DNA of 64,000 nt from Prevotella sp. (GTDB lineage: Bacteria; Bacteroidota; Bacteroidia; Bacteroidales; Bacteroidaceae), in NCBI GenBank assembly GCA_017449025.1, contig JAFSKJ010000097.1:163-64162 (forward strand), read 5' to 3'. Positions 1 to 64,000 of the stretch are shown one piece after another. Numbering within the stretch: position 1 is the stretch's first letter; each line of letters starts with the position of its first letter. Both the position numbers and the translations under genes were made by a program. Below the pieces are notes generated by a model. That model saw nothing but the letters and a program-made list of their open reading frames with translations. It was not told the DNA's origin and did not search any database.

Positions 1-34
1 GACTGAGTTACAAGGAACTTCGACTTGTGTAAAG

Positions 35-72
35 AAAAAAAAAGGAGCCCTCGCCCTAAGGCGGGGGACTCC
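35..72 (-). terminator. Rho-independent terminator
   Basis: Hairpin GGAGCCCTCGCC-ctaa-GGCGGGGGACTCC next to an A9 run (U-tract on minus strand), just downstream of the 115..1320 gene. Confidence 0.75.
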
Positions 73-114
73 GGAAATGAATAGTTGATTTAGTAAGTTG
101 TTATGGTGTGTGGT

Positions 115-1320
115 TTAGAATACCACCTTCTTGCCGTTTACAACGTAGATACCCTTGTTGACAGAGTTCACGCGGCGACCCTGCAGGTCGAAGATCTCGC
201 CGGTAGCCTCATCGGCCTTCACGCTCTTGATGCCAACAGATGTCGGGTCGACGTAAGGTATGGTCATGACATCTTCTGCAAAGTCGTTTTCGGTGACTGC
301 TTCTTCGTCGATTTCAAATGTGGCATCCTTGAAGTAGTAAACCACGTCTTGGCTAACCGACAGGTTGAATGTTACAGTATGGAAATCTCCACTTGCGGTG
401 AATTTGCCTTCATAGTCCTTATACTCCGTTGTGCAGTTGAGGCCGGGAGCTGAGGTGTTTCCGCAGTATTCGCCTGGCTCGTTATGAATCTGAGGACTTC
501 CTGTGCTTACCTCCGCAGTAGCCTTATACTTGAACTTCAAGATACACTTGGTGCCCGACTTGATCTTCTGTGGAGAACGAACAAAGAACTGAGTATCCCA
601 GTCGTTAGCAACCTTGGCAACACTGTTTACAGGAACTTCACCGTTGACAAACTCAGCGTAACCTATTTCACCACTGTATTGGGGATCGCCACAGGTGTAT
701 TCCTTCTTGTAGTAGCACTTCTCATTACCTTTGATGATGTCAGTCCAGTTGGGTTCAGCAATAGGAGTGTCGGGAGCGACCTCGATAACCTCAACTTTTT
801 GGATGTAAACGGTACCAATGAACTTACCGCACTGGAAAAGCACGTGGCCATCGTTCGAGCTTGCCACTCCTGCTGTTACCGACGCACACGTGGCGGTGTA
901 TTCAACAAAGTCTGTGGAAGCTGTGAATTCCAATCCAATATTCTCAGAGCCACCCCATGTTCCCATGCTCAGGTTGGCACTACCGTTGGCACTGGCCTTC
1001 ATCGTAATCTTCACTTTATAGTCGTAGCCCTCCTGAAGGTTGAGCTAGTCGATGATGAATGGCTGGAGATCCCAATTGTTTGTCTGCTCTTGAGTATTGT
1101 CAATCACAAGTGCACCGTCAACAATCTGTACAGTAGCAGTTCCGCCACAGAAATACGGCTGGGCAGGCTCGTCGTTTTCTCTGTCGCCCATCCACCAGTA
1201 GGGATAAGAATCGGTGGTGGTATAGTCACGCACACTGATGGAGGTTTCCTCTCCTGCATTTACAACGCCTGCCAAGCACAACAGCACGAGCGTCAAAAAC
1301 ATTTTAGTAAAGGTTTTCAT
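115..1320 (-). pseudogene. Secreted T9SS-tailed protein with CBM4/9-like jelly-roll modules, interrupted by one in-frame TAG at 1045-1047
   Basis: ORFs 1045..1320 (signal peptide MKTFTKMFLTLVLLCLAGVVNA) and 115..1014 are in the same frame and read ...LQPFIID*LNLQEGYDYKVKITMK...; C-terminus FDLQGRRVNSVNKGIYVVNGKKVVF; W-x-x-Q-F(F) motifs resemble CBM4-like modules. Confidence 0.7.
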
Positions 1321-1423
1321 AATGAATTGGTTTTTTATTAAATAATGAATAGTTGATAGTTTACTTTTTACTTTACATTATTGTTATGACGCGTGCCTAC
1401 TGACTATATATAGCTAACGTCGG

Positions 1424-1491
1424 TGCAAAGGTATGCGAAAACCGTAAAAACAGTTTTCCCATTTGTTTCAAAGGCTTTCACATTTGTGTTA
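1424..1491 (-). promoter_or_regulatory. Bacteroidota sigmaA -7 box with an upstream HTCS-type direct-repeat operator
   Basis: TACCTTTG (1433-1426); half-sites TAACACAAA (1491-1483) and TGAAACAAA (1470-1462), 21 bp apart. Confidence 0.65.
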
Positions 1492-1716
1492 TTGTGTCAT
1501 TTTCCTTTGTTTTTTGATAATTTGCAGAAGATTTTGGCTTTGCTGTTCAGCCTGCAAAGGTAACAAATAGTCTCCATCCAACCTACGATGAGGGTGGTGA
1601 TAGCGGAATCGTGAGTTACGAATGTGCTGGAGATGAACTGATTGTCCATTGCGCTCTCCCTTTGGGGTGAGTCGGAGGGGGCTTTCCTTCGCACGCGTAC
1701 GGAAAAGAGAAAAACC

Positions 1717-1925
1717 ACTGACACCTCTCCTCTGACACGTAAACTTTTTTCATGAAAACGGCGTCAAAACATAGAGGCCTAAACCGTAGAGTTGCACTCT
1801 ACGGAGCTAAAGTGGCACCTTTTTGAAATTAAGTGGCACTTTACGGTCGTAAAGTGCCACTCCTCAACAGCCGTGTTTTACGCCAATTTTTTGTGTAAAA
1901 TCTTTTATGTGTCAGAGGTGTCAGT
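1717..1925. repeat. MITE-like element with ACTGACACCTCT(-)GACAC terminal inverted repeats enclosing four 21-bp-period palindromes
   Basis: Left end actgacacctctcctctgacac, right end gtgtcagaggtgtcagt; TAAAGTG(G/C)CACTTTA-like units start at 1787, 1808, 1829 and 1850. Confidence 0.6.
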
Positions 1926-2034
1926 AAAAAAGTGTCCAAGCAAGCTTGATGGCTCTCGCTGCTCCGTCCGTTCTGGTTCCTGTCAGTAATGGAATAAGAT
2001 ATATGACTTATTGATAAAAGCCACAGAGCGAGGG

Positions 2035-5000
2035 TTAATCGTCGTTGGCGTCGGGCAGGTCTCCGTATTCCGACGGTGCCACTCCGAAGTGCTTGCGGAA
2101 GATGGTGGAGAAGTGTGCGAGGTTTGAGAAGCCCACAGTGTATGCAACCTGCGTGACGTTTATCTTCTGCTCCTTAAGCAGGCGAGCGGCCTGTTCGAGA
2201 CGTATGTTGCGTATGAACTCGCTGGTTGACAGTCCGGTCATCTCTTTCATCTTGCGATGCAGTTGCGCGCGGCTGATGCCAACCTCCTGTGTCAGCATCT
2301 CCACGTTGAAGTCGCTGTCGGAGAGGTTTTTGTTAACAGCCTTCATGATGCGCTCCATCAGTTGCTCGTCGTTGCCCTTCACCTCCGGCTGTTCCAGCTT
2401 GTCGGCCTGCTGCTGCGCTCCTGTGAACTTGCCTTTGAGGCGCTGGCGCGACTGTATCAGGTTGTCGATGGTGAGGTGAAGCTCCTCCATGTCGAAGGGC
2501 TTGGCCAGGAATGCGTCGGCACCGCGCTCCAGGCCTTCGAGGCGGTTGCCCACGTCGGCCATTGAGGTGAGCATGATTACGGGTATGTGGGCTATGTTGA
2601 GGTTGGTCTTGATCATGCGGAGCATGGTGAATCCGTCCATCTCAGGCATCATCACGTCGGAGACCACGGCGGCGTAGTCGCTGCCAGTGAGCAGCTCCTT
2701 GAGGCCCTCCTTGCCGTTTTCGCAGATGTGGAACTTGTAGTAGTGTGAGAGTTCGGTGGAGATGAAACGCGCTAATTCTACGTCGTCGTCGACGATGAGC
2801 ACGCGGTGGCGCATTGAGCTTCCTCCCTTTGCAGGGGCAGCGGCCACAGTGGCAGTGGTGGTGGCGGCAGCGGCTGTTTCCGGCAGCTCCATCTCTTCGG
2901 GCTTCAGGTGTGCATTGCCTAAGGGCATGCGTACGGTGAACACTGAGCCTTTTATGCCGTCGGTGCGGTTGGTGGCCGTGATGGTGCCGTGGTGCATGTC
3001 GACAATCATCTTGCAGAGGTTGAGGCCTATGCCCGTGCTGTTGATGTTGAGGTGGCGGGCGTTGCGGCCCTGGTAGAAGCGGTCGAAGATGTGCTTCATG
3101 GTTTCTGTGTCGAGGCCTATGCCATTGTCAGTGACGGTGATGGCGAATGTCTCTGTGACATTCTTGCGTTGCGCATCCTGTTGCTCTCTGAAGAGCCTGA
3201 CCACCACCTCGCCGCCGTCTTCGCGGTTGTATTTGAAGGCGTTTGAGAGCAAGTTGGAGACAACCTTGTCGAACTGGTTGCGGTCAACCCAGGCTTCAAG
3301 CTGCTCAATGCCGTCGTGCTCGTAACGGAAGCTGATGTTGTTTTCCTTGGCATTGAACTCATACATCTTGCAGAGTCCCTTGACAAAGGCCACCATCTCA
3401 GTAGGCTGGCAGTGCAGCTGCATCTGCTGCTTGTCAATCTTCCTTACGTCGAGAATCTGGTTCACGAGGTTGAGAATGCGCTGTGAGTTGCGTTCTATGG
3501 TGTCGGCAGCGGGGCTTTTCTCTATTTTCTTCAGTGCTCCGAGGATGAGCGTCAGCGGTGAGCGTATGTCGTGAGTGGCATTGATGAGGAATTTCATTTT
3601 CTCCTCGTTCAGCTGCCTGTTTGTACGTCGGCGGTAAGTGTACAGCAAGTAGGCTCCCAAGGCGGCGAGCAGGAGCAGGTAGATGAAGTAGGCGGTGAGC
3701 GAGCGATACCAGGGTGCGCGTACAGTGACGTTGAAGACCCTCACCTGCGTGTACTCGTTGCGCTGATGTGCCCGCACTTCAATGCGGTAGGTGCCAGGCT
3801 GCAGGTGTCCCAGTGTGAAATCGTTCTTTCCTGCCGGATTGCTCACCCACGGCCCTCCGTTCACGCGGTATTCAAAGATGATGTTGCTGGATCTGCTGAA
3901 GTCGAACTGCGAGAAGACCATCGTCACCGTGTGGTCGAGATAGCTCAGTGTGAAATAGTTGCTCTCGTTGACGCTTCGGTCGGTAACCTCTACACCGTTG
4001 ATTCTGGTGCCGGCCTTGACAAACATGTCGCCTACTTGGAAAGCCGTCAGGACTATGGGAGACAGTTCTGTCTGGCTCACGGTCATCTTGTCTGGCGAGA
4101 AGACGGTGAAGCCGTCGTTGTTTCCGAAGTATATGAGGTTGTCGTCGGTGTGCATGCCAACGCCGTAGATGTATTCTTTCTGTATGAGGCCGTTGCCGCT
4201 GATGTGTCCTATGAAGGTGTGGGTGTCAAGGGCGTACTGCCAGATGCCCATTGATGTGGAGCACCAGATGTTGCCGTCGTTCGACTGCACGACATAGCAG
4301 ATGGCCTTGTTTTTCAGCTTCTCGCCGCCGGGGAACGGCTCCGGGGAGTGCTTGGCGGGGTCGTAGAGGTATAGTCCGCTCTCGGTGGCAATGGCTATGC
4401 AGCCGTTGAGCTTGCGCCCGTCGGGCAGCTGTCCGCTGTGCAGCTCGCACACGTCGAAGCACACTGTTCCGCTGAGTATGGATTCCCATCCCTGCGAGCG
4501 GAAGCTTTGGGTCTTTGGCTCATAGCATGCCACTCCCGACGAGGTGGCCATCCAGATGCGCCCCTTGCTGTCGGAAGACATACCCATTATCCAGTTGTTG
4601 CACAAACGTCCGTTGATGGTGTCGGTGTCGTCGAAGCTATGATTGCGGAGCAGTCCCGTCTGGGGGTTGTAGATGCAGAAGCCGCGTGAGAAAGTGGAGA
4701 TATAGATGTTTCCGTCGGCATCGCTGGTCATGTCGTTGAACTTGTCGCAGTCGAACTTGACGTGAAGCTTCGATTGCCCCGTCGTGGGGTCGTAGGCATA
4801 GAGACCGTCGTCGGAGCCGAGCCAGAAGCGGCGCAGCTTGTCGCGGAAGATGAACTCCACGGCATCGGGGGCCGACGGACGTGCCACTATGCGTCCCTGG
4901 CTGTTGAAGCCGAAGACGCCAACGCCCTGCACCGTACACCACACTATGCCGTTGTCGCCTTCGCATACCGACGACACTGTAGACCCGAGGCGTATGCCTT

Positions 5001-5991
5001 GCGACTCGAAGCTCCACGAATGGAATGCTGACTGGTTCTGGTGGACGAGGAGCAGACCCTTGTGGTGGCAGCCTATCCACAGGTTGCCGTTGCGGTCGAA
5101 CATGACGGCGCTAACCTTTGCCGTTTTCTCGTTGATGCCGATGGCATCGACATCAACGGGCTCCAAGCGTCTTGGGCGTGAGGAGGAAATGCGATAGATG
5201 CCTTTTCCGCGCGTACCTATATATATATTACCCTCGCTGTCTGTGGTGCTGTTAGAGAAAATCACGTCCTTGCCCTCCACTACGCTCATGTCGACGTCTG
5301 CCACTGCCATGTGGCCGTTGCGGTAGGCCATGATGCCGTGCTGGCAGATGATGAGCATGCCGTCGTCGAGTTCCTCAAATCCCTGTGGGTTTCCCATCTC
5401 GGAGTTGAAGTCCTCTATCTTAGTACCGTTGCGCATGGAGATGACATTGTCGAAGCCGCTTCGCCAGAGGCGACCACGGGAATCCTCGAATAACCGGCTG
5501 AAGTAATGACCGGATGACTCTACGGAGAACTGCTTCAGCTCGGAACCCTTGTCCACGCAATATGCGCCGTATCCGGCAGTGCCCACAAGAATGGTGCCGT
5601 CCTTGCGCTGCAGGATGCTCGACACACGTGGTGTGAGATTGTTGGGGAAGCGGTAGTGAATGAACGTTTCCGTGGAGCTGTCGAAACGGTCGAGGCCACG
5701 GTTGGTACCCACCCAAAGCTGGCCCTTGTCATCGCACAGCAGGCTCACAATGGCATTGGTCTGTATTGACGTTGTGTCGGCCTCGTCGTGGAGGAATGAC
5801 TGGAAATTGTAGCCGTCGAAGCGGTTAAGGCCATAGTCGGTGCCCACCCATACGGAGCCGAGCTTGTCCTGGCATAGGCTGGATATAAGACTGTTTGAAA
5901 AACGTTCGGCAGGAAAGAACAGTCCCGTCTGTGCAACAGCTGTAACGGCAATAAAAAACAGGTATAGTATAAGTGTAGTGCTTTTTTTCAT
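2035..5991 (-). CDS. Hybrid two-component system regulator (beta-propeller sensor, Y_Y_Y, TM, HisKA, HATPase, receiver, AraC HTH); HTCS-A
   Basis: GSVWVGTDYGLNRFDG propeller repeats, LQPGTYRIEVRA, THDIRSPLTLI, NLLSNAFKY, SDVMMPEMDG, VAYTVGFSNLAHFSTIFRKHFG. Start moved to ATG 5991 (MKKSTT + signal peptide) because the ORF-track 5' extension overlaps the promoter. Confidence 0.95.
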   Translation of the reverse strand: MKKSTTLILYLFFIAVTAVAQTGLFFPAERFSNSLISSLCQDKLGSVWVGTDYGLNRFDGYNFQSFLHDEADTTSIQTNAIVSLLCDDKGQLWVGTNRGLDRFDSSTETFIHYRFPNNLTPRVSSILQRKDGTILVGTAGYGAYCVDKGSELKQFSVESSGHYFSRLFEDSRGRLWRSGFDNVISMRNGTKIEDFNSEMGNPQGFEELDDGMLIICQHGIMAYRNGHMAVADVDMSVVEGKDVIFSNSTTDSEGNIYIGTRGKGIYRISSSRPRRLEPVDVDAIGINEKTAKVSAVMFDRNGNLWIGCHHKGLLLVHQNQSAFHSWSFESQGIRLGSTVSSVCEGDNGIVWCTVQGVGVFGFNSQGRIVARPSAPDAVEFIFRDKLRRFWLGSDDGLYAYDPTTGQSKLHVKFDCDKFNDMTSDADGNIYISTFSRGFCIYNPQTGLLRNHSFDDTDTINGRLCNNWIMGMSSDSKGRIWMATSSGVACYEPKTQSFRSQGWESILSGTVCFDVCELHSGQLPDGRKLNGCIAIATESGLYLYDPAKHSPEPFPGGEKLKNKAICYVVQSNDGNIWCSTSMGIWQYALDTHTFIGHISGNGLIQKEYIYGVGMHTDDNLIYFGNNDGFTVFSPDKMTVSQTELSPIVLTAFQVGDMFVKAGTRINGVEVTDRSVNESNYFTLSYLDHTVTMVFSQFDFSRSSNIIFEYRVNGGPWVSNPAGKNDFTLGHLQPGTYRIEVRAHQRNEYTQVRVFNVTVRAPWYRSLTAYFIYLLLLAALGAYLLYTYRRRTNRQLNEEKMKFLINATHDIRSPLTLILGALKKIEKSPAADTIERNSQRILNLVNQILDVRKIDKQQMQLHCQPTEMVAFVKGLCKMYEFNAKENNISFRYEHDGIEQLEAWVDRNQFDKVVSNLLSNAFKYNREDGGEVVVRLFREQQDAQRKNVTETFAITVTDNGIGLDTETMKHIFDRFYQGRNARHLNINSTGIGLNLCKMIVDMHHGTITATNRTDGIKGSVFTVRMPLGNAHLKPEEMELPETAAAATTTATVAAAPAKGGSSMRHRVLIVDDDVELARFISTELSHYYKFHICENGKEGLKELLTGSDYAAVVSDVMMPEMDGFTMLRMIKTNLNIAHIPVIMLTSMADVGNRLEGLERGADAFLAKPFDMEELHLTIDNLIQSRQRLKGKFTGAQQQADKLEQPEVKGNDEQLMERIMKAVNKNLSDSDFNVEMLTQEVGISRAQLHRKMKEMTGLSTSEFIRNIRLEQAARLLKEQKINVTQVAYTVGFSNLAHFSTIFRKHFGVAPSEYGDLPDANDD

Positions 5992-6029
5992 AGTTATGGT
6001 TAGTTTTCTTCTTGTTAGTGAGCTTTCGC

Positions 6030-6070
6030 GAATGCAAAGGTACAAATATTTATTGAAAAGTATCAAGAAA
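6030..6070 (-). promoter_or_regulatory. sigmaA promoter of HTCS-A
   Basis: TACCTTTGCA about 45-50 bp upstream of ATG 5991, with a TTG at about the -33 position. Confidence 0.6.
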
Positions 6071-6187
6071 CACGGATTTTTTTTCTTTTTCCTCTTCTTT
6101 TCTGCCACTTCCGATGCGTTTTTCCCGCAATTATGCCTTTTGTCTCTGTTGTTTCCGATGTTTTTCTATTTGTTTCATGGTTCTTGA

Positions 6188-6394
6188 CAAAAACCAGAAA
6201 CGGCCGCCGATATTCACATATGGGCGACCGCTGGGCATTAGTTTTACCATAACTAATAAGCTTTTTGAAAAACAACTACTAACTAAAAAATACTAACTAC
6301 TAACTAAAACTAACTTATGAAAAAAAACTATTATTCTCTATCTTGCTTTTTCAGAACAACTATCCGCCCCCTGACGGTGTTTCTTTCTGATTAC
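6188..6394 (-). ncRNA. Candidate small RNA 1 (~205 nt)
   Basis: Own TACCTTTG box (6406-6399); GC-rich terminator hairpin 6201-6230 with GUGA loop and U-rich tail; U/G-rich middle region; no credible ORF on this strand. Confidence 0.6.
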
Positions 6395-6397
6395 GAT

Positions 6398-6464
6398 GCA
6401 AAGGTACTTCATTTTCTTGATACTGACTATCTCGTTTGTTTCTTTACCTTTATTTTTCGTATTA
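6398..6464 (-). promoter_or_regulatory. sRNA1 promoter with HTCS-type operator
   Basis: TACCTTTG; half-sites TAATACGAA (6464-6456) and AGAAACAAA (6443-6435), at the same offset as in the other promoters. Confidence 0.55.
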
Positions 6465-6480
6465 TCCTGCATTTTTTATG

Positions 6481-6508
6481 AAAAAAGGCTCGAATAATCG
6501 AGCCTTTT
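6481..6508 (-). terminator. Rho-independent terminator of cassette A
   Basis: AAAAAAGGCTCGA-ataa-TCGAGCCTTTT just after the susD stop at 6523. Confidence 0.8.
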
Positions 6509-6522
6509 GAGTGTTTTGCTGC

Positions 6523-8268
6523 TTATTGCAGGGGTAAATACCAGTTTTTCGGTTCAAGCAGGCGGCTGCGGAGCGCGTCGTCTACTGTTCCGTTGCGGCG
6601 GCTGACGGGGTCGGCCAGATAGCTGGCATCGTTGCGGCGTAGAGCCACGCGCATGAGGTCGTAGAAGCGGTAGCCCTCGAAGGCGCCCTCCAAGGCCATC
6701 TCGTTGACAATCATGTCCTCGACCAGCGGAATCTGGTAGGCCACGGTATCGGCACGACTTGCCAGCTGTGTGGCAGGCATGGGAATCTGGTAGAGCGTGT
6801 CGCACTCGGCGCGGCCGCTGCCACGTGAGTGGATGCCCTGGGTGTTCTCTACCGTGAAATTGTCGCCATCGAAACTAATCATGCCGCCGCCGGTGGCACG
6901 CTCGTAATCATCAATCTGCTTGCTTATAATGTCAGCATAGAGACCGTACTTCAGTATGGCAAAGGCGGCCTGCGGGAATCCGGCACGGTTGAGGGCCTCG
7001 GCATAGCGCAGGTATACCATGTTGATGCGGTAGAGCGTCACGCCGTTGCGGTTTAACTTGTCGATGCTCTGGATTTCATTGGAGGTACGTGCGTAGCGTT
7101 CCTTGTTCGACACGCGGTTGGAGAAGGAGGTGCCAAAGCGGAGGTCGCCCGCATATTCGCTGTTATCCAGGTTCTCCTTGGGAGCATAGATGGTGTCCTG
7201 AGAACCGTCGGCCTTGGTGTAGGTGCCACAATAGTCGGATGCCGCCGACAGCTCACGCATGCGCTTAGTGGGCGTGGCCTGGGCAAACTGCTGGTTGATG
7301 CTTGTGGAGTTGAAAATGTTGGTAAGTTCGCTCTTGATGCCGTAGAAGCCGTTGCTCTCCATGGGGATGTAGCAGAGGCACTCGCTGCTCTGGCTGCCAT
7401 AGGAGAGAGAACTGCGGGTAGAGCGGAACTCCTTGGTGTTGATGTCGGCCCAAGTAGCGCTCGAACGGCCTGTCGGCAGGGGTGCCGTACGCAGCGAGAG
7501 GTAGTCGTGATAGTACTGGGCAGCCTCGGTGTAGCGTCCGGCCCACAGGCAGAGGTCGCCTAACAAGGCTCTCACGGGAATGAAGAACTTCTGGGAGTTC
7601 TGCTCGTTAATCTGTCCGTAGACGGGCAACTTGGTGTCGACGTAGGGTTTGATGTCGTCGATGAAATAGTTGCATATTTCGTTAATGCCGACAAAGCCCT
7701 GATTCATGGCATTCTGTGCATCTCCCTCAGTAAGCAGCGGCTCTGTGACTAAAGGAACATTGCCGTAGACCTGGGCCACTTGCAGGTAGGTCCATGCGCG
7801 GAAAGCCTTGACAACGGCATACTCAGCCTCGAACACCTTGCGGTCGTTCTTCACCAAGTCCTTGTTGACGTTCTTCAGGTAGTAGTTGCAGTTGTTGATG
7901 ACTGCGTAGTAGTCGCTGATGCGGTTATAGGCATTCTCGGTGTCCACGGTGAAGTTTGTGATGGCCTTCAGATCCTTACTGGCCGAAGCCGTGGTGGTGG
8001 TAAGGTCGCTACGCAACTCACCGAGCAGCACGGTGCGGTCGGCAATGGCCTGCAGCTTGTAGATGATGCCCATGACGCTGTAGACACTGTCGGTAGGTTC
8101 CTGCAAGCGGTTGTCCTCCAGGTTCTCCACCAGCTCGGAGTCGGTGTCCATGAGGTCGGAGCAGGAGGAGAAAGCCCACCCAAGCCCTCCCAAAGGGAGG
8201 AATGTCAATATGCCAGCAAGCCCCAAAATATGCGAAGTAATCCTTTGTTTTAATGTTTGCTTTTCCAT
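6523..8268 (-). CDS. susD: SusD/RagB family lipoprotein (cassette A, second pair)
   Basis: Lipobox FSSCSD; YYAVINNCNYYL, RAWTYL..YGNVPL, YLRYAEALN, EMALEGAFEGYRFYDLMR; lies downstream of a SusC gene. Confidence 0.93.
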   Translation of the reverse strand: MEKQTLKQRITSHILGLAGILTFLPLGGLGWAFSSCSDLMDTDSELVENLEDNRLQEPTDSVYSVMGIIYKLQAIADRTVLLGELRSDLTTTTASASKDLKAITNFTVDTENAYNRISDYYAVINNCNYYLKNVNKDLVKNDRKVFEAEYAVVKAFRAWTYLQVAQVYGNVPLVTEPLLTEGDAQNAMNQGFVGINEICNYFIDDIKPYVDTKLPVYGQINEQNSQKFFIPVRALLGDLCLWAGRYTEAAQYYHDYLSLRTAPLPTGRSSATWADINTKEFRSTRSSLSYGSQSSECLCYIPMESNGFYGIKSELTNIFNSTSINQQFAQATPTKRMRELSAASDYCGTYTKADGSQDTIYAPKENLDNSEYAGDLRFGTSFSNRVSNKERYARTSNEIQSIDKLNRNGVTLYRINMVYLRYAEALNRAGFPQAAFAILKYGLYADIISKQIDDYERATGGGMISFDGDNFTVENTQGIHSRGSGRAECDTLYQIPMPATQLASRADTVAYQIPLVEDMIVNEMALEGAFEGYRFYDLMRVALRRNDASYLADPVSRRNGTVDDALRSRLLEPKNWYLPLQ

Positions 8269-8347
8269 ATCCTTTTTATTGTTTATATATTAATCTTTAA
8301 TATCTATCCCACATCCCTCCCATTGGGAGGGCTTGGGTAGGCTTTTA
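8155..8347 (-). repeat. 193-bp susC-susD junction/signal-peptide module with ~29-bp terminal inverted arms; inverted copy at 51815-52007
   Basis: 176/193 identical to 51815-52007 with no gaps (counted by hand); arms AAGCCTACCCAAGCCCTCCCAA(T/A)GGGAGG and CCTCCCT(T/C)TGGGAGGGCTTGGGT. Confidence 0.9.
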
Positions 8348-11300
8348 TAGATTTATCTTCACACCCAGCGCGAAGGAGCGCGAGCTGGCCAGCAGGCCGC
8401 GGTCGATGCCCTGGAGCAGGGTGCTGCCGCTGACGCCGCAGTCAGGATCGGTGCCTAAGTATCGAGTCAGGGTAAAGATGTTGTAGGCGCCACCCCACAG
8501 GGTGATGCCCTGCAGGTAAGTGCTTGTGATGGGAATGGTGTAGCTCAGTGTGACATTGCTCAGGCGGAGGTAGCTGCCGTTCTCAATCCAGCGGTCGCTG
8601 AAGCGCGAGTTGCCCATGGGGTCGCCGTAGCTGATGCGCGGGATGTCGGTAGACTGGTTCTCGGCAGTCCAGTGCGACAGCATGGCCGTTGTCTGGTTGT
8701 GGAAGCGCGAGCCGCTCTCGAGCAGTGAACGCTGGTAATTATAGACATCGTTGCCCAAGGAATAGCGCATGGTGGCATTCAGCGACCAGTTCTTCCAGTT
8801 CAGGTGGGTATAGATGTTTCCATAGACATCGGGGTTGGGGTCGCCGATGATGAAACGGTCGTTCTCGTCGATGACACCGTTGTTGTCCTTGTCGACAAAG
8901 CGCATGTCGCCGGCACTGAAATATTCGCGCTGGTCACGGTCGTTAACCTGGTATAATCCGTCGGCCTCGGCCTCGGCCTGGGTGGCATAGACACCTTGAG
9001 TCTTGTAGCCATAGAACACACCGGCGGCGGTGCCCACCTGCGAGAGAATGGTGGCGCCGTAGGCCTCGGTCTCGAATGCCTTGTCATTGTCGGGCAGGGC
9101 GGTTATCTTGTTCACATAGTGACCGGCCGATGCGCCGACCTCCCAGCCAAAGTCCTTCAGGTTGAGTACTTTCACACCCATTCCCACCTCGAAGCCTTCG
9201 TTTTCGAGCTTGCCGTCGTTGCTCCAGTTTTCTGCCAGTCCGCTGGTCCATGCCAGCTGGCGCAGGGTGAGCAGGTTCTTGGTCCAGCCCTTGAAATAGT
9301 TGAAGTGTACATTCAGGCGATTGTTGATGAAGTTACCCTCCAAGCCGGCAGTCAGACGGGCAGTGGTCTCCCACTTGAGCGAGGTGTTGCCGATGTTGCC
9401 TATGGACTTGCCATCGACTTTCTGCGACAGCATGTTGTTGGCCACGAAATAGGTCTTCGAAGCAGTGTAGTCGACATTGTCGTTACCCGTTATGTCGAAG
9501 CCGAGGTTCAGGCGCAGGTAGTCAATGCCTTTGACATCGGCGAGCCACTTCTCGTTGCTCATCACCCACGCGGCATTGACGCTGGGGAAGAGTCCCCATA
9601 CCACTCCGCCGAGCTTCAGCCCGTCGGCATCGTCGCCGAAGCATGAACTGGTCTCTGCCGAGAGGCCGGCCTCCACGTAGTACTTCTCGGCATAGTTGTA
9701 GTCGGCCTGTGCATACCAGGTAAGGTCGCGGGCCTTGTCGTCGGCACCCCATGTGGAGCGGTAGTTGCGGGCATTGCCCGTGCTGGGGTACTTGTCGTTA
9801 CCTGTGTCGAAACCGCGCTGAGCCGTCAGCTTGTATCTGTTGCTCTGGTAGCGGATGCCTCCGAAGACGTCGATTTTGTGGGCATTGTAGCGGTTGCCCC
9901 ATGTCAGACGGGTGTCGCTCATGACGCTATTCTGGCGGGCAGCCATGCTCTGCGCCATGTTCTCCACCTGGATGTCGCTCGATGCCAACAGGCGGAAGGG
10001 CGGTGTTCCCTCGAGGGGCAGGTAGTAGTTCTCATTGGTGTTGACCAGCGTGAAGTTGAAGTGCTCGCTTAGCGAGAGGTGCTGGTTGAACTTAAAGCGC
10101 GGGGTGACGCTGAAGCTGACCATGCGGTTGCCTGCCTGGTTACGGTTCTTGCCGTCGCCTAACTGCAGTATGCCTATGGGGTTGGCCAGGCGCACCGAGT
10201 TGGCGTAGATTTCGCCATCATCCTCGAAGACCTTGCTGACGTAGTTGTCGGCATCGGCCAGATAGTGGCTGGGATTGCCGTTTATGTCGAAGGCGTATGG
10301 AGCCAGGAATGGCGACTTGACGAGTGACAGGAATCCCGGAGCTGTGATGGTGCCTACCGTCAGGTTTTCCTTGGCACCGTCGTCGCGCAGGTCGCGGTTG
10401 ACGTCGCTGTAGGAGGCATCGAATCGCACATCGAGTTTCCGTATGACGTTGATGTCGCTGTTCAGTCGCATGTTGAAACGCGAGAAGTCGTTGCCACGCA
10501 GGGTGGCGTCGCCAAGCGAATATCCCACCGACAGGTTGTAGTTGGCCACGTCGTCACCGCCCTGTACGTTGATGCCGTAGTTGGATACGAAGGTGTTGTG
10601 ATAGACCTCGTCGGTCCAGTCGGTATTATTATGATAGGTATTATAATAATAGTTGGAGGGATCGCTGTTGATGAACTCCAGGTTCTTCACATTGGCAGTA
10701 AGTCCCGAAAGCATCTCAGTGGCATAGAGGCGGTAGTCCTCGGCGCCCATCATCTTGGGCTGGCGCGGCATAAGCTGGTACTGGCCGTTGATGGTCACGT
10801 CGATCTTTGTGGCCATCGACTTGTTGCGCTTGGTCTTGATAAGCAGCACACCGGCGGCAGCCTTGGCGCCGTAGATGGCGGTGCCGTTCTTCATGACAGT
10901 GACGCTCTCGATGTCGTTGACGTTGAGGTTGGCCAGGATGTTGTTGTAATAGCCGTCGTGCAGCATTTCGCGGTTGTACTGCATGTCGGTGATGACACCG
11001 TCGATGACCACCAGCGGCTGGGCGCTGGTTTGCAGGCTGGTGAGACCGCCTATGAACATGGTGCTGCCCATGCCCAACTGTCCGCTACGCGTAACGGAAT
11101 GGATGTCGGCTCCCAACTGCTCGGCCATGAGCGGGTCGATGCTCAGGCGGGCTGTGTTGTCAAAGTCCTGAGCCGTGCGGGTGACGTACGACAGCGTAGT
11201 GGACTGGTAGACAGGACTGAAGGAATTTGGGTAGAGCTGGGCGTCGGCCTTTCCGTCCTTGCTTCCGATGGCTTTCTGCAGCAGCTGATAGCCGTCGACA

Positions 11301-11539
11301 CGCATGCTGACACTGTTTACATACTCGGGCATTTTCATCTGGTAGGTGCCCTTGTCATCGGTCATGGAGGTGTATCGATGGTTGCCGTAGGCTTCGACGA
11401 TGACACCGGCTAACGGTTGCCCCGTGGCGGCATCGACAACTGTTCCGCTGACCATTTTCATATTATCTTGCGCATTCGCCGTGATGGAGCCACAGGCGAA
11501 GCAAATCACGCAGAATATCTTTTGTAGCTTGGTAATCAT
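8345..11539 (-). CDS. susC: SusC/RagA TonB-dependent transporter (cassette A, second)
   Basis: PLVVIDGV, DIESVTVMKNGTAIYGAKAAAGVLLIKTKR, LKWETT, SYLRLSNVTLSY, C-terminal GVKINL; likely ATG at 11539 (MITKL). Confidence 0.95.
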   Translation of the reverse strand: MITKLQKIFCVICFACGSITANAQDNMKMVSGTVVDAATGQPLAGVIVEAYGNHRYTSMTDDKGTYQMKMPEYVNSVSMRVDGYQLLQKAIGSKDGKADAQLYPNSFSPVYQSTTLSYVTRTAQDFDNTARLSIDPLMAEQLGADIHSVTRSGQLGMGSTMFIGGLTSLQTSAQPLVVIDGVITDMQYNREMLHDGYYNNILANLNVNDIESVTVMKNGTAIYGAKAAAGVLLIKTKRNKSMATKIDVTINGQYQLMPRQPKMMGAEDYRLYATEMLSGLTANVKNLEFINSDPSNYYYNTYHNNTDWTDEVYHNTFVSNYGINVQGGDDVANYNLSVGYSLGDATLRGNDFSRFNMRLNSDINVIRKLDVRFDASYSDVNRDLRDDGAKENLTVGTITAPGFLSLVKSPFLAPYAFDINGNPSHYLADADNYVSKVFEDDGEIYANSVRLANPIGILQLGDGKNRNQAGNRMVSFSVTPRFKFNQHLSLSEHFNFTLVNTNENYYLPLEGTPPFRLLASSDIQVENMAQSMAARQNSVMSDTRLTWGNRYNAHKIDVFGGIRYQSNRYKLTAQRGFDTGNDKYPSTGNARNYRSTWGADDKARDLTWYAQADYNYAEKYYVEAGLSAETSSCFGDDADGLKLGGVVWGLFPSVNAAWVMSNEKWLADVKGIDYLRLNLGFDITGNDNVDYTASKTYFVANNMLSQKVDGKSIGNIGNTSLKWETTARLTAGLEGNFINNRLNVHFNYFKGWTKNLLTLRQLAWTSGLAENWSNDGKLENEGFEVGMGVKVLNLKDFGWEVGASAGHYVNKITALPDNDKAFETEAYGATILSQVGTAAGVFYGYKTQGVYATQAEAEADGLYQVNDRDQREYFSAGDMRFVDKDNNGVIDENDRFIIGDPNPDVYGNIYTHLNWKNWSLNATMRYSLGNDVYNYQRSLLESGSRFHNQTTAMLSHWTAENQSTDIPRISYGDPMGNSRFSDRWIENGSYLRLSNVTLSYTIPITSTYLQGITLWGGAYNIFTLTRYLGTDPDCGVSGSTLLQGIDRGLLASSRSFALGVKINL

Positions 11540-11566
11540 AATTATAAAATTTTTAATTATCAATTA

Positions 11567-13174
11567 TCAATTCTTCCTCGGTCGCAGGTAGATGCAGTCG
11601 AGAAGCATCTCGCGGGAGTACTTCAAACTTTCACGTGCCAGGATGGAGCACTTCAGCTTCACCGAGAACTTCATGTTTGTCTCGCCGTAGTTGCACACCG
11701 GGAATATGAAGTTCTCGGCAAGCATCACGGTGTCGACCCTCGTGGGGTCAGTGCTGAACTTGGTTTTGTTACAGTCGAAGACAACCTCCTTTCCTTTCTC
11801 ATCAACATAGTTGATTTCTGCCTGGAACATACAAGGCTTCAGCTGTGCGTATGGGTCGTAGACCGTCTGCGGCAGTATTACGGCACAGATGTCGTAAGCG
11901 CCTGCCAGAGTGTTCTCCAGCTTGAACGTCATCGTCCAGTTGCTGGTGTTCGTCTTGGGCGTGATGACCAGATATTCGTTCTCCGACACGCTGTCTGCAG
12001 CATGAATGCGCGTTGTATAGGTACAGGCATTGTCGTCGATAATCAGGCCGGTACGCTCGCCCTCAGTCCTCAGTTCACGATGATAGGTTGTGAGCGGTGT
12101 GAAAGGCCACTGTGAAGTGGTATAGAGTGTGCCGTTGCTGTACGTTGTCGGCGTGGCGTCATAAAGTATGCCACCCTCGTCGAAAGGACGGTGGAACACA
12201 TGGTACTTAGGATAGCGGCGGTTGTAGGCATAGGTGACGAGCGAGTCGGTGGGAGACGACTGGATGGTGCGGCTGAAAATGGCATCGCCAAGCAGAGCCT
12301 GATTGGCCCAGAGGCGCTGCAGCGAGTCGCCGTTCTCGACCGAGGCGTCAAAGCGGAAATAGTCCATGGCCTCCTGCCAGACCCGCTGCCACTCTGAGGC
12401 AGTGGGTGCGACAAAGATATAGGAAGAGTCTTCGGCGGCCAGCTCGCCCACACGCTCCAGCAGTAGGTTGCGCTCAATGAAGACTGAGTCGGCATAGACC
12501 TGCTCGCCATCAACCATTCCGCCCTCTACCGACTCAGTAGGGCTGAACTCCTCCTGCTCGTAGCTGGCCAGCTGCTCTCCAATCAGGCTGTAGCGCGAAT
12601 CGTTGAGCATAATCTCATAAAGGTTATAGCGATAGGGCAGCGTACTCTGAAGAACGTGCATTACACCGCCCTTCGCCCTGACGTTGGCCTCCTTGATGGG
12701 AACGTCGAGCACCTTGTTGTTGCCTATGGTAGTACGCTTGGTGTTCAGCAGGAAGAACTCAGTGGGTGTCTCCACGCTGGAAGTGGGGTGATAGGACAGG
12801 TGGTTGCCCACGAATGACCGCTCCACCATAGAGTCGCCCCTGTTGGTAGCCACCAGGCTGAGCACAGAGTCCTTGTTGAAAGAGCCGTTGACGGGTGCCA
12901 GCACGGTGAACGTCTGTACACCGTCGAGCAAGTCGGCATAGCTCACGTCGGTCTTCTTGTGGTGCTTGAAGACCTTGGTCTGGCTGAGCACCTCGCGGAA
13001 GTCGCTCAGCTCAGCACGCTGCTGCATAGCCTGCCAAAGAGTGGGCTCGCTGTCTGACAGGGAAAGCGGGTCTTCATAGTGGTCAGCCCATTCGGAGCAG
13101 GCGGTAAGGGCTGCGGCAGCGCCGCAGCACAGCCAACAGGCAGCGAGGGTATGTTTTATGCTTTTGGTAATCAT
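11567..13174 (-). CDS. Fasciclin (FAS1) domain lipoprotein, putative surface glycan-binding protein
   Basis: Lipobox LTACSE; FTVLAPVNGSF and AKGGVMHVL FAS1 motifs; paralog of 46710..48545; likely ATG at 13174. Confidence 0.8.
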   Translation of the reverse strand: MITKSIKHTLAACWLCCGAAAALTACSEWADHYEDPLSLSDSEPTLWQAMQQRAELSDFREVLSQTKVFKHHKKTDVSYADLLDGVQTFTVLAPVNGSFNKDSVLSLVATNRGDSMVERSFVGNHLSYHPTSSVETPTEFFLLNTKRTTIGNNKVLDVPIKEANVRAKGGVMHVLQSTLPYRYNLYEIMLNDSRYSLIGEQLASYEQEEFSPTESVEGGMVDGEQVYADSVFIERNLLLERVGELAAEDSSYIFVAPTASEWQRVWQEAMDYFRFDASVENGDSLQRLWANQALLGDAIFSRTIQSSPTDSLVTYAYNRRYPKYHVFHRPFDEGGILYDATPTTYSNGTLYTTSQWPFTPLTTYHRELRTEGERTGLIIDDNACTYTTRIHAADSVSENEYLVITPKTNTSNWTMTFKLENTLAGAYDICAVILPQTVYDPYAQLKPCMFQAEINYVDEKGKEVVFDCNKTKFSTDPTRVDTVMLAENFIFPVCNYGETNMKFSVKLKCSILARESLKYSREMLLDCIYLRPRKN

Positions 13175-13215
13175 AACTATTATCTTCAATTATCAATTAT
13201 CAGTTGTCAATTATC

Positions 13216-15195
13216 TTAGTGACGGTCTTCGCCGTCGGGGCTGTCGTAGACATCCTTGGGGCAAAGTTCTATGTAGTCAATGGACATATAGAGCGTGCTG
13301 CCTTCAAGAATCTGACGGAAGCGCAGCCAATAGTCCTGGTCGGCACGCATATATTGCTTCACCAAGATGCGACGCACGTCATTGCCATAGGTGCGGAAAG
13401 GCTCCGAAGTGCTGCCATAGCTGTCCATTGCCTTCATGAAGCCGCGGTTGCGCATGGCCTTGTCGATGGCCTTGTTCTCCTCCTCGTCGTCGGTGTCGGC
13501 TTCCCATCCTACGTTGGCATCGAAGTTACGGAAGCTGATGGGAATGCCGCAAGGCTCGTTGTTCAGATATACCTGCGCAATGCCTCGGTCGTCGCCGAGC
13601 GAATAGCCCAGGCGCACCTCGTAGGTGCCGTCGTGTGGCACGGGCGGCAGCTTGACGGAGGCGTCGAACTTCTCGCCTGTGATACAGACACCGCTGCCCT
13701 GATAGTGGCGCCAGCCGGTCTGCTCGTTGCCGCAGCCGATGAAAGTCTTGGCATTGTGCATCTTGAAGTCGGCGAGGAAGCCGTTCTTGAAGCCAATCAT
13801 CATCTCCTCCTTACCCATGTGCTCCATGCGGGCATGGCCGTTCATGAAGTCTGGACTGAGGCAGCTGCCGTCAATACGGATGCGGCGGTTGAGCACCTCC
13901 TCGCGTACTTTCTTCGAGTAGACCAGAATGTCGTCGATGTAGATGTAACGGCCGTTCTTGCACGACTGGGTGTAACTGTCGCCCTCGTCGTTCTTCAGTA
14001 CTCGTACGCCACGCACCGAGGCGTTGCTCTTCAAGCCCACGCGATTGATGTAAATCTCCTCACCGGGATTACTGCAGAAGCGGACAAGCGTGTGGGGTGC
14101 CATCGTCTCGTAGTAGTCCTCAGGGTCGTAGATGTTGAAGAGGCATTTCTGTGTATAGATGTCACCACGGCAGTGTACCCAGTAGTCGCGGGGGCCAGTG
14201 CGGTTGATGAGGTGATAGCTCACGAAGCGGTTCAGGGGATTATGGCGGTTCTTGAAGTCCTCGTCATACTTGCCGGCGTCATCGGGATACGACTCGTCGT
14301 AAACTTGCTTGGCGTATGCCTTCAAATCGTCAATGTTGTTGATGCCATGAACCTTAAATATGGAGTCGGTCTCGACGAACGCCGTGAACTTGAAGAATCG
14401 TTTTTCAGGATACCACGTCTTGCACTGCTTGGAAGCCGTTCCGTCGTTGGCTGTTCCGTATGGCACCTTGAAGCCTTTTCCGCCCCACGCCGAGTCGGGG
14501 TCGACGGTATAGGTGTCGTCATTGTACTTGGTCAGCGAGTCGGCGATGCCAGTGAGCTTGAGTGCCTGACAGAAGAGGGAGAGGTTGGGATTCTCCTCCA
14601 TCAGTGCGGGCAGGAACTGGTTGCTGGCCTGGATGACATGGTCGATGACGTGTACTACGCCGTTGGTCACAGAGTCGTCCTTCTGGATGATTCGGGAAAT
14701 CTTGTTCACATAAATCAACAGGGCGTTGTTGTTGTATACATCACTGTCGGAAGTCATCTCAATGTAGTCGTCGTTCATGTTGACGGGAGGCACCTCACCG
14801 CCCATGTCGGTTGTGAAGTAGGCCTTGTCCTGCACGATATGAGTGCGCGAAATGGTGTCGCACTGCTCGCGGGGCAGGGCGTCGAGCGACGCATAGCCGT
14901 TCTCCTTGAGGAACTTCTGAATGGCCTCGTTAGTGGGGGCGAAGACGGTGTAGTGTCCGTAGGTCTGCAAGATGGAGAGGTAGTTGCTGCGCTCCAAAAT
15001 GGTCTTGAAGTCGCTGAACTGTGCTTCATTGGCTTCGATGAAACCGGCAGCCGTGAGGCGCACCGAAGAGTAGAAGTTCAGCGGGGCGTCGCTGTCGTCG
15101 TCGCTACAGGAGGTAAAGGCAGCAGCGGTAAGGGCTGCGGCAAAGCCACAGCACAGCCAACAGGTGGATATCTTGTTAATAAACTTGTTAATCAT
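13216..15195 (-). CDS. Tandem FAS1 domain lipoprotein with a C-terminal beta-sandwich (DUF5108-like)
   Basis: Lipobox FTSCSD; YTVFAPTNEAI, NGVVHVIDHV; paralog of 44587..46677; likely ATG at 15195. Confidence 0.85.
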   Translation of the reverse strand: MINKFINKISTCWLCCGFAAALTAAAFTSCSDDDSDAPLNFYSSVRLTAAGFIEANEAQFSDFKTILERSNYLSILQTYGHYTVFAPTNEAIQKFLKENGYASLDALPREQCDTISRTHIVQDKAYFTTDMGGEVPPVNMNDDYIEMTSDSDVYNNNALLIYVNKISRIIQKDDSVTNGVVHVIDHVIQASNQFLPALMEENPNLSLFCQALKLTGIADSLTKYNDDTYTVDPDSAWGGKGFKVPYGTANDGTASKQCKTWYPEKRFFKFTAFVETDSIFKVHGINNIDDLKAYAKQVYDESYPDDAGKYDEDFKNRHNPLNRFVSYHLINRTGPRDYWVHCRGDIYTQKCLFNIYDPEDYYETMAPHTLVRFCSNPGEEIYINRVGLKSNASVRGVRVLKNDEGDSYTQSCKNGRYIYIDDILVYSKKVREEVLNRRIRIDGSCLSPDFMNGHARMEHMGKEEMMIGFKNGFLADFKMHNAKTFIGCGNEQTGWRHYQGSGVCITGEKFDASVKLPPVPHDGTYEVRLGYSLGDDRGIAQVYLNNEPCGIPISFRNFDANVGWEADTDDEEENKAIDKAMRNRGFMKAMDSYGSTSEPFRTYGNDVRRILVKQYMRADQDYWLRFRQILEGSTLYMSIDYIELCPKDVYDSPDGEDRH

Positions 15196-15221
15196 AATCT
15201 TCAATCTTCAATTTTCAATCT

Positions 15222-16928
15222 TCAATTCTTCTCCAGATCAGCATCATCGCCTGTGTTGTAGGCAGGATTCTGCTTCAGATAGGGGTTCACCTTCAGCTCG
15301 TTTCGGTAGTATGGCAGATAGAGCGCGTTGGGGTCTGCCAGGCGAATCTGGATTCCGCTCACGTTGGTTACCTGCTTCTTGGTGACGGTAGTGGCGAGCT
15401 GCCTGGTGCTGCCCGTGCGGCGTGCCTGACGCAGCAGGTCGTACCAGCGCTTGCCCTCGAACATCAGCTCACGGTGGCGCTCATCCATGACAAGCTGCTC
15501 CATGTCCTCCTTGGAGTCCTTGTAGTCGTTGAACTTCAGGACTTCTCCCGAGCCGGGCGAGAACGAGTTGACGGCGCGCTTGCTTACGGCATTGATCAGC
15601 GAGAAGGCACTCTCGAAGTTGTCGCTGCCCAGTTCGATGAGGGCCTCGGCCTTCATCAGCAAGACCTCGGTCAGGCGGTAGACAATCCAGTGTGCATAAT
15701 CGTTGGAACGCCAGGAGTATTCAGGACTCCAGTTGCTCTTCGTGTTGTCAATGGTGACCCTGTTGGCAGCATACTTGGCAATATAGTACTGCGTGGTTCC
15801 CACCTGATAGATGGACTCGTAGGCGCGGCAGTCGTTCACATTGAAGAGTTCGGTGCTCTTGTTGGGCAGGTCGCCGTAGAACTCGTCGAAGGGAGCCAGC
15901 CGTCCCGACGACATGGTGTTGCCGCTGGTGTTGAGATAATAGGTTCGTACGTAGCCGTTCTTGTTGTCCTTGTTGAGCGTCTCGTTGAACGTGAGTTCGA
16001 AAAGGCTCTCGAACGAGTTGCCCTCGCCGAAGATTTCATTATAGGCATTGCCCGAGGTGTTCTCGGTCTTTTCCATAATGAGGGGGATGTCGTTGAAGAG
16101 GTACACATCGTTTTGCAGACGGCGCTTCAGGCTCTCGTATTCCTTCTGCTTGAAGTCGATGACAAAGTCGCAGCACTCGATGCACTTCTGCCAGTTTCCC
16201 TGCCAGAGGTAGAGGTCGGCCAGCAGGGCATAGATTGCCGGGCGTGTGACGCGGGCCGTATTGTCGCGCTCGGCGCTTTCCTTCTGCTTGTCGGGATTGG
16301 GCTTGCGGAAGTAGAGCTGTGCATCGTCCTTCACGGCTTCCAGGTCTTCAATCAGATTGGTGAGTATGGTGTCGAACGAGGTGGCCGGCAACTGATATTC
16401 CTGCTTATCGGTGATGCTGGGCTCACGGGTGAAGGGAACATCACGGAAGGCACGGATGAGGTGGAAGTAGCACAGGGAACGGATGAACGTGGCCTCGGCA
16501 ATGTTGGCCTTCATCTCTGTAAGCGCATAGTTAGGGTCGAGGTCCTGAACCTCCGGGGCATAGTGTATTACGATGTTGCACCGGTTGATGGTCTGGTAGA
16601 ACGATGCCCAGTTGCAGAAGGGGTTGCTTGGCAGAAGGTCTTCCTTCACCAGCTGCTCCAGGTCCTGCGACGAGGAGACGCCGATGATCATGTTGTCGGA
16701 ACGGGCCTCGCCCCAGAGTCCCATGCGGGTGATGCAGTCCTCTGCATAAAGGCTTTCATAGCAGCCCATAAGCACACTGGTCACGTCGCTCTTCTTTGTC
16801 CAGTAGTTTTCGAGCACCACGTCGTTCAGCGGCTTCAGGTCGAGGAAGTCGGAGCAGGCGGTGAAGGCTGCAGCAGTGCCGCAGCACAGCAAACACGCGG
16901 TGATTTGATGTCTTATCTTGGTAATCAT
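15222..16928 (-). CDS. susD: SusD/RagB family lipoprotein (cassette A, first pair)
   Basis: Lipobox FTACSD; WASFYQTINRCN, YRLTEVLLMKAEA, ERHRELMFEGKRWYDLLR, LKQNPAY. Confidence 0.95.
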   Translation of the reverse strand: MITKIRHQITACLLCCGTAAAFTACSDFLDLKPLNDVVLENYWTKKSDVTSVLMGCYESLYAEDCITRMGLWGEARSDNMIIGVSSSQDLEQLVKEDLLPSNPFCNWASFYQTINRCNIVIHYAPEVQDLDPNYALTEMKANIAEATFIRSLCYFHLIRAFRDVPFTREPSITDKQEYQLPATSFDTILTNLIEDLEAVKDDAQLYFRKPNPDKQKESAERDNTARVTRPAIYALLADLYLWQGNWQKCIECCDFVIDFKQKEYESLKRRLQNDVYLFNDIPLIMEKTENTSGNAYNEIFGEGNSFESLFELTFNETLNKDNKNGYVRTYYLNTSGNTMSSGRLAPFDEFYGDLPNKSTELFNVNDCRAYESIYQVGTTQYYIAKYAANRVTIDNTKSNWSPEYSWRSNDYAHWIVYRLTEVLLMKAEALIELGSDNFESAFSLINAVSKRAVNSFSPGSGEVLKFNDYKDSKEDMEQLVMDERHRELMFEGKRWYDLLRQARRTGSTRQLATTVTKKQVTNVSGIQIRLADPNALYLPYYRNELKVNPYLKQNPAYNTGDDADLEKN

Positions 16929-16942
16929 AATATTTTCCTTAT

Positions 16943-19900
16943 TTAGAACGAAACAGTAACGCCAGCGGTAAACGACTTGGCACGCGGTGTCTGGGCATTG
17001 TCGGTAACAATGCCATAGCCTCCGTAGCCCACTTCTGGATCGGCTCCAGAGTACTTGGTGAGCACAAAGAGGTTGTTGGCCGATACATAGAGGCTCAGCT
17101 GGCTCAAGCCTACCTTCTTGAGCGACTTGGGCGAAAGGGCATAGCTCAGCTGCGAATAGTTCAGACGGATGAACGAGCCGTCCTCGACAAAGCGGTCGCT
17201 GCCCAACCAGTTGTAGCCGTAATTGTAGAGTGCGCGGGGAATGGGGGATACGTCACCCTCGACGCGCCAGCGCCACAGCACGGCGCGGCTCTGGTTGTTG
17301 TTCGAGTACATGTTCTCGGCGTTCATGCGAGCCTTGTTGATAATCTTGTTGCCATAGCGGAAGTTGAACTGGTTGTTCCACGTCAGGCGTCCCCAGTGGA
17401 GCTTGAAGCCGAAACCTCCGGTGAACTTCGGCAGCGACGAGCCGAGATACACAATGTCGAGCTCGTTGATCTGGCCGTCGGCATTCACGTCTTCGTAGAT
17501 GGCATCACCACCGTGGAACTCCTTGTCCTCGTCGTCCGTGCCAGTGTAGCAGAACACCATGGGCTTTGTGCGGCCATAGTTGTCGAGGATGACGTTGCCG
17601 TTCTCGTCGCGGGCAACAGGTGCGTTGGGACCACTTACGCCAGGCACTTCTTCTTCAGAGTACTTGCTGTACTGGTAGACACCCTTATAGCGGAAGCCGT
17701 AGATGCCGCCTAACGGGCGGTTCAGCTCTACACGCGACAGGTAGCTGCCGTTCTTGCGGTCGAAGTCGCTGTTCAGCGAGGCCAGCACGGTCTCGTCCAT
17801 CTCGGTGAGCTTGTTGCGGTTGTTGGCGAAGGTGATGTTGAAGTCAACCCCGAACTTACCTTTCTTAATAATATTATTACCGTTCAGGTTGAATTCCCAA
17901 CCCACATTCTCCATGGAGCCCACGTTCTGGTAGGCCAGCGATGAGAAACCGGAGCTGGAGGGAAGTGAGCGGTTGCCCATGAGCAGGTCGGTGGTCTTCT
18001 GTCTGTAGACTTCTACATTACCGTTGATGCGGTCGTCCCAGAATCCGAAATCGATACCCAGGTTGAAGGTTTCCTTCTGTTCCCACTTCAGGTTTTTCAG
18101 CTGCACGTTGCTCTGGTACACCGAGCCGTTGTCCATATAACCCTTGCCGCCAGTGTACTTGCTGTAGAAGAGCCCTTCGCTTCCAGGCTGTGCACCTACG
18201 ATACCCCAGCCCGGACGTATGGCCAGCATGCTGACGAACGGCAGGCCTTTCTTGAACCACGGCTCATCGCTGATGATGTACTTTCCCGAGAGGGCGGGGA
18301 AGTTACCCCAGCGCTGGTCGGGGCCGAACTTGGTGCTACCGTCACGGCGGACAGAGAAGTCGAGGATGTAACGTCCTTTGAAGGCGTAGTGGGCAGAGTA
18401 GGTCAGATAGATACTGCGCCACTGGCCGGGCGAGGAGCCGAAGCTGGAAATGATGCCCGGAGCGCTGGCCGAGATAATCGTGCCAGTGGGCAGTCCGTAC
18501 TCGCTGGTGTTCTGGCTTGTACTGTTACCGTCGGTAAGCTGTCCGCGCAACATCATCATCAGCGAGTGGTCTAGGTTGCGGAAATGCGGCACGAAGGTCA
18601 GCGTGTGGGTGGTGGTTATGCCTAAGCTCTTGTAGGCATTGTTGGTGGCAAGGTTGGCGTCGCTGCTGCTCCAGCCGCCGGTGCTCAGCGAGAGCGGGCG
18701 GAACATGTCGTTGTAGCGGTTGAAGATGTTGAACACAATCTTGCCTTCATAGGTCAGTCGCGACTTCTCTTCCTCAAAAGACAACAGCTCGTAGTTCAGT
18801 TTGAACTCAGGCTCGATGTTGTAGCTCGTCTCCTCGTTCTTGGCCAGGTCGGCCAGTGCCACGGGGTTGTAGTCCTTGAGCTGGTTGTCGCGGAACACCT
18901 CGTTCACCGTGGGTAACATATTATAATAGGTGCCCAGGCTGTTGCCGTCCTTGTCCTGTTCGTAGATAGCCAGGTTCGGCATGCGGCGATAGGCCACGGA
19001 GAGCAGGTCGGCATAGTTCTTCTTATTGTCGGTGTAGGTCAGTGCCACGTTCGTCTGTATCTTGATGCGGTTGCTGACAAAATAGTCGAGAGCCACGCGG
19101 GTGGTGAAGCGGTCCAGCTTCTGCTTGATGATGGAACCCGTCTCATGGTCGTAACCTGCGGCAATGCGGAAGTTGGCCTTCTCGCCGCCACCGCTCAGAG
19201 CCAAGTAATGGTTCTGGCGCCATCCAGTCTTCTTCACGGCATCCACCCAGTCGGTGTTCTCGTTGTACATCTGGTATTCCGAGAACTCACCGCCCGACCG
19301 GTAGTTGATTTCGTCAATATTGTCGCTGGCTCCGGCCTGCAGATGGGGGTTGAAGTACTCCTCCTTCAGCATCATGGTGTACTCGTCACCGTTCAGCAGC
19401 TTCATGCCCTCGGGCTGGTAGGTGCCGGTAAGGCGCAGGCTGTAGGTCACCTTCGTCTTGCCTCGGGCGCCGCGCTTGGTCTTGATTTCTATTACACCGT
19501 TGGCACCCTGCGAACCCCAGATGGCCGTAGCGGCGGCATCCTTCAGCACGGCGATGCTCTCAATATCCTCGGGGTTGACGTTGAGCAGCTCGGCAAACTT
19601 CTCGTCGTTTGCTGATGAGAAGTCGAAGTTGTCGGTGTTGCCCGTCTCCCAGACGTTTCCGTCGACAACGATGAGCGGCTCACTGCTTCCGTTGATACTC
19701 GACACACCGCGCAGTCGCATCGAAGTGCCCGAACCCAGGTTACCTGAGTTGGCCACGATGTCAAGGCCGGCGATACGACCCTGAAGGGCTTCATCTACCG
19801 TAGTGATGGCCAGTCCCTCGAACTCCTTCATGTCGATGCTCTGCCGGGCCGTGGATATTTCCTTCTGCGGAATGGCAAGTCCGCTGCCCTGGGCACGCTT

Positions 19901-20290
19901 CTTGGAGGTGACGGTCACCTCCTTTATCTGTGTGGCGTCCACCAGCTTCACAATGAACTTCGTCTTGTTAAAAGGAAGGGTCACCGTCTTGTATCCCACA
20001 TACGAGATACGGAGCTTGTCCTTCGGGTTCTTCAACTTGAACGAGAAGTTACCGCTCATGTCGGTCTGAGCGGAGGCCACTATGCGGTTGGCAGCATCAA
20101 GCTCCACCACATTGGCCATCATCACAGGGCCGAAATTGTCGGACACCGTTCCGCTGATGATGTCGCCGGCCTTCTGCGCAAAACAGATTGAAGATTGAAA
20201 AATGAAGATTGACAGTTGCAGGCAGAAAGCCGCAATCCACAATCTCTTTGACCAATCCTCACGTGGGAATAAATGTTCTATTGTCTTCAT
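16943..20290 (-). CDS. susC: SusC/RagA TonB-dependent transporter (cassette A, first)
   Basis: ALQGRIAGL, VLKDAAATAIWGSQGANGVIEIKTKRG, RRDGSTKFG, terminal Phe (VTVSF); likely ATG at 20290. Confidence 0.96.
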   Translation of the reverse strand: MKTIEHLFPREDWSKRLWIAAFCLQLSIFIFQSSICFAQKAGDIISGTVSDNFGPVMMANVVELDAANRIVASAQTDMSGNFSFKLKNPKDKLRISYVGYKTVTLPFNKTKFIVKLVDATQIKEVTVTSKKRAQGSGLAIPQKEISTARQSIDMKEFEGLAITTVDEALQGRIAGLDIVANSGNLGSGTSMRLRGVSSINGSSEPLIVVDGNVWETGNTDNFDFSSANDEKFAELLNVNPEDIESIAVLKDAAATAIWGSQGANGVIEIKTKRGARGKTKVTYSLRLTGTYQPEGMKLLNGDEYTMMLKEEYFNPHLQAGASDNIDEINYRSGGEFSEYQMYNENTDWVDAVKKTGWRQNHYLALSGGGEKANFRIAAGYDHETGSIIKQKLDRFTTRVALDYFVSNRIKIQTNVALTYTDNKKNYADLLSVAYRRMPNLAIYEQDKDGNSLGTYYNMLPTVNEVFRDNQLKDYNPVALADLAKNEETSYNIEPEFKLNYELLSFEEEKSRLTYEGKIVFNIFNRYNDMFRPLSLSTGGWSSSDANLATNNAYKSLGITTTHTLTFVPHFRNLDHSLMMMLRGQLTDGNSTSQNTSEYGLPTGTIISASAPGIISSFGSSPGQWRSIYLTYSAHYAFKGRYILDFSVRRDGSTKFGPDQRWGNFPALSGKYIISDEPWFKKGLPFVSMLAIRPGWGIVGAQPGSEGLFYSKYTGGKGYMDNGSVYQSNVQLKNLKWEQKETFNLGIDFGFWDDRINGNVEVYRQKTTDLLMGNRSLPSSSGFSSLAYQNVGSMENVGWEFNLNGNNIIKKGKFGVDFNITFANNRNKLTEMDETVLASLNSDFDRKNGSYLSRVELNRPLGGIYGFRYKGVYQYSKYSEEEVPGVSGPNAPVARDENGNVILDNYGRTKPMVFCYTGTDDEDKEFHGGDAIYEDVNADGQINELDIVYLGSSLPKFTGGFGFKLHWGRLTWNNQFNFRYGNKIINKARMNAENMYSNNNQSRAVLWRWRVEGDVSPIPRALYNYGYNWLGSDRFVEDGSFIRLNYSQLSYALSPKSLKKVGLSQLSLYVSANNLFVLTKYSGADPEVGYGGYGIVTDNAQTPRAKSFTAGVTVSF

Positions 20291-20309
20291 AATCTTCAAT
20301 TTTCAATCT

Positions 20310-22907
20310 TCAGTTTTCAGTCATCAGTGGTCCGTCAATCAAGTGAATAACTGCCGACGATGAGTTGTGGATAATCGTGGCACTGCTCTTCGACGAGGTG
20401 TTGTACGTATATTCGCGGGCCATCAGGTTGAACAGTCCTGGCTTTTCGGTCATCACCCTGCGTACGTTGCCGGCCTTGTCCTTGATGGAAATGCTGCTGC
20501 CGTTTTTGTCGGTGGTGATGGCCAGCTTGTTGAAGGTCTTGCTCTGCTTGTCTATGAAAGCCGTCTCAAACTCTGCCATGCTGGTTCCGTCGGCATTGCT
20601 GCTGTCGTTGTCAGTAATGTTGTCAGCACCGATAAAGAGGGAGTTGTCCTGGATGTGGTAGCGCAGGAACTCGTTAATCTGCTGTGAATATTGCAGGAAC
20701 GTCTGCTTCTGCTTGAAGTCCGTGGTGTCAAGTACAGCCACGTCATCCCACGTAGGCAGCTTGTTGGCGGCAATCAGTGCGTCGATGCTCTCGTTTGTGG
20801 GCACGTAGACAGTGTAGTGGAAGTTGTTGAAAACGCTGATGCACGTGTCGCTGCAGGCGAAGCGCCCGTCGTGGATGGTCTCCAGTAGGTCGCTGCCCTC
20901 AAGCAGTTCGCGGAAACGGCTGAACTCCGGATGCTGCCCTAACAGGTTGCACACGGTCTGGCGGGTACCCATCACGGGGCTGTCCTCCAGTATGTAGGTC
21001 TTACCGTTACCGCCATTGGTCTGGTCGTAGACATAGGTGATGGGCACCGACGGTGTCTCGCCGTTCACCTGGCGGCTACCTTCCACCAGCATGCCCTGGG
21101 CGCCTTGGGTGGCATTGCGGACACGCAGTGTGGAGCCTCCCTTCGTGCGGTAGTACTCATGTCCGTCTTCCACATCGCCAATGACCACATGGTCGTCCAG
21201 TATGTTGTACAGGCGGTTCAGTATGGGGTTGCCGTCCAAGCTCATGCCGCCACTATTCGTGTACACGCCAATGGAGTCGCCGGCAATGCCTGTCTCCGGG
21301 TCAATGTTGTGGATGCTGGCATACACCTCGTTACCCTTCTTGGTGGGGTCGTAATGGAAGCGCAGCAACTGTCGCTGGGGCTTGCCATACGAAACGGGGT
21401 CGACATACTCAAGCAAAGCATTGTTCGACGGCAGGAAGAAGCTGTAGCGTGAGTTCAGCGAGTTCAGGTAGGCACCGTAGTTCAGCTGCTCGATGGCCCA
21501 GTGTATAATGCTCATGTTCTGGTCAACCACCGTAGGATACATCACACTCACGAACGAGGTGGGAGTAAACACGTGGTTGGTCAGATAGACGGCACCGTTG
21601 CAGGCCAGCCACACCGAGTCTACATGCTCGGCCGTGATGCCCAGGGGGTCAGCGGCATCGTTCAATATGTACTGGAACTTGCTGGGCACGCTGCTGATGA
21701 ACGACGACAGCATGTTGGCCTTGAGGAACTCCGTCAGTGTGGAATAGGGAACGTTGTCCCACGAGCCGAAGCTCTTGCGGAGTGCAGCACCGGCACCATT
21801 CTCCCAATAGTCGTTCAGGGCCTCATCGCTGGGCACCAGCATCACGGCCATGTCCTGCTGAAGGGCGGTCTCGCTTCCCTCGCTCGACAGTATGAAGTAG
21901 CTGTTCCATCCTGGGTCGAACGGCAGCTCGCCGTTGGCCTGGCTCTTCTGGTTATGGGTGGAGGTGAACTCCTGGCCTCCCTGCGAGCGCTTGGCGAAGT
22001 ATCGCAGCTGGAACACCGAGTCCACTGAGGTGCCGCGGTTGGTATTGTAGGCACGTGTCACCTCGTCGCCGCAGTAGTCGAGCACGGAGTAGCGCTCCAA
22101 CAGATGGGCGAAGATGCTGGTGTTCTTCTTGTTGGCTATTATGTCGGCCATGTTGGGTAGCGGTGTCATCACCTCGCTCATGCGGTTGATGAAACCGTTC
22201 AGGCAACGTATGTTCTGCTCCACAATCTGCGCACCGTTCACCGAGGCATCGCCGCTCTGGCGGTGGGTGGTGTGGTTGAACAGGAAGTCGTAGTCCTCGT
22301 TGGTAATCTGCTTGTTGGCCATCTGGCGCTCAATGAAATGAATCAGGGGTGTTGGCGTCATGTCATGCATCACCACCAAGTTGTCGCGGTCACGGTAGCT
22401 CTGCCAGTAGATGGCATCGGGGATGTCCCCCTTGCGCATCACAGGCACTGTGTCGTAGATGGAGAGCGACGACTGTCGGCGCATGCAGTTGCCCTCAACG
22501 GGTCCCTCGGTACTTGAGAGTGCCTGCACCTGATAGCTGTTGTCGATCATACTGCCAAACAGCAGCATTTTCTTCTGCGAGTTCGACAACTGCTCGTAGC
22601 TCTTCACACCCCACGCATTGTTATGGTAAAACCGCTCAAAGGCCGCATCGTCGGCCACAAAGAGCGTCTTCGAACCGGTCTTGGCCAGCACGTCACGGTA
22701 GCCAAGATCATCAATCATCCGCACTGTGTTGGTGAAATTGCCCTGCTCGTCGAGCCAACTGTAGATGCTCGAATCCCATCCCTCGGGAGTCCGCTCGTCC
22801 AAGTCGTACTCTGAACACGACGTCAAGGCACTTCCTCCTGCCAACAGCACGCCGGCGACCAGCACCCAGTACCGGCCCCGTTTCCAGAATTGTCTTTCGG
22901 TTTTCAT
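20310..22907 (-). CDS. Multi-FAS1 domain lipoprotein, first gene of cassette A
   Basis: Lipobox LTSCSE; KTLFVADDAAF, YTVYVPTNESI, AVIHLIDGPL; paralog of 36672..39314. Confidence 0.85.
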   Translation of the reverse strand: MKTERQFWKRGRYWVLVAGVLLAGGSALTSCSEYDLDERTPEGWDSSIYSWLDEQGNFTNTVRMIDDLGYRDVLAKTGSKTLFVADDAAFERFYHNNAWGVKSYEQLSNSQKKMLLFGSMIDNSYQVQALSSTEGPVEGNCMRRQSSLSIYDTVPVMRKGDIPDAIYWQSYRDRDNLVVMHDMTPTPLIHFIERQMANKQITNEDYDFLFNHTTHRQSGDASVNGAQIVEQNIRCLNGFINRMSEVMTPLPNMADIIANKKNTSIFAHLLERYSVLDYCGDEVTRAYNTNRGTSVDSVFQLRYFAKRSQGGQEFTSTHNQKSQANGELPFDPGWNSYFILSSEGSETALQQDMAVMLVPSDEALNDYWENGAGAALRKSFGSWDNVPYSTLTEFLKANMLSSFISSVPSKFQYILNDAADPLGITAEHVDSVWLACNGAVYLTNHVFTPTSFVSVMYPTVVDQNMSIIHWAIEQLNYGAYLNSLNSRYSFFLPSNNALLEYVDPVSYGKPQRQLLRFHYDPTKKGNEVYASIHNIDPETGIAGDSIGVYTNSGGMSLDGNPILNRLYNILDDHVVIGDVEDGHEYYRTKGGSTLRVRNATQGAQGMLVEGSRQVNGETPSVPITYVYDQTNGGNGKTYILEDSPVMGTRQTVCNLLGQHPEFSRFRELLEGSDLLETIHDGRFACSDTCISVFNNFHYTVYVPTNESIDALIAANKLPTWDDVAVLDTTDFKQKQTFLQYSQQINEFLRYHIQDNSLFIGADNITDNDSSNADGTSMAEFETAFIDKQSKTFNKLAITTDKNGSSISIKDKAGNVRRVMTEKPGLFNLMAREYTYNTSSKSSATIIHNSSSAVIHLIDGPLMTEN

Positions 22908-22952
22908 ACGTTGTTGTGAATTTTTTGATTATTTGTTGTTAGGTTTTTCCGT

Positions 22953-23062
22953 TGCAAAGGTAGTGATAAATAGTTAATCAGGCTTGTTGCCACGTGTGGT
23001 GGACTTTTCTATACGTACATGCGTACTTCGGCAACGTCTCAAATGCTTTCCATTTTGTGTCA
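22953..23062 (-). promoter_or_regulatory. Cassette A promoter with four half-sites in 21-bp register
   Basis: TACCTTTG (22962-22955); plus-strand half-sites cacgtgtgg 22991, tacgtacat 23012, aacgtctca 23033, tttgtgtca 23054. Confidence 0.6.
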
Positions 23063-23845
23063 CTTGTGGTTGACACCGTAGCCGAACAGCGCAAAGTCGC
23101 CCTTCAGGGGGTCGTCGGGAAACACTTCGGCCAGGGCTGCCGTCAGCCGCCGGGCGGTGCTCATGGTGGCCGTCTTGCTTGAGAGAAGCCCTAATCTGAC
23201 GCTTTGGCTGAGCACGTGGGTGTCCATGGGAACGATGAGCTGGCGGCGGTCGATGAAGTCTGACCAGAGGCCGAGGTCTACGGGCGAACCGCTGCGCACC
23301 ATCCACCTGAGGAACATGCAGACGCGCTTGCAGGCCGACTGCGTGTCCTTGGGCACCACTAAGCTCATGCCCTGTTGGTTGAAGTAGTGGCAGATGGACT
23401 CTATGGCCGTCAGGGCATCGCCTGCCCTCCTAACCATGCCCGTGTCGTCGTTGCTGGCTTGCTGCATAGCCTCTAAAACATAGTTGCCCAGGGTGCCGAA
23501 AGCAGAAAGCAATCGGCGGTAGTCGTTCAGGAAGTTGCACATTGTGTTGTTGTTGTACAAGCGGTAGAAGCAGCGCCTGTCGCCAGCGGCGAACATGCGC
23601 TCGTAGTGCCCCGAGCGAATCCAGTGGTCAACGTCGCCATCGGCGGCATCGAGAATCAGCCTTATCTTCTGCATAAACTGCTGGCGGCTGCCATAGCTCA
23701 GACATGAGGCAACAAAGGCCATGGCCTCCTGATTCCTGCTGCCGCTCACCTGATGCATGAACCACGACGGGTCGCCGTCGAGGAAATCCGCCGTCTCGTA
23801 CTGCTCTGCATAGCGCACGAGCAGCTCGCGTGTCTCTTTCTCCAT
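23060..23845 (-). CDS. TIGR02757 / DUF2400 family protein (HhH-GPD-like, putative DNA repair)
   Basis: SACKRVCMFLRWMVR, VDLGLW, LIVPMDTHV, FPDDPLKGDFALFGYG. Confidence 0.9.
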   Translation of the reverse strand: MEKETRELLVRYAEQYETADFLDGDPSWFMHQVSGSRNQEAMAFVASCLSYGSRQQFMQKIRLILDAADGDVDHWIRSGHYERMFAAGDRRCFYRLYNNNTMCNFLNDYRRLLSAFGTLGNYVLEAMQQASNDDTGMVRRAGDALTAIESICHYFNQQGMSLVVPKDTQSACKRVCMFLRWMVRSGSPVDLGLWSDFIDRRQLIVPMDTHVLSQSVRLGLLSSKTATMSTARRLTAALAEVFPDDPLKGDFALFGYGVNHK

Positions 23846-23907
23846 ATCCTCTCTCCTTTTTTATTTAATTATTAATAGATTATGGTGGGTAAGGTTTGTT
23901 TTGCGCC

Positions 23908-23990
23908 GTGCAAAGATACTAAATTCCGGCGAAACTTTCGAAAAACGCGGCAAAAGTATTGCGAATTGGGTAAAAAGTAGTACCTTTGCA
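23908..23990. promoter_or_regulatory. Divergent sigmaA promoters
   Basis: TATCTTTG on the minus strand (~23918-23911) for DUF2400; TACCTTTG on the plus strand (23981-23988) for the CotH gene. Confidence 0.55.
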
Positions 23991-24017
23991 GTCGATTTTT
24001 ATGACATGAAGAATATT

Positions 24018-25619
24018 ATGAAAGCAAAGAGACTTGTAATTTGGATTTTGTCGCTGACATTCATGCCGGTGACAGCAGTTGCCGACGCCTACGACGCGAA
24101 CAACTATCTGCCTACGAACGCCAATGTGACGCTTAACGAGACCAACCTCCCCATACTCTTCATCAATACCACGGCATTAACTGGCAATACCACGGTAATC
24201 CACAAGGACTACCGTGTGGCCGTCCGCATGACCATCATCAGCAATGCCGACGGCAAGAACTACGCCGACACGGTGGCACATCCTAATCAGAAAATAGACT
24301 ACGACGGATGGGTTGCTATCAAGTACAGGGGAAACTCTTCGTTCGAATATGCGAAGAAGAAACCCCTTGGCTTCAAGACAATGGCAACGAGCGACGTCGA
24401 CGGGAAGAAGGAAAAAGTGAAGCTCTTAGGCATGCCCAAGGACAACGACTGGGTGCTGCTCGCTCCCTACCATGACCGCAGCATGATACGCGACGTGCTC
24501 ACCTTCGAGCTGGCCAGGCCATACTTTGAGTACACGCCGCGCTCACGCCACTGTGAGCTGATTATGGACGGTGTCTACCGCGGAGTCTACATACTCTGCG
24601 AGAAGCCCGGCAAGGGCAAGAACCGCCTGAACTTGGAAGAGCCCGGCGACGAGGGCGATGCCGTTACCGGCGACTACCTCATTGAAGTCGACGGCAACGA
24701 CGAGGAGCACTATTATACGTCGAAATACAAGGCACGCGACGCAAACGGGAAAGACATCTACCTGCACAGCAATGTTTACATACAGTACAAGGCTCCTGAC
24801 TACGACGACATGATGCCCGACCATCCGGCGCAGCTGGAATACATCAACCAGCATATATCCGATATGGAGGACGCACTGAACGGCCCGGGCTTCGCCAGCC
24901 CACAGACAGGCTACCGACATTATTTCGACGTGTCGTCGATTGTCAACTTCATGCTCACACAAGAGTTCACCGGCAATCCCGACGCATACCGCAGGAGCAC
25001 ATACCTCTACAAGCGCCGCGACTCCGTAGACCCGCGCTTCAAGATGTGCCTCTGGGATTTCAATATGGCCTACGGCAACAGCCTGCAGGGGTATCTGGGC
25101 GAAAACAAGTGGCATTACATAAACGAATCCTCCATACAGGCATTCAGGCATAACCACGTGCCCTTCTGGTGGACACGCATGATGAGCGACCCATACTACG
25201 TGGACCGGCTGAAGAGGCGCTGGGGCGAGTTCCGCACGTCAAGCTTCCGCGAGGCGCACATCACCCAGGTGATAGACTCGCTCGTCAACCTGCTCGAGAT
25301 AGGGGGAGCGCGTGAACGCAACTACCAGGCGTGGCCGAACTGGAACGAATACGTTTATCTGGCAGCTAACAATACAAGAAACTACGAAGAGGAGATTGCC
25401 ACACTGCGCTCATGGATAGACTCTCATCTGAGCTGGCTCGACCAGCAGCTTGGCTTCGACCCTCAGAGCCAGACAACGGGAATCCTTTCTTGCACTCTGA
25501 ATGCTGACGGCAATGAGGCCGGCAGTGAGTGGTATGACCTGCAAGGCCGCCGGATAGATGGCCTTCCGGCGAAAAAAGGTGTCTATGTCCATGGCGGCAG
25601 AAAAGTAGTTGTGAGATAG
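24018..25619 (+). CDS. CotH kinase family secreted protein with T9SS-like tail
   Basis: IKYRGNSS, DWVLLA..DRSMIRD, YRGVYILCEK, NPDAYRRSTYLYK, LWDFNMAYGN; tail YDLQGRRI..KGVYVHGGRKVVVR; start at 24006 or 24018. Confidence 0.88.
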   Translation: MKAKRLVIWILSLTFMPVTAVADAYDANNYLPTNANVTLNETNLPILFINTTALTGNTTVIHKDYRVAVRMTIISNADGKNYADTVAHPNQKIDYDGWVAIKYRGNSSFEYAKKKPLGFKTMATSDVDGKKEKVKLLGMPKDNDWVLLAPYHDRSMIRDVLTFELARPYFEYTPRSRHCELIMDGVYRGVYILCEKPGKGKNRLNLEEPGDEGDAVTGDYLIEVDGNDEEHYYTSKYKARDANGKDIYLHSNVYIQYKAPDYDDMMPDHPAQLEYINQHISDMEDALNGPGFASPQTGYRHYFDVSSIVNFMLTQEFTGNPDAYRRSTYLYKRRDSVDPRFKMCLWDFNMAYGNSLQGYLGENKWHYINESSIQAFRHNHVPFWWTRMMSDPYYVDRLKRRWGEFRTSSFREAHITQVIDSLVNLLEIGGARERNYQAWPNWNEYVYLAANNTRNYEEEIATLRSWIDSHLSWLDQQLGFDPQSQTTGILSCTLNADGNEAGSEWYDLQGRRIDGLPAKKGVYVHGGRKVVVR

Positions 25620-25657
25620 AGACTAACCGAAATAACTGACAATTATCAATTATAGTG

Positions 25658-28171
25658 ATGAAAAGAACCGTATTATCAACACTCATTACCGTTATCGCCG
25701 CACTGTCTGCCATGGCCCAGACCAAGGAAATAGACATCAGCGGCAACAACACCTCATCAAGTTACGTAACCTACGACAAGGCCTTCTCGATAGCCGCCAG
25801 CTATTCCGTCGACGTGAAGATGGCGCGCTACTGCTACTTCTCGTCGACCATCACCGGCAGTGGCACACTGAACCTATATGCCGGCGGCGAGCGCTGCTAC
25901 CTCGGCACCGAGAAGGGCAAGAGCTGGCCCAACTGGAATGGCTACAAGGGCGACATACACATTTATCCGTTCAAGGAGAACTCGTCGTCGGCAGGGTTCT
26001 TCGGCGTGGTGCTTGCCCATGGCGGCAAGTCGTCGTCGGCAGACAATGCCCTTGACGATGCACAGTCGGGCAAGGTAAACACTTCGATGGCCAGCAATAA
26101 GGTGACGCTGCACAGTGGAGCCACCATCTGTTGCGAGGCCAACACGTCGGGAGCCGGCTTCCGCATCGGTGAGCTGCAGACCGAGGCAGGCTCAACGTTG
26201 CAGGGGTATATGAAAACCAAGCGGGCAGCCTATTATCTGATTGGCGGACTGGACACCGACGGTACGCTGGCAGGAACCATAGCCCCGTCGAGCTACAACG
26301 ACGAGACATTGTTGGGCATTGTGAAGGAAGGCAAGGGCACTTACTGCATAACAGGCAACAACAACTACGTGAGCGGTGCCCTCCGCGTGCTGGAAGGCCG
26401 TGTGCTCGTGGCAAACGACCGCGCCGAGGCTGAGACGAAGAAGATGCGCGGAGCGCTCGGCGCGCGCCCTAACGAGAGCGACGCCATTGCCTATGTCTTC
26501 ACCAATGGTGTGCTCGGAGGCACGGGCAGCATAGGCGGCACCGTGGATAACTTCGGAACCATTGAGCCTGGCGACGACGCCACAGGCACACTCACCATAA
26601 GGAACTATGCGGCGCCCTCGAAAAACGCCAACCTCACCGTACATCCCACATCGGTGCTGCGCTTCAAGATTGGCTCTGCCGACAGCTACGACCGTCTCGA
26701 TATAGGCGGCACGGTGGGTTTCGACACACGCATGGAGGATTTTTCTACCAGCGACAAGAGTCCCATCATCGAGATTGCGTTCGACGGAACACCTGTCAGC
26801 GTAGGCACTGAGCTGACGCTGATAAGCGCAAAGAGCAAGACCGGCGACTGGAACTTCATCCTGCGCCGCCCGCAGAACTACACGTGGGAGATTGAGGAGC
26901 GGACGGCAGAAGGGCAGTATCAGGTGGTGCTGCGATTGGTGTCGCTCAGCACCCCAGAAAACCCCGATGACCCCGACAATCCCGACGACCCCGACAATCC
27001 TCAGTCGACGATGGGAGCCTACTATGACGATGGCATCAATGACAACACCGACACGAAAACCCTCAGATACTATGCCGACAAGAACAAGAAGAACATTGGC
27101 GTGGCACTGTCAACATGGAAGGACGGTAGCAGCGAGGCCGGGCGGCAGTTCAACATGCTCGTGGCCGAGAACGAGATGAAGATGGAGACGCTGCAGCCCT
27201 CTGAGGGGCAGTTCAGCTTCGGACAGGCCGACAACCTTGTGGCCCTGGCCAAGAGCAGCAACATGGCCGTGCGCGGCCACTGCTTGGTGTGGCACTCGCA
27301 GCAGCCCACATGGCTGAGCGAAGACGGCGGCAAGAAGAACGACAAGCACTGGACACGCGCACAGGCTCTCGACCTGATGAAAAACCACATCAACACCTTG
27401 ATGAGCCATTTCAAGGGCAAGGTTACGGAGTGGGATGTGGTGAACGAATGTTTAGACGACGACCAGTCGGTGGTGCGCACCAACCCCAAGGCCTACAACC
27501 TGCGGCAGAGCGTGTGGCGATTAGCCATCGGCGACGACTATGTCGACTCCGCGTTCGTCTATGCCCACCGCGCCGACCCCACGGCCGTGCTCTACCTGAA
27601 CGACTACGACGTGGAGTTGCAGGGTAGCGCCAAGGCCGAAGCTTTCTTCAACCTCATTATGCACCTCAAGGAGAGAAACATTCCCGTTGACGGCGCTGGC
27701 CTGCAGTGCCACTTCTCCATTGGCGAGGTGGACTCGGTGAAGCTTGCCAAGACCATCAGCCGCTTTGGAGATGAAAACCTGAAGTGCATCATCACCGAGC
27801 TTGACATGGGCATACCGTCAACGTCAAGTGCCAACTTAGAGGAGCAGGCCCGTAACTACAGGGTGGTCACCGACATAATGCTGAACAACGACAACTGCCC
27901 AAGCATGGTGGTTTGGGGCGTGAAGGACAACGACTCGTGGCGCTCGGCCTCAAGCCCTCTGCTATACAACAGCGGCCTGGGCAAGAAGCCGGCATGGTAT
28001 GCCGTACGCTCGGCACTGCGCCACCGCGCCATCATTAATGAGCAGTCTGCCGGTGTTGACATGCCTGCCGCAAAACCCACCTCCAACGCCGTCTACGACC
28101 TGACGGGCCGCAGGGTTGAGAAGCCTGGCAAGGGAATATATATTGTTGGCGGCAGGAAGGTTGTGTACTAA
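25658..28171 (+). CDS. Multidomain endo-1,4-beta-xylanase: beta-helix/autotransporter-passenger-like N-region, PDD/PDN linker, GH10 domain, T9SS-like tail
   Basis: GH10 motifs AENEMK, RGHCLVWHSQ, WDVVNE, YLNDY, GLQCH, ITELD; passenger-type VKEGKGTYCITGNNNYVSG; tail YDLTGRRV..GIYIVGGRKVVY. Confidence 0.9.
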   Translation: MKRTVLSTLITVIAALSAMAQTKEIDISGNNTSSSYVTYDKAFSIAASYSVDVKMARYCYFSSTITGSGTLNLYAGGERCYLGTEKGKSWPNWNGYKGDIHIYPFKENSSSAGFFGVVLAHGGKSSSADNALDDAQSGKVNTSMASNKVTLHSGATICCEANTSGAGFRIGELQTEAGSTLQGYMKTKRAAYYLIGGLDTDGTLAGTIAPSSYNDETLLGIVKEGKGTYCITGNNNYVSGALRVLEGRVLVANDRAEAETKKMRGALGARPNESDAIAYVFTNGVLGGTGSIGGTVDNFGTIEPGDDATGTLTIRNYAAPSKNANLTVHPTSVLRFKIGSADSYDRLDIGGTVGFDTRMEDFSTSDKSPIIEIAFDGTPVSVGTELTLISAKSKTGDWNFILRRPQNYTWEIEERTAEGQYQVVLRLVSLSTPENPDDPDNPDDPDNPQSTMGAYYDDGINDNTDTKTLRYYADKNKKNIGVALSTWKDGSSEAGRQFNMLVAENEMKMETLQPSEGQFSFGQADNLVALAKSSNMAVRGHCLVWHSQQPTWLSEDGGKKNDKHWTRAQALDLMKNHINTLMSHFKGKVTEWDVVNECLDDDQSVVRTNPKAYNLRQSVWRLAIGDDYVDSAFVYAHRADPTAVLYLNDYDVELQGSAKAEAFFNLIMHLKERNIPVDGAGLQCHFSIGEVDSVKLAKTISRFGDENLKCIITELDMGIPSTSSANLEEQARNYRVVTDIMLNNDNCPSMVVWGVKDNDSWRSASSPLLYNSGLGKKPAWYAVRSALRHRAIINEQSAGVDMPAAKPTSNAVYDLTGRRVEKPGKGIYIVGGRKVVY

Positions 28172-28370
28172 GGTGGTTGCTCGTATGCCGCGATTATAGC
28201 GGCCCAACCATCTCCTCCTTTCGCGCGCGAATATGAGGTGTCGGTGACAAGCGTGCTGTAGGTACGCGATAATCCGCGCTTTTTGTCGCCTACCTAAAGG
28301 CAGGATTCTTTGTGTTGTCATTCCACCAGCCATTTCGCCATACCTTCGGCATGGCTGTATGGCTACATAC

Positions 28371-28401
28371 CCCTATCTGATGCCTCTGGCATCGTCTTCC
28401 T
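28371..28401 (+). repeat. 31-bp intergenic repeat, direct copy at 53879-53909
   Basis: CCCTATCTGA(T/C)GCCTCTGGCATCGTCTTCCT, 30/31 identical. Confidence 0.8.
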
Positions 28402-28469
28402 TTCAATGAATAGTTGTCCAGTAAATGTTAATTTTACACTTAAAACTTAAAAAAAATCGGGGAAAAGCA

Positions 28470-28501
28470 TTGCTGTTAGAAAAAATTTGTTTATCTTTGC
28501 A
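28470..28501 (+). promoter_or_regulatory. sigmaA promoter upstream of 28625
   Basis: TTG (-33) followed by TATCTTTG (28492-28499). Confidence 0.6.
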
Positions 28502-28624
28502 CTTGCTTAATAATAAGCGGCCAATAACTGGTGCCTGATGGCATCTGAAACCATGAAGATGTGAAACTATTACTCGTTTTTATAAATCAATTTATTACTA
28601 ATCATTCAAAAAAACTTAAAGCTT

Positions 28625-31600
28625 ATGAAAATCGCAAAACTACTCGTTTTGGGAGCCGTGTTGCTGATTAGCGGCAAGGCTTTAGCGGTTGACGGCAATG
28701 TCTGGCCTAAGCCTGAGGCTCCTGGCGTGACACAGTTTGTCAAGTATGCCGAGAACGACACGATGTACATGTACAACGTGGCTGCAAAGATGTTCTTTGT
28801 CGGCGGAAACGACTACAACACCCGTGCCAGCGTGGGCATCAAGGGTTACAAGGTTATTTTCGTGCAGACCGACGACGGCCTCGAGCTTCGCGACTCCGTG
28901 GAGACCCAGAGTGCCGTGAAGTGCACATTCTCTACCGAGGACGCTGCTGCCATCTGGGTTGACAACAGCAATGAGACCTGGCGTTTCTGGACTGTGACCG
29001 AGAATGGCGACAGCTATCGCATCAGCAACGCTGTTTCCGCAGCAGGATTATTCCTCGGATGGAATGGCAAGGCTGAGGACACACGCCTCTACTTCGTTGA
29101 CCCCGCCACCGCTGGTGTCGGCGTTGACTGGAAGTTTGTTTCCACCGCCACCTATGCTGCTTACGCCGAGAAGGTTGCAGAGTACGAGCCGAAGCTTGAC
29201 CTTTACAACGAGGCCATGGCTCTGAAGGCTGTGCTCGACAAGGCTGAGGAGATTGGTGCCAGCGTGGCCGACCAGGTGGCTGTCTACAACAACACTGCCA
29301 GCACCAAGGAGGAGCTGACAGCAGCCATCACCGCAGCCAACGAGGCCATCGCAGTGCGCGAGAAGGAACTTGCACAGGAGAACATCACCAAGGCCACCGT
29401 GGCCAACCCCGTTGATGTCACTGCATTGTTCATTCAGAATCCCACCTTCACCGGTAACAAGTATGATGGTTGGAGTGGCGACGCCTTTGGCGGCTACAAC
29501 CCGCAGAACAATGCCGAGCACTACAATAAGGTTTACAACACCTGGCAGCTGCTGACTGAGATACCCCAGGGTGTCTACAAGTTCAATGTGCACGCCTTCT
29601 ACCGTGCAGGCGACGCAGTCGGTGCCTACAAGAACTACAAGGAGCAGAATGCCATTTCGCAGTATGCCAAGATTTTTGCAGCCTCTGAGGGCGACAGTCT
29701 TACCACTTCTATCGCATCGCCCTTCACAGCCCAGCTGACAGAAGACATGACCACAGGCACATGGTCTACCGCTACCGATGATGAGACAGGCGTTGTCTAT
29801 CACATTCCTAACAACATGGTTGCTGCCGACGAGTTCTTCGGTGCTGGCTATTGCAACGACAATGCCGTTTACATGGCTGTTGGCGAGAGTGGAACAATGC
29901 GCGTAGGTGTTCGTAAGGACTTGACCACTGGTAGCGACTGGTCTATCTTCGACGACTTCTCGCTCGTGTTCTTGGGCAATGGTGCCGATGCTTACCAGCT
30001 GTGGCTCGAAGAGGCCATGAAGAGCGTCAAGGACATCGTTATTGCCGAGGGCGCTGTATATACCGAGTCTTATTTGGAGGCTTACAACAATGCCCGCAAG
30101 GTTGAGCTGAAGGCCTCCACCAAGGCAGAGGTTGTTGCCATACTTGCTCCCATCAATACTGCTGCTGCCGACCTCGACAAAAACCTCAAGCTCTGGGTAG
30201 AGTATCAGGAGGTGCTGGAAGAGGCCAAGACAACTGCCGCTAACATGGGTCTCGACCAGACATACACTGAAGAGTTAGGCGACTGGGCTGACTTCGAGGG
30301 TGCCGACGCACTGAAGGATCACGCCTTGACCAACGAGGAGCTGGAAACCATCATCGCCGATAAGCGCGCAGCCATCTCCGAGGCTATGGCTCACCCGACA
30401 ACCGAGCAGGATGTGACCAAGCTGCTGGTTAACCCCGACTATTCAACAGGTGACTGGACTGGCTGGACGCGAGAGGCAGCAAGTGGCGGCAATGTAGCTG
30501 TTAGCAACTCGTGTGCTGAGGCTTGGAACAACGCCGGCTTCGACATCTACCAGGTGGTTCAGAACGCACCTAAGGGTGTTTACGAGATTTCCGTACAGGG
30601 CTTCTATCGCTACGGACGCACAGCCTATCAGGCATATCTGAACCATGACCAGTACACCACACCTGAGACCTGTCCCGTATTCATTTACCTGAACGACAAC
30701 ACCACGCCGTTCACCAATGTCTATGGCGACCCGCAGCAGATTACCGATCCTGATTTCTATGGCGGTGAAGGCGCTGCAGAGACTGGTTCCGATGGCGTAA
30801 CCTACTATTATCCTAATACTATGGCTTCCTCAGCTACAGCTTTCTCTGCTGGTATGTACACACAGTCAGCATACGGCTTGGTAACAGAGGACGGTGGAAT
30901 GCTCCGCATTGGTGTGAAGGGCGTTTCCAACCAGATGGGCGACAGCTGGTGCATCTGGGACAACTTCAAGCTCGTATGGAAGGGCTTCAATGCCGAGGTT
31001 ATCCTGCCCGTGCTGCAGACTAACATCGAGAAGGCCAAGGAAGAGCTGAATGCTCCTATCGGCAAGGATGTGGCCCAGAAGCTGAGCGACGCCATCAAGG
31101 CCGGTGAGGATGCCATCGCCAAGGGCGACGGCCAGGGCATGTTCGATGCACTCTCTAACATTTTCGCTGCCAACAGCGAGGTGAATGCCTCCAAGACCCT
31201 CTTCGCCTCCCTGCAGGTTTCCTTCGAGGACCTGGCCAACAGGCTTAACGAGGCTATCTGCGCTGTCTCTGTAGTACAGGAGGCAAAGGCTCTGCTCGCC
31301 AAGGTCAACGACGGCATTGAGCAGCACACCTTCGCCGACAGCGAGGTTGAAGGCCTGCAGCTTGAGATTGCTCAGATGATGAGCCGTCTGGGTATACCAG
31401 AGGATATCGACAATGCTACCGACGAGAGTCCTATCGACGTGACCACCGCCGTTATCAACGCCAACTGCCTGATACAGAAGGGTTGGGAGGGTAGCCCCGC
31501 ATACGACAACAACGCTCAGGACGCCGAGAAGTTCAATTCTGATTACAACGTCTACCAGCGCGTTTACGGTCTGCCCGCAGGTGTCTACACCGTATCGGTC

Positions 31601-32167
31601 AACGCATTCTATCGCGCAGGCGAGGCTGCTGCCGACTTCGACAACTACAAGGCCGACGCCACCAAGGACAACAACAGCTTCCTCTATGCAGGAACAGACA
31701 AGGGCGACACCGTGAGCGTAGCCATCAAGCGTCTGGCATCGGAGGCCAAGGAGCTGGGCGATCCCATTGAGAGCGGATACGTTGCCGTTGGCGAGACATT
31801 CATGGTTCCCAACAACATGACTGCTGCCGGTGCTGCCTTCTTAGAAGGACTGTATGCTGGCAACACTGTTACCGTAAGGCTCGGCGAGGGCGACGTGCTC
31901 ACCATTGGTCTCAAGAAGTCTGAGAAAATCACCAACGACTGGACCATCTGGGCTAACTGGAACCTCACCTACTACGGCAAGAACAGCCAGAAGGACATCA
32001 GCGAGAACCCGATGGGCATCAGCAATGTTGAGATGGCTGAGACTGGAAGCGTGGTGTTCTACAACCTCAACGGCATGCGCATCAACAAGCCTGTGAAGGG
32101 CATCGTCATCATGAAGCAGACGCTGGGCGACGGCACCGTGAAGATTAAGAAAGTTAACCTGAAGTAA
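28625..32167 (+). CDS. Large secreted protein of unknown function: three jelly-roll-like repeats separated by helical linkers, T9SS-like tail
   Basis: Signal peptide; three repeats of D(V)T.(L)..N...GW / G(V)Y...V.(A/G)FYR / W..(F/W).(N/D)(F/W).L; tail YNLNGMRI..KGIVIMK. Confidence 0.8.
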   Translation: MKIAKLLVLGAVLLISGKALAVDGNVWPKPEAPGVTQFVKYAENDTMYMYNVAAKMFFVGGNDYNTRASVGIKGYKVIFVQTDDGLELRDSVETQSAVKCTFSTEDAAAIWVDNSNETWRFWTVTENGDSYRISNAVSAAGLFLGWNGKAEDTRLYFVDPATAGVGVDWKFVSTATYAAYAEKVAEYEPKLDLYNEAMALKAVLDKAEEIGASVADQVAVYNNTASTKEELTAAITAANEAIAVREKELAQENITKATVANPVDVTALFIQNPTFTGNKYDGWSGDAFGGYNPQNNAEHYNKVYNTWQLLTEIPQGVYKFNVHAFYRAGDAVGAYKNYKEQNAISQYAKIFAASEGDSLTTSIASPFTAQLTEDMTTGTWSTATDDETGVVYHIPNNMVAADEFFGAGYCNDNAVYMAVGESGTMRVGVRKDLTTGSDWSIFDDFSLVFLGNGADAYQLWLEEAMKSVKDIVIAEGAVYTESYLEAYNNARKVELKASTKAEVVAILAPINTAAADLDKNLKLWVEYQEVLEEAKTTAANMGLDQTYTEELGDWADFEGADALKDHALTNEELETIIADKRAAISEAMAHPTTEQDVTKLLVNPDYSTGDWTGWTREAASGGNVAVSNSCAEAWNNAGFDIYQVVQNAPKGVYEISVQGFYRYGRTAYQAYLNHDQYTTPETCPVFIYLNDNTTPFTNVYGDPQQITDPDFYGGEGAAETGSDGVTYYYPNTMASSATAFSAGMYTQSAYGLVTEDGGMLRIGVKGVSNQMGDSWCIWDNFKLVWKGFNAEVILPVLQTNIEKAKEELNAPIGKDVAQKLSDAIKAGEDAIAKGDGQGMFDALSNIFAANSEVNASKTLFASLQVSFEDLANRLNEAICAVSVVQEAKALLAKVNDGIEQHTFADSEVEGLQLEIAQMMSRLGIPEDIDNATDESPIDVTTAVINANCLIQKGWEGSPAYDNNAQDAEKFNSDYNVYQRVYGLPAGVYTVSVNAFYRAGEAAADFDNYKADATKDNNSFLYAGTDKGDTVSVAIKRLASEAKELGDPIESGYVAVGETFMVPNNMTAAGAAFLEGLYAGNTVTVRLGEGDVLTIGLKKSEKITNDWTIWANWNLTYYGKNSQKDISENPMGISNVEMAETGSVVFYNLNGMRINKPVKGIVIMKQTLGDGTVKIKKVNLK

Positions 32168-32231
32168 GCCGAGTGCAGACAGTAAAGAAAGTTTGAATAT
32201 GCTAAAAGCATCCAGCTGAAACACCTCAAGA

Positions 32232-32280
32232 AGGAACTGGAGACGGGTCGGAAAGCCCGATCTCCGGTTCCTTGTTTTAT
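32232..32280 (+). terminator. Hairpin/terminator between 28625..32167 and the GH51 gene
   Basis: GGAACTGGAGA..CGGG-tcggaaag-CCCG..TCTCCGGTTCC followed by TTGTTTT. Confidence 0.65.
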
Positions 32281-32347
32281 CTGCCTGAATCATCCTTGCG
32301 CGCGTGTACCTATAATATATTATATAACCATTAACTCCTTGAGACGA

Positions 32348-35300
32348 ATGACAACAATAAGACAGTTACTCCTGTCCACCATGCTGGCCACCGCCACCTG
32401 CGCCCATTCGCAGGTAGTGATGAACATCGATGCCACACGCCGCGGCCCAGTTATCAGCGACTATCAGTATGGCCTCTTCTTTGAGGAAATAAACCATGCC
32501 GGCGACGGCGGCCTCTATGCAGAGCTGGTGAAGAACCGCTCGTTTGAGGACGGACTCGACGGATGGGACAAGACCACGACATCAGGGGTAACGCTGCAAA
32601 CCACCACAGCCCAGGTGCTCAACGGTGCGCAGCAACATTCGCTCGACCTTTACACAACTTCGGCATCGGAATCCCGCCTGCGCGGCGTCAGCAACAAGGG
32701 ATACTGGGGCATGAAGTTTGAGAAGGGCAAACAGTACAGGCTCACGCTCTTGGCCAAGGGCAGCAACGACGGATATACGGGTAATATCATTGCCCGCCTG
32801 TCGAAGAGCGACGGACGAACCATCATTGGCGAAGCCCGCTTAGAGGGCACCGTGGAAACCACCAAGTGGAACAAGCTGACAGCAACCATCACCGCTACCG
32901 ACAGTGATAACGGCGGACAGCTACTATTGCTTACGAGCAATAATGGCCATCTGTATGCGGACGTGATTTCGCTGTTCCCCGAAACGTGGAACAACCGCCC
33001 CAACGGCCTGCGCCCCGACCTGGCGCAACTTCTCTACGATACCAAGCCCACCTTCCTGCGATTCCCGGGAGGCTGCTTCGTAGAGGGAGAGCAGTCGTTC
33101 GACGACGCTTTCCAGTGGAAGAGAACCATTGGCCCGATAGAGCAGCGCCCCGGACATGTAAACCGCAACTGGCACTACTGGACCACCGACGGCCTCGGCT
33201 TCGACGAGTACCTGCAGCTGTGTGAGGATCTCGGCGCTGCGCCATTGTTTGTGGTGAACGTGGGACTGGGCCACGGATACTATATTCCGATGGAAGACCT
33301 TGACACACTGGTGCAGAACACGCTCGACGCCATTGAGTATGCCAACGGTGACGGCACCACAGAGTATGGAGCCATGCGCATTAAGAACGGCCACATAGCA
33401 CCATACAACCTTAAGTTCATAGAGATTGGCAACGAGAACTACAACTTCAGCATAAACAGCAACTCAGACCAGAGCTATGAGTACCCCGAGAGATACTATA
33501 AGTTCTACAATGCCATCAAGGCGAAATACCCTGACATCATCACAATAGGCAACGTAGAGGCGTGGGGTACCGACGCACCAAGCTGGCGCAACGACTACCC
33601 CGTGGAGCTGGTTGACGAGCACTACTACCGCTCGCACTCGTGGATGAAGCAGAACTACAGGAAGTATGACAACTATCCGCGCAACATTGGCGTGTACAAC
33701 GGCGAGTATGCCGCCAACTACGGTGGGACATACGGCCAGTACGGCAACATGAACTCCGCTTTGGGCGAGGCCGTCTACATGCTGGGCATGGAGAGAAACA
33801 GCGACGTGTGCCGCATGGCATCGTTCGCACCCATCTTCATGCACGAGAGCGACCCGACATGGGCATACGACATGATACACTTCAACGCCGGCGGCAACTT
33901 CGTCACTCCGAGCTACTATGTGCAGAAGCTCCTGTCAAACAACCTCGGGCACCAGAACCTGCTATGGACGGAGAGCGGCAACAGCGTGGCGGCTGCTGCC
34001 AACCACCGTGTAGGCGTGGCCACATGGGACACTCAGGCCACCTTCTCAGGACTGACTGTGAGCGTGGACGGTGGAACAAACATTCTTTCTGCCAACAGCG
34101 GGATGACCGATACCACCGGCGACTGGAACTTCGCACAGGACGGCACCATCACCCAGTATGGCTACGGACAGCCATGCCGCGCTGTGGTTGACAAGGATTT
34201 CCTTGCCCAAAACTACACCTTCGAGCTGAAAGCCCGCAAGGATGGCGGTGTAGAGGGATTCCTCATTATCTTCGACTATCAGGACGAGAACAACTACTCC
34301 TGGTGGAACATTGGCGGATGGAGCAACAGCAAAAATGCCATCGAGATATGCCGCAGCGGCTCCAAGGCCCAGTACTCGACCACTGATTGCCGGATAGAGA
34401 CCGGAGAATGGTACGACCTGAAGGTTGAGGTTAACGGCAACGTGATAAAATGCTACATCAACGGCCAACTCTTCCACGACCTCACACTCGACGCCGAGCC
34501 AGCCGTCTACCAAAGCGTGCAGCTCACCTCCGACGAGAAGCAGCTCATTGTCAAGGTGGTGAACCCCAACGCCACCCCGCAGCAGTTGCATCTCAATGCC
34601 ACCAACATGAAGATTGGCGGCGGCAGCGTGGAGCGGCTTGCCTCGGCCAACGGCAGCGACGAGAACACCATGGACAGCCCCGACAATGTCAAGCCATCGG
34701 CACCCGAGACTGTGGCCGACGGTACGAAACTCGAGCTGCCACCATATTCGCTGAGCATATATCACCTGAACGTCAGCGACGTGGCACCGGCTGTTGCCAC
34801 TCCTACCGCAGCCGACTATCCCGAATACGTGAAGGAGGACGAGAACATGACCGCTTATCTCTATGCACACATGCACGAGACGCAGGAATACACCTGCTAT
34901 GCCCTGCGCACCAAGGACGCCAACACGTGGAACGACCTGCTGGGTAGCCGTGAGGTGTTCGACACCAAGGCCCAAACCGTTACCGGCGGCATGCGCGATG
35001 CCTTTGTCTACCGCCTTGTCAGCGGCAGCGGCTTCATGCTTGTGGGAACCGACATGACGTCGAGGCTCGGGTGGGAGAGCAACCACATCATGGACCTGAT
35101 GCTCACCCCCGACCTGGTGCATTGGACCAAGAACGTGAAGATTGACCTTGAGACGGCTGAGAACCTCAGTGCCATAAGCACGGCCATGGGCCGCGAGATA
35201 ACGGCAGAGACCATGACCGCCGCCTGGGCACCGCAGGTGATCTACGACCCGCAGACCAAGACATACGTGATTTACTACAGCGTGGGCATACGCGGCGACA

Positions 35301-36643
35301 AGCACTACATCTTCTATCAGCAGCTTGACGAGCAGCTCAACATACTCACCGAACCGCGGGTGTACTTCGCCCCCGGCTACGACATCATCGATGCCGACAT
35401 AGTATGGAATGCAGTTGACCAGCAGTACCAGATGCTCTTCAAGTGCGAGTCGACCAACGGCTTCGACAGGGCTACAGCCAAGACCCTCGTGCCAGAGAAG
35501 GGCGCCACAGGCACCACCGTCTGGACAGTGACCAAGGACTTCCACATAGGCGAGAACGGGCAGGCCATTGAGGGCATGACACAGTGGAGGCCCATAGGCG
35601 AGCTTAAGTGGACCGTGTTGTATATCAACTACAGCGGCGGATACAAGTACCGCTTCCGCTACATGGACGAGCACGGCCTGAACCCCGAGCCTGCCGGCCA
35701 CGACATTAGCGGCAACGTGCGCGCGCAGCACGGCTGCGTGATGAAGCTCACACAGCAGGAGTATGAATTCCTTCTGGATTGGGACAAGGTGATGACGCTG
35801 CTGCCAGACGTCAAGGCATACCATGCGGCGAATCCTTCAGACAAGACCGCAGAAGCCATCAAGGCTGCCGAGGCCGCTCTGAACGAGACCACAACCTTTG
35901 CCGAAAACGCCAAGGCCATGGCCAAGGCGGTGGAACTGCTCAAGGACTGCCCCACCGACCTGCGCCAGGTATATATAGATAAGGTGAAGAAGGACGGCAA
36001 GGGCGACTTGACACCACTGATAGTCAACGCCGACTTCAGTCAGGGTGCCAGCGGCTGGTCGCGGCTGCCCGAATTCACACAGGCCAACGGCTATGTTGCC
36101 GAGTTCTGGAACACAAATTTTATGATGGGGCAGACTTTGGAAGGTCTGCCCAACGGGAAGTATAAGCTCACCGTGCAAAGCTTCTACCGCAATGGCAACA
36201 TAATCCCTGCCACATCTGCACACCTCAACGGCAGCGAGGAACTGAATGCCGTGTTCTACGCCAATTCAGCCGAAATGCCCATAATGAGCATCTACGACGA
36301 GTCGGCAGACATATACACCATGAATCCCTATAGCTATCCCGACAATGTCGCTGAGGCAAACAGGGCATTCAATGAGTACAATCTTTATGCCAACGAGCTG
36401 GAATTCAGCGTCACCGACGGGATGCTGTCGTTTGGCATATATAATTTCAACAGTGAGGACGGCGACTGGTGCTGCTTCGACAACTTCACCCTTTACTTCC
36501 TGGGTGATGACTCTGGAGTAAAAGACGTTCACACATCTGACGGCGATGCCGCCCGCAAGGTATATGACCTGCAGGGCCGCCGCGTCAACGGTAACGTGCG
36601 CCATGGAGTGTACATCACAGACAAGAAGAAAATATTGAAATAA
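32348..36643 (+). CDS. Multidomain alpha-L-arabinofuranosidase: GH51, inserted lectin-like domain, GH43-like five-bladed propeller, jelly-roll module, T9SS-like tail
   Basis: GLFFEEINHAGDGGLYAELVKNRSFE, FLRFPGGC, IEIGNEN, DEHYY, GEYA, ERNSDV..ASFAP; later GMRDAFVYR, WAPQVIYD, IIDADIV; tail YDLQGRRV. Confidence 0.9.
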   Translation: MTTIRQLLLSTMLATATCAHSQVVMNIDATRRGPVISDYQYGLFFEEINHAGDGGLYAELVKNRSFEDGLDGWDKTTTSGVTLQTTTAQVLNGAQQHSLDLYTTSASESRLRGVSNKGYWGMKFEKGKQYRLTLLAKGSNDGYTGNIIARLSKSDGRTIIGEARLEGTVETTKWNKLTATITATDSDNGGQLLLLTSNNGHLYADVISLFPETWNNRPNGLRPDLAQLLYDTKPTFLRFPGGCFVEGEQSFDDAFQWKRTIGPIEQRPGHVNRNWHYWTTDGLGFDEYLQLCEDLGAAPLFVVNVGLGHGYYIPMEDLDTLVQNTLDAIEYANGDGTTEYGAMRIKNGHIAPYNLKFIEIGNENYNFSINSNSDQSYEYPERYYKFYNAIKAKYPDIITIGNVEAWGTDAPSWRNDYPVELVDEHYYRSHSWMKQNYRKYDNYPRNIGVYNGEYAANYGGTYGQYGNMNSALGEAVYMLGMERNSDVCRMASFAPIFMHESDPTWAYDMIHFNAGGNFVTPSYYVQKLLSNNLGHQNLLWTESGNSVAAAANHRVGVATWDTQATFSGLTVSVDGGTNILSANSGMTDTTGDWNFAQDGTITQYGYGQPCRAVVDKDFLAQNYTFELKARKDGGVEGFLIIFDYQDENNYSWWNIGGWSNSKNAIEICRSGSKAQYSTTDCRIETGEWYDLKVEVNGNVIKCYINGQLFHDLTLDAEPAVYQSVQLTSDEKQLIVKVVNPNATPQQLHLNATNMKIGGGSVERLASANGSDENTMDSPDNVKPSAPETVADGTKLELPPYSLSIYHLNVSDVAPAVATPTAADYPEYVKEDENMTAYLYAHMHETQEYTCYALRTKDANTWNDLLGSREVFDTKAQTVTGGMRDAFVYRLVSGSGFMLVGTDMTSRLGWESNHIMDLMLTPDLVHWTKNVKIDLETAENLSAISTAMGREITAETMTAAWAPQVIYDPQTKTYVIYYSVGIRGDKHYIFYQQLDEQLNILTEPRVYFAPGYDIIDADIVWNAVDQQYQMLFKCESTNGFDRATAKTLVPEKGATGTTVWTVTKDFHIGENGQAIEGMTQWRPIGELKWTVLYINYSGGYKYRFRYMDEHGLNPEPAGHDISGNVRAQHGCVMKLTQQEYEFLLDWDKVMTLLPDVKAYHAANPSDKTAEAIKAAEAALNETTTFAENAKAMAKAVELLKDCPTDLRQVYIDKVKKDGKGDLTPLIVNADFSQGASGWSRLPEFTQANGYVAEFWNTNFMMGQTLEGLPNGKYKLTVQSFYRNGNIIPATSAHLNGSEELNAVFYANSAEMPIMSIYDESADIYTMNPYSYPDNVAEANRAFNEYNLYANELEFSVTDGMLSFGIYNFNSEDGDWCCFDNFTLYFLGDDSGVKDVHTSDGDAARKVYDLQGRRVNGNVRHGVYITDKKKILK

Positions 36644-36671
36644 TATATCAACTATTTTAAAATCATTAATT

Positions 36672-39314
36672 ATGGCACTTAAACGAATGGCAAAACAAAG
36701 GCGTAGCATGGTGATTGCTGCCTGCGGACTGCTAATGGGCTCGATGATGATGCAGGGGTGTAAGGACGACACCTTGCTCACCGGACAGCCCTCGTGGCTG
36801 GGTAACTCCATCTACGAGCGTCTGGAGGAAGAGGGCAACTATACCACCCTGTTGCGTCTGATTAACGACCTGGGCCAGCACGAGGTGCTGAGCCACACTG
36901 GTTCAAAGACCCTGTTTGCAGCCAACGACTCAGCCTTCCAGCAGTGGTTCAACAACAACAACTGGGGGGTGCGCCGCTACGAGCAATTGTCGGAGTCGCA
37001 GAAGAAGTTGCTGCTTAACAACTCGATGATCAACAATGCCTATCTCATCGAACTGCTGTCTAACGTCAGCGGTACGCCACCAATGGAAGGCATGTGTATG
37101 CGACGTGAAACTGCATTGAGCATTTACGACTCTGTTGAGGTGCTCAATCCGGCAAAAATGCCTAATACGGCTGCTTGGGCAAAGTTCAAGAGCCGTGGAA
37201 AGAGCATCCCCATCTTCAAGGACGGTACGGCAGCACCGATGATTCATTTCCTGCCTGCCTACATGCGGTTCAACAAAATCACCGGCGAGGACCTGTCGAT
37301 ACTCACCAACCATCAGGCCACGGACATCAACGAGGCCTGGGTGAACGGAAAGAAGATTACCGAGCGCGACATCACATGCAAGAACGGATATATACAAAAG
37401 GTGAACGGCGTCATTGAGTCGTCGTCGAACATGGCCGACATCCTTCGCCAGCATCCGCAGATGTCCATGTGGTCAAGCCTCATCGACCGATTCTCGGCTC
37501 CCTACTACCATGCCAATGGCACCAAGGAGTACAACCGTCTGTACAACAACGAAGACTCCGTCTACACCCTGCGTTTCTATAGCCAGCGCTCGCTTGGAGG
37601 CGAACCGAACGAGAAAGACCCCGACGGCGAGGCTGTAAAGGCAACACTGAAGTTCGACCCGGGATGGAACCACTACATGTACTCCAACACCATGGGCTAC
37701 GACTTGCACTACGACGCCGGTGCCATGATTGTTCCCACCAACGAGGCTCTTGAGAACTGGTGGAACACTGAGGGCAAGGACCTGCAGACAGAGTACGGCG
37801 TATGGGACAGCATTCCCGATGCCACGCTGGCTAAGCTGTTGAACGTCAACATGCTGCCCGTGTTCTCCGAGGCTGTGCCCTCGAAATTCAAGCAGGTGCT
37901 TAACGATGCCAAGGAAGAGTTGGGCATAAAGATAGAGAACGTGGACTCATGCTTCATGGGATGCAACGGCGTAGTCTATCTGGTGAACAAGGTGTTCACT
38001 CCCGCTGAGTACTCATCGGTGGCATACCCCGCACTTGCCCACGCCTCTACGATGAACGTAATCTACTGGGCCATAGACCAGCTGAACTTCCTGCCTTACC
38101 TGCTCTCCATGGACTCTTACTATAGCTTGCTGCTTCCCACCAACAATGCCATGATGCTGTATATCGACCCGGCATTCTACGGTTCAGAAGACCGTGAGAC
38201 AGGCATGGAAGCCCCGTCTGTGCTGGAATTCTACTATGACCCGCAGAAGGCTATCTCCGACCGCGTTCAGGCACACCGTTACAACTGTCTGGTTGACGAG
38301 GAAGGCAACATCACTTTGGGCGTGCGCACACAGCTTAATGCAGACTCCAAGGTGATAAAAGACCGTCTGCGCAACCTCATGGACCAGCTCATCATCGTGG
38401 GTGACGTGGAGGACGGCCATGAGTACTACAAGTCAAAGGGCGGAACGCTCATACGCGTTCAGCGCAATGCCGACGGCAGCGTGTCGTTCTCGGGCGGATG
38501 GCAGATAGAGCACCAGAACAGGCAGATGACCTCCGCTCTCGATGACATCTACCCCAAGGCCAACGGTAAGTCGTACCAGGTGGACGAGCACATGCCACTT
38601 AGCTCGCAGAACACCGTCTACCTCACCCTGAAGGCTCACGAGGAGTTCTCAGAGTTCCTCAACCTGCTCGACCACGACGGCTCAGAGCTGCTGAGCACCA
38701 AGCTGAGCAACAAGTACACAGCAGGACTCACCAACCAGAACAGCAAGAACCTGCGACTGTTGGACAACTATAACTATACCGTCTACGTGCCCACTAACAG
38801 CAGCATACGCAAGCTCATCGACGACGGCCTGCTCCCCACCTGGGACGAGTACGAGAATGCAGACAGCCTCTGCACTGCCCTGGGCTTGCCTACAGACGAG
38901 GAGACCGTTGACAGCGTCCGTTCAATCATCAAGGACAAGATTGTAAGCTTCCTGCGCTACCACGTTCAGGACCACTCCGTGGCTGTTAACATGGCTCCCG
39001 AGGAGAAGGGCGTCTACCGCAACCACTATGAGTCGATGAGGCGTAACCTTGAAACAGGACGATTCTACCCCATGGACGTTGACTTCTCCGGCAACCAGAT
39101 CTCCATCACCGACGTTATCGGCGAGACGCGCCACGTGGTAAAGACGGAGGGGCTGTACAACCAGATATGCCGTGAGTATTGGTTCGACGGCAGTGGAAAC
39201 ACCGCCACCATCTTCATGGCCTCCGATGCCGTGGTACACCAGATAGACGGTGTGCTGTTATTCTCGAAACTGACCCCCTGGAAACAAGAACTTACTAAAA
39301 TAAGGAGGAAATAA
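36672..39314 (+). CDS. Multi-FAS1 domain lipoprotein, first gene of cassette B
   Basis: Lipobox MQGCKD; SKTLFAANDSAF, YTVYVPTNSSI, AVVHQIDGVL; colinear with 20310..22907. Confidence 0.85.
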   Translation: MALKRMAKQRRSMVIAACGLLMGSMMMQGCKDDTLLTGQPSWLGNSIYERLEEEGNYTTLLRLINDLGQHEVLSHTGSKTLFAANDSAFQQWFNNNNWGVRRYEQLSESQKKLLLNNSMINNAYLIELLSNVSGTPPMEGMCMRRETALSIYDSVEVLNPAKMPNTAAWAKFKSRGKSIPIFKDGTAAPMIHFLPAYMRFNKITGEDLSILTNHQATDINEAWVNGKKITERDITCKNGYIQKVNGVIESSSNMADILRQHPQMSMWSSLIDRFSAPYYHANGTKEYNRLYNNEDSVYTLRFYSQRSLGGEPNEKDPDGEAVKATLKFDPGWNHYMYSNTMGYDLHYDAGAMIVPTNEALENWWNTEGKDLQTEYGVWDSIPDATLAKLLNVNMLPVFSEAVPSKFKQVLNDAKEELGIKIENVDSCFMGCNGVVYLVNKVFTPAEYSSVAYPALAHASTMNVIYWAIDQLNFLPYLLSMDSYYSLLLPTNNAMMLYIDPAFYGSEDRETGMEAPSVLEFYYDPQKAISDRVQAHRYNCLVDEEGNITLGVRTQLNADSKVIKDRLRNLMDQLIIVGDVEDGHEYYKSKGGTLIRVQRNADGSVSFSGGWQIEHQNRQMTSALDDIYPKANGKSYQVDEHMPLSSQNTVYLTLKAHEEFSEFLNLLDHDGSELLSTKLSNKYTAGLTNQNSKNLRLLDNYNYTVYVPTNSSIRKLIDDGLLPTWDEYENADSLCTALGLPTDEETVDSVRSIIKDKIVSFLRYHVQDHSVAVNMAPEEKGVYRNHYESMRRNLETGRFYPMDVDFSGNQISITDVIGETRHVVKTEGLYNQICREYWFDGSGNTATIFMASDAVVHQIDGVLLFSKLTPWKQELTKIRRK

Positions 39315-39317
39315 GGC

Positions 39318-42300
39318 ATGAGTATCCTACATAATAGCTTCGCAATGCGAAGAATACTACGAACCATTTTATTGCTGCTGGCGCTGGTGGCCACCAACGC
39401 CCTGAGTGCACAGACCATCACGTCGGTACACGGAACGCTGAGCGACGACATGGGACCGCTGATGGGAGCCACAGTATGCGAAATCGACGGTACCGGGCGT
39501 ATCATCAACTCGGCCATCACCGACCTCAACGGTAACTTCACCATGAAGGTGAAGAACACCAAGGACAAGATTCGCTTCAGCTATGTGGGCTTGAAGACAC
39601 AGACCATGTCCATCGACCGCAGCACGTATAAAATACACATGACATCGGCCACGACACTGAAAGAGGTGACCGTGAAGTCGAAGCGCCGCGTACAGGGCAA
39701 CGGACTGCCCATACCGCAGCGAGAAGTATCAAGTGCCACACAGTCCATATCCATGAAGGAGTTCGAGGGACTGGCCATCACCTCGGTGGATGAGGCCCTG
39801 CAGGGACGCATCGCCGGTCTCGACATCATAGGAAACTCCGGTGACCTTGGCTCTGGCTCTACCATGCGACTCCGTGGTGCATCGTCGCTCTCGACGCTTA
39901 CCAACGCCAACCCCCTCATCGTCGTCGACGGTAACGTGCGCGAGGTGAGCCTCGACAACTTCGACATGGGTTCGGCCAACAACGAGAAGTTCGCCGAGCT
40001 GCTTAACATCAACCCTGAGGACATTGCCGACATCCGCGTGCTGAAAGATGCTGCCGCTACGGCCATCTACGGCTCACAGGGCGGTAACGGTGTCATCGAG
40101 CTTACCACCAAGCGTGGTGTGCGCGGTGCGCCAAAGCTTACTTACTCGCTCAAGCTCACGGGAACATACCAGCCCAAGGGCTACGACATGCTCAGCGGTG
40201 ACGACTACACCATGCTGCTCAAGGAGAGCTACTTCAACCCCGAGCAGAGCGATGCTGCCGCCAACATCAATGAGCTGAACTATGACCCGTCGTTCTCTGA
40301 GTACGAGCAGTACAACAACAACACCGACTGGCGTGACGCTGTCACACAGTGGGGTCTGCGCCAGAACCACTACATCACAGTGAGCGGTGGCGGTGAGAAA
40401 GCATCGTTCCGCATAGGTGGAGGCTTCGACCATGAGACGGGTACCATCATCAAGCAGAAGCTGAGGCGTTTCTCCACACGTGTAGCCCTTGACTATAACG
40501 TTAGTGAGCGCATACGCGTAAGCACCAACTTCGCACTGACCTACACGAAGAACGACATGAACTGGAAGTACAACACCAGCAATTGGGCGGACTACAAGGG
40601 TAATAATGGCGAAGGCCTGTTGGCGCTGGCCCTGCGTAAGATGCCGAACATGGGTATCTATGAGCAGGATCCCACGACGGGCTATGATACGGGTTCCTAT
40701 TACACCATGTTGCAGAATGGTAGCAGCATCTTCGACGGCGATCAGAAGCGCTATCCCAACCCCGTGGCTGTGGCCAACCTGGCCAAGAATCAGCAGACCA
40801 CCTATGACATGTCACCAGAACTGATCATTCAATACCAGCTGCTCGGCATGGACGAAGACCACTGGCAGCTGAACTGGCGCGGCTCGGTCTACATGAACAT
40901 CTTCAACGACTATTCCAACCGCTTCTACCCCCAGGAGCTGCGGTCGGTCAGCTGGAACTCTGGCGTGAACACCACCTACGACGGCTCGTCGAAGAGTGTG
41001 TCGTTCAACACCAAGCAGACCCTGACCCTTATCCCGGCATTCCCCAACAAAGACCACTCGGCAATGCTGCTCGGACGCTTTGAGCTTACCAGCGGCTCGT
41101 CGACAGGACAGTCGGAAGACAAGTCGGGAGCACCCACGGGCATCAGCACCACACAGGGCGGCGGACAGATAACCGGCCTCAGCTCATGGTACAACCAGTG
41201 GCGCTCAATGTACTACACCGTGTCGGCACACTATGCTTACAAAGGGCGATACATTGCCGACTTCACGGTGCGTGCCGACGGTACCACCAAGTTCGGGCCG
41301 AGCAACCGCTGGGGCTACTTCCCCTCGGCATCTCTGAAGTGGATTGTCAGCGACGAGACATGGATGACACCGTTGAAGCCCGTCCTCTCAATGCTTGCCA
41401 TACGTCCCAGCTGGGGCCGCGTGGGTAGCCAGCCCAACCGTGAGTACTTGTACACCTCCAAGTATGGTTCCACCGACCGCTATATAGACATGAGCGGCAT
41501 GAAGCCCAACAACATCCGCCTCACCAACCTGAAGTGGCAGATAAACACGAGCTACAACATCGGTATCGACCTCGGATTCTTCGACGACCGTCTGAACCTC
41601 GTCATCGAGGGCTACCGCTCAACCGTCACCGACATGCTCATGTCCGACTACCGTATACCCTCGAACTCTGGTTTCGCCACCGTTCCATACCGCAACAGTG
41701 GTAAGATGCGCAACATGGGTTGGGAGTTCCACATCAACACCAACCAGCTCATCAAGAAGGGTAAGTTCACCTTCGACATGAACGCCAACTTCGGTAACAA
41801 CCGCAACGAGATACTGGAGATGGACGAGTACATCCTGAGCAACCTCAACTCAACCTACGGCTACGGCAATGGCGAGACACTGCGTCGCGTACAGCTCCAC
41901 AACCCGTTAGGCGCCATCTACGGTTTCCGCTACAAGGGCGTGTACCAGTACAACTACTCCACGTTCAGCAACATGACCGACGCCGAGCGCGCACAGTTCC
42001 TTGCTGAGGGCAAGACCGCCCCGGTGGCAATGAACGCCGACGGCTCGCTGGTTGTTGACGGTCAGGGCCTGCCCGTCCGCATGATGTTCAACTACACCAA
42101 CGACACTTCCGGTAAGAACTACCGCTTCAACGGTGGTGACGCCATCTACGAGGATGTGAACAACGACGGACAGATCAATGCACTTGACATTGTCTACCTC
42201 GGCTCATCGCTGCCGAAGCTCACCGGTGGTTTCGGATTCACCTTCAGATATGGGCACTGGCGCCTGAACACGCAGTTCACGTATCGCGTGGGCAACAAGA

Positions 42301-42707
42301 TCCTGAACATTGCCCGCCTGAATGCAGAGGCAATGGTCAGCAACGACAACCAGAGCCAGGCTGTGAACTACCGCTGGCGCAAGGAGGGTGACGTCACCTC
42401 TATCCCGCGCGCCATGTATGGCAACCAGTCGAACTACAACACACTCGTCAGCGACCGCTTCGTGGAAGACGGCTCCTACCTGCGCATGGGTTACGCCCAG
42501 ATTTCATACGAGCTTGCAAAGAAGTACCTGAAGTGGATAGGACTGAACCGCATCAACTTCTATGCCAGTGCCAACAACCCGTTTGTCATCACCAAGTACT
42601 CCGGAGTTGACCCTGACATCTCTGCCAGCGGCTACGACCCCGCCATCGACCATGCCCAGACACCGCGTTCGCGTTCTTATACGCTTGGTATCACCGTGGA
42701 CTTCTAA
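39318..42707 (+). CDS. susC: SusC/RagA TonB-dependent transporter (cassette B, first)
   Basis: ALQGRIAGLD, VLKDAAATAIYGSQGGNGVIELTTKRG, terminal Phe (ITVDF); closest in-window paralog of 16943..20290. Confidence 0.96.
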   Translation: MSILHNSFAMRRILRTILLLLALVATNALSAQTITSVHGTLSDDMGPLMGATVCEIDGTGRIINSAITDLNGNFTMKVKNTKDKIRFSYVGLKTQTMSIDRSTYKIHMTSATTLKEVTVKSKRRVQGNGLPIPQREVSSATQSISMKEFEGLAITSVDEALQGRIAGLDIIGNSGDLGSGSTMRLRGASSLSTLTNANPLIVVDGNVREVSLDNFDMGSANNEKFAELLNINPEDIADIRVLKDAAATAIYGSQGGNGVIELTTKRGVRGAPKLTYSLKLTGTYQPKGYDMLSGDDYTMLLKESYFNPEQSDAAANINELNYDPSFSEYEQYNNNTDWRDAVTQWGLRQNHYITVSGGGEKASFRIGGGFDHETGTIIKQKLRRFSTRVALDYNVSERIRVSTNFALTYTKNDMNWKYNTSNWADYKGNNGEGLLALALRKMPNMGIYEQDPTTGYDTGSYYTMLQNGSSIFDGDQKRYPNPVAVANLAKNQQTTYDMSPELIIQYQLLGMDEDHWQLNWRGSVYMNIFNDYSNRFYPQELRSVSWNSGVNTTYDGSSKSVSFNTKQTLTLIPAFPNKDHSAMLLGRFELTSGSSTGQSEDKSGAPTGISTTQGGGQITGLSSWYNQWRSMYYTVSAHYAYKGRYIADFTVRADGTTKFGPSNRWGYFPSASLKWIVSDETWMTPLKPVLSMLAIRPSWGRVGSQPNREYLYTSKYGSTDRYIDMSGMKPNNIRLTNLKWQINTSYNIGIDLGFFDDRLNLVIEGYRSTVTDMLMSDYRIPSNSGFATVPYRNSGKMRNMGWEFHINTNQLIKKGKFTFDMNANFGNNRNEILEMDEYILSNLNSTYGYGNGETLRRVQLHNPLGAIYGFRYKGVYQYNYSTFSNMTDAERAQFLAEGKTAPVAMNADGSLVVDGQGLPVRMMFNYTNDTSGKNYRFNGGDAIYEDVNNDGQINALDIVYLGSSLPKLTGGFGFTFRYGHWRLNTQFTYRVGNKILNIARLNAEAMVSNDNQSQAVNYRWRKEGDVTSIPRAMYGNQSNYNTLVSDRFVEDGSYLRMGYAQISYELAKKYLKWIGLNRINFYASANNPFVITKYSGVDPDISASGYDPAIDHAQTPRSRSYTLGITVDF

Positions 42708-42753
42708 TAGGAGATAATGTTTAAATGAGGAAAAGAGAAATTATCTAATCATT

Positions 42754-44568
42754 ATGGATATGAAAACAATCAATATATGTAAAGGAACTAAGAGACTGAA
42801 GAAGATGGGGTGCGCTGCCTTCGTAGCCTTCTCACTGTCACAGTCGCTCATTTCCCTGACCTCCTGCTCCGACTTCCTTGAGATTGAGCCGCAGAACGAG
42901 ATTACCCTTGAGAAGTTCTGGACGGAAAAGGCCGATGTCGACGGAATATTGGCCGGCTGCTACTCAGGACTGCAGGACGAGGGTATCATCAAGCGCATGA
43001 TGATATGGGGAGAGTTCCGCAGCGAAAACGTCGGTATTGGACAGAACATCAATAACGACAATAACCTGGAGAAGATTCTCAAGGAAAACATCGATGCCAA
43101 GAACAGCTATACCACATGGGATGGCTTCTACGGCATCATCAACCGATGCAACACCGTGCTGAAGTATGCGCCGGAGGTGGCAAAGAGCGTGACATCGTAC
43201 ACCGACAGCGAGCTGCGCGCAAACATTGCCGAGGCAACAGCCCTGCGCGCCTTGTGCTACTTCTACCTCATCCGCACATTCCGTGACGTACCATACAGCA
43301 CTTACGCCTTCACCGACGACGATCAGGTGATGGACCTTCCTGCAACCAAGTTCGACGACGTGCTCGATTCTCTCATCGTCAGCCTCGAGGAGGTAAAGGG
43401 AATGGCCGTCAAGCGCTACCCGGTGACAAGCCCGCTCTACCAGACGGGACGAATCACCCAGGATGCCATCCACGCCATGCTCTGCGAGATGTACCTCTGG
43501 AAGAAAGACTACGACAGTTGCATCCGCTACGCCGACTTGGTGATAGCATCGAAGAAAGAGATTGCCGAGAACAACCGCTCACTGCTGCAGGGTACGTCCT
43601 CTGTCAGCAGCACGAGCAACACCGAGACCCGCTTCAACGGCTTCCCGCTCGTCAGCGACATGTCGTCCAGCAACATCTTCGGCAACGCCTACACCTCTCT
43701 GTTCGGCTATGACACCAACTACTATCTGTATGACCAGGAAATCATCTTCCAGCTCATCTTCGACGACGACCCCTACGGAAGCAACATGAAGGCCAACGGT
43801 GCTGTGAACACGTTCTACGGCAACGCCCGTTCCACCATAGGGCTGGTGGCACCGTCAGACTTCCTGCTCGACGATATCAGCAAGACGTCGCAGCGCAACA
43901 TCTTCGCCGACCGCAACAAGAAACTCGACGCACGCATGTATGAGAATGTGAACACCAACAACAAGTCCGTTCACAAGTTCACCACGCGCAGGATTGAGAT
44001 CAAGGGCGGAACGTCGACGCCTGAGCCTGACTACTACTCGCTATACTCTGAGAACCAGAACGGCTCCAACTGGGTTATCTATCGCCTTACCGACATCATG
44101 CTGCTCAAGGCCGAGGCCCTGTCGCAGAAGTTGCGCGAAGGCTCCGACCAGGAGATTGTGGAGTACAACCGCCCCATACTCGACCAGGCCTTCAGCATAG
44201 TCAACGCCGTAAACAAGCGCTCTGTGTGCCAAACGGTGCTCACCGACACCCTGCAGCGTGCCGACTATGCCACCAAGAGCCAGATGGAGACACTCGTCTA
44301 TCAGGAGCGGCAGCGCGAACTGATGTTCGAGGGCAAGCGCTGGTTCGACCTGGTGCGCATCTCGCGGCGCGAGGGAAACACACTGACGCTCAGCTCGGCT
44401 GCCATGCGCAAAGTGACTACCGGAGGCGCACTGATTGCCAACAGGCTGACCAAGATGGATGCCATATACTGGCCCTACAACTATGAAGAGCTGAAGGTGA
44501 ACAAGAACCTGAAGCAGAATCCCGCCTTCAGCAGCGGAGAGAACGAAAGCTATGCAAAGAATTATTAA
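42754..44568 (+). CDS. susD: SusD/RagB family lipoprotein (cassette B, first pair)
   Basis: Lipobox LTSCSD; WDGFYGIINRCN, YRLTDIMLLKAEA, ERQRELMFEGKRWFDLVR. Confidence 0.95.
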   Translation: MDMKTINICKGTKRLKKMGCAAFVAFSLSQSLISLTSCSDFLEIEPQNEITLEKFWTEKADVDGILAGCYSGLQDEGIIKRMMIWGEFRSENVGIGQNINNDNNLEKILKENIDAKNSYTTWDGFYGIINRCNTVLKYAPEVAKSVTSYTDSELRANIAEATALRALCYFYLIRTFRDVPYSTYAFTDDDQVMDLPATKFDDVLDSLIVSLEEVKGMAVKRYPVTSPLYQTGRITQDAIHAMLCEMYLWKKDYDSCIRYADLVIASKKEIAENNRSLLQGTSSVSSTSNTETRFNGFPLVSDMSSSNIFGNAYTSLFGYDTNYYLYDQEIIFQLIFDDDPYGSNMKANGAVNTFYGNARSTIGLVAPSDFLLDDISKTSQRNIFADRNKKLDARMYENVNTNNKSVHKFTTRRIEIKGGTSTPEPDYYSLYSENQNGSNWVIYRLTDIMLLKAEALSQKLREGSDQEIVEYNRPILDQAFSIVNAVNKRSVCQTVLTDTLQRADYATKSQMETLVYQERQRELMFEGKRWFDLVRISRREGNTLTLSSAAMRKVTTGGALIANRLTKMDAIYWPYNYEELKVNKNLKQNPAFSSGENESYAKNY

Positions 44569-44586
44569 TCTGCAACAGTGAATATT

Positions 44587-46677
44587 ATGAAACATAAAGA
44601 GATATTACGGAAAACAGCCGTTGGCGTGCTCTTAGCATTGCTCACGCCACTCAGCTCGCTGATGCTGGGCAGTTGCTCCGACGAGCCAGACGCAGAAAAC
44701 TTCTATACCTTTACGGGTAAGATGATGAGCGACTATCTCAAGAGCAATCCTGAGTACAGCGAGTTCACGGAGATTGTCGACAGGGCAGGACTCATGGACC
44801 TGCTGTCAACCTACGGGCACTATACGTGCTTCGTGCCGTCGAACGACGCAATAAACACCTATCTTAAAAAGCGCGGGCTGTCGAGCCTCGACCAGCTTAC
44901 GAACGCAGACTGCGACACCGTGGCCCGCACACACATCGTTGCCAACATGTACACCACGATGGAGATGACCCAGGACCGTCTGGCCACCGCCAACCTGCTG
45001 GGGCGCTATCTCGCCACATCCTCTGGTTTCGACAATGACAGCAACGCCGTGGTGTTCCTCGAGGGAACGGCACACATCTACTACGAGCTGAAGGACGACT
45101 CCGTGGAAAACGGCATAATGCAGCCTATTGACATGGTGTTGGAGAAGTCGAACAGCTACATTACCGACCTGCTGCGCGACAACCCCAAGATTAGCACGTT
45201 CTATGCCGCCCTCGTGGCCACAGGAGTCATCAACGAGGTGATGAAGGTTGAAGACCCTGAGTGGCAGCCTAAGGAGCACGAGAAGTACTACTACAAGTCG
45301 CACACATGGAGCGAGGTGGGCTGGGTGCCCGACACCAAGAAGTATGGCTACACCTTCTTCATCGAGCCTGACTCGCTGCTTGAGACCAAGTATGGCATTG
45401 CCAAGGGCGACCTACAGGCACTCTACAAAAAGGCATGTGAACTCTACGACCCCGTGTACCCCGAGGACGTGAGCGCCCCAGGCCACAGCTTCGACAATCT
45501 TACCGACAGCGTCAACCCGCTGCACCGCTTCATTCAGTACCACATACTTAACAAGACTGTTGCCGGCTCGTCCGACCTCACGCCTATGGAGGTGAGCATT
45601 GGCGTGGTACAAGGTGCTTTCGGATTCGACGAGACCCTCATCAATCCCGTTGACTGGCACATGACATTGCTGCCGCACACCATGATAAAGGTGGAGCAGC
45701 TCACCGTCAGGTCATACCAGGGTGAAGGCACATTACGCCAGCGCTACGTGAACCGCCGCTACGACTCGGCCTACAAGATAGAGGGCCAGCACATCGACGC
45801 CACCATTGAGTCCGACTACGTCCACGACGCCATCAACGGTCACTATTTCTACGTAAACGACATCGTGGCCTTCAGCGACGAGGTGCAGAACAAGGTTCAG
45901 AATGCCCGCATACGCATGGACTTCTCAACGGTGTTCCCAGAGGTGGTCTGCAACGGCCTCCGCTTCGAGGGAGACCCCACCCAGGACGACCCCGCCGGCA
46001 CGCCCGACGACTCTTCCACACCTAAGAACGGCCGTAACTACTACTTCCCGCTCGGCTACCTTGATGGCGTTAGCTTTACCAACTGTCACGTGGTGCTTCG
46101 CCGCCCACACATGAACTTCTGGTCTTGGCAGGGCGACGAGTGGAACCTCTTCGGCGACTATGACTTCACCTTCCGCATCCCGCCCATCCCCTATAGCGGC
46201 GACTGGCAGGTGCGCCTCGGATTCTGCGCCATTGAGACGCGCGGCGTCATGCAGGCCTACTTCGACGGTGTGCCTCAGGGCATTCCTCTCGACATGACCA
46301 AGTATCTCGACAGCGACCTGTACATTGGCGAGCGCTTCGAATTCGACGAGACCTGTGCCAAGTATGACGCCATGTCCGACGAGGAGAAGGCTGAGGAGCA
46401 GAAGCTGCTCAGAAACCTTGGTGCATACCGCGCACCGCGCTCCATCTTCCACTTCGACCAGTCGAACAAGAACTATTTCATTGGAAACAACCGTACATAC
46501 CGCCGAATCATCTGCCAGACATATATGGACGCCACGAAGGACCACTTTGTACGCCTGCGTGTGGCCAGCGACGGCAAACAGGGTAACAACAACGAGTTCA
46601 TGCTCGACTATCTTGAGCTTGTGCCTAAGAGCGTCTACGGCGTCGATGGCGACGGCAAGATGGAAGACGACCTGTAA
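44587..46677 (+). CDS. Tandem FAS1 domain lipoprotein with a C-terminal beta-sandwich (DUF5108-like)
   Basis: Lipobox LGSCSD; YGHYTCFVPSNDAI, ENGIMQPIDMV; paralog of 13216..15195. Confidence 0.85.
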   Translation: MKHKEILRKTAVGVLLALLTPLSSLMLGSCSDEPDAENFYTFTGKMMSDYLKSNPEYSEFTEIVDRAGLMDLLSTYGHYTCFVPSNDAINTYLKKRGLSSLDQLTNADCDTVARTHIVANMYTTMEMTQDRLATANLLGRYLATSSGFDNDSNAVVFLEGTAHIYYELKDDSVENGIMQPIDMVLEKSNSYITDLLRDNPKISTFYAALVATGVINEVMKVEDPEWQPKEHEKYYYKSHTWSEVGWVPDTKKYGYTFFIEPDSLLETKYGIAKGDLQALYKKACELYDPVYPEDVSAPGHSFDNLTDSVNPLHRFIQYHILNKTVAGSSDLTPMEVSIGVVQGAFGFDETLINPVDWHMTLLPHTMIKVEQLTVRSYQGEGTLRQRYVNRRYDSAYKIEGQHIDATIESDYVHDAINGHYFYVNDIVAFSDEVQNKVQNARIRMDFSTVFPEVVCNGLRFEGDPTQDDPAGTPDDSSTPKNGRNYYFPLGYLDGVSFTNCHVVLRRPHMNFWSWQGDEWNLFGDYDFTFRIPPIPYSGDWQVRLGFCAIETRGVMQAYFDGVPQGIPLDMTKYLDSDLYIGERFEFDETCAKYDAMSDEEKAEEQKLLRNLGAYRAPRSIFHFDQSNKNYFIGNNRTYRRIICQTYMDATKDHFVRLRVASDGKQGNNNEFMLDYLELVPKSVYGVDGDGKMEDDL

Positions 46678-46709
46678 CATTAGTAATTAGAAATTAGATA
46701 TTAAAGACT

Positions 46710-48545
46710 ATGATTACCAAGATAAGCAGAAGACATCTGACAGGTTTGGCATTGATCATTTGTCAGTTGTCATTTAGCACGATGTTCATGTCGTGCGCTG
46801 ATACCTGGGACGAGCACTACGATGCCGCCTCCGGCAACGGTGGCGCTCAGGAGGGCTCGCTGTGGCAGGCCATCAAGCAGAATGGCAGCCTGAGCAACTT
46901 CGCCAGCGTGGTTGAGGCCTGCGGATACGACAAGTCGCTCAACAGCAGCCAGGTGTTCACCGTGTTTGCACCCACCAACGACAACTTCTCTTCAGCCGAG
47001 GCCGCTGAGCTGATAGAGGCCTACAAGCAGGAGAAGGGAAAGGTGAACGACGAGGACAACACCGTCATCAAGGAGTTCATCCAGAACCATATTGCCCTCT
47101 ACAACCACTCCATTTCTGCCAACAGCAACGACTCGTTGGTGATGATGAACGGCAAGTACGTGAAGCTCACGTCGTCGACGTTCGGAAACACCAACATCCT
47201 GTCGTCGAACCAGCTCTACCAGAACGGAGTGCTCTTCACTGTCGACAAGAAGGCCACTTACTTCCCCAACGTGTTCGAGTACATGCGCAAGGACAGCGAC
47301 CTCGACAGCCTCAGCTCGTTCCTCTACAACGACCACTTCTACCGCATGAGGTTTGTAGAGAGCCAGAGTGTGCCCGGCGGATTCGTCGACGGTAAGACCG
47401 TCTACCTCGACTCCGTGTTCACCCAGGAGAACGACCTGTTCGACTACGACTTCCTGGAGGCCGAACTGAACAATGAGGACAGCACATATATCATGGTGGC
47501 TCCCACCAACGATGTATGGAAGCAACTCATCGACCAGTACACGCAGTATTTCAACTACGACAAAACCGTCACCGACCGCGACTCGCTGGGTTACACCATG
47601 CCGCGTTTGGCCATTGTCAAGGGAACCATTTTCAGCCGCACCAACAACAGCGACGCCCAGCTTGCCGACTCGGCATTCTCCACCAGTGCCGTGCCCTCCA
47701 GCAGTCGCAGCTATATGTGGGGCGAAAGCTTCCTCCACTACTACCAGTTCGGCGACGGCACAGGCTTTAGCCTGCACAAACCCCTGAGTGCCACTGGAGT
47801 CCTTGGCAGCGGACAGCACATAACATGCTCCAACGGCGAGGTGCTGAAGACCAGCGTGTGGAACATCAACCCGCTGAACACCTTCTTCCAGTGGATACGC
47901 GTAGAAGCCGAGAGCGCAGGAAGCATACGCGAGGTGAGCAAAGTGGAGAACACGTCAACACACGAGATGGAGGAGACTGTGACACCCCTGCCGAAGGTGG
48001 TGAACAACGACAACCAATTCTACGGCAAGATGGGCCACAACTCGTTCGTTGAGTTCGAGCCTAACCGCACAACGGTAAACCCCAGTGTAACGTTCAACAT
48101 TCCGGAGGTGCTCTCCAACATTGGTTATGACATCTATCTGGTCGTGGCCCCGGCCCTGGCTGCCGACAGCAACGCCGTGGCTGCCCAGCGCCTGCCAACC
48201 AAACTGCGCTGCACGCTGGACTTCCACGACAATAAGGGCGCAACGGTAAGCGAGATCCTGCAGTCGGCAATATCCACCACGCCCGACGTGGTTGACTATC
48301 TGCTGCTGGCTGAAGACTTCAAGTTCCCGTGCAGCACCTACGGTCTTATTGAAGACCTGACACAGGTGTCGCTCAAGGTCGAGACACGTGTGTCGAGTAC
48401 TGAGCAGCGCACAGGCAAGTTCACGCGTACCATGAGGATTGACTGCATCTTGCTTGTCCCGCATGGCGCATCCATGGTCGACGAGGAAGCCTTCTACCTG
48501 TCACCTCACGGCGACGGCCTCGTCTATGTCATCCCCAAAAAGTAA
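46710..48545 (+). CDS. FAS1 domain lipoprotein, putative surface glycan-binding protein
   Basis: Lipobox FMSCAD; FTVFAPTNDNF, QNGVLFTVD; paralog of 11567..13174. Confidence 0.8.
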   Translation: MITKISRRHLTGLALIICQLSFSTMFMSCADTWDEHYDAASGNGGAQEGSLWQAIKQNGSLSNFASVVEACGYDKSLNSSQVFTVFAPTNDNFSSAEAAELIEAYKQEKGKVNDEDNTVIKEFIQNHIALYNHSISANSNDSLVMMNGKYVKLTSSTFGNTNILSSNQLYQNGVLFTVDKKATYFPNVFEYMRKDSDLDSLSSFLYNDHFYRMRFVESQSVPGGFVDGKTVYLDSVFTQENDLFDYDFLEAELNNEDSTYIMVAPTNDVWKQLIDQYTQYFNYDKTVTDRDSLGYTMPRLAIVKGTIFSRTNNSDAQLADSAFSTSAVPSSSRSYMWGESFLHYYQFGDGTGFSLHKPLSATGVLGSGQHITCSNGEVLKTSVWNINPLNTFFQWIRVEAESAGSIREVSKVENTSTHEMEETVTPLPKVVNNDNQFYGKMGHNSFVEFEPNRTTVNPSVTFNIPEVLSNIGYDIYLVVAPALAADSNAVAAQRLPTKLRCTLDFHDNKGATVSEILQSAISTTPDVVDYLLLAEDFKFPCSTYGLIEDLTQVSLKVETRVSSTEQRTGKFTRTMRIDCILLVPHGASMVDEEAFYLSPHGDGLVYVIPKK

Positions 48546-48574
48546 TCTTATGAATCTTTAAGAATTGTATAGAT

Positions 48575-51500
48575 ATGAAAAGATATATAATATTCGGACT
48601 CACACTGCTGATGGCTTTCCCGATAAGCGTCTCAGCTCAGGATGACGACATGGAAGAAGAGGCTGAAGTAGCCGTGCGCGTCATCAAGAAAAAGCAGAAG
48701 CAGTACGACACGCGAGCAGTCTCTGGTCGTGTGACCAATGCAGCCACAGGACAGCCTATAGCCGGTGCCATCGTCAGCAGCGACGAGATTAGCGGCTACA
48801 GCGTGCTGACAGAAGACGACGGCACATACGAGCTTAAGGTTCCCTTGTTCGTCACGTCATTGTTTATCACATCGCCCGACTTCAACCCCGTGCGCCTGGG
48901 CCTCAAAGCCGACGAGAAGCAGCGCGAGGTGAGGCTCTACCCGGCAACGTTCACCGCTGAATATACACAGCAAACCAACGTGCGCGGCGACCGCGAAGCC
49001 ACCGACTTCAAGTTCACCAACTCTGTGAACATCAAGGACGAGGTGCAGAAGCAGCTCGGCGCAGAGGTCTATACCGTCACGCGCAACGGTACACCCGGCG
49101 TGGGTAGCGTCATGTTCATACAGGGCTTGAACTCGCTCAACGTCAACGCACAGCCGCTCGTTGTCGTCGACGGTGTGATTATCGACCAGCAGTACGGGCG
49201 CACATTGCTGCACGAAGGATTCTTCAACGACATTCTCTCCAGCATCAACCCCGCCGACATAGAGAAGGTTACCGTCATGCGCAACGGTACTGCCCTCTAC
49301 GGAGCCAAGGGTGCCAATGGAGTGATACTCATACAGACACGCCGCAACAAGTCGATGGCCACGCGCATCACGGCCAGCGTGTCGGCAGGAGTGACACTCG
49401 AACCGAAGTTCCTCTCTGTCATGAATGCTGAGCAGTATCGCAGCTACGCATCGGAGCTGCTCAAGAGCACCAACACCAGCATACGTACCTTCAAGTTCCT
49501 GAACGAGGATCCTACATATTACTACTATACGCAGTACCATCAGGACACCGACTGGAAGGACCTGGTCTACCATACGGCCATGACACAGAACTACGGCATC
49601 AACATCGAGGGCGGTGACGCCATTGCCAACTACAACCTTTCTGTGGGCTACGTCAACCAGCAGAGCACGCTGAAGTACAATGGCATGGGGCGCCTGAACA
49701 TACGCTTCAACACCGACATCTCGCTGACAAAGCGCATGGACATACGCTTCGATGCGTCGTTTGCCAATACCACGCGCAACATACGTAACGACGGCGCGCC
49801 GGAGAGCTACGACGAGGGAACGCCCACCGCTCCCGGATTCCTTGCCTATGTCAAGAGCCCGTTCCTCAGCCCCTACACCTACGGTCGTGGTATACTGTCA
49901 GACTCTCACTTCGACATCGACGAGGAGTCATACCTCACCGAGGCCCTGGCAAACTACAACGGCTACAACTGGCAGCTCGGCAACCCGGCAGCCATCAATG
50001 AGTACGGCGACGCCGAGAACAAGAACCGCTTCGAGAACTCTATGCTCAACCTCACGGTCACGCCTAAGTTCAGGTTCAACTCCAACCTCGCACTCTCTGA
50101 GCACTTCAGCTACAACCTGGTGAACACCAACGAGATGTTCTACATACCCATCAACGGCACACCGTCGTACTATGTCAGCTCTATCGGCGACTATCGCGAC
50201 AATGAGGTGCGCTCGATGGCATCGAAGCAGAACTCAGTCATGAGCGACACGCGCTTGGAGTGGGAGAACCGCTACGACGCGCACAACATAGCTGTCTTCG
50301 GCGGTGCACGCATCAACTGGGAAACTTATTCGTTTACCTCGCAGTTAGGCTACAACACCGGCAACGACAAGACTCCGTTCATGAGCTCCAGCCTTCTCAA
50401 CACCAACGACGACGGCACTTCCGACAGCTGGAACTCGCTTGCATGGTACGCCCAGGCCAACTACAACTACATGGGGCGCTACTATCTGCAGGCCAATCTC
50501 ACGGCTGAAGGCTCATCACGCTTCGGCAGAGACGGCGGCAACCTCCGCCTGTTCGACGCAGCATGGGGCATCTTCCCCGGTGTTCAGGCTTCTTGGGTAA
50601 TCACCAACGAGCCTTGGATGGCAAAGGTCAAGAGCATCGACTACCTGCGCCTGACGGCTGGCTTCGATGTCAGCGGTAACGACGACATCGACTACTACGC
50701 AGCACGCAGCTACTTCCGCTCAACAATGTTCCTGCACGCCATCTCCGGACTCACGTTCGCCGGCATTGGTAACACCAAGATACAGTGGGAGACCACACGC
50801 CGCTTCAACATCGGACTGGAGTCGAACATGCTCGACAACCGCCTCGGAATAAGATTCAACTACTTCCGCTCCAACACCAACAACCTGCTCACACGACAGT
50901 CGCTCGGATTCCTCTCCGGACTGGAAGAGAACTGGTCGAACGGCGGTAAGCTGCGCAACGAGGGCTTCGATGTCACCGCCACGGTAAAGGTGATTGCGCA
51001 GAAAGACCTGCAGTGGCAGTTGGGTGCCAGCGTAGGACATTACAAGAACCGCATCACCGAGCTGCCCGACGGCGCCGACCACCAGGACTACAGCGTCTAT
51101 GGCTCCACCATCCGCACGCAGGTGGGACAGGCCGCAAACCTGTTCTATGGCTACAAGGACCTCGGAGTGTTCGCTACCAATGCTGAGGCAGAGGCTGCCG
51201 CACTCTATGTGCTCGACGACAATGGCATCACGCGCAACTACTTCGGAGCCGGCGACATCCACTTTGCCGACCTCAACGGCGACCACCAGATCACCGAGGC
51301 TGACCGCACCATCATCGGCGACCCGAATCCTGACATCTACGGTAACATCTTCACAACGGCTGCTTACAAGCGCCTGAAGCTCGACGTACGCTTCAACTAC
51401 TCGTTAGGCAACGACGTCTACAACTATCAGCGCTCACAGCTCGAAGGAGGCTCTCGCTTCATGAACCAGACCACGGCACTCAACCGCCGCTGGCAGGTGG

Positions 51501-51817
51501 AAGGACAGCAGACCGACATACCGCAGATTACCTTCCAGGACCCCATGGGCAATTCGAGATTCAGCAACCGCTGGATTGAGGACGGCTCCTACCTGCGCCT
51601 GAAGACTGTCACGCTGAGCTACGACCTGCCCCTGCAGTCGGAGTACATCCAGGGCTTGCAGTTCTGGATCCAGGCCAACAACGTGTTCACGCTCACCCGC
51701 TACCTTGGTGCTGATCCTGAGTTCACCATGACCTCCGACGTCATCGGACAGGGTATCGACCTGGGCCAGCTTTCCCAGAGCCGCTCATTCGTGGCCGGAG
51801 TGAAAATCAACCTCTAA
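48575..51817 (+). CDS. susC: SusC/RagA TonB-dependent transporter (cassette B, second)
   Basis: PLVVVDGV, NGTALYGAKGANGVILIQTRR, IQWETT, C-terminal GVKINL; paralog of 8345..11539. Confidence 0.95.
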   Translation: MKRYIIFGLTLLMAFPISVSAQDDDMEEEAEVAVRVIKKKQKQYDTRAVSGRVTNAATGQPIAGAIVSSDEISGYSVLTEDDGTYELKVPLFVTSLFITSPDFNPVRLGLKADEKQREVRLYPATFTAEYTQQTNVRGDREATDFKFTNSVNIKDEVQKQLGAEVYTVTRNGTPGVGSVMFIQGLNSLNVNAQPLVVVDGVIIDQQYGRTLLHEGFFNDILSSINPADIEKVTVMRNGTALYGAKGANGVILIQTRRNKSMATRITASVSAGVTLEPKFLSVMNAEQYRSYASELLKSTNTSIRTFKFLNEDPTYYYYTQYHQDTDWKDLVYHTAMTQNYGINIEGGDAIANYNLSVGYVNQQSTLKYNGMGRLNIRFNTDISLTKRMDIRFDASFANTTRNIRNDGAPESYDEGTPTAPGFLAYVKSPFLSPYTYGRGILSDSHFDIDEESYLTEALANYNGYNWQLGNPAAINEYGDAENKNRFENSMLNLTVTPKFRFNSNLALSEHFSYNLVNTNEMFYIPINGTPSYYVSSIGDYRDNEVRSMASKQNSVMSDTRLEWENRYDAHNIAVFGGARINWETYSFTSQLGYNTGNDKTPFMSSSLLNTNDDGTSDSWNSLAWYAQANYNYMGRYYLQANLTAEGSSRFGRDGGNLRLFDAAWGIFPGVQASWVITNEPWMAKVKSIDYLRLTAGFDVSGNDDIDYYAARSYFRSTMFLHAISGLTFAGIGNTKIQWETTRRFNIGLESNMLDNRLGIRFNYFRSNTNNLLTRQSLGFLSGLEENWSNGGKLRNEGFDVTATVKVIAQKDLQWQLGASVGHYKNRITELPDGADHQDYSVYGSTIRTQVGQAANLFYGYKDLGVFATNAEAEAAALYVLDDNGITRNYFGAGDIHFADLNGDHQITEADRTIIGDPNPDIYGNIFTTAAYKRLKLDVRFNYSLGNDVYNYQRSQLEGGSRFMNQTTALNRRWQVEGQQTDIPQITFQDPMGNSRFSNRWIEDGSYLRLKTVTLSYDLPLQSEYIQGLQFWIQANNVFTLTRYLGADPEFTMTSDVIGQGIDLGQLSQSRSFVAGVKINL

Positions 51818-52007
51818 AAGCCTACCCAAGCCCTCCCAAAGGGAGGGGTGTGGGATAGATATTAAAGCTTGATATATAAACATTATAAAGGATATGGAAA
51901 TGCAAACAATAAAACATAGGATTACTTCGCATATTTTGGGGCTTGCTGGCTTATTAACATCCCTCCCTCTGGGAGGGCTTGGGTTGGCCCTCACCTCCTG
52001 CTCCGAC
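51815..52007 (+). repeat. Second copy of the 193-bp junction/signal-peptide module
   Basis: 91% identical, in inverted orientation, to 8155-8347. Confidence 0.9.
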
Positions 52008-53768
52008 TTCTTCGACCAGGAGTCTGAGCACGTTGTCTTTACCGACAGTGAGCACCTGAACAATGCCACAGACTCCATATATTCCGTAACAGGAATTCTC
52101 TACAAGCTGCAGGTACTGGCCGACCGCACCGTGGTGCTCGGAGAGGCCCGCGGCGACCTGGTCGACGTTACCAACGTGGCCAGCAAGGACCTGCGCGACG
52201 TTGCCATGTTCAACGTCGACGAGGACAACATGTACAACCAACCCGGCGACTACTATGCTGTCATCAACAACTGCAACTACTTTATCGCCCACGCCGACAC
52301 GGCGCTGAAGAACAACCGAAACGAGTATATCTTCATGCGTGAGTATGCCGCCGTCAAGGCCATACGTGCCTGGACTTACCTGCAGTTGGTGCTCAACTAC
52401 GGGCGCGTGCCCTTCGTCACCGAGCCGGTGCTCACCAAGGTACAGTCGGAGGCGCAGTACCCGTCATACGACCTACAGGCCGTATGCGAGTTCTTCATCA
52501 GCGACCTGCTGCCGCTGGCTGAGCGCTACGGCACTGAGTATCCGCGCTACGGCACCATACGTAGCAACGATTCGCGCCTGCTATGGTTCCCCATCAACGT
52601 GGTTCTGGGCGACCTCTACCTGTGGGCAGGAAGCGTGTCGGGTAACACTGCTTACTACCGCGAAGCCGCTCTCCGATACTACAAGTTCCTCAACGAGCGC
52701 AACGGCATGAACTCGGCATATCCCACCACGTTGTCATTCTACACCTGGAAGCCGGGAGACACCACATGGAAAACCTTCCACCCCGACAGCCGCATGGACT
52801 TCGGCACAAGCGAGAGCTATGGCACTGAGAGTGAGCTTATCACCATGATACCCTCCGACTCAATACGCGCCGAAGGTAACTATTGCGAGGTGCGCGACCT
52901 GTTCTACTCTCGCCGCGAAAACAACTACAAGGTAAGCCTCGTGCCCTCTGCCAACATGTTCGACATCTCGGAGTCGCAGGTACACTGCTGCGTAAGTAAC
53001 AATGGTACGGTGGCATACGACGCCCCGCAGGGACTGGACAACTACAAGTCGGGAGACCTACGCCTGTACTACACCTACAGCGAGGGCTACACCATCGACC
53101 GCCTCACCAAGGAGCGCATAGAGACGCAGTACATCAGCAAGTGGAGCACGCGCAACGGCAATGTGCACATCTACCGTCGGATGATGGTCTACCTGCGCAT
53201 GGCCGAGGCTCTCAACATGGCTGGCTATCCCCGAATGGCTTTCCAGATTCTCTCTCAGGGCATCAACAACGATGTGGTGAAGGAGGAGGTGTATCCCTAC
53301 TACTCGCAGAGCGACTCCATCTTCATCAGCCAGCTCGACTTCCCCTCTTCGCGCTACGGCATCTACACCGTAGAGCACTTCACCACCACCGGACGCCGTC
53401 CTGCCAACGTCAACACCATGGGTATCCACTCCCGCGGTTCTGGCTGGACGCCCATGAATGAGTCTTATCGACTGCCTGAGGACTCGCTGATGTCGGCTCA
53501 GGATCTTGCTGCCTTGCAGCAGCAGTACGTAAGTGAGCTGCTACTCACCGAGGAGGCTTTGGAGCTGGCCTTCGAGGGCACACGCTTCTACGACATCATG
53601 CGCTTTGCCCTGCGCAGCAACAACCCCGGACAGTTCCTTGCCGACCGCATAGCCAAGCGCCGCGGTGCCGACAAGGCCACGGAGATGGCTGGAGAGATCA
53701 AGAAGAACCTTGCCGACCCCAACAACTGGTATCTGCAGTGGAAGGGTAAGATAGGCATCAACAACTGA
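51894..53768 (+). CDS. susD: SusD/RagB family lipoprotein (cassette B, second pair)
   Basis: Lipobox LTSCSD; YYAVINNCNYFI, RAWTYLQL, EEALELAFEGTRFYDIMR; paralog of 6523..8268. Confidence 0.93.
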   Translation: MEMQTIKHRITSHILGLAGLLTSLPLGGLGLALTSCSDFFDQESEHVVFTDSEHLNNATDSIYSVTGILYKLQVLADRTVVLGEARGDLVDVTNVASKDLRDVAMFNVDEDNMYNQPGDYYAVINNCNYFIAHADTALKNNRNEYIFMREYAAVKAIRAWTYLQLVLNYGRVPFVTEPVLTKVQSEAQYPSYDLQAVCEFFISDLLPLAERYGTEYPRYGTIRSNDSRLLWFPINVVLGDLYLWAGSVSGNTAYYREAALRYYKFLNERNGMNSAYPTTLSFYTWKPGDTTWKTFHPDSRMDFGTSESYGTESELITMIPSDSIRAEGNYCEVRDLFYSRRENNYKVSLVPSANMFDISESQVHCCVSNNGTVAYDAPQGLDNYKSGDLRLYYTYSEGYTIDRLTKERIETQYISKWSTRNGNVHIYRRMMVYLRMAEALNMAGYPRMAFQILSQGINNDVVKEEVYPYYSQSDSIFISQLDFPSSRYGIYTVEHFTTTGRRPANVNTMGIHSRGSGWTPMNESYRLPEDSLMSAQDLAALQQQYVSELLLTEEALELAFEGTRFYDIMRFALRSNNPGQFLADRIAKRRGADKATEMAGEIKKNLADPNNWYLQWKGKIGINN

Positions 53769-53786
53769 CAGCTCTCAGCAACACAA

Positions 53787-53832
53787 CCGAAAAGCGGGCT
53801 TGCGCAAACGCGCAAGCCCGCTTTTCGGCTTA
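53787..53832 (+). terminator. Rho-independent terminator of cassette B
   Basis: CCGAAAAGCGGGCTTGCGC-aaac-GCGCAAGCCCGCTTTTCGG. Confidence 0.8.
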
Positions 53833-53878
53833 GATTACCATGCGCAGTTTAAATGCCCCAGAGGTGAAAGATACCACG

Positions 53879-53909
53879 CCCTATCTGACGCCTCTGGCAT
53901 CGTCTTCCT
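53879..53909 (+). repeat. 31-bp repeat, copy of 28371-28401
   Basis: 30/31 identical; here it is part of an ATGCC..AGAGG/CCTCTGGCAT hairpin. Confidence 0.8.
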
Positions 53910-54002
53910 ATAGGTATGTACAAAGAATATCGAGGTAAATCATGTTGAACGCCCGAATTCAGAAAAGTTGTATTAGTTGTTTAGGTTGTCGTCTTTTATG
54001 CA

Positions 54003-54207
54003 CTTTGAATTCTCGAGAGAATTCAAAGCTAAAGTGGCACTTATCTGAGCTAAAGTGCCACTTTACGACGCTAAAGTGCCACTTTACGGAAATCCAATCT
54101 GAGTGTGTAAAGTCCATTGTCAGACCTGTCACCCTTCTGTCACCCTCTGTCACCCTCAAACAGGGTGCAAACGCTTTGTGGCAGGGCATTCTGTCACCCT
54201 GACACCC
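54003..54207. repeat. 21-bp-period TAAAGTG(G/C)CACTTTA palindrome array plus CTGTCACCC repeats
   Basis: Units start at 54030, 54051 and 54072, preceded by the palindrome CTTTGAATTCTC-ga-GAGAATTCAAAG; four CTGTCACCC copies between about 54127 and 54200. Confidence 0.7.
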
Positions 54208-54290
54208 TATTTTACAAAAAATTGTAATATATCCTTTGGTCTGTGTCGGTCACTACCACTATTTACAATGCAACGGAAATCATAATTCAT

Positions 54291-54392
54291 AATGATTATC
54301 CGCTATCGTACCACCAAAGCCCCAAAGGGGCACCCCTGCCTATAGTCTTATCAGCCCTTCGGGCTTTGGTGGTATCTTTGCGGATAATCATT
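54291..54392. repeat. Long REP-like inverted repeat
   Basis: AATGATTATCCGC..TACCACCAAAGCCC / GGGCTTTGGTGGTA..GCGGATAATCATT. Confidence 0.7.
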
Positions 54393-54544
54393 TAATTCAT
54401 TGTACCGACAAACCTTTTGCACTGAGCTACGGTTAAAAAAAGAGACGCTGAAAGCGTCTTCGCTCAATGCCGGGGGGTGCTTTGCACCGCCCGACATTGA
54501 GAGGTTACCGCTTTGCGGTCATACTGCAGTTCAACCGTAGGTAG

Positions 54545-54580
54545 AAAAATTGCGGCTTGCGCAGTGTTGCTCAAGCCGCT
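54545..54580 (-). terminator. Terminator of 54605..56212
   Basis: GCGGCTTG(C)GCA-gtgt-TGC(T)CAAGCCGC next to an A-run. Confidence 0.65.
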
Positions 54581-54604
54581 GATTATGTTTCAATGTGAAT
54601 GTGC

Positions 54605-56212
54605 TTAGAACACAACCTTCTTGCCGTTGACAATGTAGACGCCCTTGGCGGCATTGCTTACGCGGCGGCCCTGAAGGTCGAAGATGTCATTGGTGCTCTC
54701 TGTGCTCTCGATGGCCTTGATGCCGGTGGCGGTCTTCTCCTTCAGAAGGATGTAATAAACCTTACCGGTAGCCGAACCACTCCAAGGAATCTTGATGGCG
54801 TTAAGATGAGCGTATGAAGCGAACTCGTCGGCAGTAAGGTCGACGGTTACAATGTTGTCGTCACCAACGGTAAGGGCTTTTTCAATGTATGCACCACCGT
54901 TTGGATCTTTAATTCCTCCAGCATCATCCAATTCCGGCTCTGTACGGTTAAACATTAAGCGGATAATCATGCCCTTGTCGGCAACCACTGCTATCTCACT
55001 GTAGTTGCTCAGGTCAGCATACTGCAGATAGTGAGCAGAAGACTGTCCATAGACCATAGCACCGTTGCCAATAGAAGTCTCAAGGTTGAGCTCGCAGTCT
55101 AAGGTACCTTCCGACTCTGCGCCAGCATTATAGTCCGTCCAACTCTGGTACATATCTTGAGTGAGGTCAGAATCATAGCCGTCAGGCCTGTCGGGAACTA
55201 CAATTACAGGTGCAGAGCCGCTATTCTTAAGCAGCAGGTACCATACGTATCCCTTGTTGTTGTTGTCCCAAGGCAGACGGATATTGTTAAGGTTCTGTGC
55301 ATCCCACTGGGTGAGGTCAAGTGTGTACATGCCATCGCTGTCGAGAGTGGCGTCAACCCATACGTAGTCGTTGGCATCGTCGTTCTCGTAGTCGCTAAGG
55401 TTCTCCTTGACATCAACATTGTGGTTGAGGTTGAAGACAATCTTAAGGCCGGGAGTACCAACCACAGTCAGTGAGGAATATGCAGAGAGATCCACAAAGG
55501 CGTCCTTGTTCTTCTGGCCGTAAATAACATCGCCATTGCCGATTTTCTTCTCCAGATTGTAGGCACCATTAGGGAACATATCCTGAGTGAGGTCAGCATC
55601 GTAGCCGTCGGGCTTGGCGGGCTTCTGCTCTTCTTCCTCTCCGGTAATGTTGGGCTTCACGTCGCCGGGGCCATAGGTTTCCATATACATGTCATAGATA
55701 ACTACCTCACCATTATCGTTTAATCCGGAAAGACAAACCTCAGTGCACTTTAGGATGTAATCTGACCAGTCTGTCTTATCTGGATTATAAATGGTCTCGT
55801 AAATGGGGATTTCAACAAGGTATCCATTACCTGTTGCGCTCGTAGAAGCTACTTTGTCTGTGAATCCACCGTCGCGATAGGCACCATCTGCGTTGATGTA
55901 CACTGCGAAGTTGGAACTGCCACTATAGAAAAGGACGCGGAATCGGTCACCATCATTGAAAGAGAATTCAACGCCCACAGTCTTGTAATCAGAGATATCG
56001 CCATTGGGAAGGCCGATGTTCCTGATCTGATTGTAATAGCCCGCATTCCACTTGAAAGAACCCAAAGACGAAGCGTCTGAAGCTGAAGTCCATGTAGCAT
56101 TCGTGTTTGAAGCTGCAGAAAAATCTGCTTGGGCTCTTGTCTGCGCACTCGCACTTGCTGCGCTTGCCACTAACAGAGCGGCAGCAAACATTAATTTAGT
56201 AAAACTTTTCAT
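54605..56212 (-). CDS. Secreted T9SS-tailed protein of unknown function with two internal repeats
   Basis: Signal peptide; repeats starting KPDGYDADLTQDMF and RPDGYDSDLTQDMY, each ending LN.I..PW..G.V.Y; tail FDLQGRRVSNAAKGVYIVNGKKVVF. Confidence 0.82.
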   Translation of the reverse strand: MKSFTKLMFAAALLVASAASASAQTRAQADFSAASNTNATWTSASDASSLGSFKWNAGYYNQIRNIGLPNGDISDYKTVGVEFSFNDGDRFRVLFYSGSSNFAVYINADGAYRDGGFTDKVASTSATGNGYLVEIPIYETIYNPDKTDWSDYILKCTEVCLSGLNDNGEVVIYDMYMETYGPGDVKPNITGEEEEQKPAKPDGYDADLTQDMFPNGAYNLEKKIGNGDVIYGQKNKDAFVDLSAYSSLTVVGTPGLKIVFNLNHNVDVKENLSDYENDDANDYVWVDATLDSDGMYTLDLTQWDAQNLNNIRLPWDNNNKGYVWYLLLKNSGSAPVIVVPDRPDGYDSDLTQDMYQSWTDYNAGAESEGTLDCELNLETSIGNGAMVYGQSSAHYLQYADLSNYSEIAVVADKGMIIRLMFNRTEPELDDAGGIKDPNGGAYIEKALTVGDDNIVTVDLTADEFASYAHLNAIKIPWSGSATGKVYYILLKEKTATGIKAIESTESTNDIFDLQGRRVSNAAKGVYIVNGKKVVF

Positions 56213-56296
56213 GTTGTAATTTGATTAGTGAATGAATTATGTTATGATAAAAGTTGTTGCTCAGATACGTTGGTTGCCCATAATGTATATGACGGG

Positions 56297-56364
56297 TGCA
56301 AAGTTAAGGATAATGGCTTAAAGGGCTTTTCTCGAATGTTTCACAAACGTTATCTTACGTATCA
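56297..56364 (-). promoter_or_regulatory. sigmaA -7 box with HTCS-type operator
   Basis: TAACTTTG (56306-56299); half-sites TGATACGTA (56364-56356) and TGAAACATT (56343-56335). Confidence 0.65.
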
Positions 56365-56390
56365 AGGTGGGAGAAATAGTGAAATGTTGG

Positions 56391-56575
56391 GAAAACAAAT
56401 GTGGCGCGTATCACTACGCGCCACATTTATTTAATAATCAAAATCATTACTTAATAAATTTAAAACCAATTGTTCTCAATAGAAATCATTTACAAATGTC
56501 TAACCTTATTACTCTTTGTGTTCTTGTACCTTACGTACATTAATATATATATAGAATGCCCTTCGCTGGATTGAC
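56391..56575 (-). ncRNA. Candidate small RNA 2 (~185 nt)
   Basis: Own TACCTTTG box (56588-56581); perfect 14-bp terminator stem AAATGTGGCGCGTA-GTGA-TACGCGCCACATTT with U-rich tail; AU-rich body without a credible ORF. Confidence 0.6.
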
Positions 56576-56579
56576 GGCT

Positions 56580-56646
56580 GCAAAGGTACGGCAAAAGCGC
56601 GAAAAGGCAAAGGGTTTTTGTTGCAAATACCATGAGAAATGTATCA
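56580..56646 (-). promoter_or_regulatory. sRNA2 promoter with HTCS-type operator
   Basis: Half-sites TGATACATT (56646-56638) and TGCAACAAA (56625-56617) at the conserved offset. Confidence 0.6.
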
Positions 56647-56665
56647 ACCCAGAAAATAACACAAA

Positions 56666-56725
56666 AAAAGCCCCTCCCTTGGGGAGGGGTTGGGGTGGGC
56701 TTCTTGGGTAGTGGTTGGGCTTTTT
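56666..56725. repeat. REP-like CCCCTCCCTTGGGGAGGGG element / hairpin downstream of HTCS-B
   Basis: aaagcccctcccttggggaggggttggggtgggctt; same family as the arms of the 193-bp module and 1653-1685. Confidence 0.6.
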
Positions 56726-56730
56726 AGGCT

Positions 56731-59700
56731 TCAACTGTGGCTGTCGGCATATTCGGTGGGCGTCTGTCCGAAGTGCGCCTTGAAAGCAGTGGCGAAATGC
56801 GCCTGGTCGGCATAGCCTACGCGGTCGGCAATCTGCGACACGTTGACGCCACCCTCGCGGAGCAGCCGGGCGGCCTGCTCCATGCGTAGGTTTCGCAGGA
56901 ACTTGCCTGTGGAGATGCCGGTAATCTCCTTCATCTTGCGGTGGAGCTGTGCGCGGCTTATGCCTACGTCGGATGCCAGCGTGTCGATGGTGTACTCGGG
57001 GTTGGAGATGTTGGCGTTTATCGAGCGCATGATGCGGTCCATGAGCTGCTCGTCGTTGCCCTTCATCTCTATTTTCTCCACCCTGTCCTCTTGCTTGACG
57101 GCTCCGCTGAACTTGCCCCTCAGCCTGCGCACGTTGTCGATGAGGTTGTCTATCTGTATGTGCAGCTCTTCCATGTTGAAGGGCTTGGCCAAATAGGCGT
57201 CGGCTCCCGACTTCAGGCCTTCCAGCTTGTGCTCTACGGCGGCCTTCGAGGTAAGCATGATGACAGGCAACTGCGAGATGTTCGGGTTGTCCTTGATGCG
57301 CTTGAGCAATGTGAGTCCGTCCATCTCGGGCATCATCACATCGCTGATGACGAGGTCGTAGGGCTGCAATTTGGGGTTTGTGGAGTCTTCGCTTTGCATG
57401 AGCAGCATCTTCAGGGCTTCCTTGCCGTTGGGGGCATGGTCGAACCTGTATCGGTTTCCCAGCTCACTGATTATGTAGTTGGCTATCTCGCTGTCGTCGT
57501 CGGCAATGAGAATGTGGTACTGCCTGAACGACTTGCTGCCGCCGCCCCCCTGCGAGAGCACCTCGCGTGCCGGGCTGTCGGTGACTATCTGCTCGGGCTT
57601 AAGATGCGAATTGCCTTTGGGAATGCTGACGGTGAAGCATGCGCCGCTGACACCGTCGGAACGGTTCTCGGCCTTTATCCTGCCCTTGTGCATGGTGGTG
57701 ATGGTCTGGCTCAGGTTAAGTCCAATGCCAGTGCCCTGCATGCCCATGTCGTCGGCATTGCGACCCCGGAAGAAGCGGTCGAAGAGGTGGTTCAGGTCTT
57801 CGCTCTTGAAGCCTACGCCGCTGTCCACCACCTGTATTTCCACGTCGTTCTCTGTCTCGCGCAGTGTCACCTTCACCTCTCCGCCGTCGAAGGTGTACTT
57901 GAAGGCGTTGGAGAGCAGGTTCGACACCACCTTGTCGAAGTTAATGCGGTCTATCCAGGCCATCACGTGGTCCTTGTCGTGCTCGAAGGTGAATGTTATG
58001 TTTCGCTGTGTGGCGTTGAACTGGTAGAGGCGGCAGATGCCGCTGAGAAATTCCACCATGTTGGTCTCACGGCAATGCAGCAGCATCTGCTTCTTGTCTA
58101 TGCGCCGCTCGTCGAGTATCTGGTTCACAAGCAGCAGCAGTCTTTGCGCGTTGCGGTCGATGGTGTCGACAGCCTCCTGCTGAGAGTGCTCGCTTGCCTC
58201 TGCCGTATTTCTCAGCTTTTTCACGGCCCCCATGATGAGTGTCAGCGGCGAGCGTATGTCGTGGGTGGCGTTGATGAGGAACTTCATCTTCTCCTCGTCC
58301 AGCTGCTGGTTGGCGCGGCGGCGCCACAGGTAGGCGGCTATTGCCAGCAGGGCAAGGAAGGCCAGAGCATAGACCACGTAGGCAATGGTGGAGCTGTACC
58401 ACGGCGGCGTCACCTCAACGGTGATGGTTTTCACACTGGAGTAGATGCCTGCCGAGAGTGCGCGCACCTCTATGCGGTAGGTGCCGGGGTGCAGGTGGCT
58501 CAGCTGTATGGTGTTCTGCCCTTCGGGGTTCTGTCGCCAGTCGTCGTTGTTGATGCGGTATTCGAAGATGATGTTTCCGGCATCGTTGAAGTCGAGCAGT
58601 GAGAATTCGAGCGACACGGTGTTGTCAAGATACGACACTCGGAACTTGTCGCTGCCTATTGTCGGTCCGTCGGCGACTGCCGAGCCGTTGCTCAGCGTGA
58701 GACTGTTGACAGCCTTGCCGGCAATGAGGAAGTCGGTGAGCTTGACGTCGGGCAGGCGGGAGTGGCTGCCGGTGACTTCGGCGGGGCGGAAGACGGTGAG
58801 GCCGTCGTTGTGGGCAAAGCCCACAAGGTCGTCGGCAGTTTGCATGCCCACGCCTGGCACGTACTCCTTGGCTGTGAGTCCGTTGCCGTTGACGTGGCTT
58901 ATGAAGCGCTGGTGCTTCTTGTCGTACTGCCAGATGCCCATCGACGTGGCGCACCAGATGTCGCCGTTGTCGGCCTCAACTATATAGGCTATTGACTTGT
59001 CGGCAATGGCTCCGTCGCTGCTGAACGGCTCGGCCTGCTGCTGCCCGTTGCTGTATCGGTAGAGTCCCTGGTCGGTGCCTATGAGTATGTCGCCTTGGCG
59101 GGTCTCGCAGAGCGAGAAGCATATCATGCCCTCCATCAGGTAGTCGCTGCCTAATGTGCGGAAGCTGCCGCTTGCAGTGTCGTAGCACGACACGCCAGCC
59201 GACGTGGCCAACCACAGGCGCTTCTTGCTGTCGAGCATCATGTCGAGCACCCAGTTGTTGACAAGGCTGCCCTTATCGGTAGGCGCGTCGGTGGAGAGGA
59301 AGTTCTTCATGGAGCGGGTCTCGGTGTTGTAGGCGCAGAATCCGCGTGAGTAGGTGGAGATGTAGAGGGTGCCCTGCCCGTCGTCTACCATGTCGTTGAT
59401 TTTGTCGGAGACAAACTGCACGTGGTGCTGCCACTGCCCGTTCAGCGGGTTGTAGGCATAGAGAGCCTCGTCGGAGCCTATCCAGTAGTTGCCGCGGCGG
59501 TCGCGGTAGATGAAGTCGGAACTTGGCGGAGCAGCGGGATGCGCCACTATGCGCCCGTCGCTGCCGAAGCCGTAGACGCCGTTGCCCTGCACCACGCACC
59601 ATGTAATCCCGTTGTCGCCCTGACAAACGGAGGTGAGCGTGGAGCTGATGTAGTGGTGGTTGGCAGAGAAGCTCCACGCCGAGAACTGTGGCTGGTGGCG

Positions 59701-60672
59701 GGGCAGCATCACCAGTCCCTTCGACTGGCAGCCTATCCAGATGTTGCCGAGGCGGTCTTCGCTGATGGCCAGGATTATCGACGTGTTGAGCTCGATGCCG
59801 CGCAGGGCACACTCCACGCGCGTAAGCCTGCGGCTGCCCTTGGCCAGTAGGAAGAGACCGTCGCCGCGGGTGCCTATGTAGACGTTGCCCTCATGGTCCT
59901 GACAGGCACTGCTGATTACCACCTTGTCGCCGCCCAGCGCCGACAGGTCGATGTCGGACACGGCCATGACGCCGTTGCGGAACGACGATATGCCGTGCAT
60001 GCCGATGGCGAGAATCTCGTCGCCGAATTCAACAATGCCCACCACTATGCCGGTTTTCACAAAGTACTGGTGCACGCCGCCGGAATCCTTCATGGTCACC
60101 TCGTCGCCGTAGCCGCACTTCCAGAATCGGCCGTTGCTGTCTTCGGCCATCTGGTTGAAGTACCAGTTGCCGGAGCCTGTGGTATAGCCGTCGGCAATCT
60201 TCTCGATCTTGCTCTGTGGCGCATCAGGGACAATGGTGTAGAGGCCACGGCCAGAGGTGCCGAAGAGCAACTGGCCGTCGCGGCGCTCAATCATCGATAT
60301 TACCCTCGGCTCGGAAGCCTCACCGAAGGGATAGTTGACGAAGCTGTTGGTGGAATAGTCGAAGCGCGACAGGCCCTTGCGGGTGCCCACCCACAGGCGT
60401 CCCTTGCTGTCGCAGAACACCTTGACCACGATGTTGCTGCTCAGCGTTGCTGGGTCGTCGGGGCGATGGTAGTAGGTGGTGAAGCTGTAGCCGTCGAAGC
60501 GGTTGAGGCCGTTTTCGGTGGCTATCCACATATAGCCGTACTGGTCTTGGCATATATCGTTTACAAGACCGCTGGAGAAGCGGTCGGCAGCATAGTAGTG
60601 CCCTGCCTGGCCGTGGGTCAGGCAGGAGCACAACAGTGTAATCAGAAGTATGGCTATACGTGGAGTCTTCAT
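56731..60672 (-). CDS. Hybrid two-component system regulator; HTCS-B (paralog of HTCS-A)
   Basis: GYMWIATENGLNRFDG, LHPGTYRIEVRA, THDIRSPLTLI, NLLSNAFKY, GTGIGL, SDVMMPEMDG, AraC HTH. Confidence 0.95.
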   Translation of the reverse strand: MKTPRIAILLITLLCSCLTHGQAGHYYAADRFSSGLVNDICQDQYGYMWIATENGLNRFDGYSFTTYYHRPDDPATLSSNIVVKVFCDSKGRLWVGTRKGLSRFDYSTNSFVNYPFGEASEPRVISMIERRDGQLLFGTSGRGLYTIVPDAPQSKIEKIADGYTTGSGNWYFNQMAEDSNGRFWKCGYGDEVTMKDSGGVHQYFVKTGIVVGIVEFGDEILAIGMHGISSFRNGVMAVSDIDLSALGGDKVVISSACQDHEGNVYIGTRGDGLFLLAKGSRRLTRVECALRGIELNTSIILAISEDRLGNIWIGCQSKGLVMLPRHQPQFSAWSFSANHHYISSTLTSVCQGDNGITWCVVQGNGVYGFGSDGRIVAHPAAPPSSDFIYRDRRGNYWIGSDEALYAYNPLNGQWQHHVQFVSDKINDMVDDGQGTLYISTYSRGFCAYNTETRSMKNFLSTDAPTDKGSLVNNWVLDMMLDSKKRLWLATSAGVSCYDTASGSFRTLGSDYLMEGMICFSLCETRQGDILIGTDQGLYRYSNGQQQAEPFSSDGAIADKSIAYIVEADNGDIWCATSMGIWQYDKKHQRFISHVNGNGLTAKEYVPGVGMQTADDLVGFAHNDGLTVFRPAEVTGSHSRLPDVKLTDFLIAGKAVNSLTLSNGSAVADGPTIGSDKFRVSYLDNTVSLEFSLLDFNDAGNIIFEYRINNDDWRQNPEGQNTIQLSHLHPGTYRIEVRALSAGIYSSVKTITVEVTPPWYSSTIAYVVYALAFLALLAIAAYLWRRRANQQLDEEKMKFLINATHDIRSPLTLIMGAVKKLRNTAEASEHSQQEAVDTIDRNAQRLLLLVNQILDERRIDKKQMLLHCRETNMVEFLSGICRLYQFNATQRNITFTFEHDKDHVMAWIDRINFDKVVSNLLSNAFKYTFDGGEVKVTLRETENDVEIQVVDSGVGFKSEDLNHLFDRFFRGRNADDMGMQGTGIGLNLSQTITTMHKGRIKAENRSDGVSGACFTVSIPKGNSHLKPEQIVTDSPAREVLSQGGGGSKSFRQYHILIADDDSEIANYIISELGNRYRFDHAPNGKEALKMLLMQSEDSTNPKLQPYDLVISDVMMPEMDGLTLLKRIKDNPNISQLPVIMLTSKAAVEHKLEGLKSGADAYLAKPFNMEELHIQIDNLIDNVRRLRGKFSGAVKQEDRVEKIEMKGNDEQLMDRIMRSINANISNPEYTIDTLASDVGISRAQLHRKMKEITGISTGKFLRNLRMEQAARLLREGGVNVSQIADRVGYADQAHFATAFKAHFGQTPTEYADSHS

Positions 60673-60680
60673 TGTTGTTA

Positions 60681-62735
60681 CTAATTAATAAGGTAAGTCT
60701 TGGTCTTGCCCTGGTATGTGGCCTTGACAGTGGCACGGCCAGCGCTGACGGGGCTGACGTGGAAGGTCACGCCTGGCGTCTTGCCGCCATCATCGGCGGA
60801 AGCTGCAATCTTGGAACCATCGTTCAGCGGGGCATAGCACTGATAGGTGGTGGCATCCATCAGGCCGTTCTGGTTGGTGGCCCGGACGGGAGTATTGGGA
60901 ATGCTGACCTTCTTGCCGTCGACGGTGATGGTGACCTGCGGCACCGTAGGAGCAGTATGGACAGCACCCTTGGAGAAACTGATGCCGTGGAGGTCGAAGA
61001 GGCCCTGCGGACGCTGCGGCTGCTGCGGGCGCTGGCCCCACTGGGGGCGCTGCGGCTGTTCGGGCTGCTTGATTTCCGGGCCTTCGGCTACAAGGTAGAT
61101 GGCGTGCTTGCCCGTGAGACCCTCTACAGCTGGAACGGCTGCATAATACATCCATTCCCGGCGTTCAGCATCTGCAGCCACATCTATCACACCTATTTCT
61201 TGACCGCTCCAAGGATTGTCGAGCTTGACGTGAATCTTGAAGGCACCCTTGCCACTGGGCGTCAAACAGAGGCCGATGGTGGTGTTGTCGCCGGCCTTGG
61301 TGCCCTCGAAGGCCTTGCAGCCCTTGGTGTCCTTGGCCAGGCCGCCAAAGCCGAAGTACTTGAAGCCAACGATGCCACCGTTCTGTATGCCGGCCAGGTC
61401 CATGGAGTTGCTCCACACGTCGTGGTTGTCCTGCATATACTGGCCACTGTTAGGGCCGTACATGAAGCAGGCCAGGCCTGCCGAATAGTAGGCGTAGGGA
61501 GGCAGGCCGAAGATCTGGAAGCCCTCGCTGGTCACCTCGGCACCCGTGTACTCGTTGCCGTCGGAGGCTTTTGCCGTCCACTCGTTATTCTTGGCGAAGG
61601 GGTCGTAGCCGGTGATGCGCACCTTGCCGCCCTTGGCCACGGGCTTCTTGTCCCACGTTATCTTCACCGGCGCCACCATGGCCTGGCGGGCATTGCCGAA
61701 GCCGCGCGGCGGACGATGGTAGAACACGTACCACTGGCCGTTGATCTCCTGCAGCGAGCCGTGGGTGTTGTGGCCGGCGTTGGTCTCTATCAGCTTAGAG
61801 CCGTCGGCATTGGCAACCACACCGCGCGAATCGACCAGCACGCCGCCAGAGCGCCACGGGCCGAGGGGGGTGTCGCCGTAGGCATAGCGCAGGGCGCTGT
61901 TGGTGCTGCCAAGGCCGTACTCCTTGCCGGAGTAGCCCGAGAACACCATCACATACTTGTTGCCTACCTGCCGGATGCTCGAGGCTTCGAAGAAGTTGAA
62001 GTCGAGAGGGTTCTGCTCCTGGTAGAGGGCCTTGTAGACGCTGCCCTCCTTGTCAAGAAGCTTGCCGTCGCGGCTGCTGGCAGGTATGAAGGGGTCGATA
62101 AGCTCGGTGCCGGGGCGCTTGCTGTACATGGTCTGCTGGTCGAGCTCGCAGGCCGTGGAGTGCTGGAAACCGTAGAACACGTAGGCGCGGTAGCCCATGG
62201 CGTAGTCCTTGTCCTTCTTGTCGGTGATGGTCTCGATGAACACCGAGGGGTCGAAGTCGATGAGTGAGCCGTCAACGCAGCGCGAGCCGTCGGCGGTGAG
62301 GTTAACAGGAGTGAAAGGCCCGTTGGGGCGGTCGCCCTTGCACACCATGGCTATGCGCCCCCAGCCGCGGCTGTGGGGATAGAGCCAGTAGGTCTTCTTG
62401 CCCGTGGTGCGGTCTTTCACTTCAACGAGGTCGGGGGCATACATGGTGTCCCACTGGCCGTTGACGTACCAGGAAAAGATGGGGCCTTCGTCGCGCCACT
62501 GCGAGAGGTCGTCGACAGGTGCCGACCACATGCGGATGTCGTTGCCGCAGTACTTGTCGTAGTGCACGTCGTGCGAGCCAATGATGTAGGCACGCTGCTT
62601 GCCGGGGTTGTCGGGGTCGTCAAACACACGGGGTTCGCCGTCGGGCAGATGCTCCCACAACGGCAGGTACGGATTCTGGGCGTTCGCAGTCAATGCCACG
62701 AAGAGCGCCGATGCAATGAATAGTGATTTTTTCAT
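60681..62735 (-). CDS. GH43-like glycoside hydrolase with a C-terminal CBM6-like module
   Basis: NPYLPLWEHLPDGEPRVF, YAPD, FDPSVF, FFEASSIR, NTHGS, GFKYFGF..GKHAIYLV. Confidence 0.8.
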   Translation of the reverse strand: MKKSLFIASALFVALTANAQNPYLPLWEHLPDGEPRVFDDPDNPGKQRAYIIGSHDVHYDKYCGNDIRMWSAPVDDLSQWRDEGPIFSWYVNGQWDTMYAPDLVEVKDRTTGKKTYWLYPHSRGWGRIAMVCKGDRPNGPFTPVNLTADGSRCVDGSLIDFDPSVFIETITDKKDKDYAMGYRAYVFYGFQHSTACELDQQTMYSKRPGTELIDPFIPASSRDGKLLDKEGSVYKALYQEQNPLDFNFFEASSIRQVGNKYVMVFSGYSGKEYGLGSTNSALRYAYGDTPLGPWRSGGVLVDSRGVVANADGSKLIETNAGHNTHGSLQEINGQWYVFYHRPPRGFGNARQAMVAPVKITWDKKPVAKGGKVRITGYDPFAKNNEWTAKASDGNEYTGAEVTSEGFQIFGLPPYAYYSAGLACFMYGPNSGQYMQDNHDVWSNSMDLAGIQNGGIVGFKYFGFGGLAKDTKGCKAFEGTKAGDNTTIGLCLTPSGKGAFKIHVKLDNPWSGQEIGVIDVAADAERREWMYYAAVPAVEGLTGKHAIYLVAEGPEIKQPEQPQRPQWGQRPQQPQRPQGLFDLHGISFSKGAVHTAPTVPQVTITVDGKKVSIPNTPVRATNQNGLMDATTYQCYAPLNDGSKIAASADDGGKTPGVTFHVSPVSAGRATVKATYQGKTKTYLIN

Positions 62736-64000
62736 GACTTTATTGTTGGGTTAGGTTTCTTTTCTTCGGTGATGAGGAACACGCAGACGGCTCCGGCAGC
62801 AAAGCAGGCTCCAGAGACGAACATCATGGTGGACTGATGGTGGCCCACCAAGGAGAGGATGGTGCCGCCGCAGAGGGCTGCCACTATCTGCGGCAGGCAG
62901 ATGGTGCCGTTGAACAGGCCCAGATAGGCTCCCATGTGGCCGTAGCCCTGCAGGGCGTTGGTGACAATGGTGAACGGCATGGCAAGCATGGCGGCCCAGC
63001 CGCAGCCAATGAGCAGGAAGGGAAGTATCTGCAGGTACTTGTCGGCGCAGAAGGGGATGAGCATGAAGCCTAAGGCTCCAAGGATGAGACTCACGGAGTA
63101 GGCCATCTTCACATTGCTGAATCGCGGCAGCAAGGCTGCCCACACCACGGAGCCTAAGGCCTGGATGGCGTAGAGCACTCCCGTCCAGTCGCCGGCATCC
63201 TGATAGTCCTTAGTGGCTGGGTCGATGGTGCCCCAGACGGTCTCCGACACTGCGTCGACAACGTATGTCCACATGTAGAGCATGCCTGCCCAGCAGAAGA
63301 ACTGCACCAACCCCACCTTCCAGAAGGTGACAGGGGCGTTCTTCAGAAGGGTAAGCCAGTTTGCAGAGTCCCTATTGGTCTCATTGGTCTCATTGGTCCC
63401 ATTATACTCTTCATACTCCTTAGGCGGCCATTCCTTCACCTTAACCGTGGTGTAGATGACACACAGTATGAGTATCAGGGCACCGATGTAGAACGACCAG
63501 ATGACGCTGTCGGGCACCACACCCTCGGGAGCCACATTGCTCAGGCCTATCCGGGCAAAGACAAAGGGGAACAGGAAGCCCACCACAGAGCCGGCATTGC
63601 ACAGGAACGACTGAATGGAGTAGGCCTTGGCCTTCTGCTTCTCGTTCACCATGTCGCCGACAAGCATCTTGAAAGGCTGCATGGCCATGTTGATGCTGGT
63701 GTCGAGGAGCATCAGCGCAAAGAGACCGAAGATGAGGGCCGTGGCTACCGACATGCCGAAGCTGCCTGAGTTGGGCAGAAGGCACATCACGCAGACGGCC
63801 AAGGCCGCACCTATGAAGAGATAGGGGATGCGGCGCCCGAAGCGCGTCCACGTACGGTCGCTGAGCGTGCCAACAATGGGCTGCACAAGGATGCCCATCA
63901 GCGGCGGAAGAATCCAGAAGAACGACAGAGAGTGGGGGTCGGCACCAAGGGTGCGGAAGATACGGGAGATGTTGCCACTCTGCAGGGCGTAGGCTATCTG
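62732..64000 (-). CDS. MFS sugar transporter (maltose/sucrose-type), 5' end outside the window
   Basis: Frame open to the window edge (QIAYALQSGNISRIF..); VQPIVGTLSDRTWTRFGRRIPYL, NMAMQPFKMLVGD, GAYLGLFN; many TM helices. Confidence 0.9.
   Translation of the reverse strand, partial: QIAYALQSGNISRIFRTLGADPHSLSFFWILPPLMGILVQPIVGTLSDRTWTRFGRRIPYLFIGAALAVCVMCLLPNSGSFGMSVATALIFGLFALMLLDTSINMAMQPFKMLVGDMVNEKQKAKAYSIQSFLCNAGSVVGFLFPFVFARIGLSNVAPEGVVPDSVIWSFYIGALILILCVIYTTVKVKEWPPKEYEEYNGTNETNETNRDSANWLTLLKNAPVTFWKVGLVQFFCWAGMLYMWTYVVDAVSETVWGTIDPATKDYQDAGDWTGVLYAIQALGSVVWAALLPRFSNVKMAYSVSLILGALGFMLIPFCADKYLQILPFLLIGCGWAAMLAMPFTIVTNALQGYGHMGAYLGLFNGTICLPQIVAALCGGTILSLVGHHQSTMMFVSGACFAAGAVCVFLITEEKKPNPTIKS

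What the first reader, a model, noticed from the sequence alone, without database searches (positions are those of the whole stretch)
6188..6464. Unannotated, probably HTCS-inducible sRNA complementary to the start region of the neighbouring HTCS gene
Seen: a self-contained minus-strand unit with a TACCTTTG promoter, the locus operator motif and a GUGA-loop terminator. Its body is the reverse complement of a typical A-rich Bacteroidota initiation region. Segment 6306-6326 (plus strand AAAACTAAC-T-TATGAAAAAAA) matches the HTCS-A mRNA AAAACUAAC-CAUAAC-UAUGAAAAAAA (6007-5982) in 9+11 nt across the AUG. A second segment, 6246-6255 (ACCATAACTA), matches 6000-5991 exactly. ACTAACT occurs several times. 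Established: PUL-regulating sRNAs that target initiation regions are known in Bacteroides (DonS, FopS family). Inference: a negative-feedback loop in which an HTCS induces an sRNA that blocks its own or other PULs' translation. AU-rich matches can arise by chance.
Basis: partly seen in the sequence, partly recalled or inferred. Interest (0 to 1): 0.85.

Follow-up and report, generated by a model that had tools for sequence, protein, structure and literature searches.

The report
Small RNA silencing its xylan sensor
Rumen Prevotella-type bacteria carry a conserved, roughly 205-base predicted RNA gene whose core mirrors the start of the neighbouring fibre-sensor gene (an HTCS) and changes together with it across relatives, so the sensor likely switches this RNA on during xylan use and the RNA likely blocks the sensor's own translation; no transcript has been seen yet.

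Summary
The element is real and conserved. A minus-strand unit (activator-type site 6464-6427, TACCTTTG promoter, GNRA terminator hairpin with covariation, no conserved ORF) recurs in 82 distinct related loci, 64 directly upstream of the same HTCS. The site is in 49 of 72 HTCS leaders with the RNA, 0 of 53 without. Rewired seeds match rewired leaders, even with a whole gene in between. The upstream motif is a 21-bp-period direct repeat, shared at the same position with xylanase, xylosidase, esterase and susC promoters. Best reading: an HTCS-induced sRNA represses its own HTCS, like OmrA/B on ompR. It is not FopS, DonS or Bacteroides-1. Against: no expression evidence; in this genome alone HTCS ranks only 21 of 2198 targets; the sister-pair swap test is moderate and the G-U strand test negative; which HTCS binds the operator is untested. 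No PUL-gene target was found. The scan had not noted this element on other DNA.

The parts
6427..6464 (-). Predicted HTCS activator site: half-sites 6464-6458 and 6443-6437 (21-bp period) plus conserved GATAG 6431-6427
   Evidence: A matrix from 71 related promoters (own left out) ranks this site first of 2559 promoter-like sites in the genome; position-specific; coordinates
6399..6406 (-). Bacteroidota -7 promoter box TACCTTTG of the RNA; start of transcription inferred near 6394
   Evidence: conserved with the operator in 70 of 79 assessable loci; +1 spacing inferred from FopS-10 primers
6189..6394 (-). Predicted sRNA, about 205 nt (about 90-245 nt in relatives)
   Evidence: no conserved ORF on either strand
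6364..6377 (-). Small 5' hairpin in the variable part of the RNA, not conserved
   Evidence: one search shows the 5' parts differ between genomes
6306..6328 (-).
6273..6300 (-). Module S2, UUAGUAGUU-type repeats (58 of 74 loci); serves as the pairing partner of the HTCS leader in relatives that lost S3
6237..6255 (-). Module S3, conserved 19-nt seed complementary to the HTCS leader just upstream of AUG
6189..6232 (-). Terminator-type hairpin (6232-6199) with GNRA loop (GUGA 6217-6214), conserved 1x1 mismatch, and U-tract to about 6189
   Evidence: 98.1% of cells paired, 5 of 12 pairs with changes on both sides
6150..6178 (-). Second direct-repeat site, here about 110 nt upstream of the HTCS promoter box; in 22 of 64 loci such a repeat lies directly at the HTCS promoter
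6035..6042 (-). HTCS gene's own -7 promoter box; leader about 39 nt, predicted unstructured
5982..6007 (-). Predicted target site in the HTCS mRNA, spanning the AUG at 5991-5989
2035..5991 (-). HTCS-A, 1318 aa hybrid two-component system
   Evidence: Pfam Reg_prop, HisKA, HATPase_c, Response_reg, HTH_18
6483..6508 (-). Terminator of the upstream fasciclin/double-SusCD operon, separating it from the RNA promoter

Best explanation
This is a conserved, single-copy, predicted small RNA gene that sits in front of a xylan-regulon HTCS gene, carries a seed complementary to that HTCS mRNA's start region, is likely switched on by the HTCS, and likely blocks its translation in trans, forming a negative feedback loop. 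Shown by sequence comparison: own promoter, terminator-type hairpin with covariation, no conserved ORF, a seed that co-occurs and co-changes with a site at about -14 to -1 of the HTCS AUG, and a 21-bp direct repeat shared with xylan-degradation promoters. Inferred: (1) the RNA is transcribed; (2) HTCS-A (or its paralog HTCS-B) binds the repeat and activates it when xylo-oligosaccharides are sensed; (3) pairing covers the unstructured leader that Bacteroidota ribosomes read and so represses initiation; (4) the result caps sensor level and speeds shut-off of the regulon.
For: Conservation: seed pattern in 19 of 400 genus genomes plus own, reversed-pattern control in 5 genomes, and all 20 have the HTCS directly downstream. 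A metagenome scan on the hairpin alone gave 120 loci; with earlier loci, 82 distinct elements, 64 with the HTCS start within 900 nt. Structure. Specificity: seed vs own HTCS start mean -18.0 kcal/mol, p<=0.01 in 52 of 63, vs -5 to -8 for the seven PUL gene classes; RCCATA in 49 of 72 HTCS leaders with the RNA, 0 of 53 without, 52 of 2198 genome-wide. Co-change: L152/L158 A-to-U in seed with U-to-A in leader; rewired seed and leader in L167, L258, L285; shift to S2 in L184/L263 and L252; own pairs beat permuted pairs, 0 of 20000. Trans: in G314 and G276 a whole gene separates RNA and HTCS, which keeps its own promoter and the site; in G314 a changed seed extension is matched by the leader, -28.9 kcal/mol. 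Induction: 10 promoters score above 0 at the exact spacing, at most 1 at any of 20 other spacings; genes behind them include GH10, GH43/GH5, GH3, GH31+glucuronoyl esterase, acetyl esterases, SusC; 21-bp direct repeats are the HTCS site type (PMC3878776 passages). Promoterless copies start just after the susD stop, so they too would be co-induced with the PUL.
Against: No expression evidence: only assembled contigs were available. In this genome alone HTCS-A ranks 21 of 2198 with accessibility, behind several other genes. The permutation test ignores kinship; the sister-pair swap test is moderate (own better 21, swap better 10, ties 7 of 38; sign p 0.07, Wilcoxon p 0.012). The G-U strand test gave no support (sense duplex better in 31 of 77; core substitutions 7 wobble vs 11 breaking). 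HTCS leaders without the RNA mostly belong to other clades (tree), so 0 of 53 is not 53 independent tests. HTCS-B is 59% identical in the DNA-binding end and could read the same operator. 18 of 82 elements have no HTCS within reach (several loci are truncated), and four of them have a divergent seed. Some pairs are weak (L050, L172, L281). Modules S1 and S2 have no identified conserved target.
Confidence: 0.6

Rival explanations
1. The RNA is a multi-target start-codon blocker in the manner of FopS, or is induced by another regulator (such as HTCS-B), so that it ranks or cross-regulates glycan systems and HTCS-A is one target among several rather than a self-limiting loop.
For: S1 resembles the FopS/GibS 5' seed; S1 and S2 are conserved beyond need for the HTCS pairing; other genes rank above HTCS-A in this genome; HTCS-B is a close paralog.
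Against: No conserved second target: PUL genes negative, the best S3 hit (a CotH gene) not conserved in 0 of 17 orthologues, seed-before-ATG pattern no more frequent than its control apart from the HTCS. RNA and HTCS-A travel together as a unit.
Confidence: 0.17
2. The pairing stabilises or activates the HTCS mRNA (positive feedback), for example by shielding its short leader from a nuclease.
For: Sequence cannot give the sign; the HTCS promoter itself carries the repeat in 22 of 64 loci, which suggests positive autoregulation.
Against: The site abuts or covers the AUG and the -3 position (PMC6847099 abstract); the leader has no inhibitory structure to open (MFE 0.0); FopS and GibS repress at such sites.
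Confidence: 0.09
3. The element acts in cis: read-through from the induced upstream promoter makes a long leader in which the seed folds back on the HTCS start region.
For: Same strand, 83-550 nt apart in 64 loci; interrupted U-tract in this copy.
Against: A promoter for the HTCS lies between the two in all 64 loci; complementarity is kept across 1.8-2 kb and an intervening gene in G276 and G314.
Confidence: 0.08
4. The two matching stretches are DNA inverted repeats: ends of an invertible segment holding the HTCS promoter, or two binding sites of one protein.
For: Perfect 19-nt inverted repeat in G344; the G-U strand test does not favour RNA.
Against: No inverted copy: every HTCS hit lies downstream in the same orientation; most repeats are short, imperfect or bulged; fully different seed/leader pairs (L167, L258, L285) cannot be one protein's site.
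Confidence: 0.04
5. It is only a spare promoter and terminator and the complementarity is AU-rich chance.
For: Modest rank in this genome alone.
Confidence: 0.02

Closest known systems
OmrA/OmrB and ompR of Escherichia coli (PMC2588501, abstract and outline seen)
   Same: sRNA activated by a two-component regulator that pairs with that regulator's own mRNA: the same loop logic as predicted here
   Different: No sequence relation tested or expected; different phylum; Hfq-dependent, whereas Bacteroides has no obvious Hfq (PMC7366714 passage); here the regulator is a one-chain glycan sensor and the RNA is encoded next to it
FopS family and GibS of Bacteroides thetaiotaomicron (PMC11697453 passages and supplementary oligo table; PMC7366714 passages)
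   Same: Trans-encoded, AU-rich, canonical promoter, pairs at translation initiation regions in glycan metabolism; module S1 shares the UUUUUCAUA anti-AUG core
   Different: Single copy, about 205 nt, main seed next to the terminator rather than at the 5' end, predicted target is the regulator not susC, predicted substrate-induced operator, no Rfam match
DonS-type PUL antisense RNAs (as described in passages of PMC7366714, PMC10994844, PMC13750123; original paper not read)
   Same: PUL-linked RNA predicted to damp glycan utilisation
   Different: Not antisense-overlapping: same strand as its target, separate gene, imperfect pairing
SrcF of Segatella copri (10.1101/2024.04.05.588293 passages)
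   Same: Prevotella-group sRNA tied to an HTCS and to PUL expression
Bacteroides-1 RNA motif, Rfam RF01694 (PMC2864571 table passage)
   Same: Hairpin tip UAU-GUGA-AUA, lies downstream of genes
   Different: 22 and 26.6 bits against a threshold of 43; second hairpin missing
roc (BT3172) mRNA leader control (PMC10294740 passages)
   Same: A PUL sensor protein is controlled after transcription through its short 5' leader; an sRNA or RNA-binding protein was hypothesised
   Different: The factor for roc is unknown and Cur-dependent; here a candidate RNA sits beside its HTCS and shares the regulon's operator

Membership tests
Trans-encoded base-pairing sRNA | Own promoter and intrinsic terminator | tested here: met
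   Operator plus promoter in 70 of 79 assessable loci; hairpin covariation
Trans-encoded base-pairing sRNA | No conserved ORF | tested here: met
   AUG in S3 falls in all three frames relative to the hairpin (30/27/18), products 3-63 aa; antisense ORFs 2-66 aa, unrelated
Trans-encoded base-pairing sRNA | Conserved seed with conserved, co-varying target | tested here: met
   sister-pair test only moderate and strand test negative
Trans-encoded base-pairing sRNA | Discrete transcript exists | tested here: inconclusive
   Only contigs of 4 runs, which cannot show ends, strand or level
FopS/GibS | R1 seed at the very 5' end | tested here: not met
   The similar stretch lies about 65-90 nt into the RNA and only YUCAUA is kept, in 49 of 74
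FopS/GibS | 12-15 paralogs per genome, 65-70 nt | tested here: not met
   One copy in this 81%-complete genome; about 205 nt
FopS/GibS | Targets first genes (susC) of PUL operons | tested here: not met
   No conserved match to the seven genes of the adjacent PUL in 18 regions examined; other PULs of relatives not tested
FopS/GibS | Match to the Rfam model | tested here: not met
   No FopS or GibS row among 17 matches at E<=10 or 23 at E<=1 in 18 homologous loci
FopS/GibS | RbpB binding | not testable with these tools
   needs CLIP or EMSA
DonS-type cis-antisense RNA | Overlaps the susC leader on the opposite strand | tested here: not met
   Same strand and downstream of the PUL here; in five genomes divergent from the PUL with back-to-back, non-overlapping promoters
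Bacteroides-1 (RF01694) | Score at the gathering threshold; two hairpins | tested here: not met
OmrA/B-type feedback sRNA (works-like only) | Transcription activated by the regulator it targets | tested here: inconclusive
   HTCS-type repeat shared with xylan promoters; binding protein not identified
OmrA/B-type feedback sRNA (works-like only) | Represses the regulator's synthesis | not testable with these tools
   inferred from site position

The most novel reading that the evidence does not exclude
Glycan-sensing HTCS genes of Bacteroidota can travel with a dedicated, modular feedback RNA whose seed is rewired whenever the sensor's leader changes: a general riboregulatory brake on PUL sensors, of which this xylan family and the differently seeded copies beside distant HTCS paralogs (L281, L285) are the first examples, and which could also explain leader-dependent control of sensors such as Roc.
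Probability: 0.25. Interest if true: 0.82.

Novelty: new variant of a known kind. Interest (0 to 1): 0.64.

Why it matters
HTCS proteins are the main switches for fibre degradation in gut and rumen Bacteroidota. The Bacteroidota sRNAs listed in a 2026 review (PMC13750123 Table 1) act on transporters, enzymes, transfer genes or unknown targets; none is listed as targeting an HTCS mRNA, and my searches ('HTCS mRNA' 0 occurrences in the 8 papers) found no such report in the open-access library. A feedback RNA on the xylan sensor of a dominant rumen group would add a layer to PUL control and give a concrete, testable model for the open question of leader-dependent control of PUL sensors (Roc). It also comes with natural compensatory variants that define the experiment.

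Tried and rejected
BLASTN of the element against 60 relatives gave only promoter-like and AU-rich fragments; homologues were reached through proteins and motifs instead. Rfam: nothing at threshold in the window; weak hits only. Sequencing runs: contigs only; X2 (4% of words) is no evidence. Small ORFs on either strand, including the 54-aa plus-strand ORF at 6317-6481: not conserved. GTATCAAG, present near both promoters here, is in 1 of 74 homologous promoters, so it is not the operator. A CotH gene that is the best S3 match in this genome: site absent in 17 of 17 orthologues. PUL genes as targets: negative. Seed-before-ATG search in 20 genomes: no second recurrent target evident, counts like the control. 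Viral contigs: 15 seed matches, none with the hairpin, judged chance. Family-wide model search: 6 of 150 genomes with weak hits (28-38 bits) in unrelated contexts, not counted as members. G-U strand test negative. One search had a faulty option and gave no HTCS hits; redone. One search timed out; redone in reduced form (top 420 hybrids only). Rows dropped: 5 start codons were reassigned by hand to the next in-frame ATG; L135 dropped as truncated; L064, L117 and the own locus left out of the matrix; 2 loci without ATG left out; gene calls in the own genome are from my own simple caller (2198 genes) and miss some starts.

Full report
Observation. The window is part of an 81%-complete genome whose relatives are labelled Prevotella or Prevotellaceae, several from rumen. 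On the minus strand a fasciclin/double-SusCD operon ends at 6523, followed by its terminator (6508-6483), then the element, then a 1318-aa HTCS starting at 5991. The element has a TACCTTTG box at 6406-6399; by the spacing in FopS-10 primers transcription would start near 6394 (inference). It ends in a hairpin at 6232-6199 with a GUGA loop and a U-tract to about 6189. The HTCS has its own box at 6042-6035. No Rfam family reaches threshold. The element is single-copy in this genome.

Conservation. Of 16 loci found with the susD protein, 8 have the element followed by the HTCS and 8 have neither within the locus. The 19-nt seed pattern occurs in 19 of 400 genus genomes plus the own one; all 20 have the HTCS next. 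Pooling and removing duplicates gave 82 distinct elements, 64 with the HTCS start within 900 nt and 18 without, several of these truncated. Choosing by HTCS protein only, 12 of 40 further homologues without the exact seed had the element upstream, and 4 of 10 genomes searched whole had it farther away or on another contig (G212, G276, G314, G201). In 32 more distant HTCS homologues there was no convincing match. RNA and HTCS move as a unit: downstream of the PUL, divergent from it, or away from it. The hairpin is 98.1% paired over 26 sequences, 5 of 12 pairs change on both sides, slid controls reach at most 58%; the loop is GNGA and the tip is more conserved than a terminator needs. No ORF is conserved on either strand.

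The pairing. The conserved seed S3 (6255-6237) is complementary to the HTCS leader just before the AUG. Against each locus's own start region it averages -18.0 kcal/mol and beats shuffled leaders at p<=0.01 in 52 and p<=0.05 in 60 of 63 loci; PUL gene starts give -5 to -8. The core site is in 49 of 72 HTCS leaders with the RNA, 0 of 53 without and 52 of 2198 starts in the own genome; none of the loci was selected for the target site, but the RNA-less HTCS are mostly other clades. Natural changes go together: a single compensatory exchange in L152/L158; rewired seed and leader in L167, L258 and L285; where S3 lost its core (L184/L263, L252) the leader instead matches the upstream S2 repeats. 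Own pairs beat permuted pairs (-20.4 vs -18.2 +/- 0.3, 0 of 20000), a test blind to kinship; among 38 nearest-relative pairs own was better in 21, swapped in 10, tied in 7 (Wilcoxon p 0.012, sign p 0.07). A test for G-U strand bias was negative. In G314 and G276 a whole gene lies between RNA and HTCS and the match is kept, in G314 with a changed extension on both sides; this argues for action in trans. S1 resembles the FopS/GibS seed, which may simply reflect that AUGAAAAA is a common start. No conserved second target was found.

Induction. A matrix from 71 homologous RNA promoters puts the window's site first of 2559 promoter-like sites. Ten sites score above zero at the exact spacing, at most one at any of 20 other spacings. 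They show two half-sites 21 bp apart, the form reported for HTCS sites (PMC3878776, passages). Genes behind them include GH10, GH43/GH5, GH3, GH31 with glucuronoyl esterase, two acetyl esterases and a SusC; three have no Pfam match. The PUL promoter at 22962 scores weakly (-5.6). So the RNA likely belongs to a xylan regulon. Which protein binds is not shown; HTCS-B in the same window is 59% identical in the DNA-binding end.

Mechanism. Most likely (0.6): xylo-oligosaccharides activate HTCS-A, which induces the xylan genes and this RNA; the RNA pairs over about -14 to the AUG of the HTCS mRNA, whose short leader is unstructured and includes the -3 position important for initiation in this phylum (PMC6847099, abstract); translation of the sensor falls, limiting and shortening the response. 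Anatomy, conservation, complementarity and co-change are shown computationally; transcription, the inducer and the sign are inferred. Rivals: multi-target or HTCS-B-driven regulation (0.17), positive feedback (0.09), cis read-through leader (0.08), DNA inverted repeat (0.04; no inverted copy among HTCS hits), chance (0.02).

Known systems. It would work like OmrA/B on ompR (PMC2588501, abstract) and, at the level of pairing, like FopS and GibS (PMC11697453, PMC7366714, passages; one supplementary table), but fails the FopS, DonS and Bacteroides-1 membership tests. SrcF is HTCS-controlled with unknown targets (bioRxiv 2024.04.05.588293, passages; supplement closed). The Roc sensor is controlled through its leader by an unknown factor (PMC10294740, passages). 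Also seen: PMC13750123 (first part and passages), PMC10994844, PMC2864571 and PMC11107044 (passages; the last gave nothing on this locus). Searches found no sRNA reported to target an HTCS mRNA; the library lacks most subscription papers. Earlier notes of the scan show no record of this element; one describes the cassette and several describe phage anti-start RNAs.

Verdict. A real, undescribed, lineage-restricted sRNA family with strong comparative support for pairing to its HTCS mRNA, and plausible but unproven feedback. New variant of a known kind; interest 0.64.

Noticed in passing
window 6523-22907 (-), 36672-53768 (+); G000:C10 near 23592: Two copies in the window, and apparently a third on another contig, of a seven-gene cassette with two SusC/SusD pairs and fasciclin-type lipoproteins.
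   Followed up: partly
window 56731-60672 (-): HTCS-B, 47.5% identical to HTCS-A, last gene of an operon, without the RNA or the target site.
   Followed up: partly
window promoters at 1433, 22962, 56306; G000 C113, C25, C50, C52, C109, C4: A genome-wide xylan regulon marked by a 21-bp-period repeat at -58/-37 from the promoter box; the PUL promoter of relatives shows further half-sites near -100/-79 (regex hit in 5 of 11 relatives). Several members are large proteins with no Pfam match.
   Followed up: partly
L281:480-544, L285:647-715: The same GNRA hairpin with different seeds in the 3' UTR of the gene upstream of distant HTCS paralogs; in L285 the seed is a 14-nt complement of its own HTCS leader.
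   Followed up: partly
L087, L136, L105, L117, L119, L070, L258, L294, L295: Promoterless forms that begin right after the susD stop codon, likely 3'-UTR-derived versions of the RNA.
   Followed up: partly
L189-L193, L301: Other promoter + U-rich + GNGA-loop terminator units beside unrelated genes, mostly in other genera: possibly a wider class of sRNA 3' ends, shared with Bacteroides-1.
   Followed up: no
L061 (G344:C17:30837-31010): Seed and HTCS leader form a perfect 19-nt inverted repeat.
   Followed up: yes
window 22616-22629 (-): A match to the seed's complement inside the first fasciclin gene's coding sequence; probably chance.
   Followed up: no
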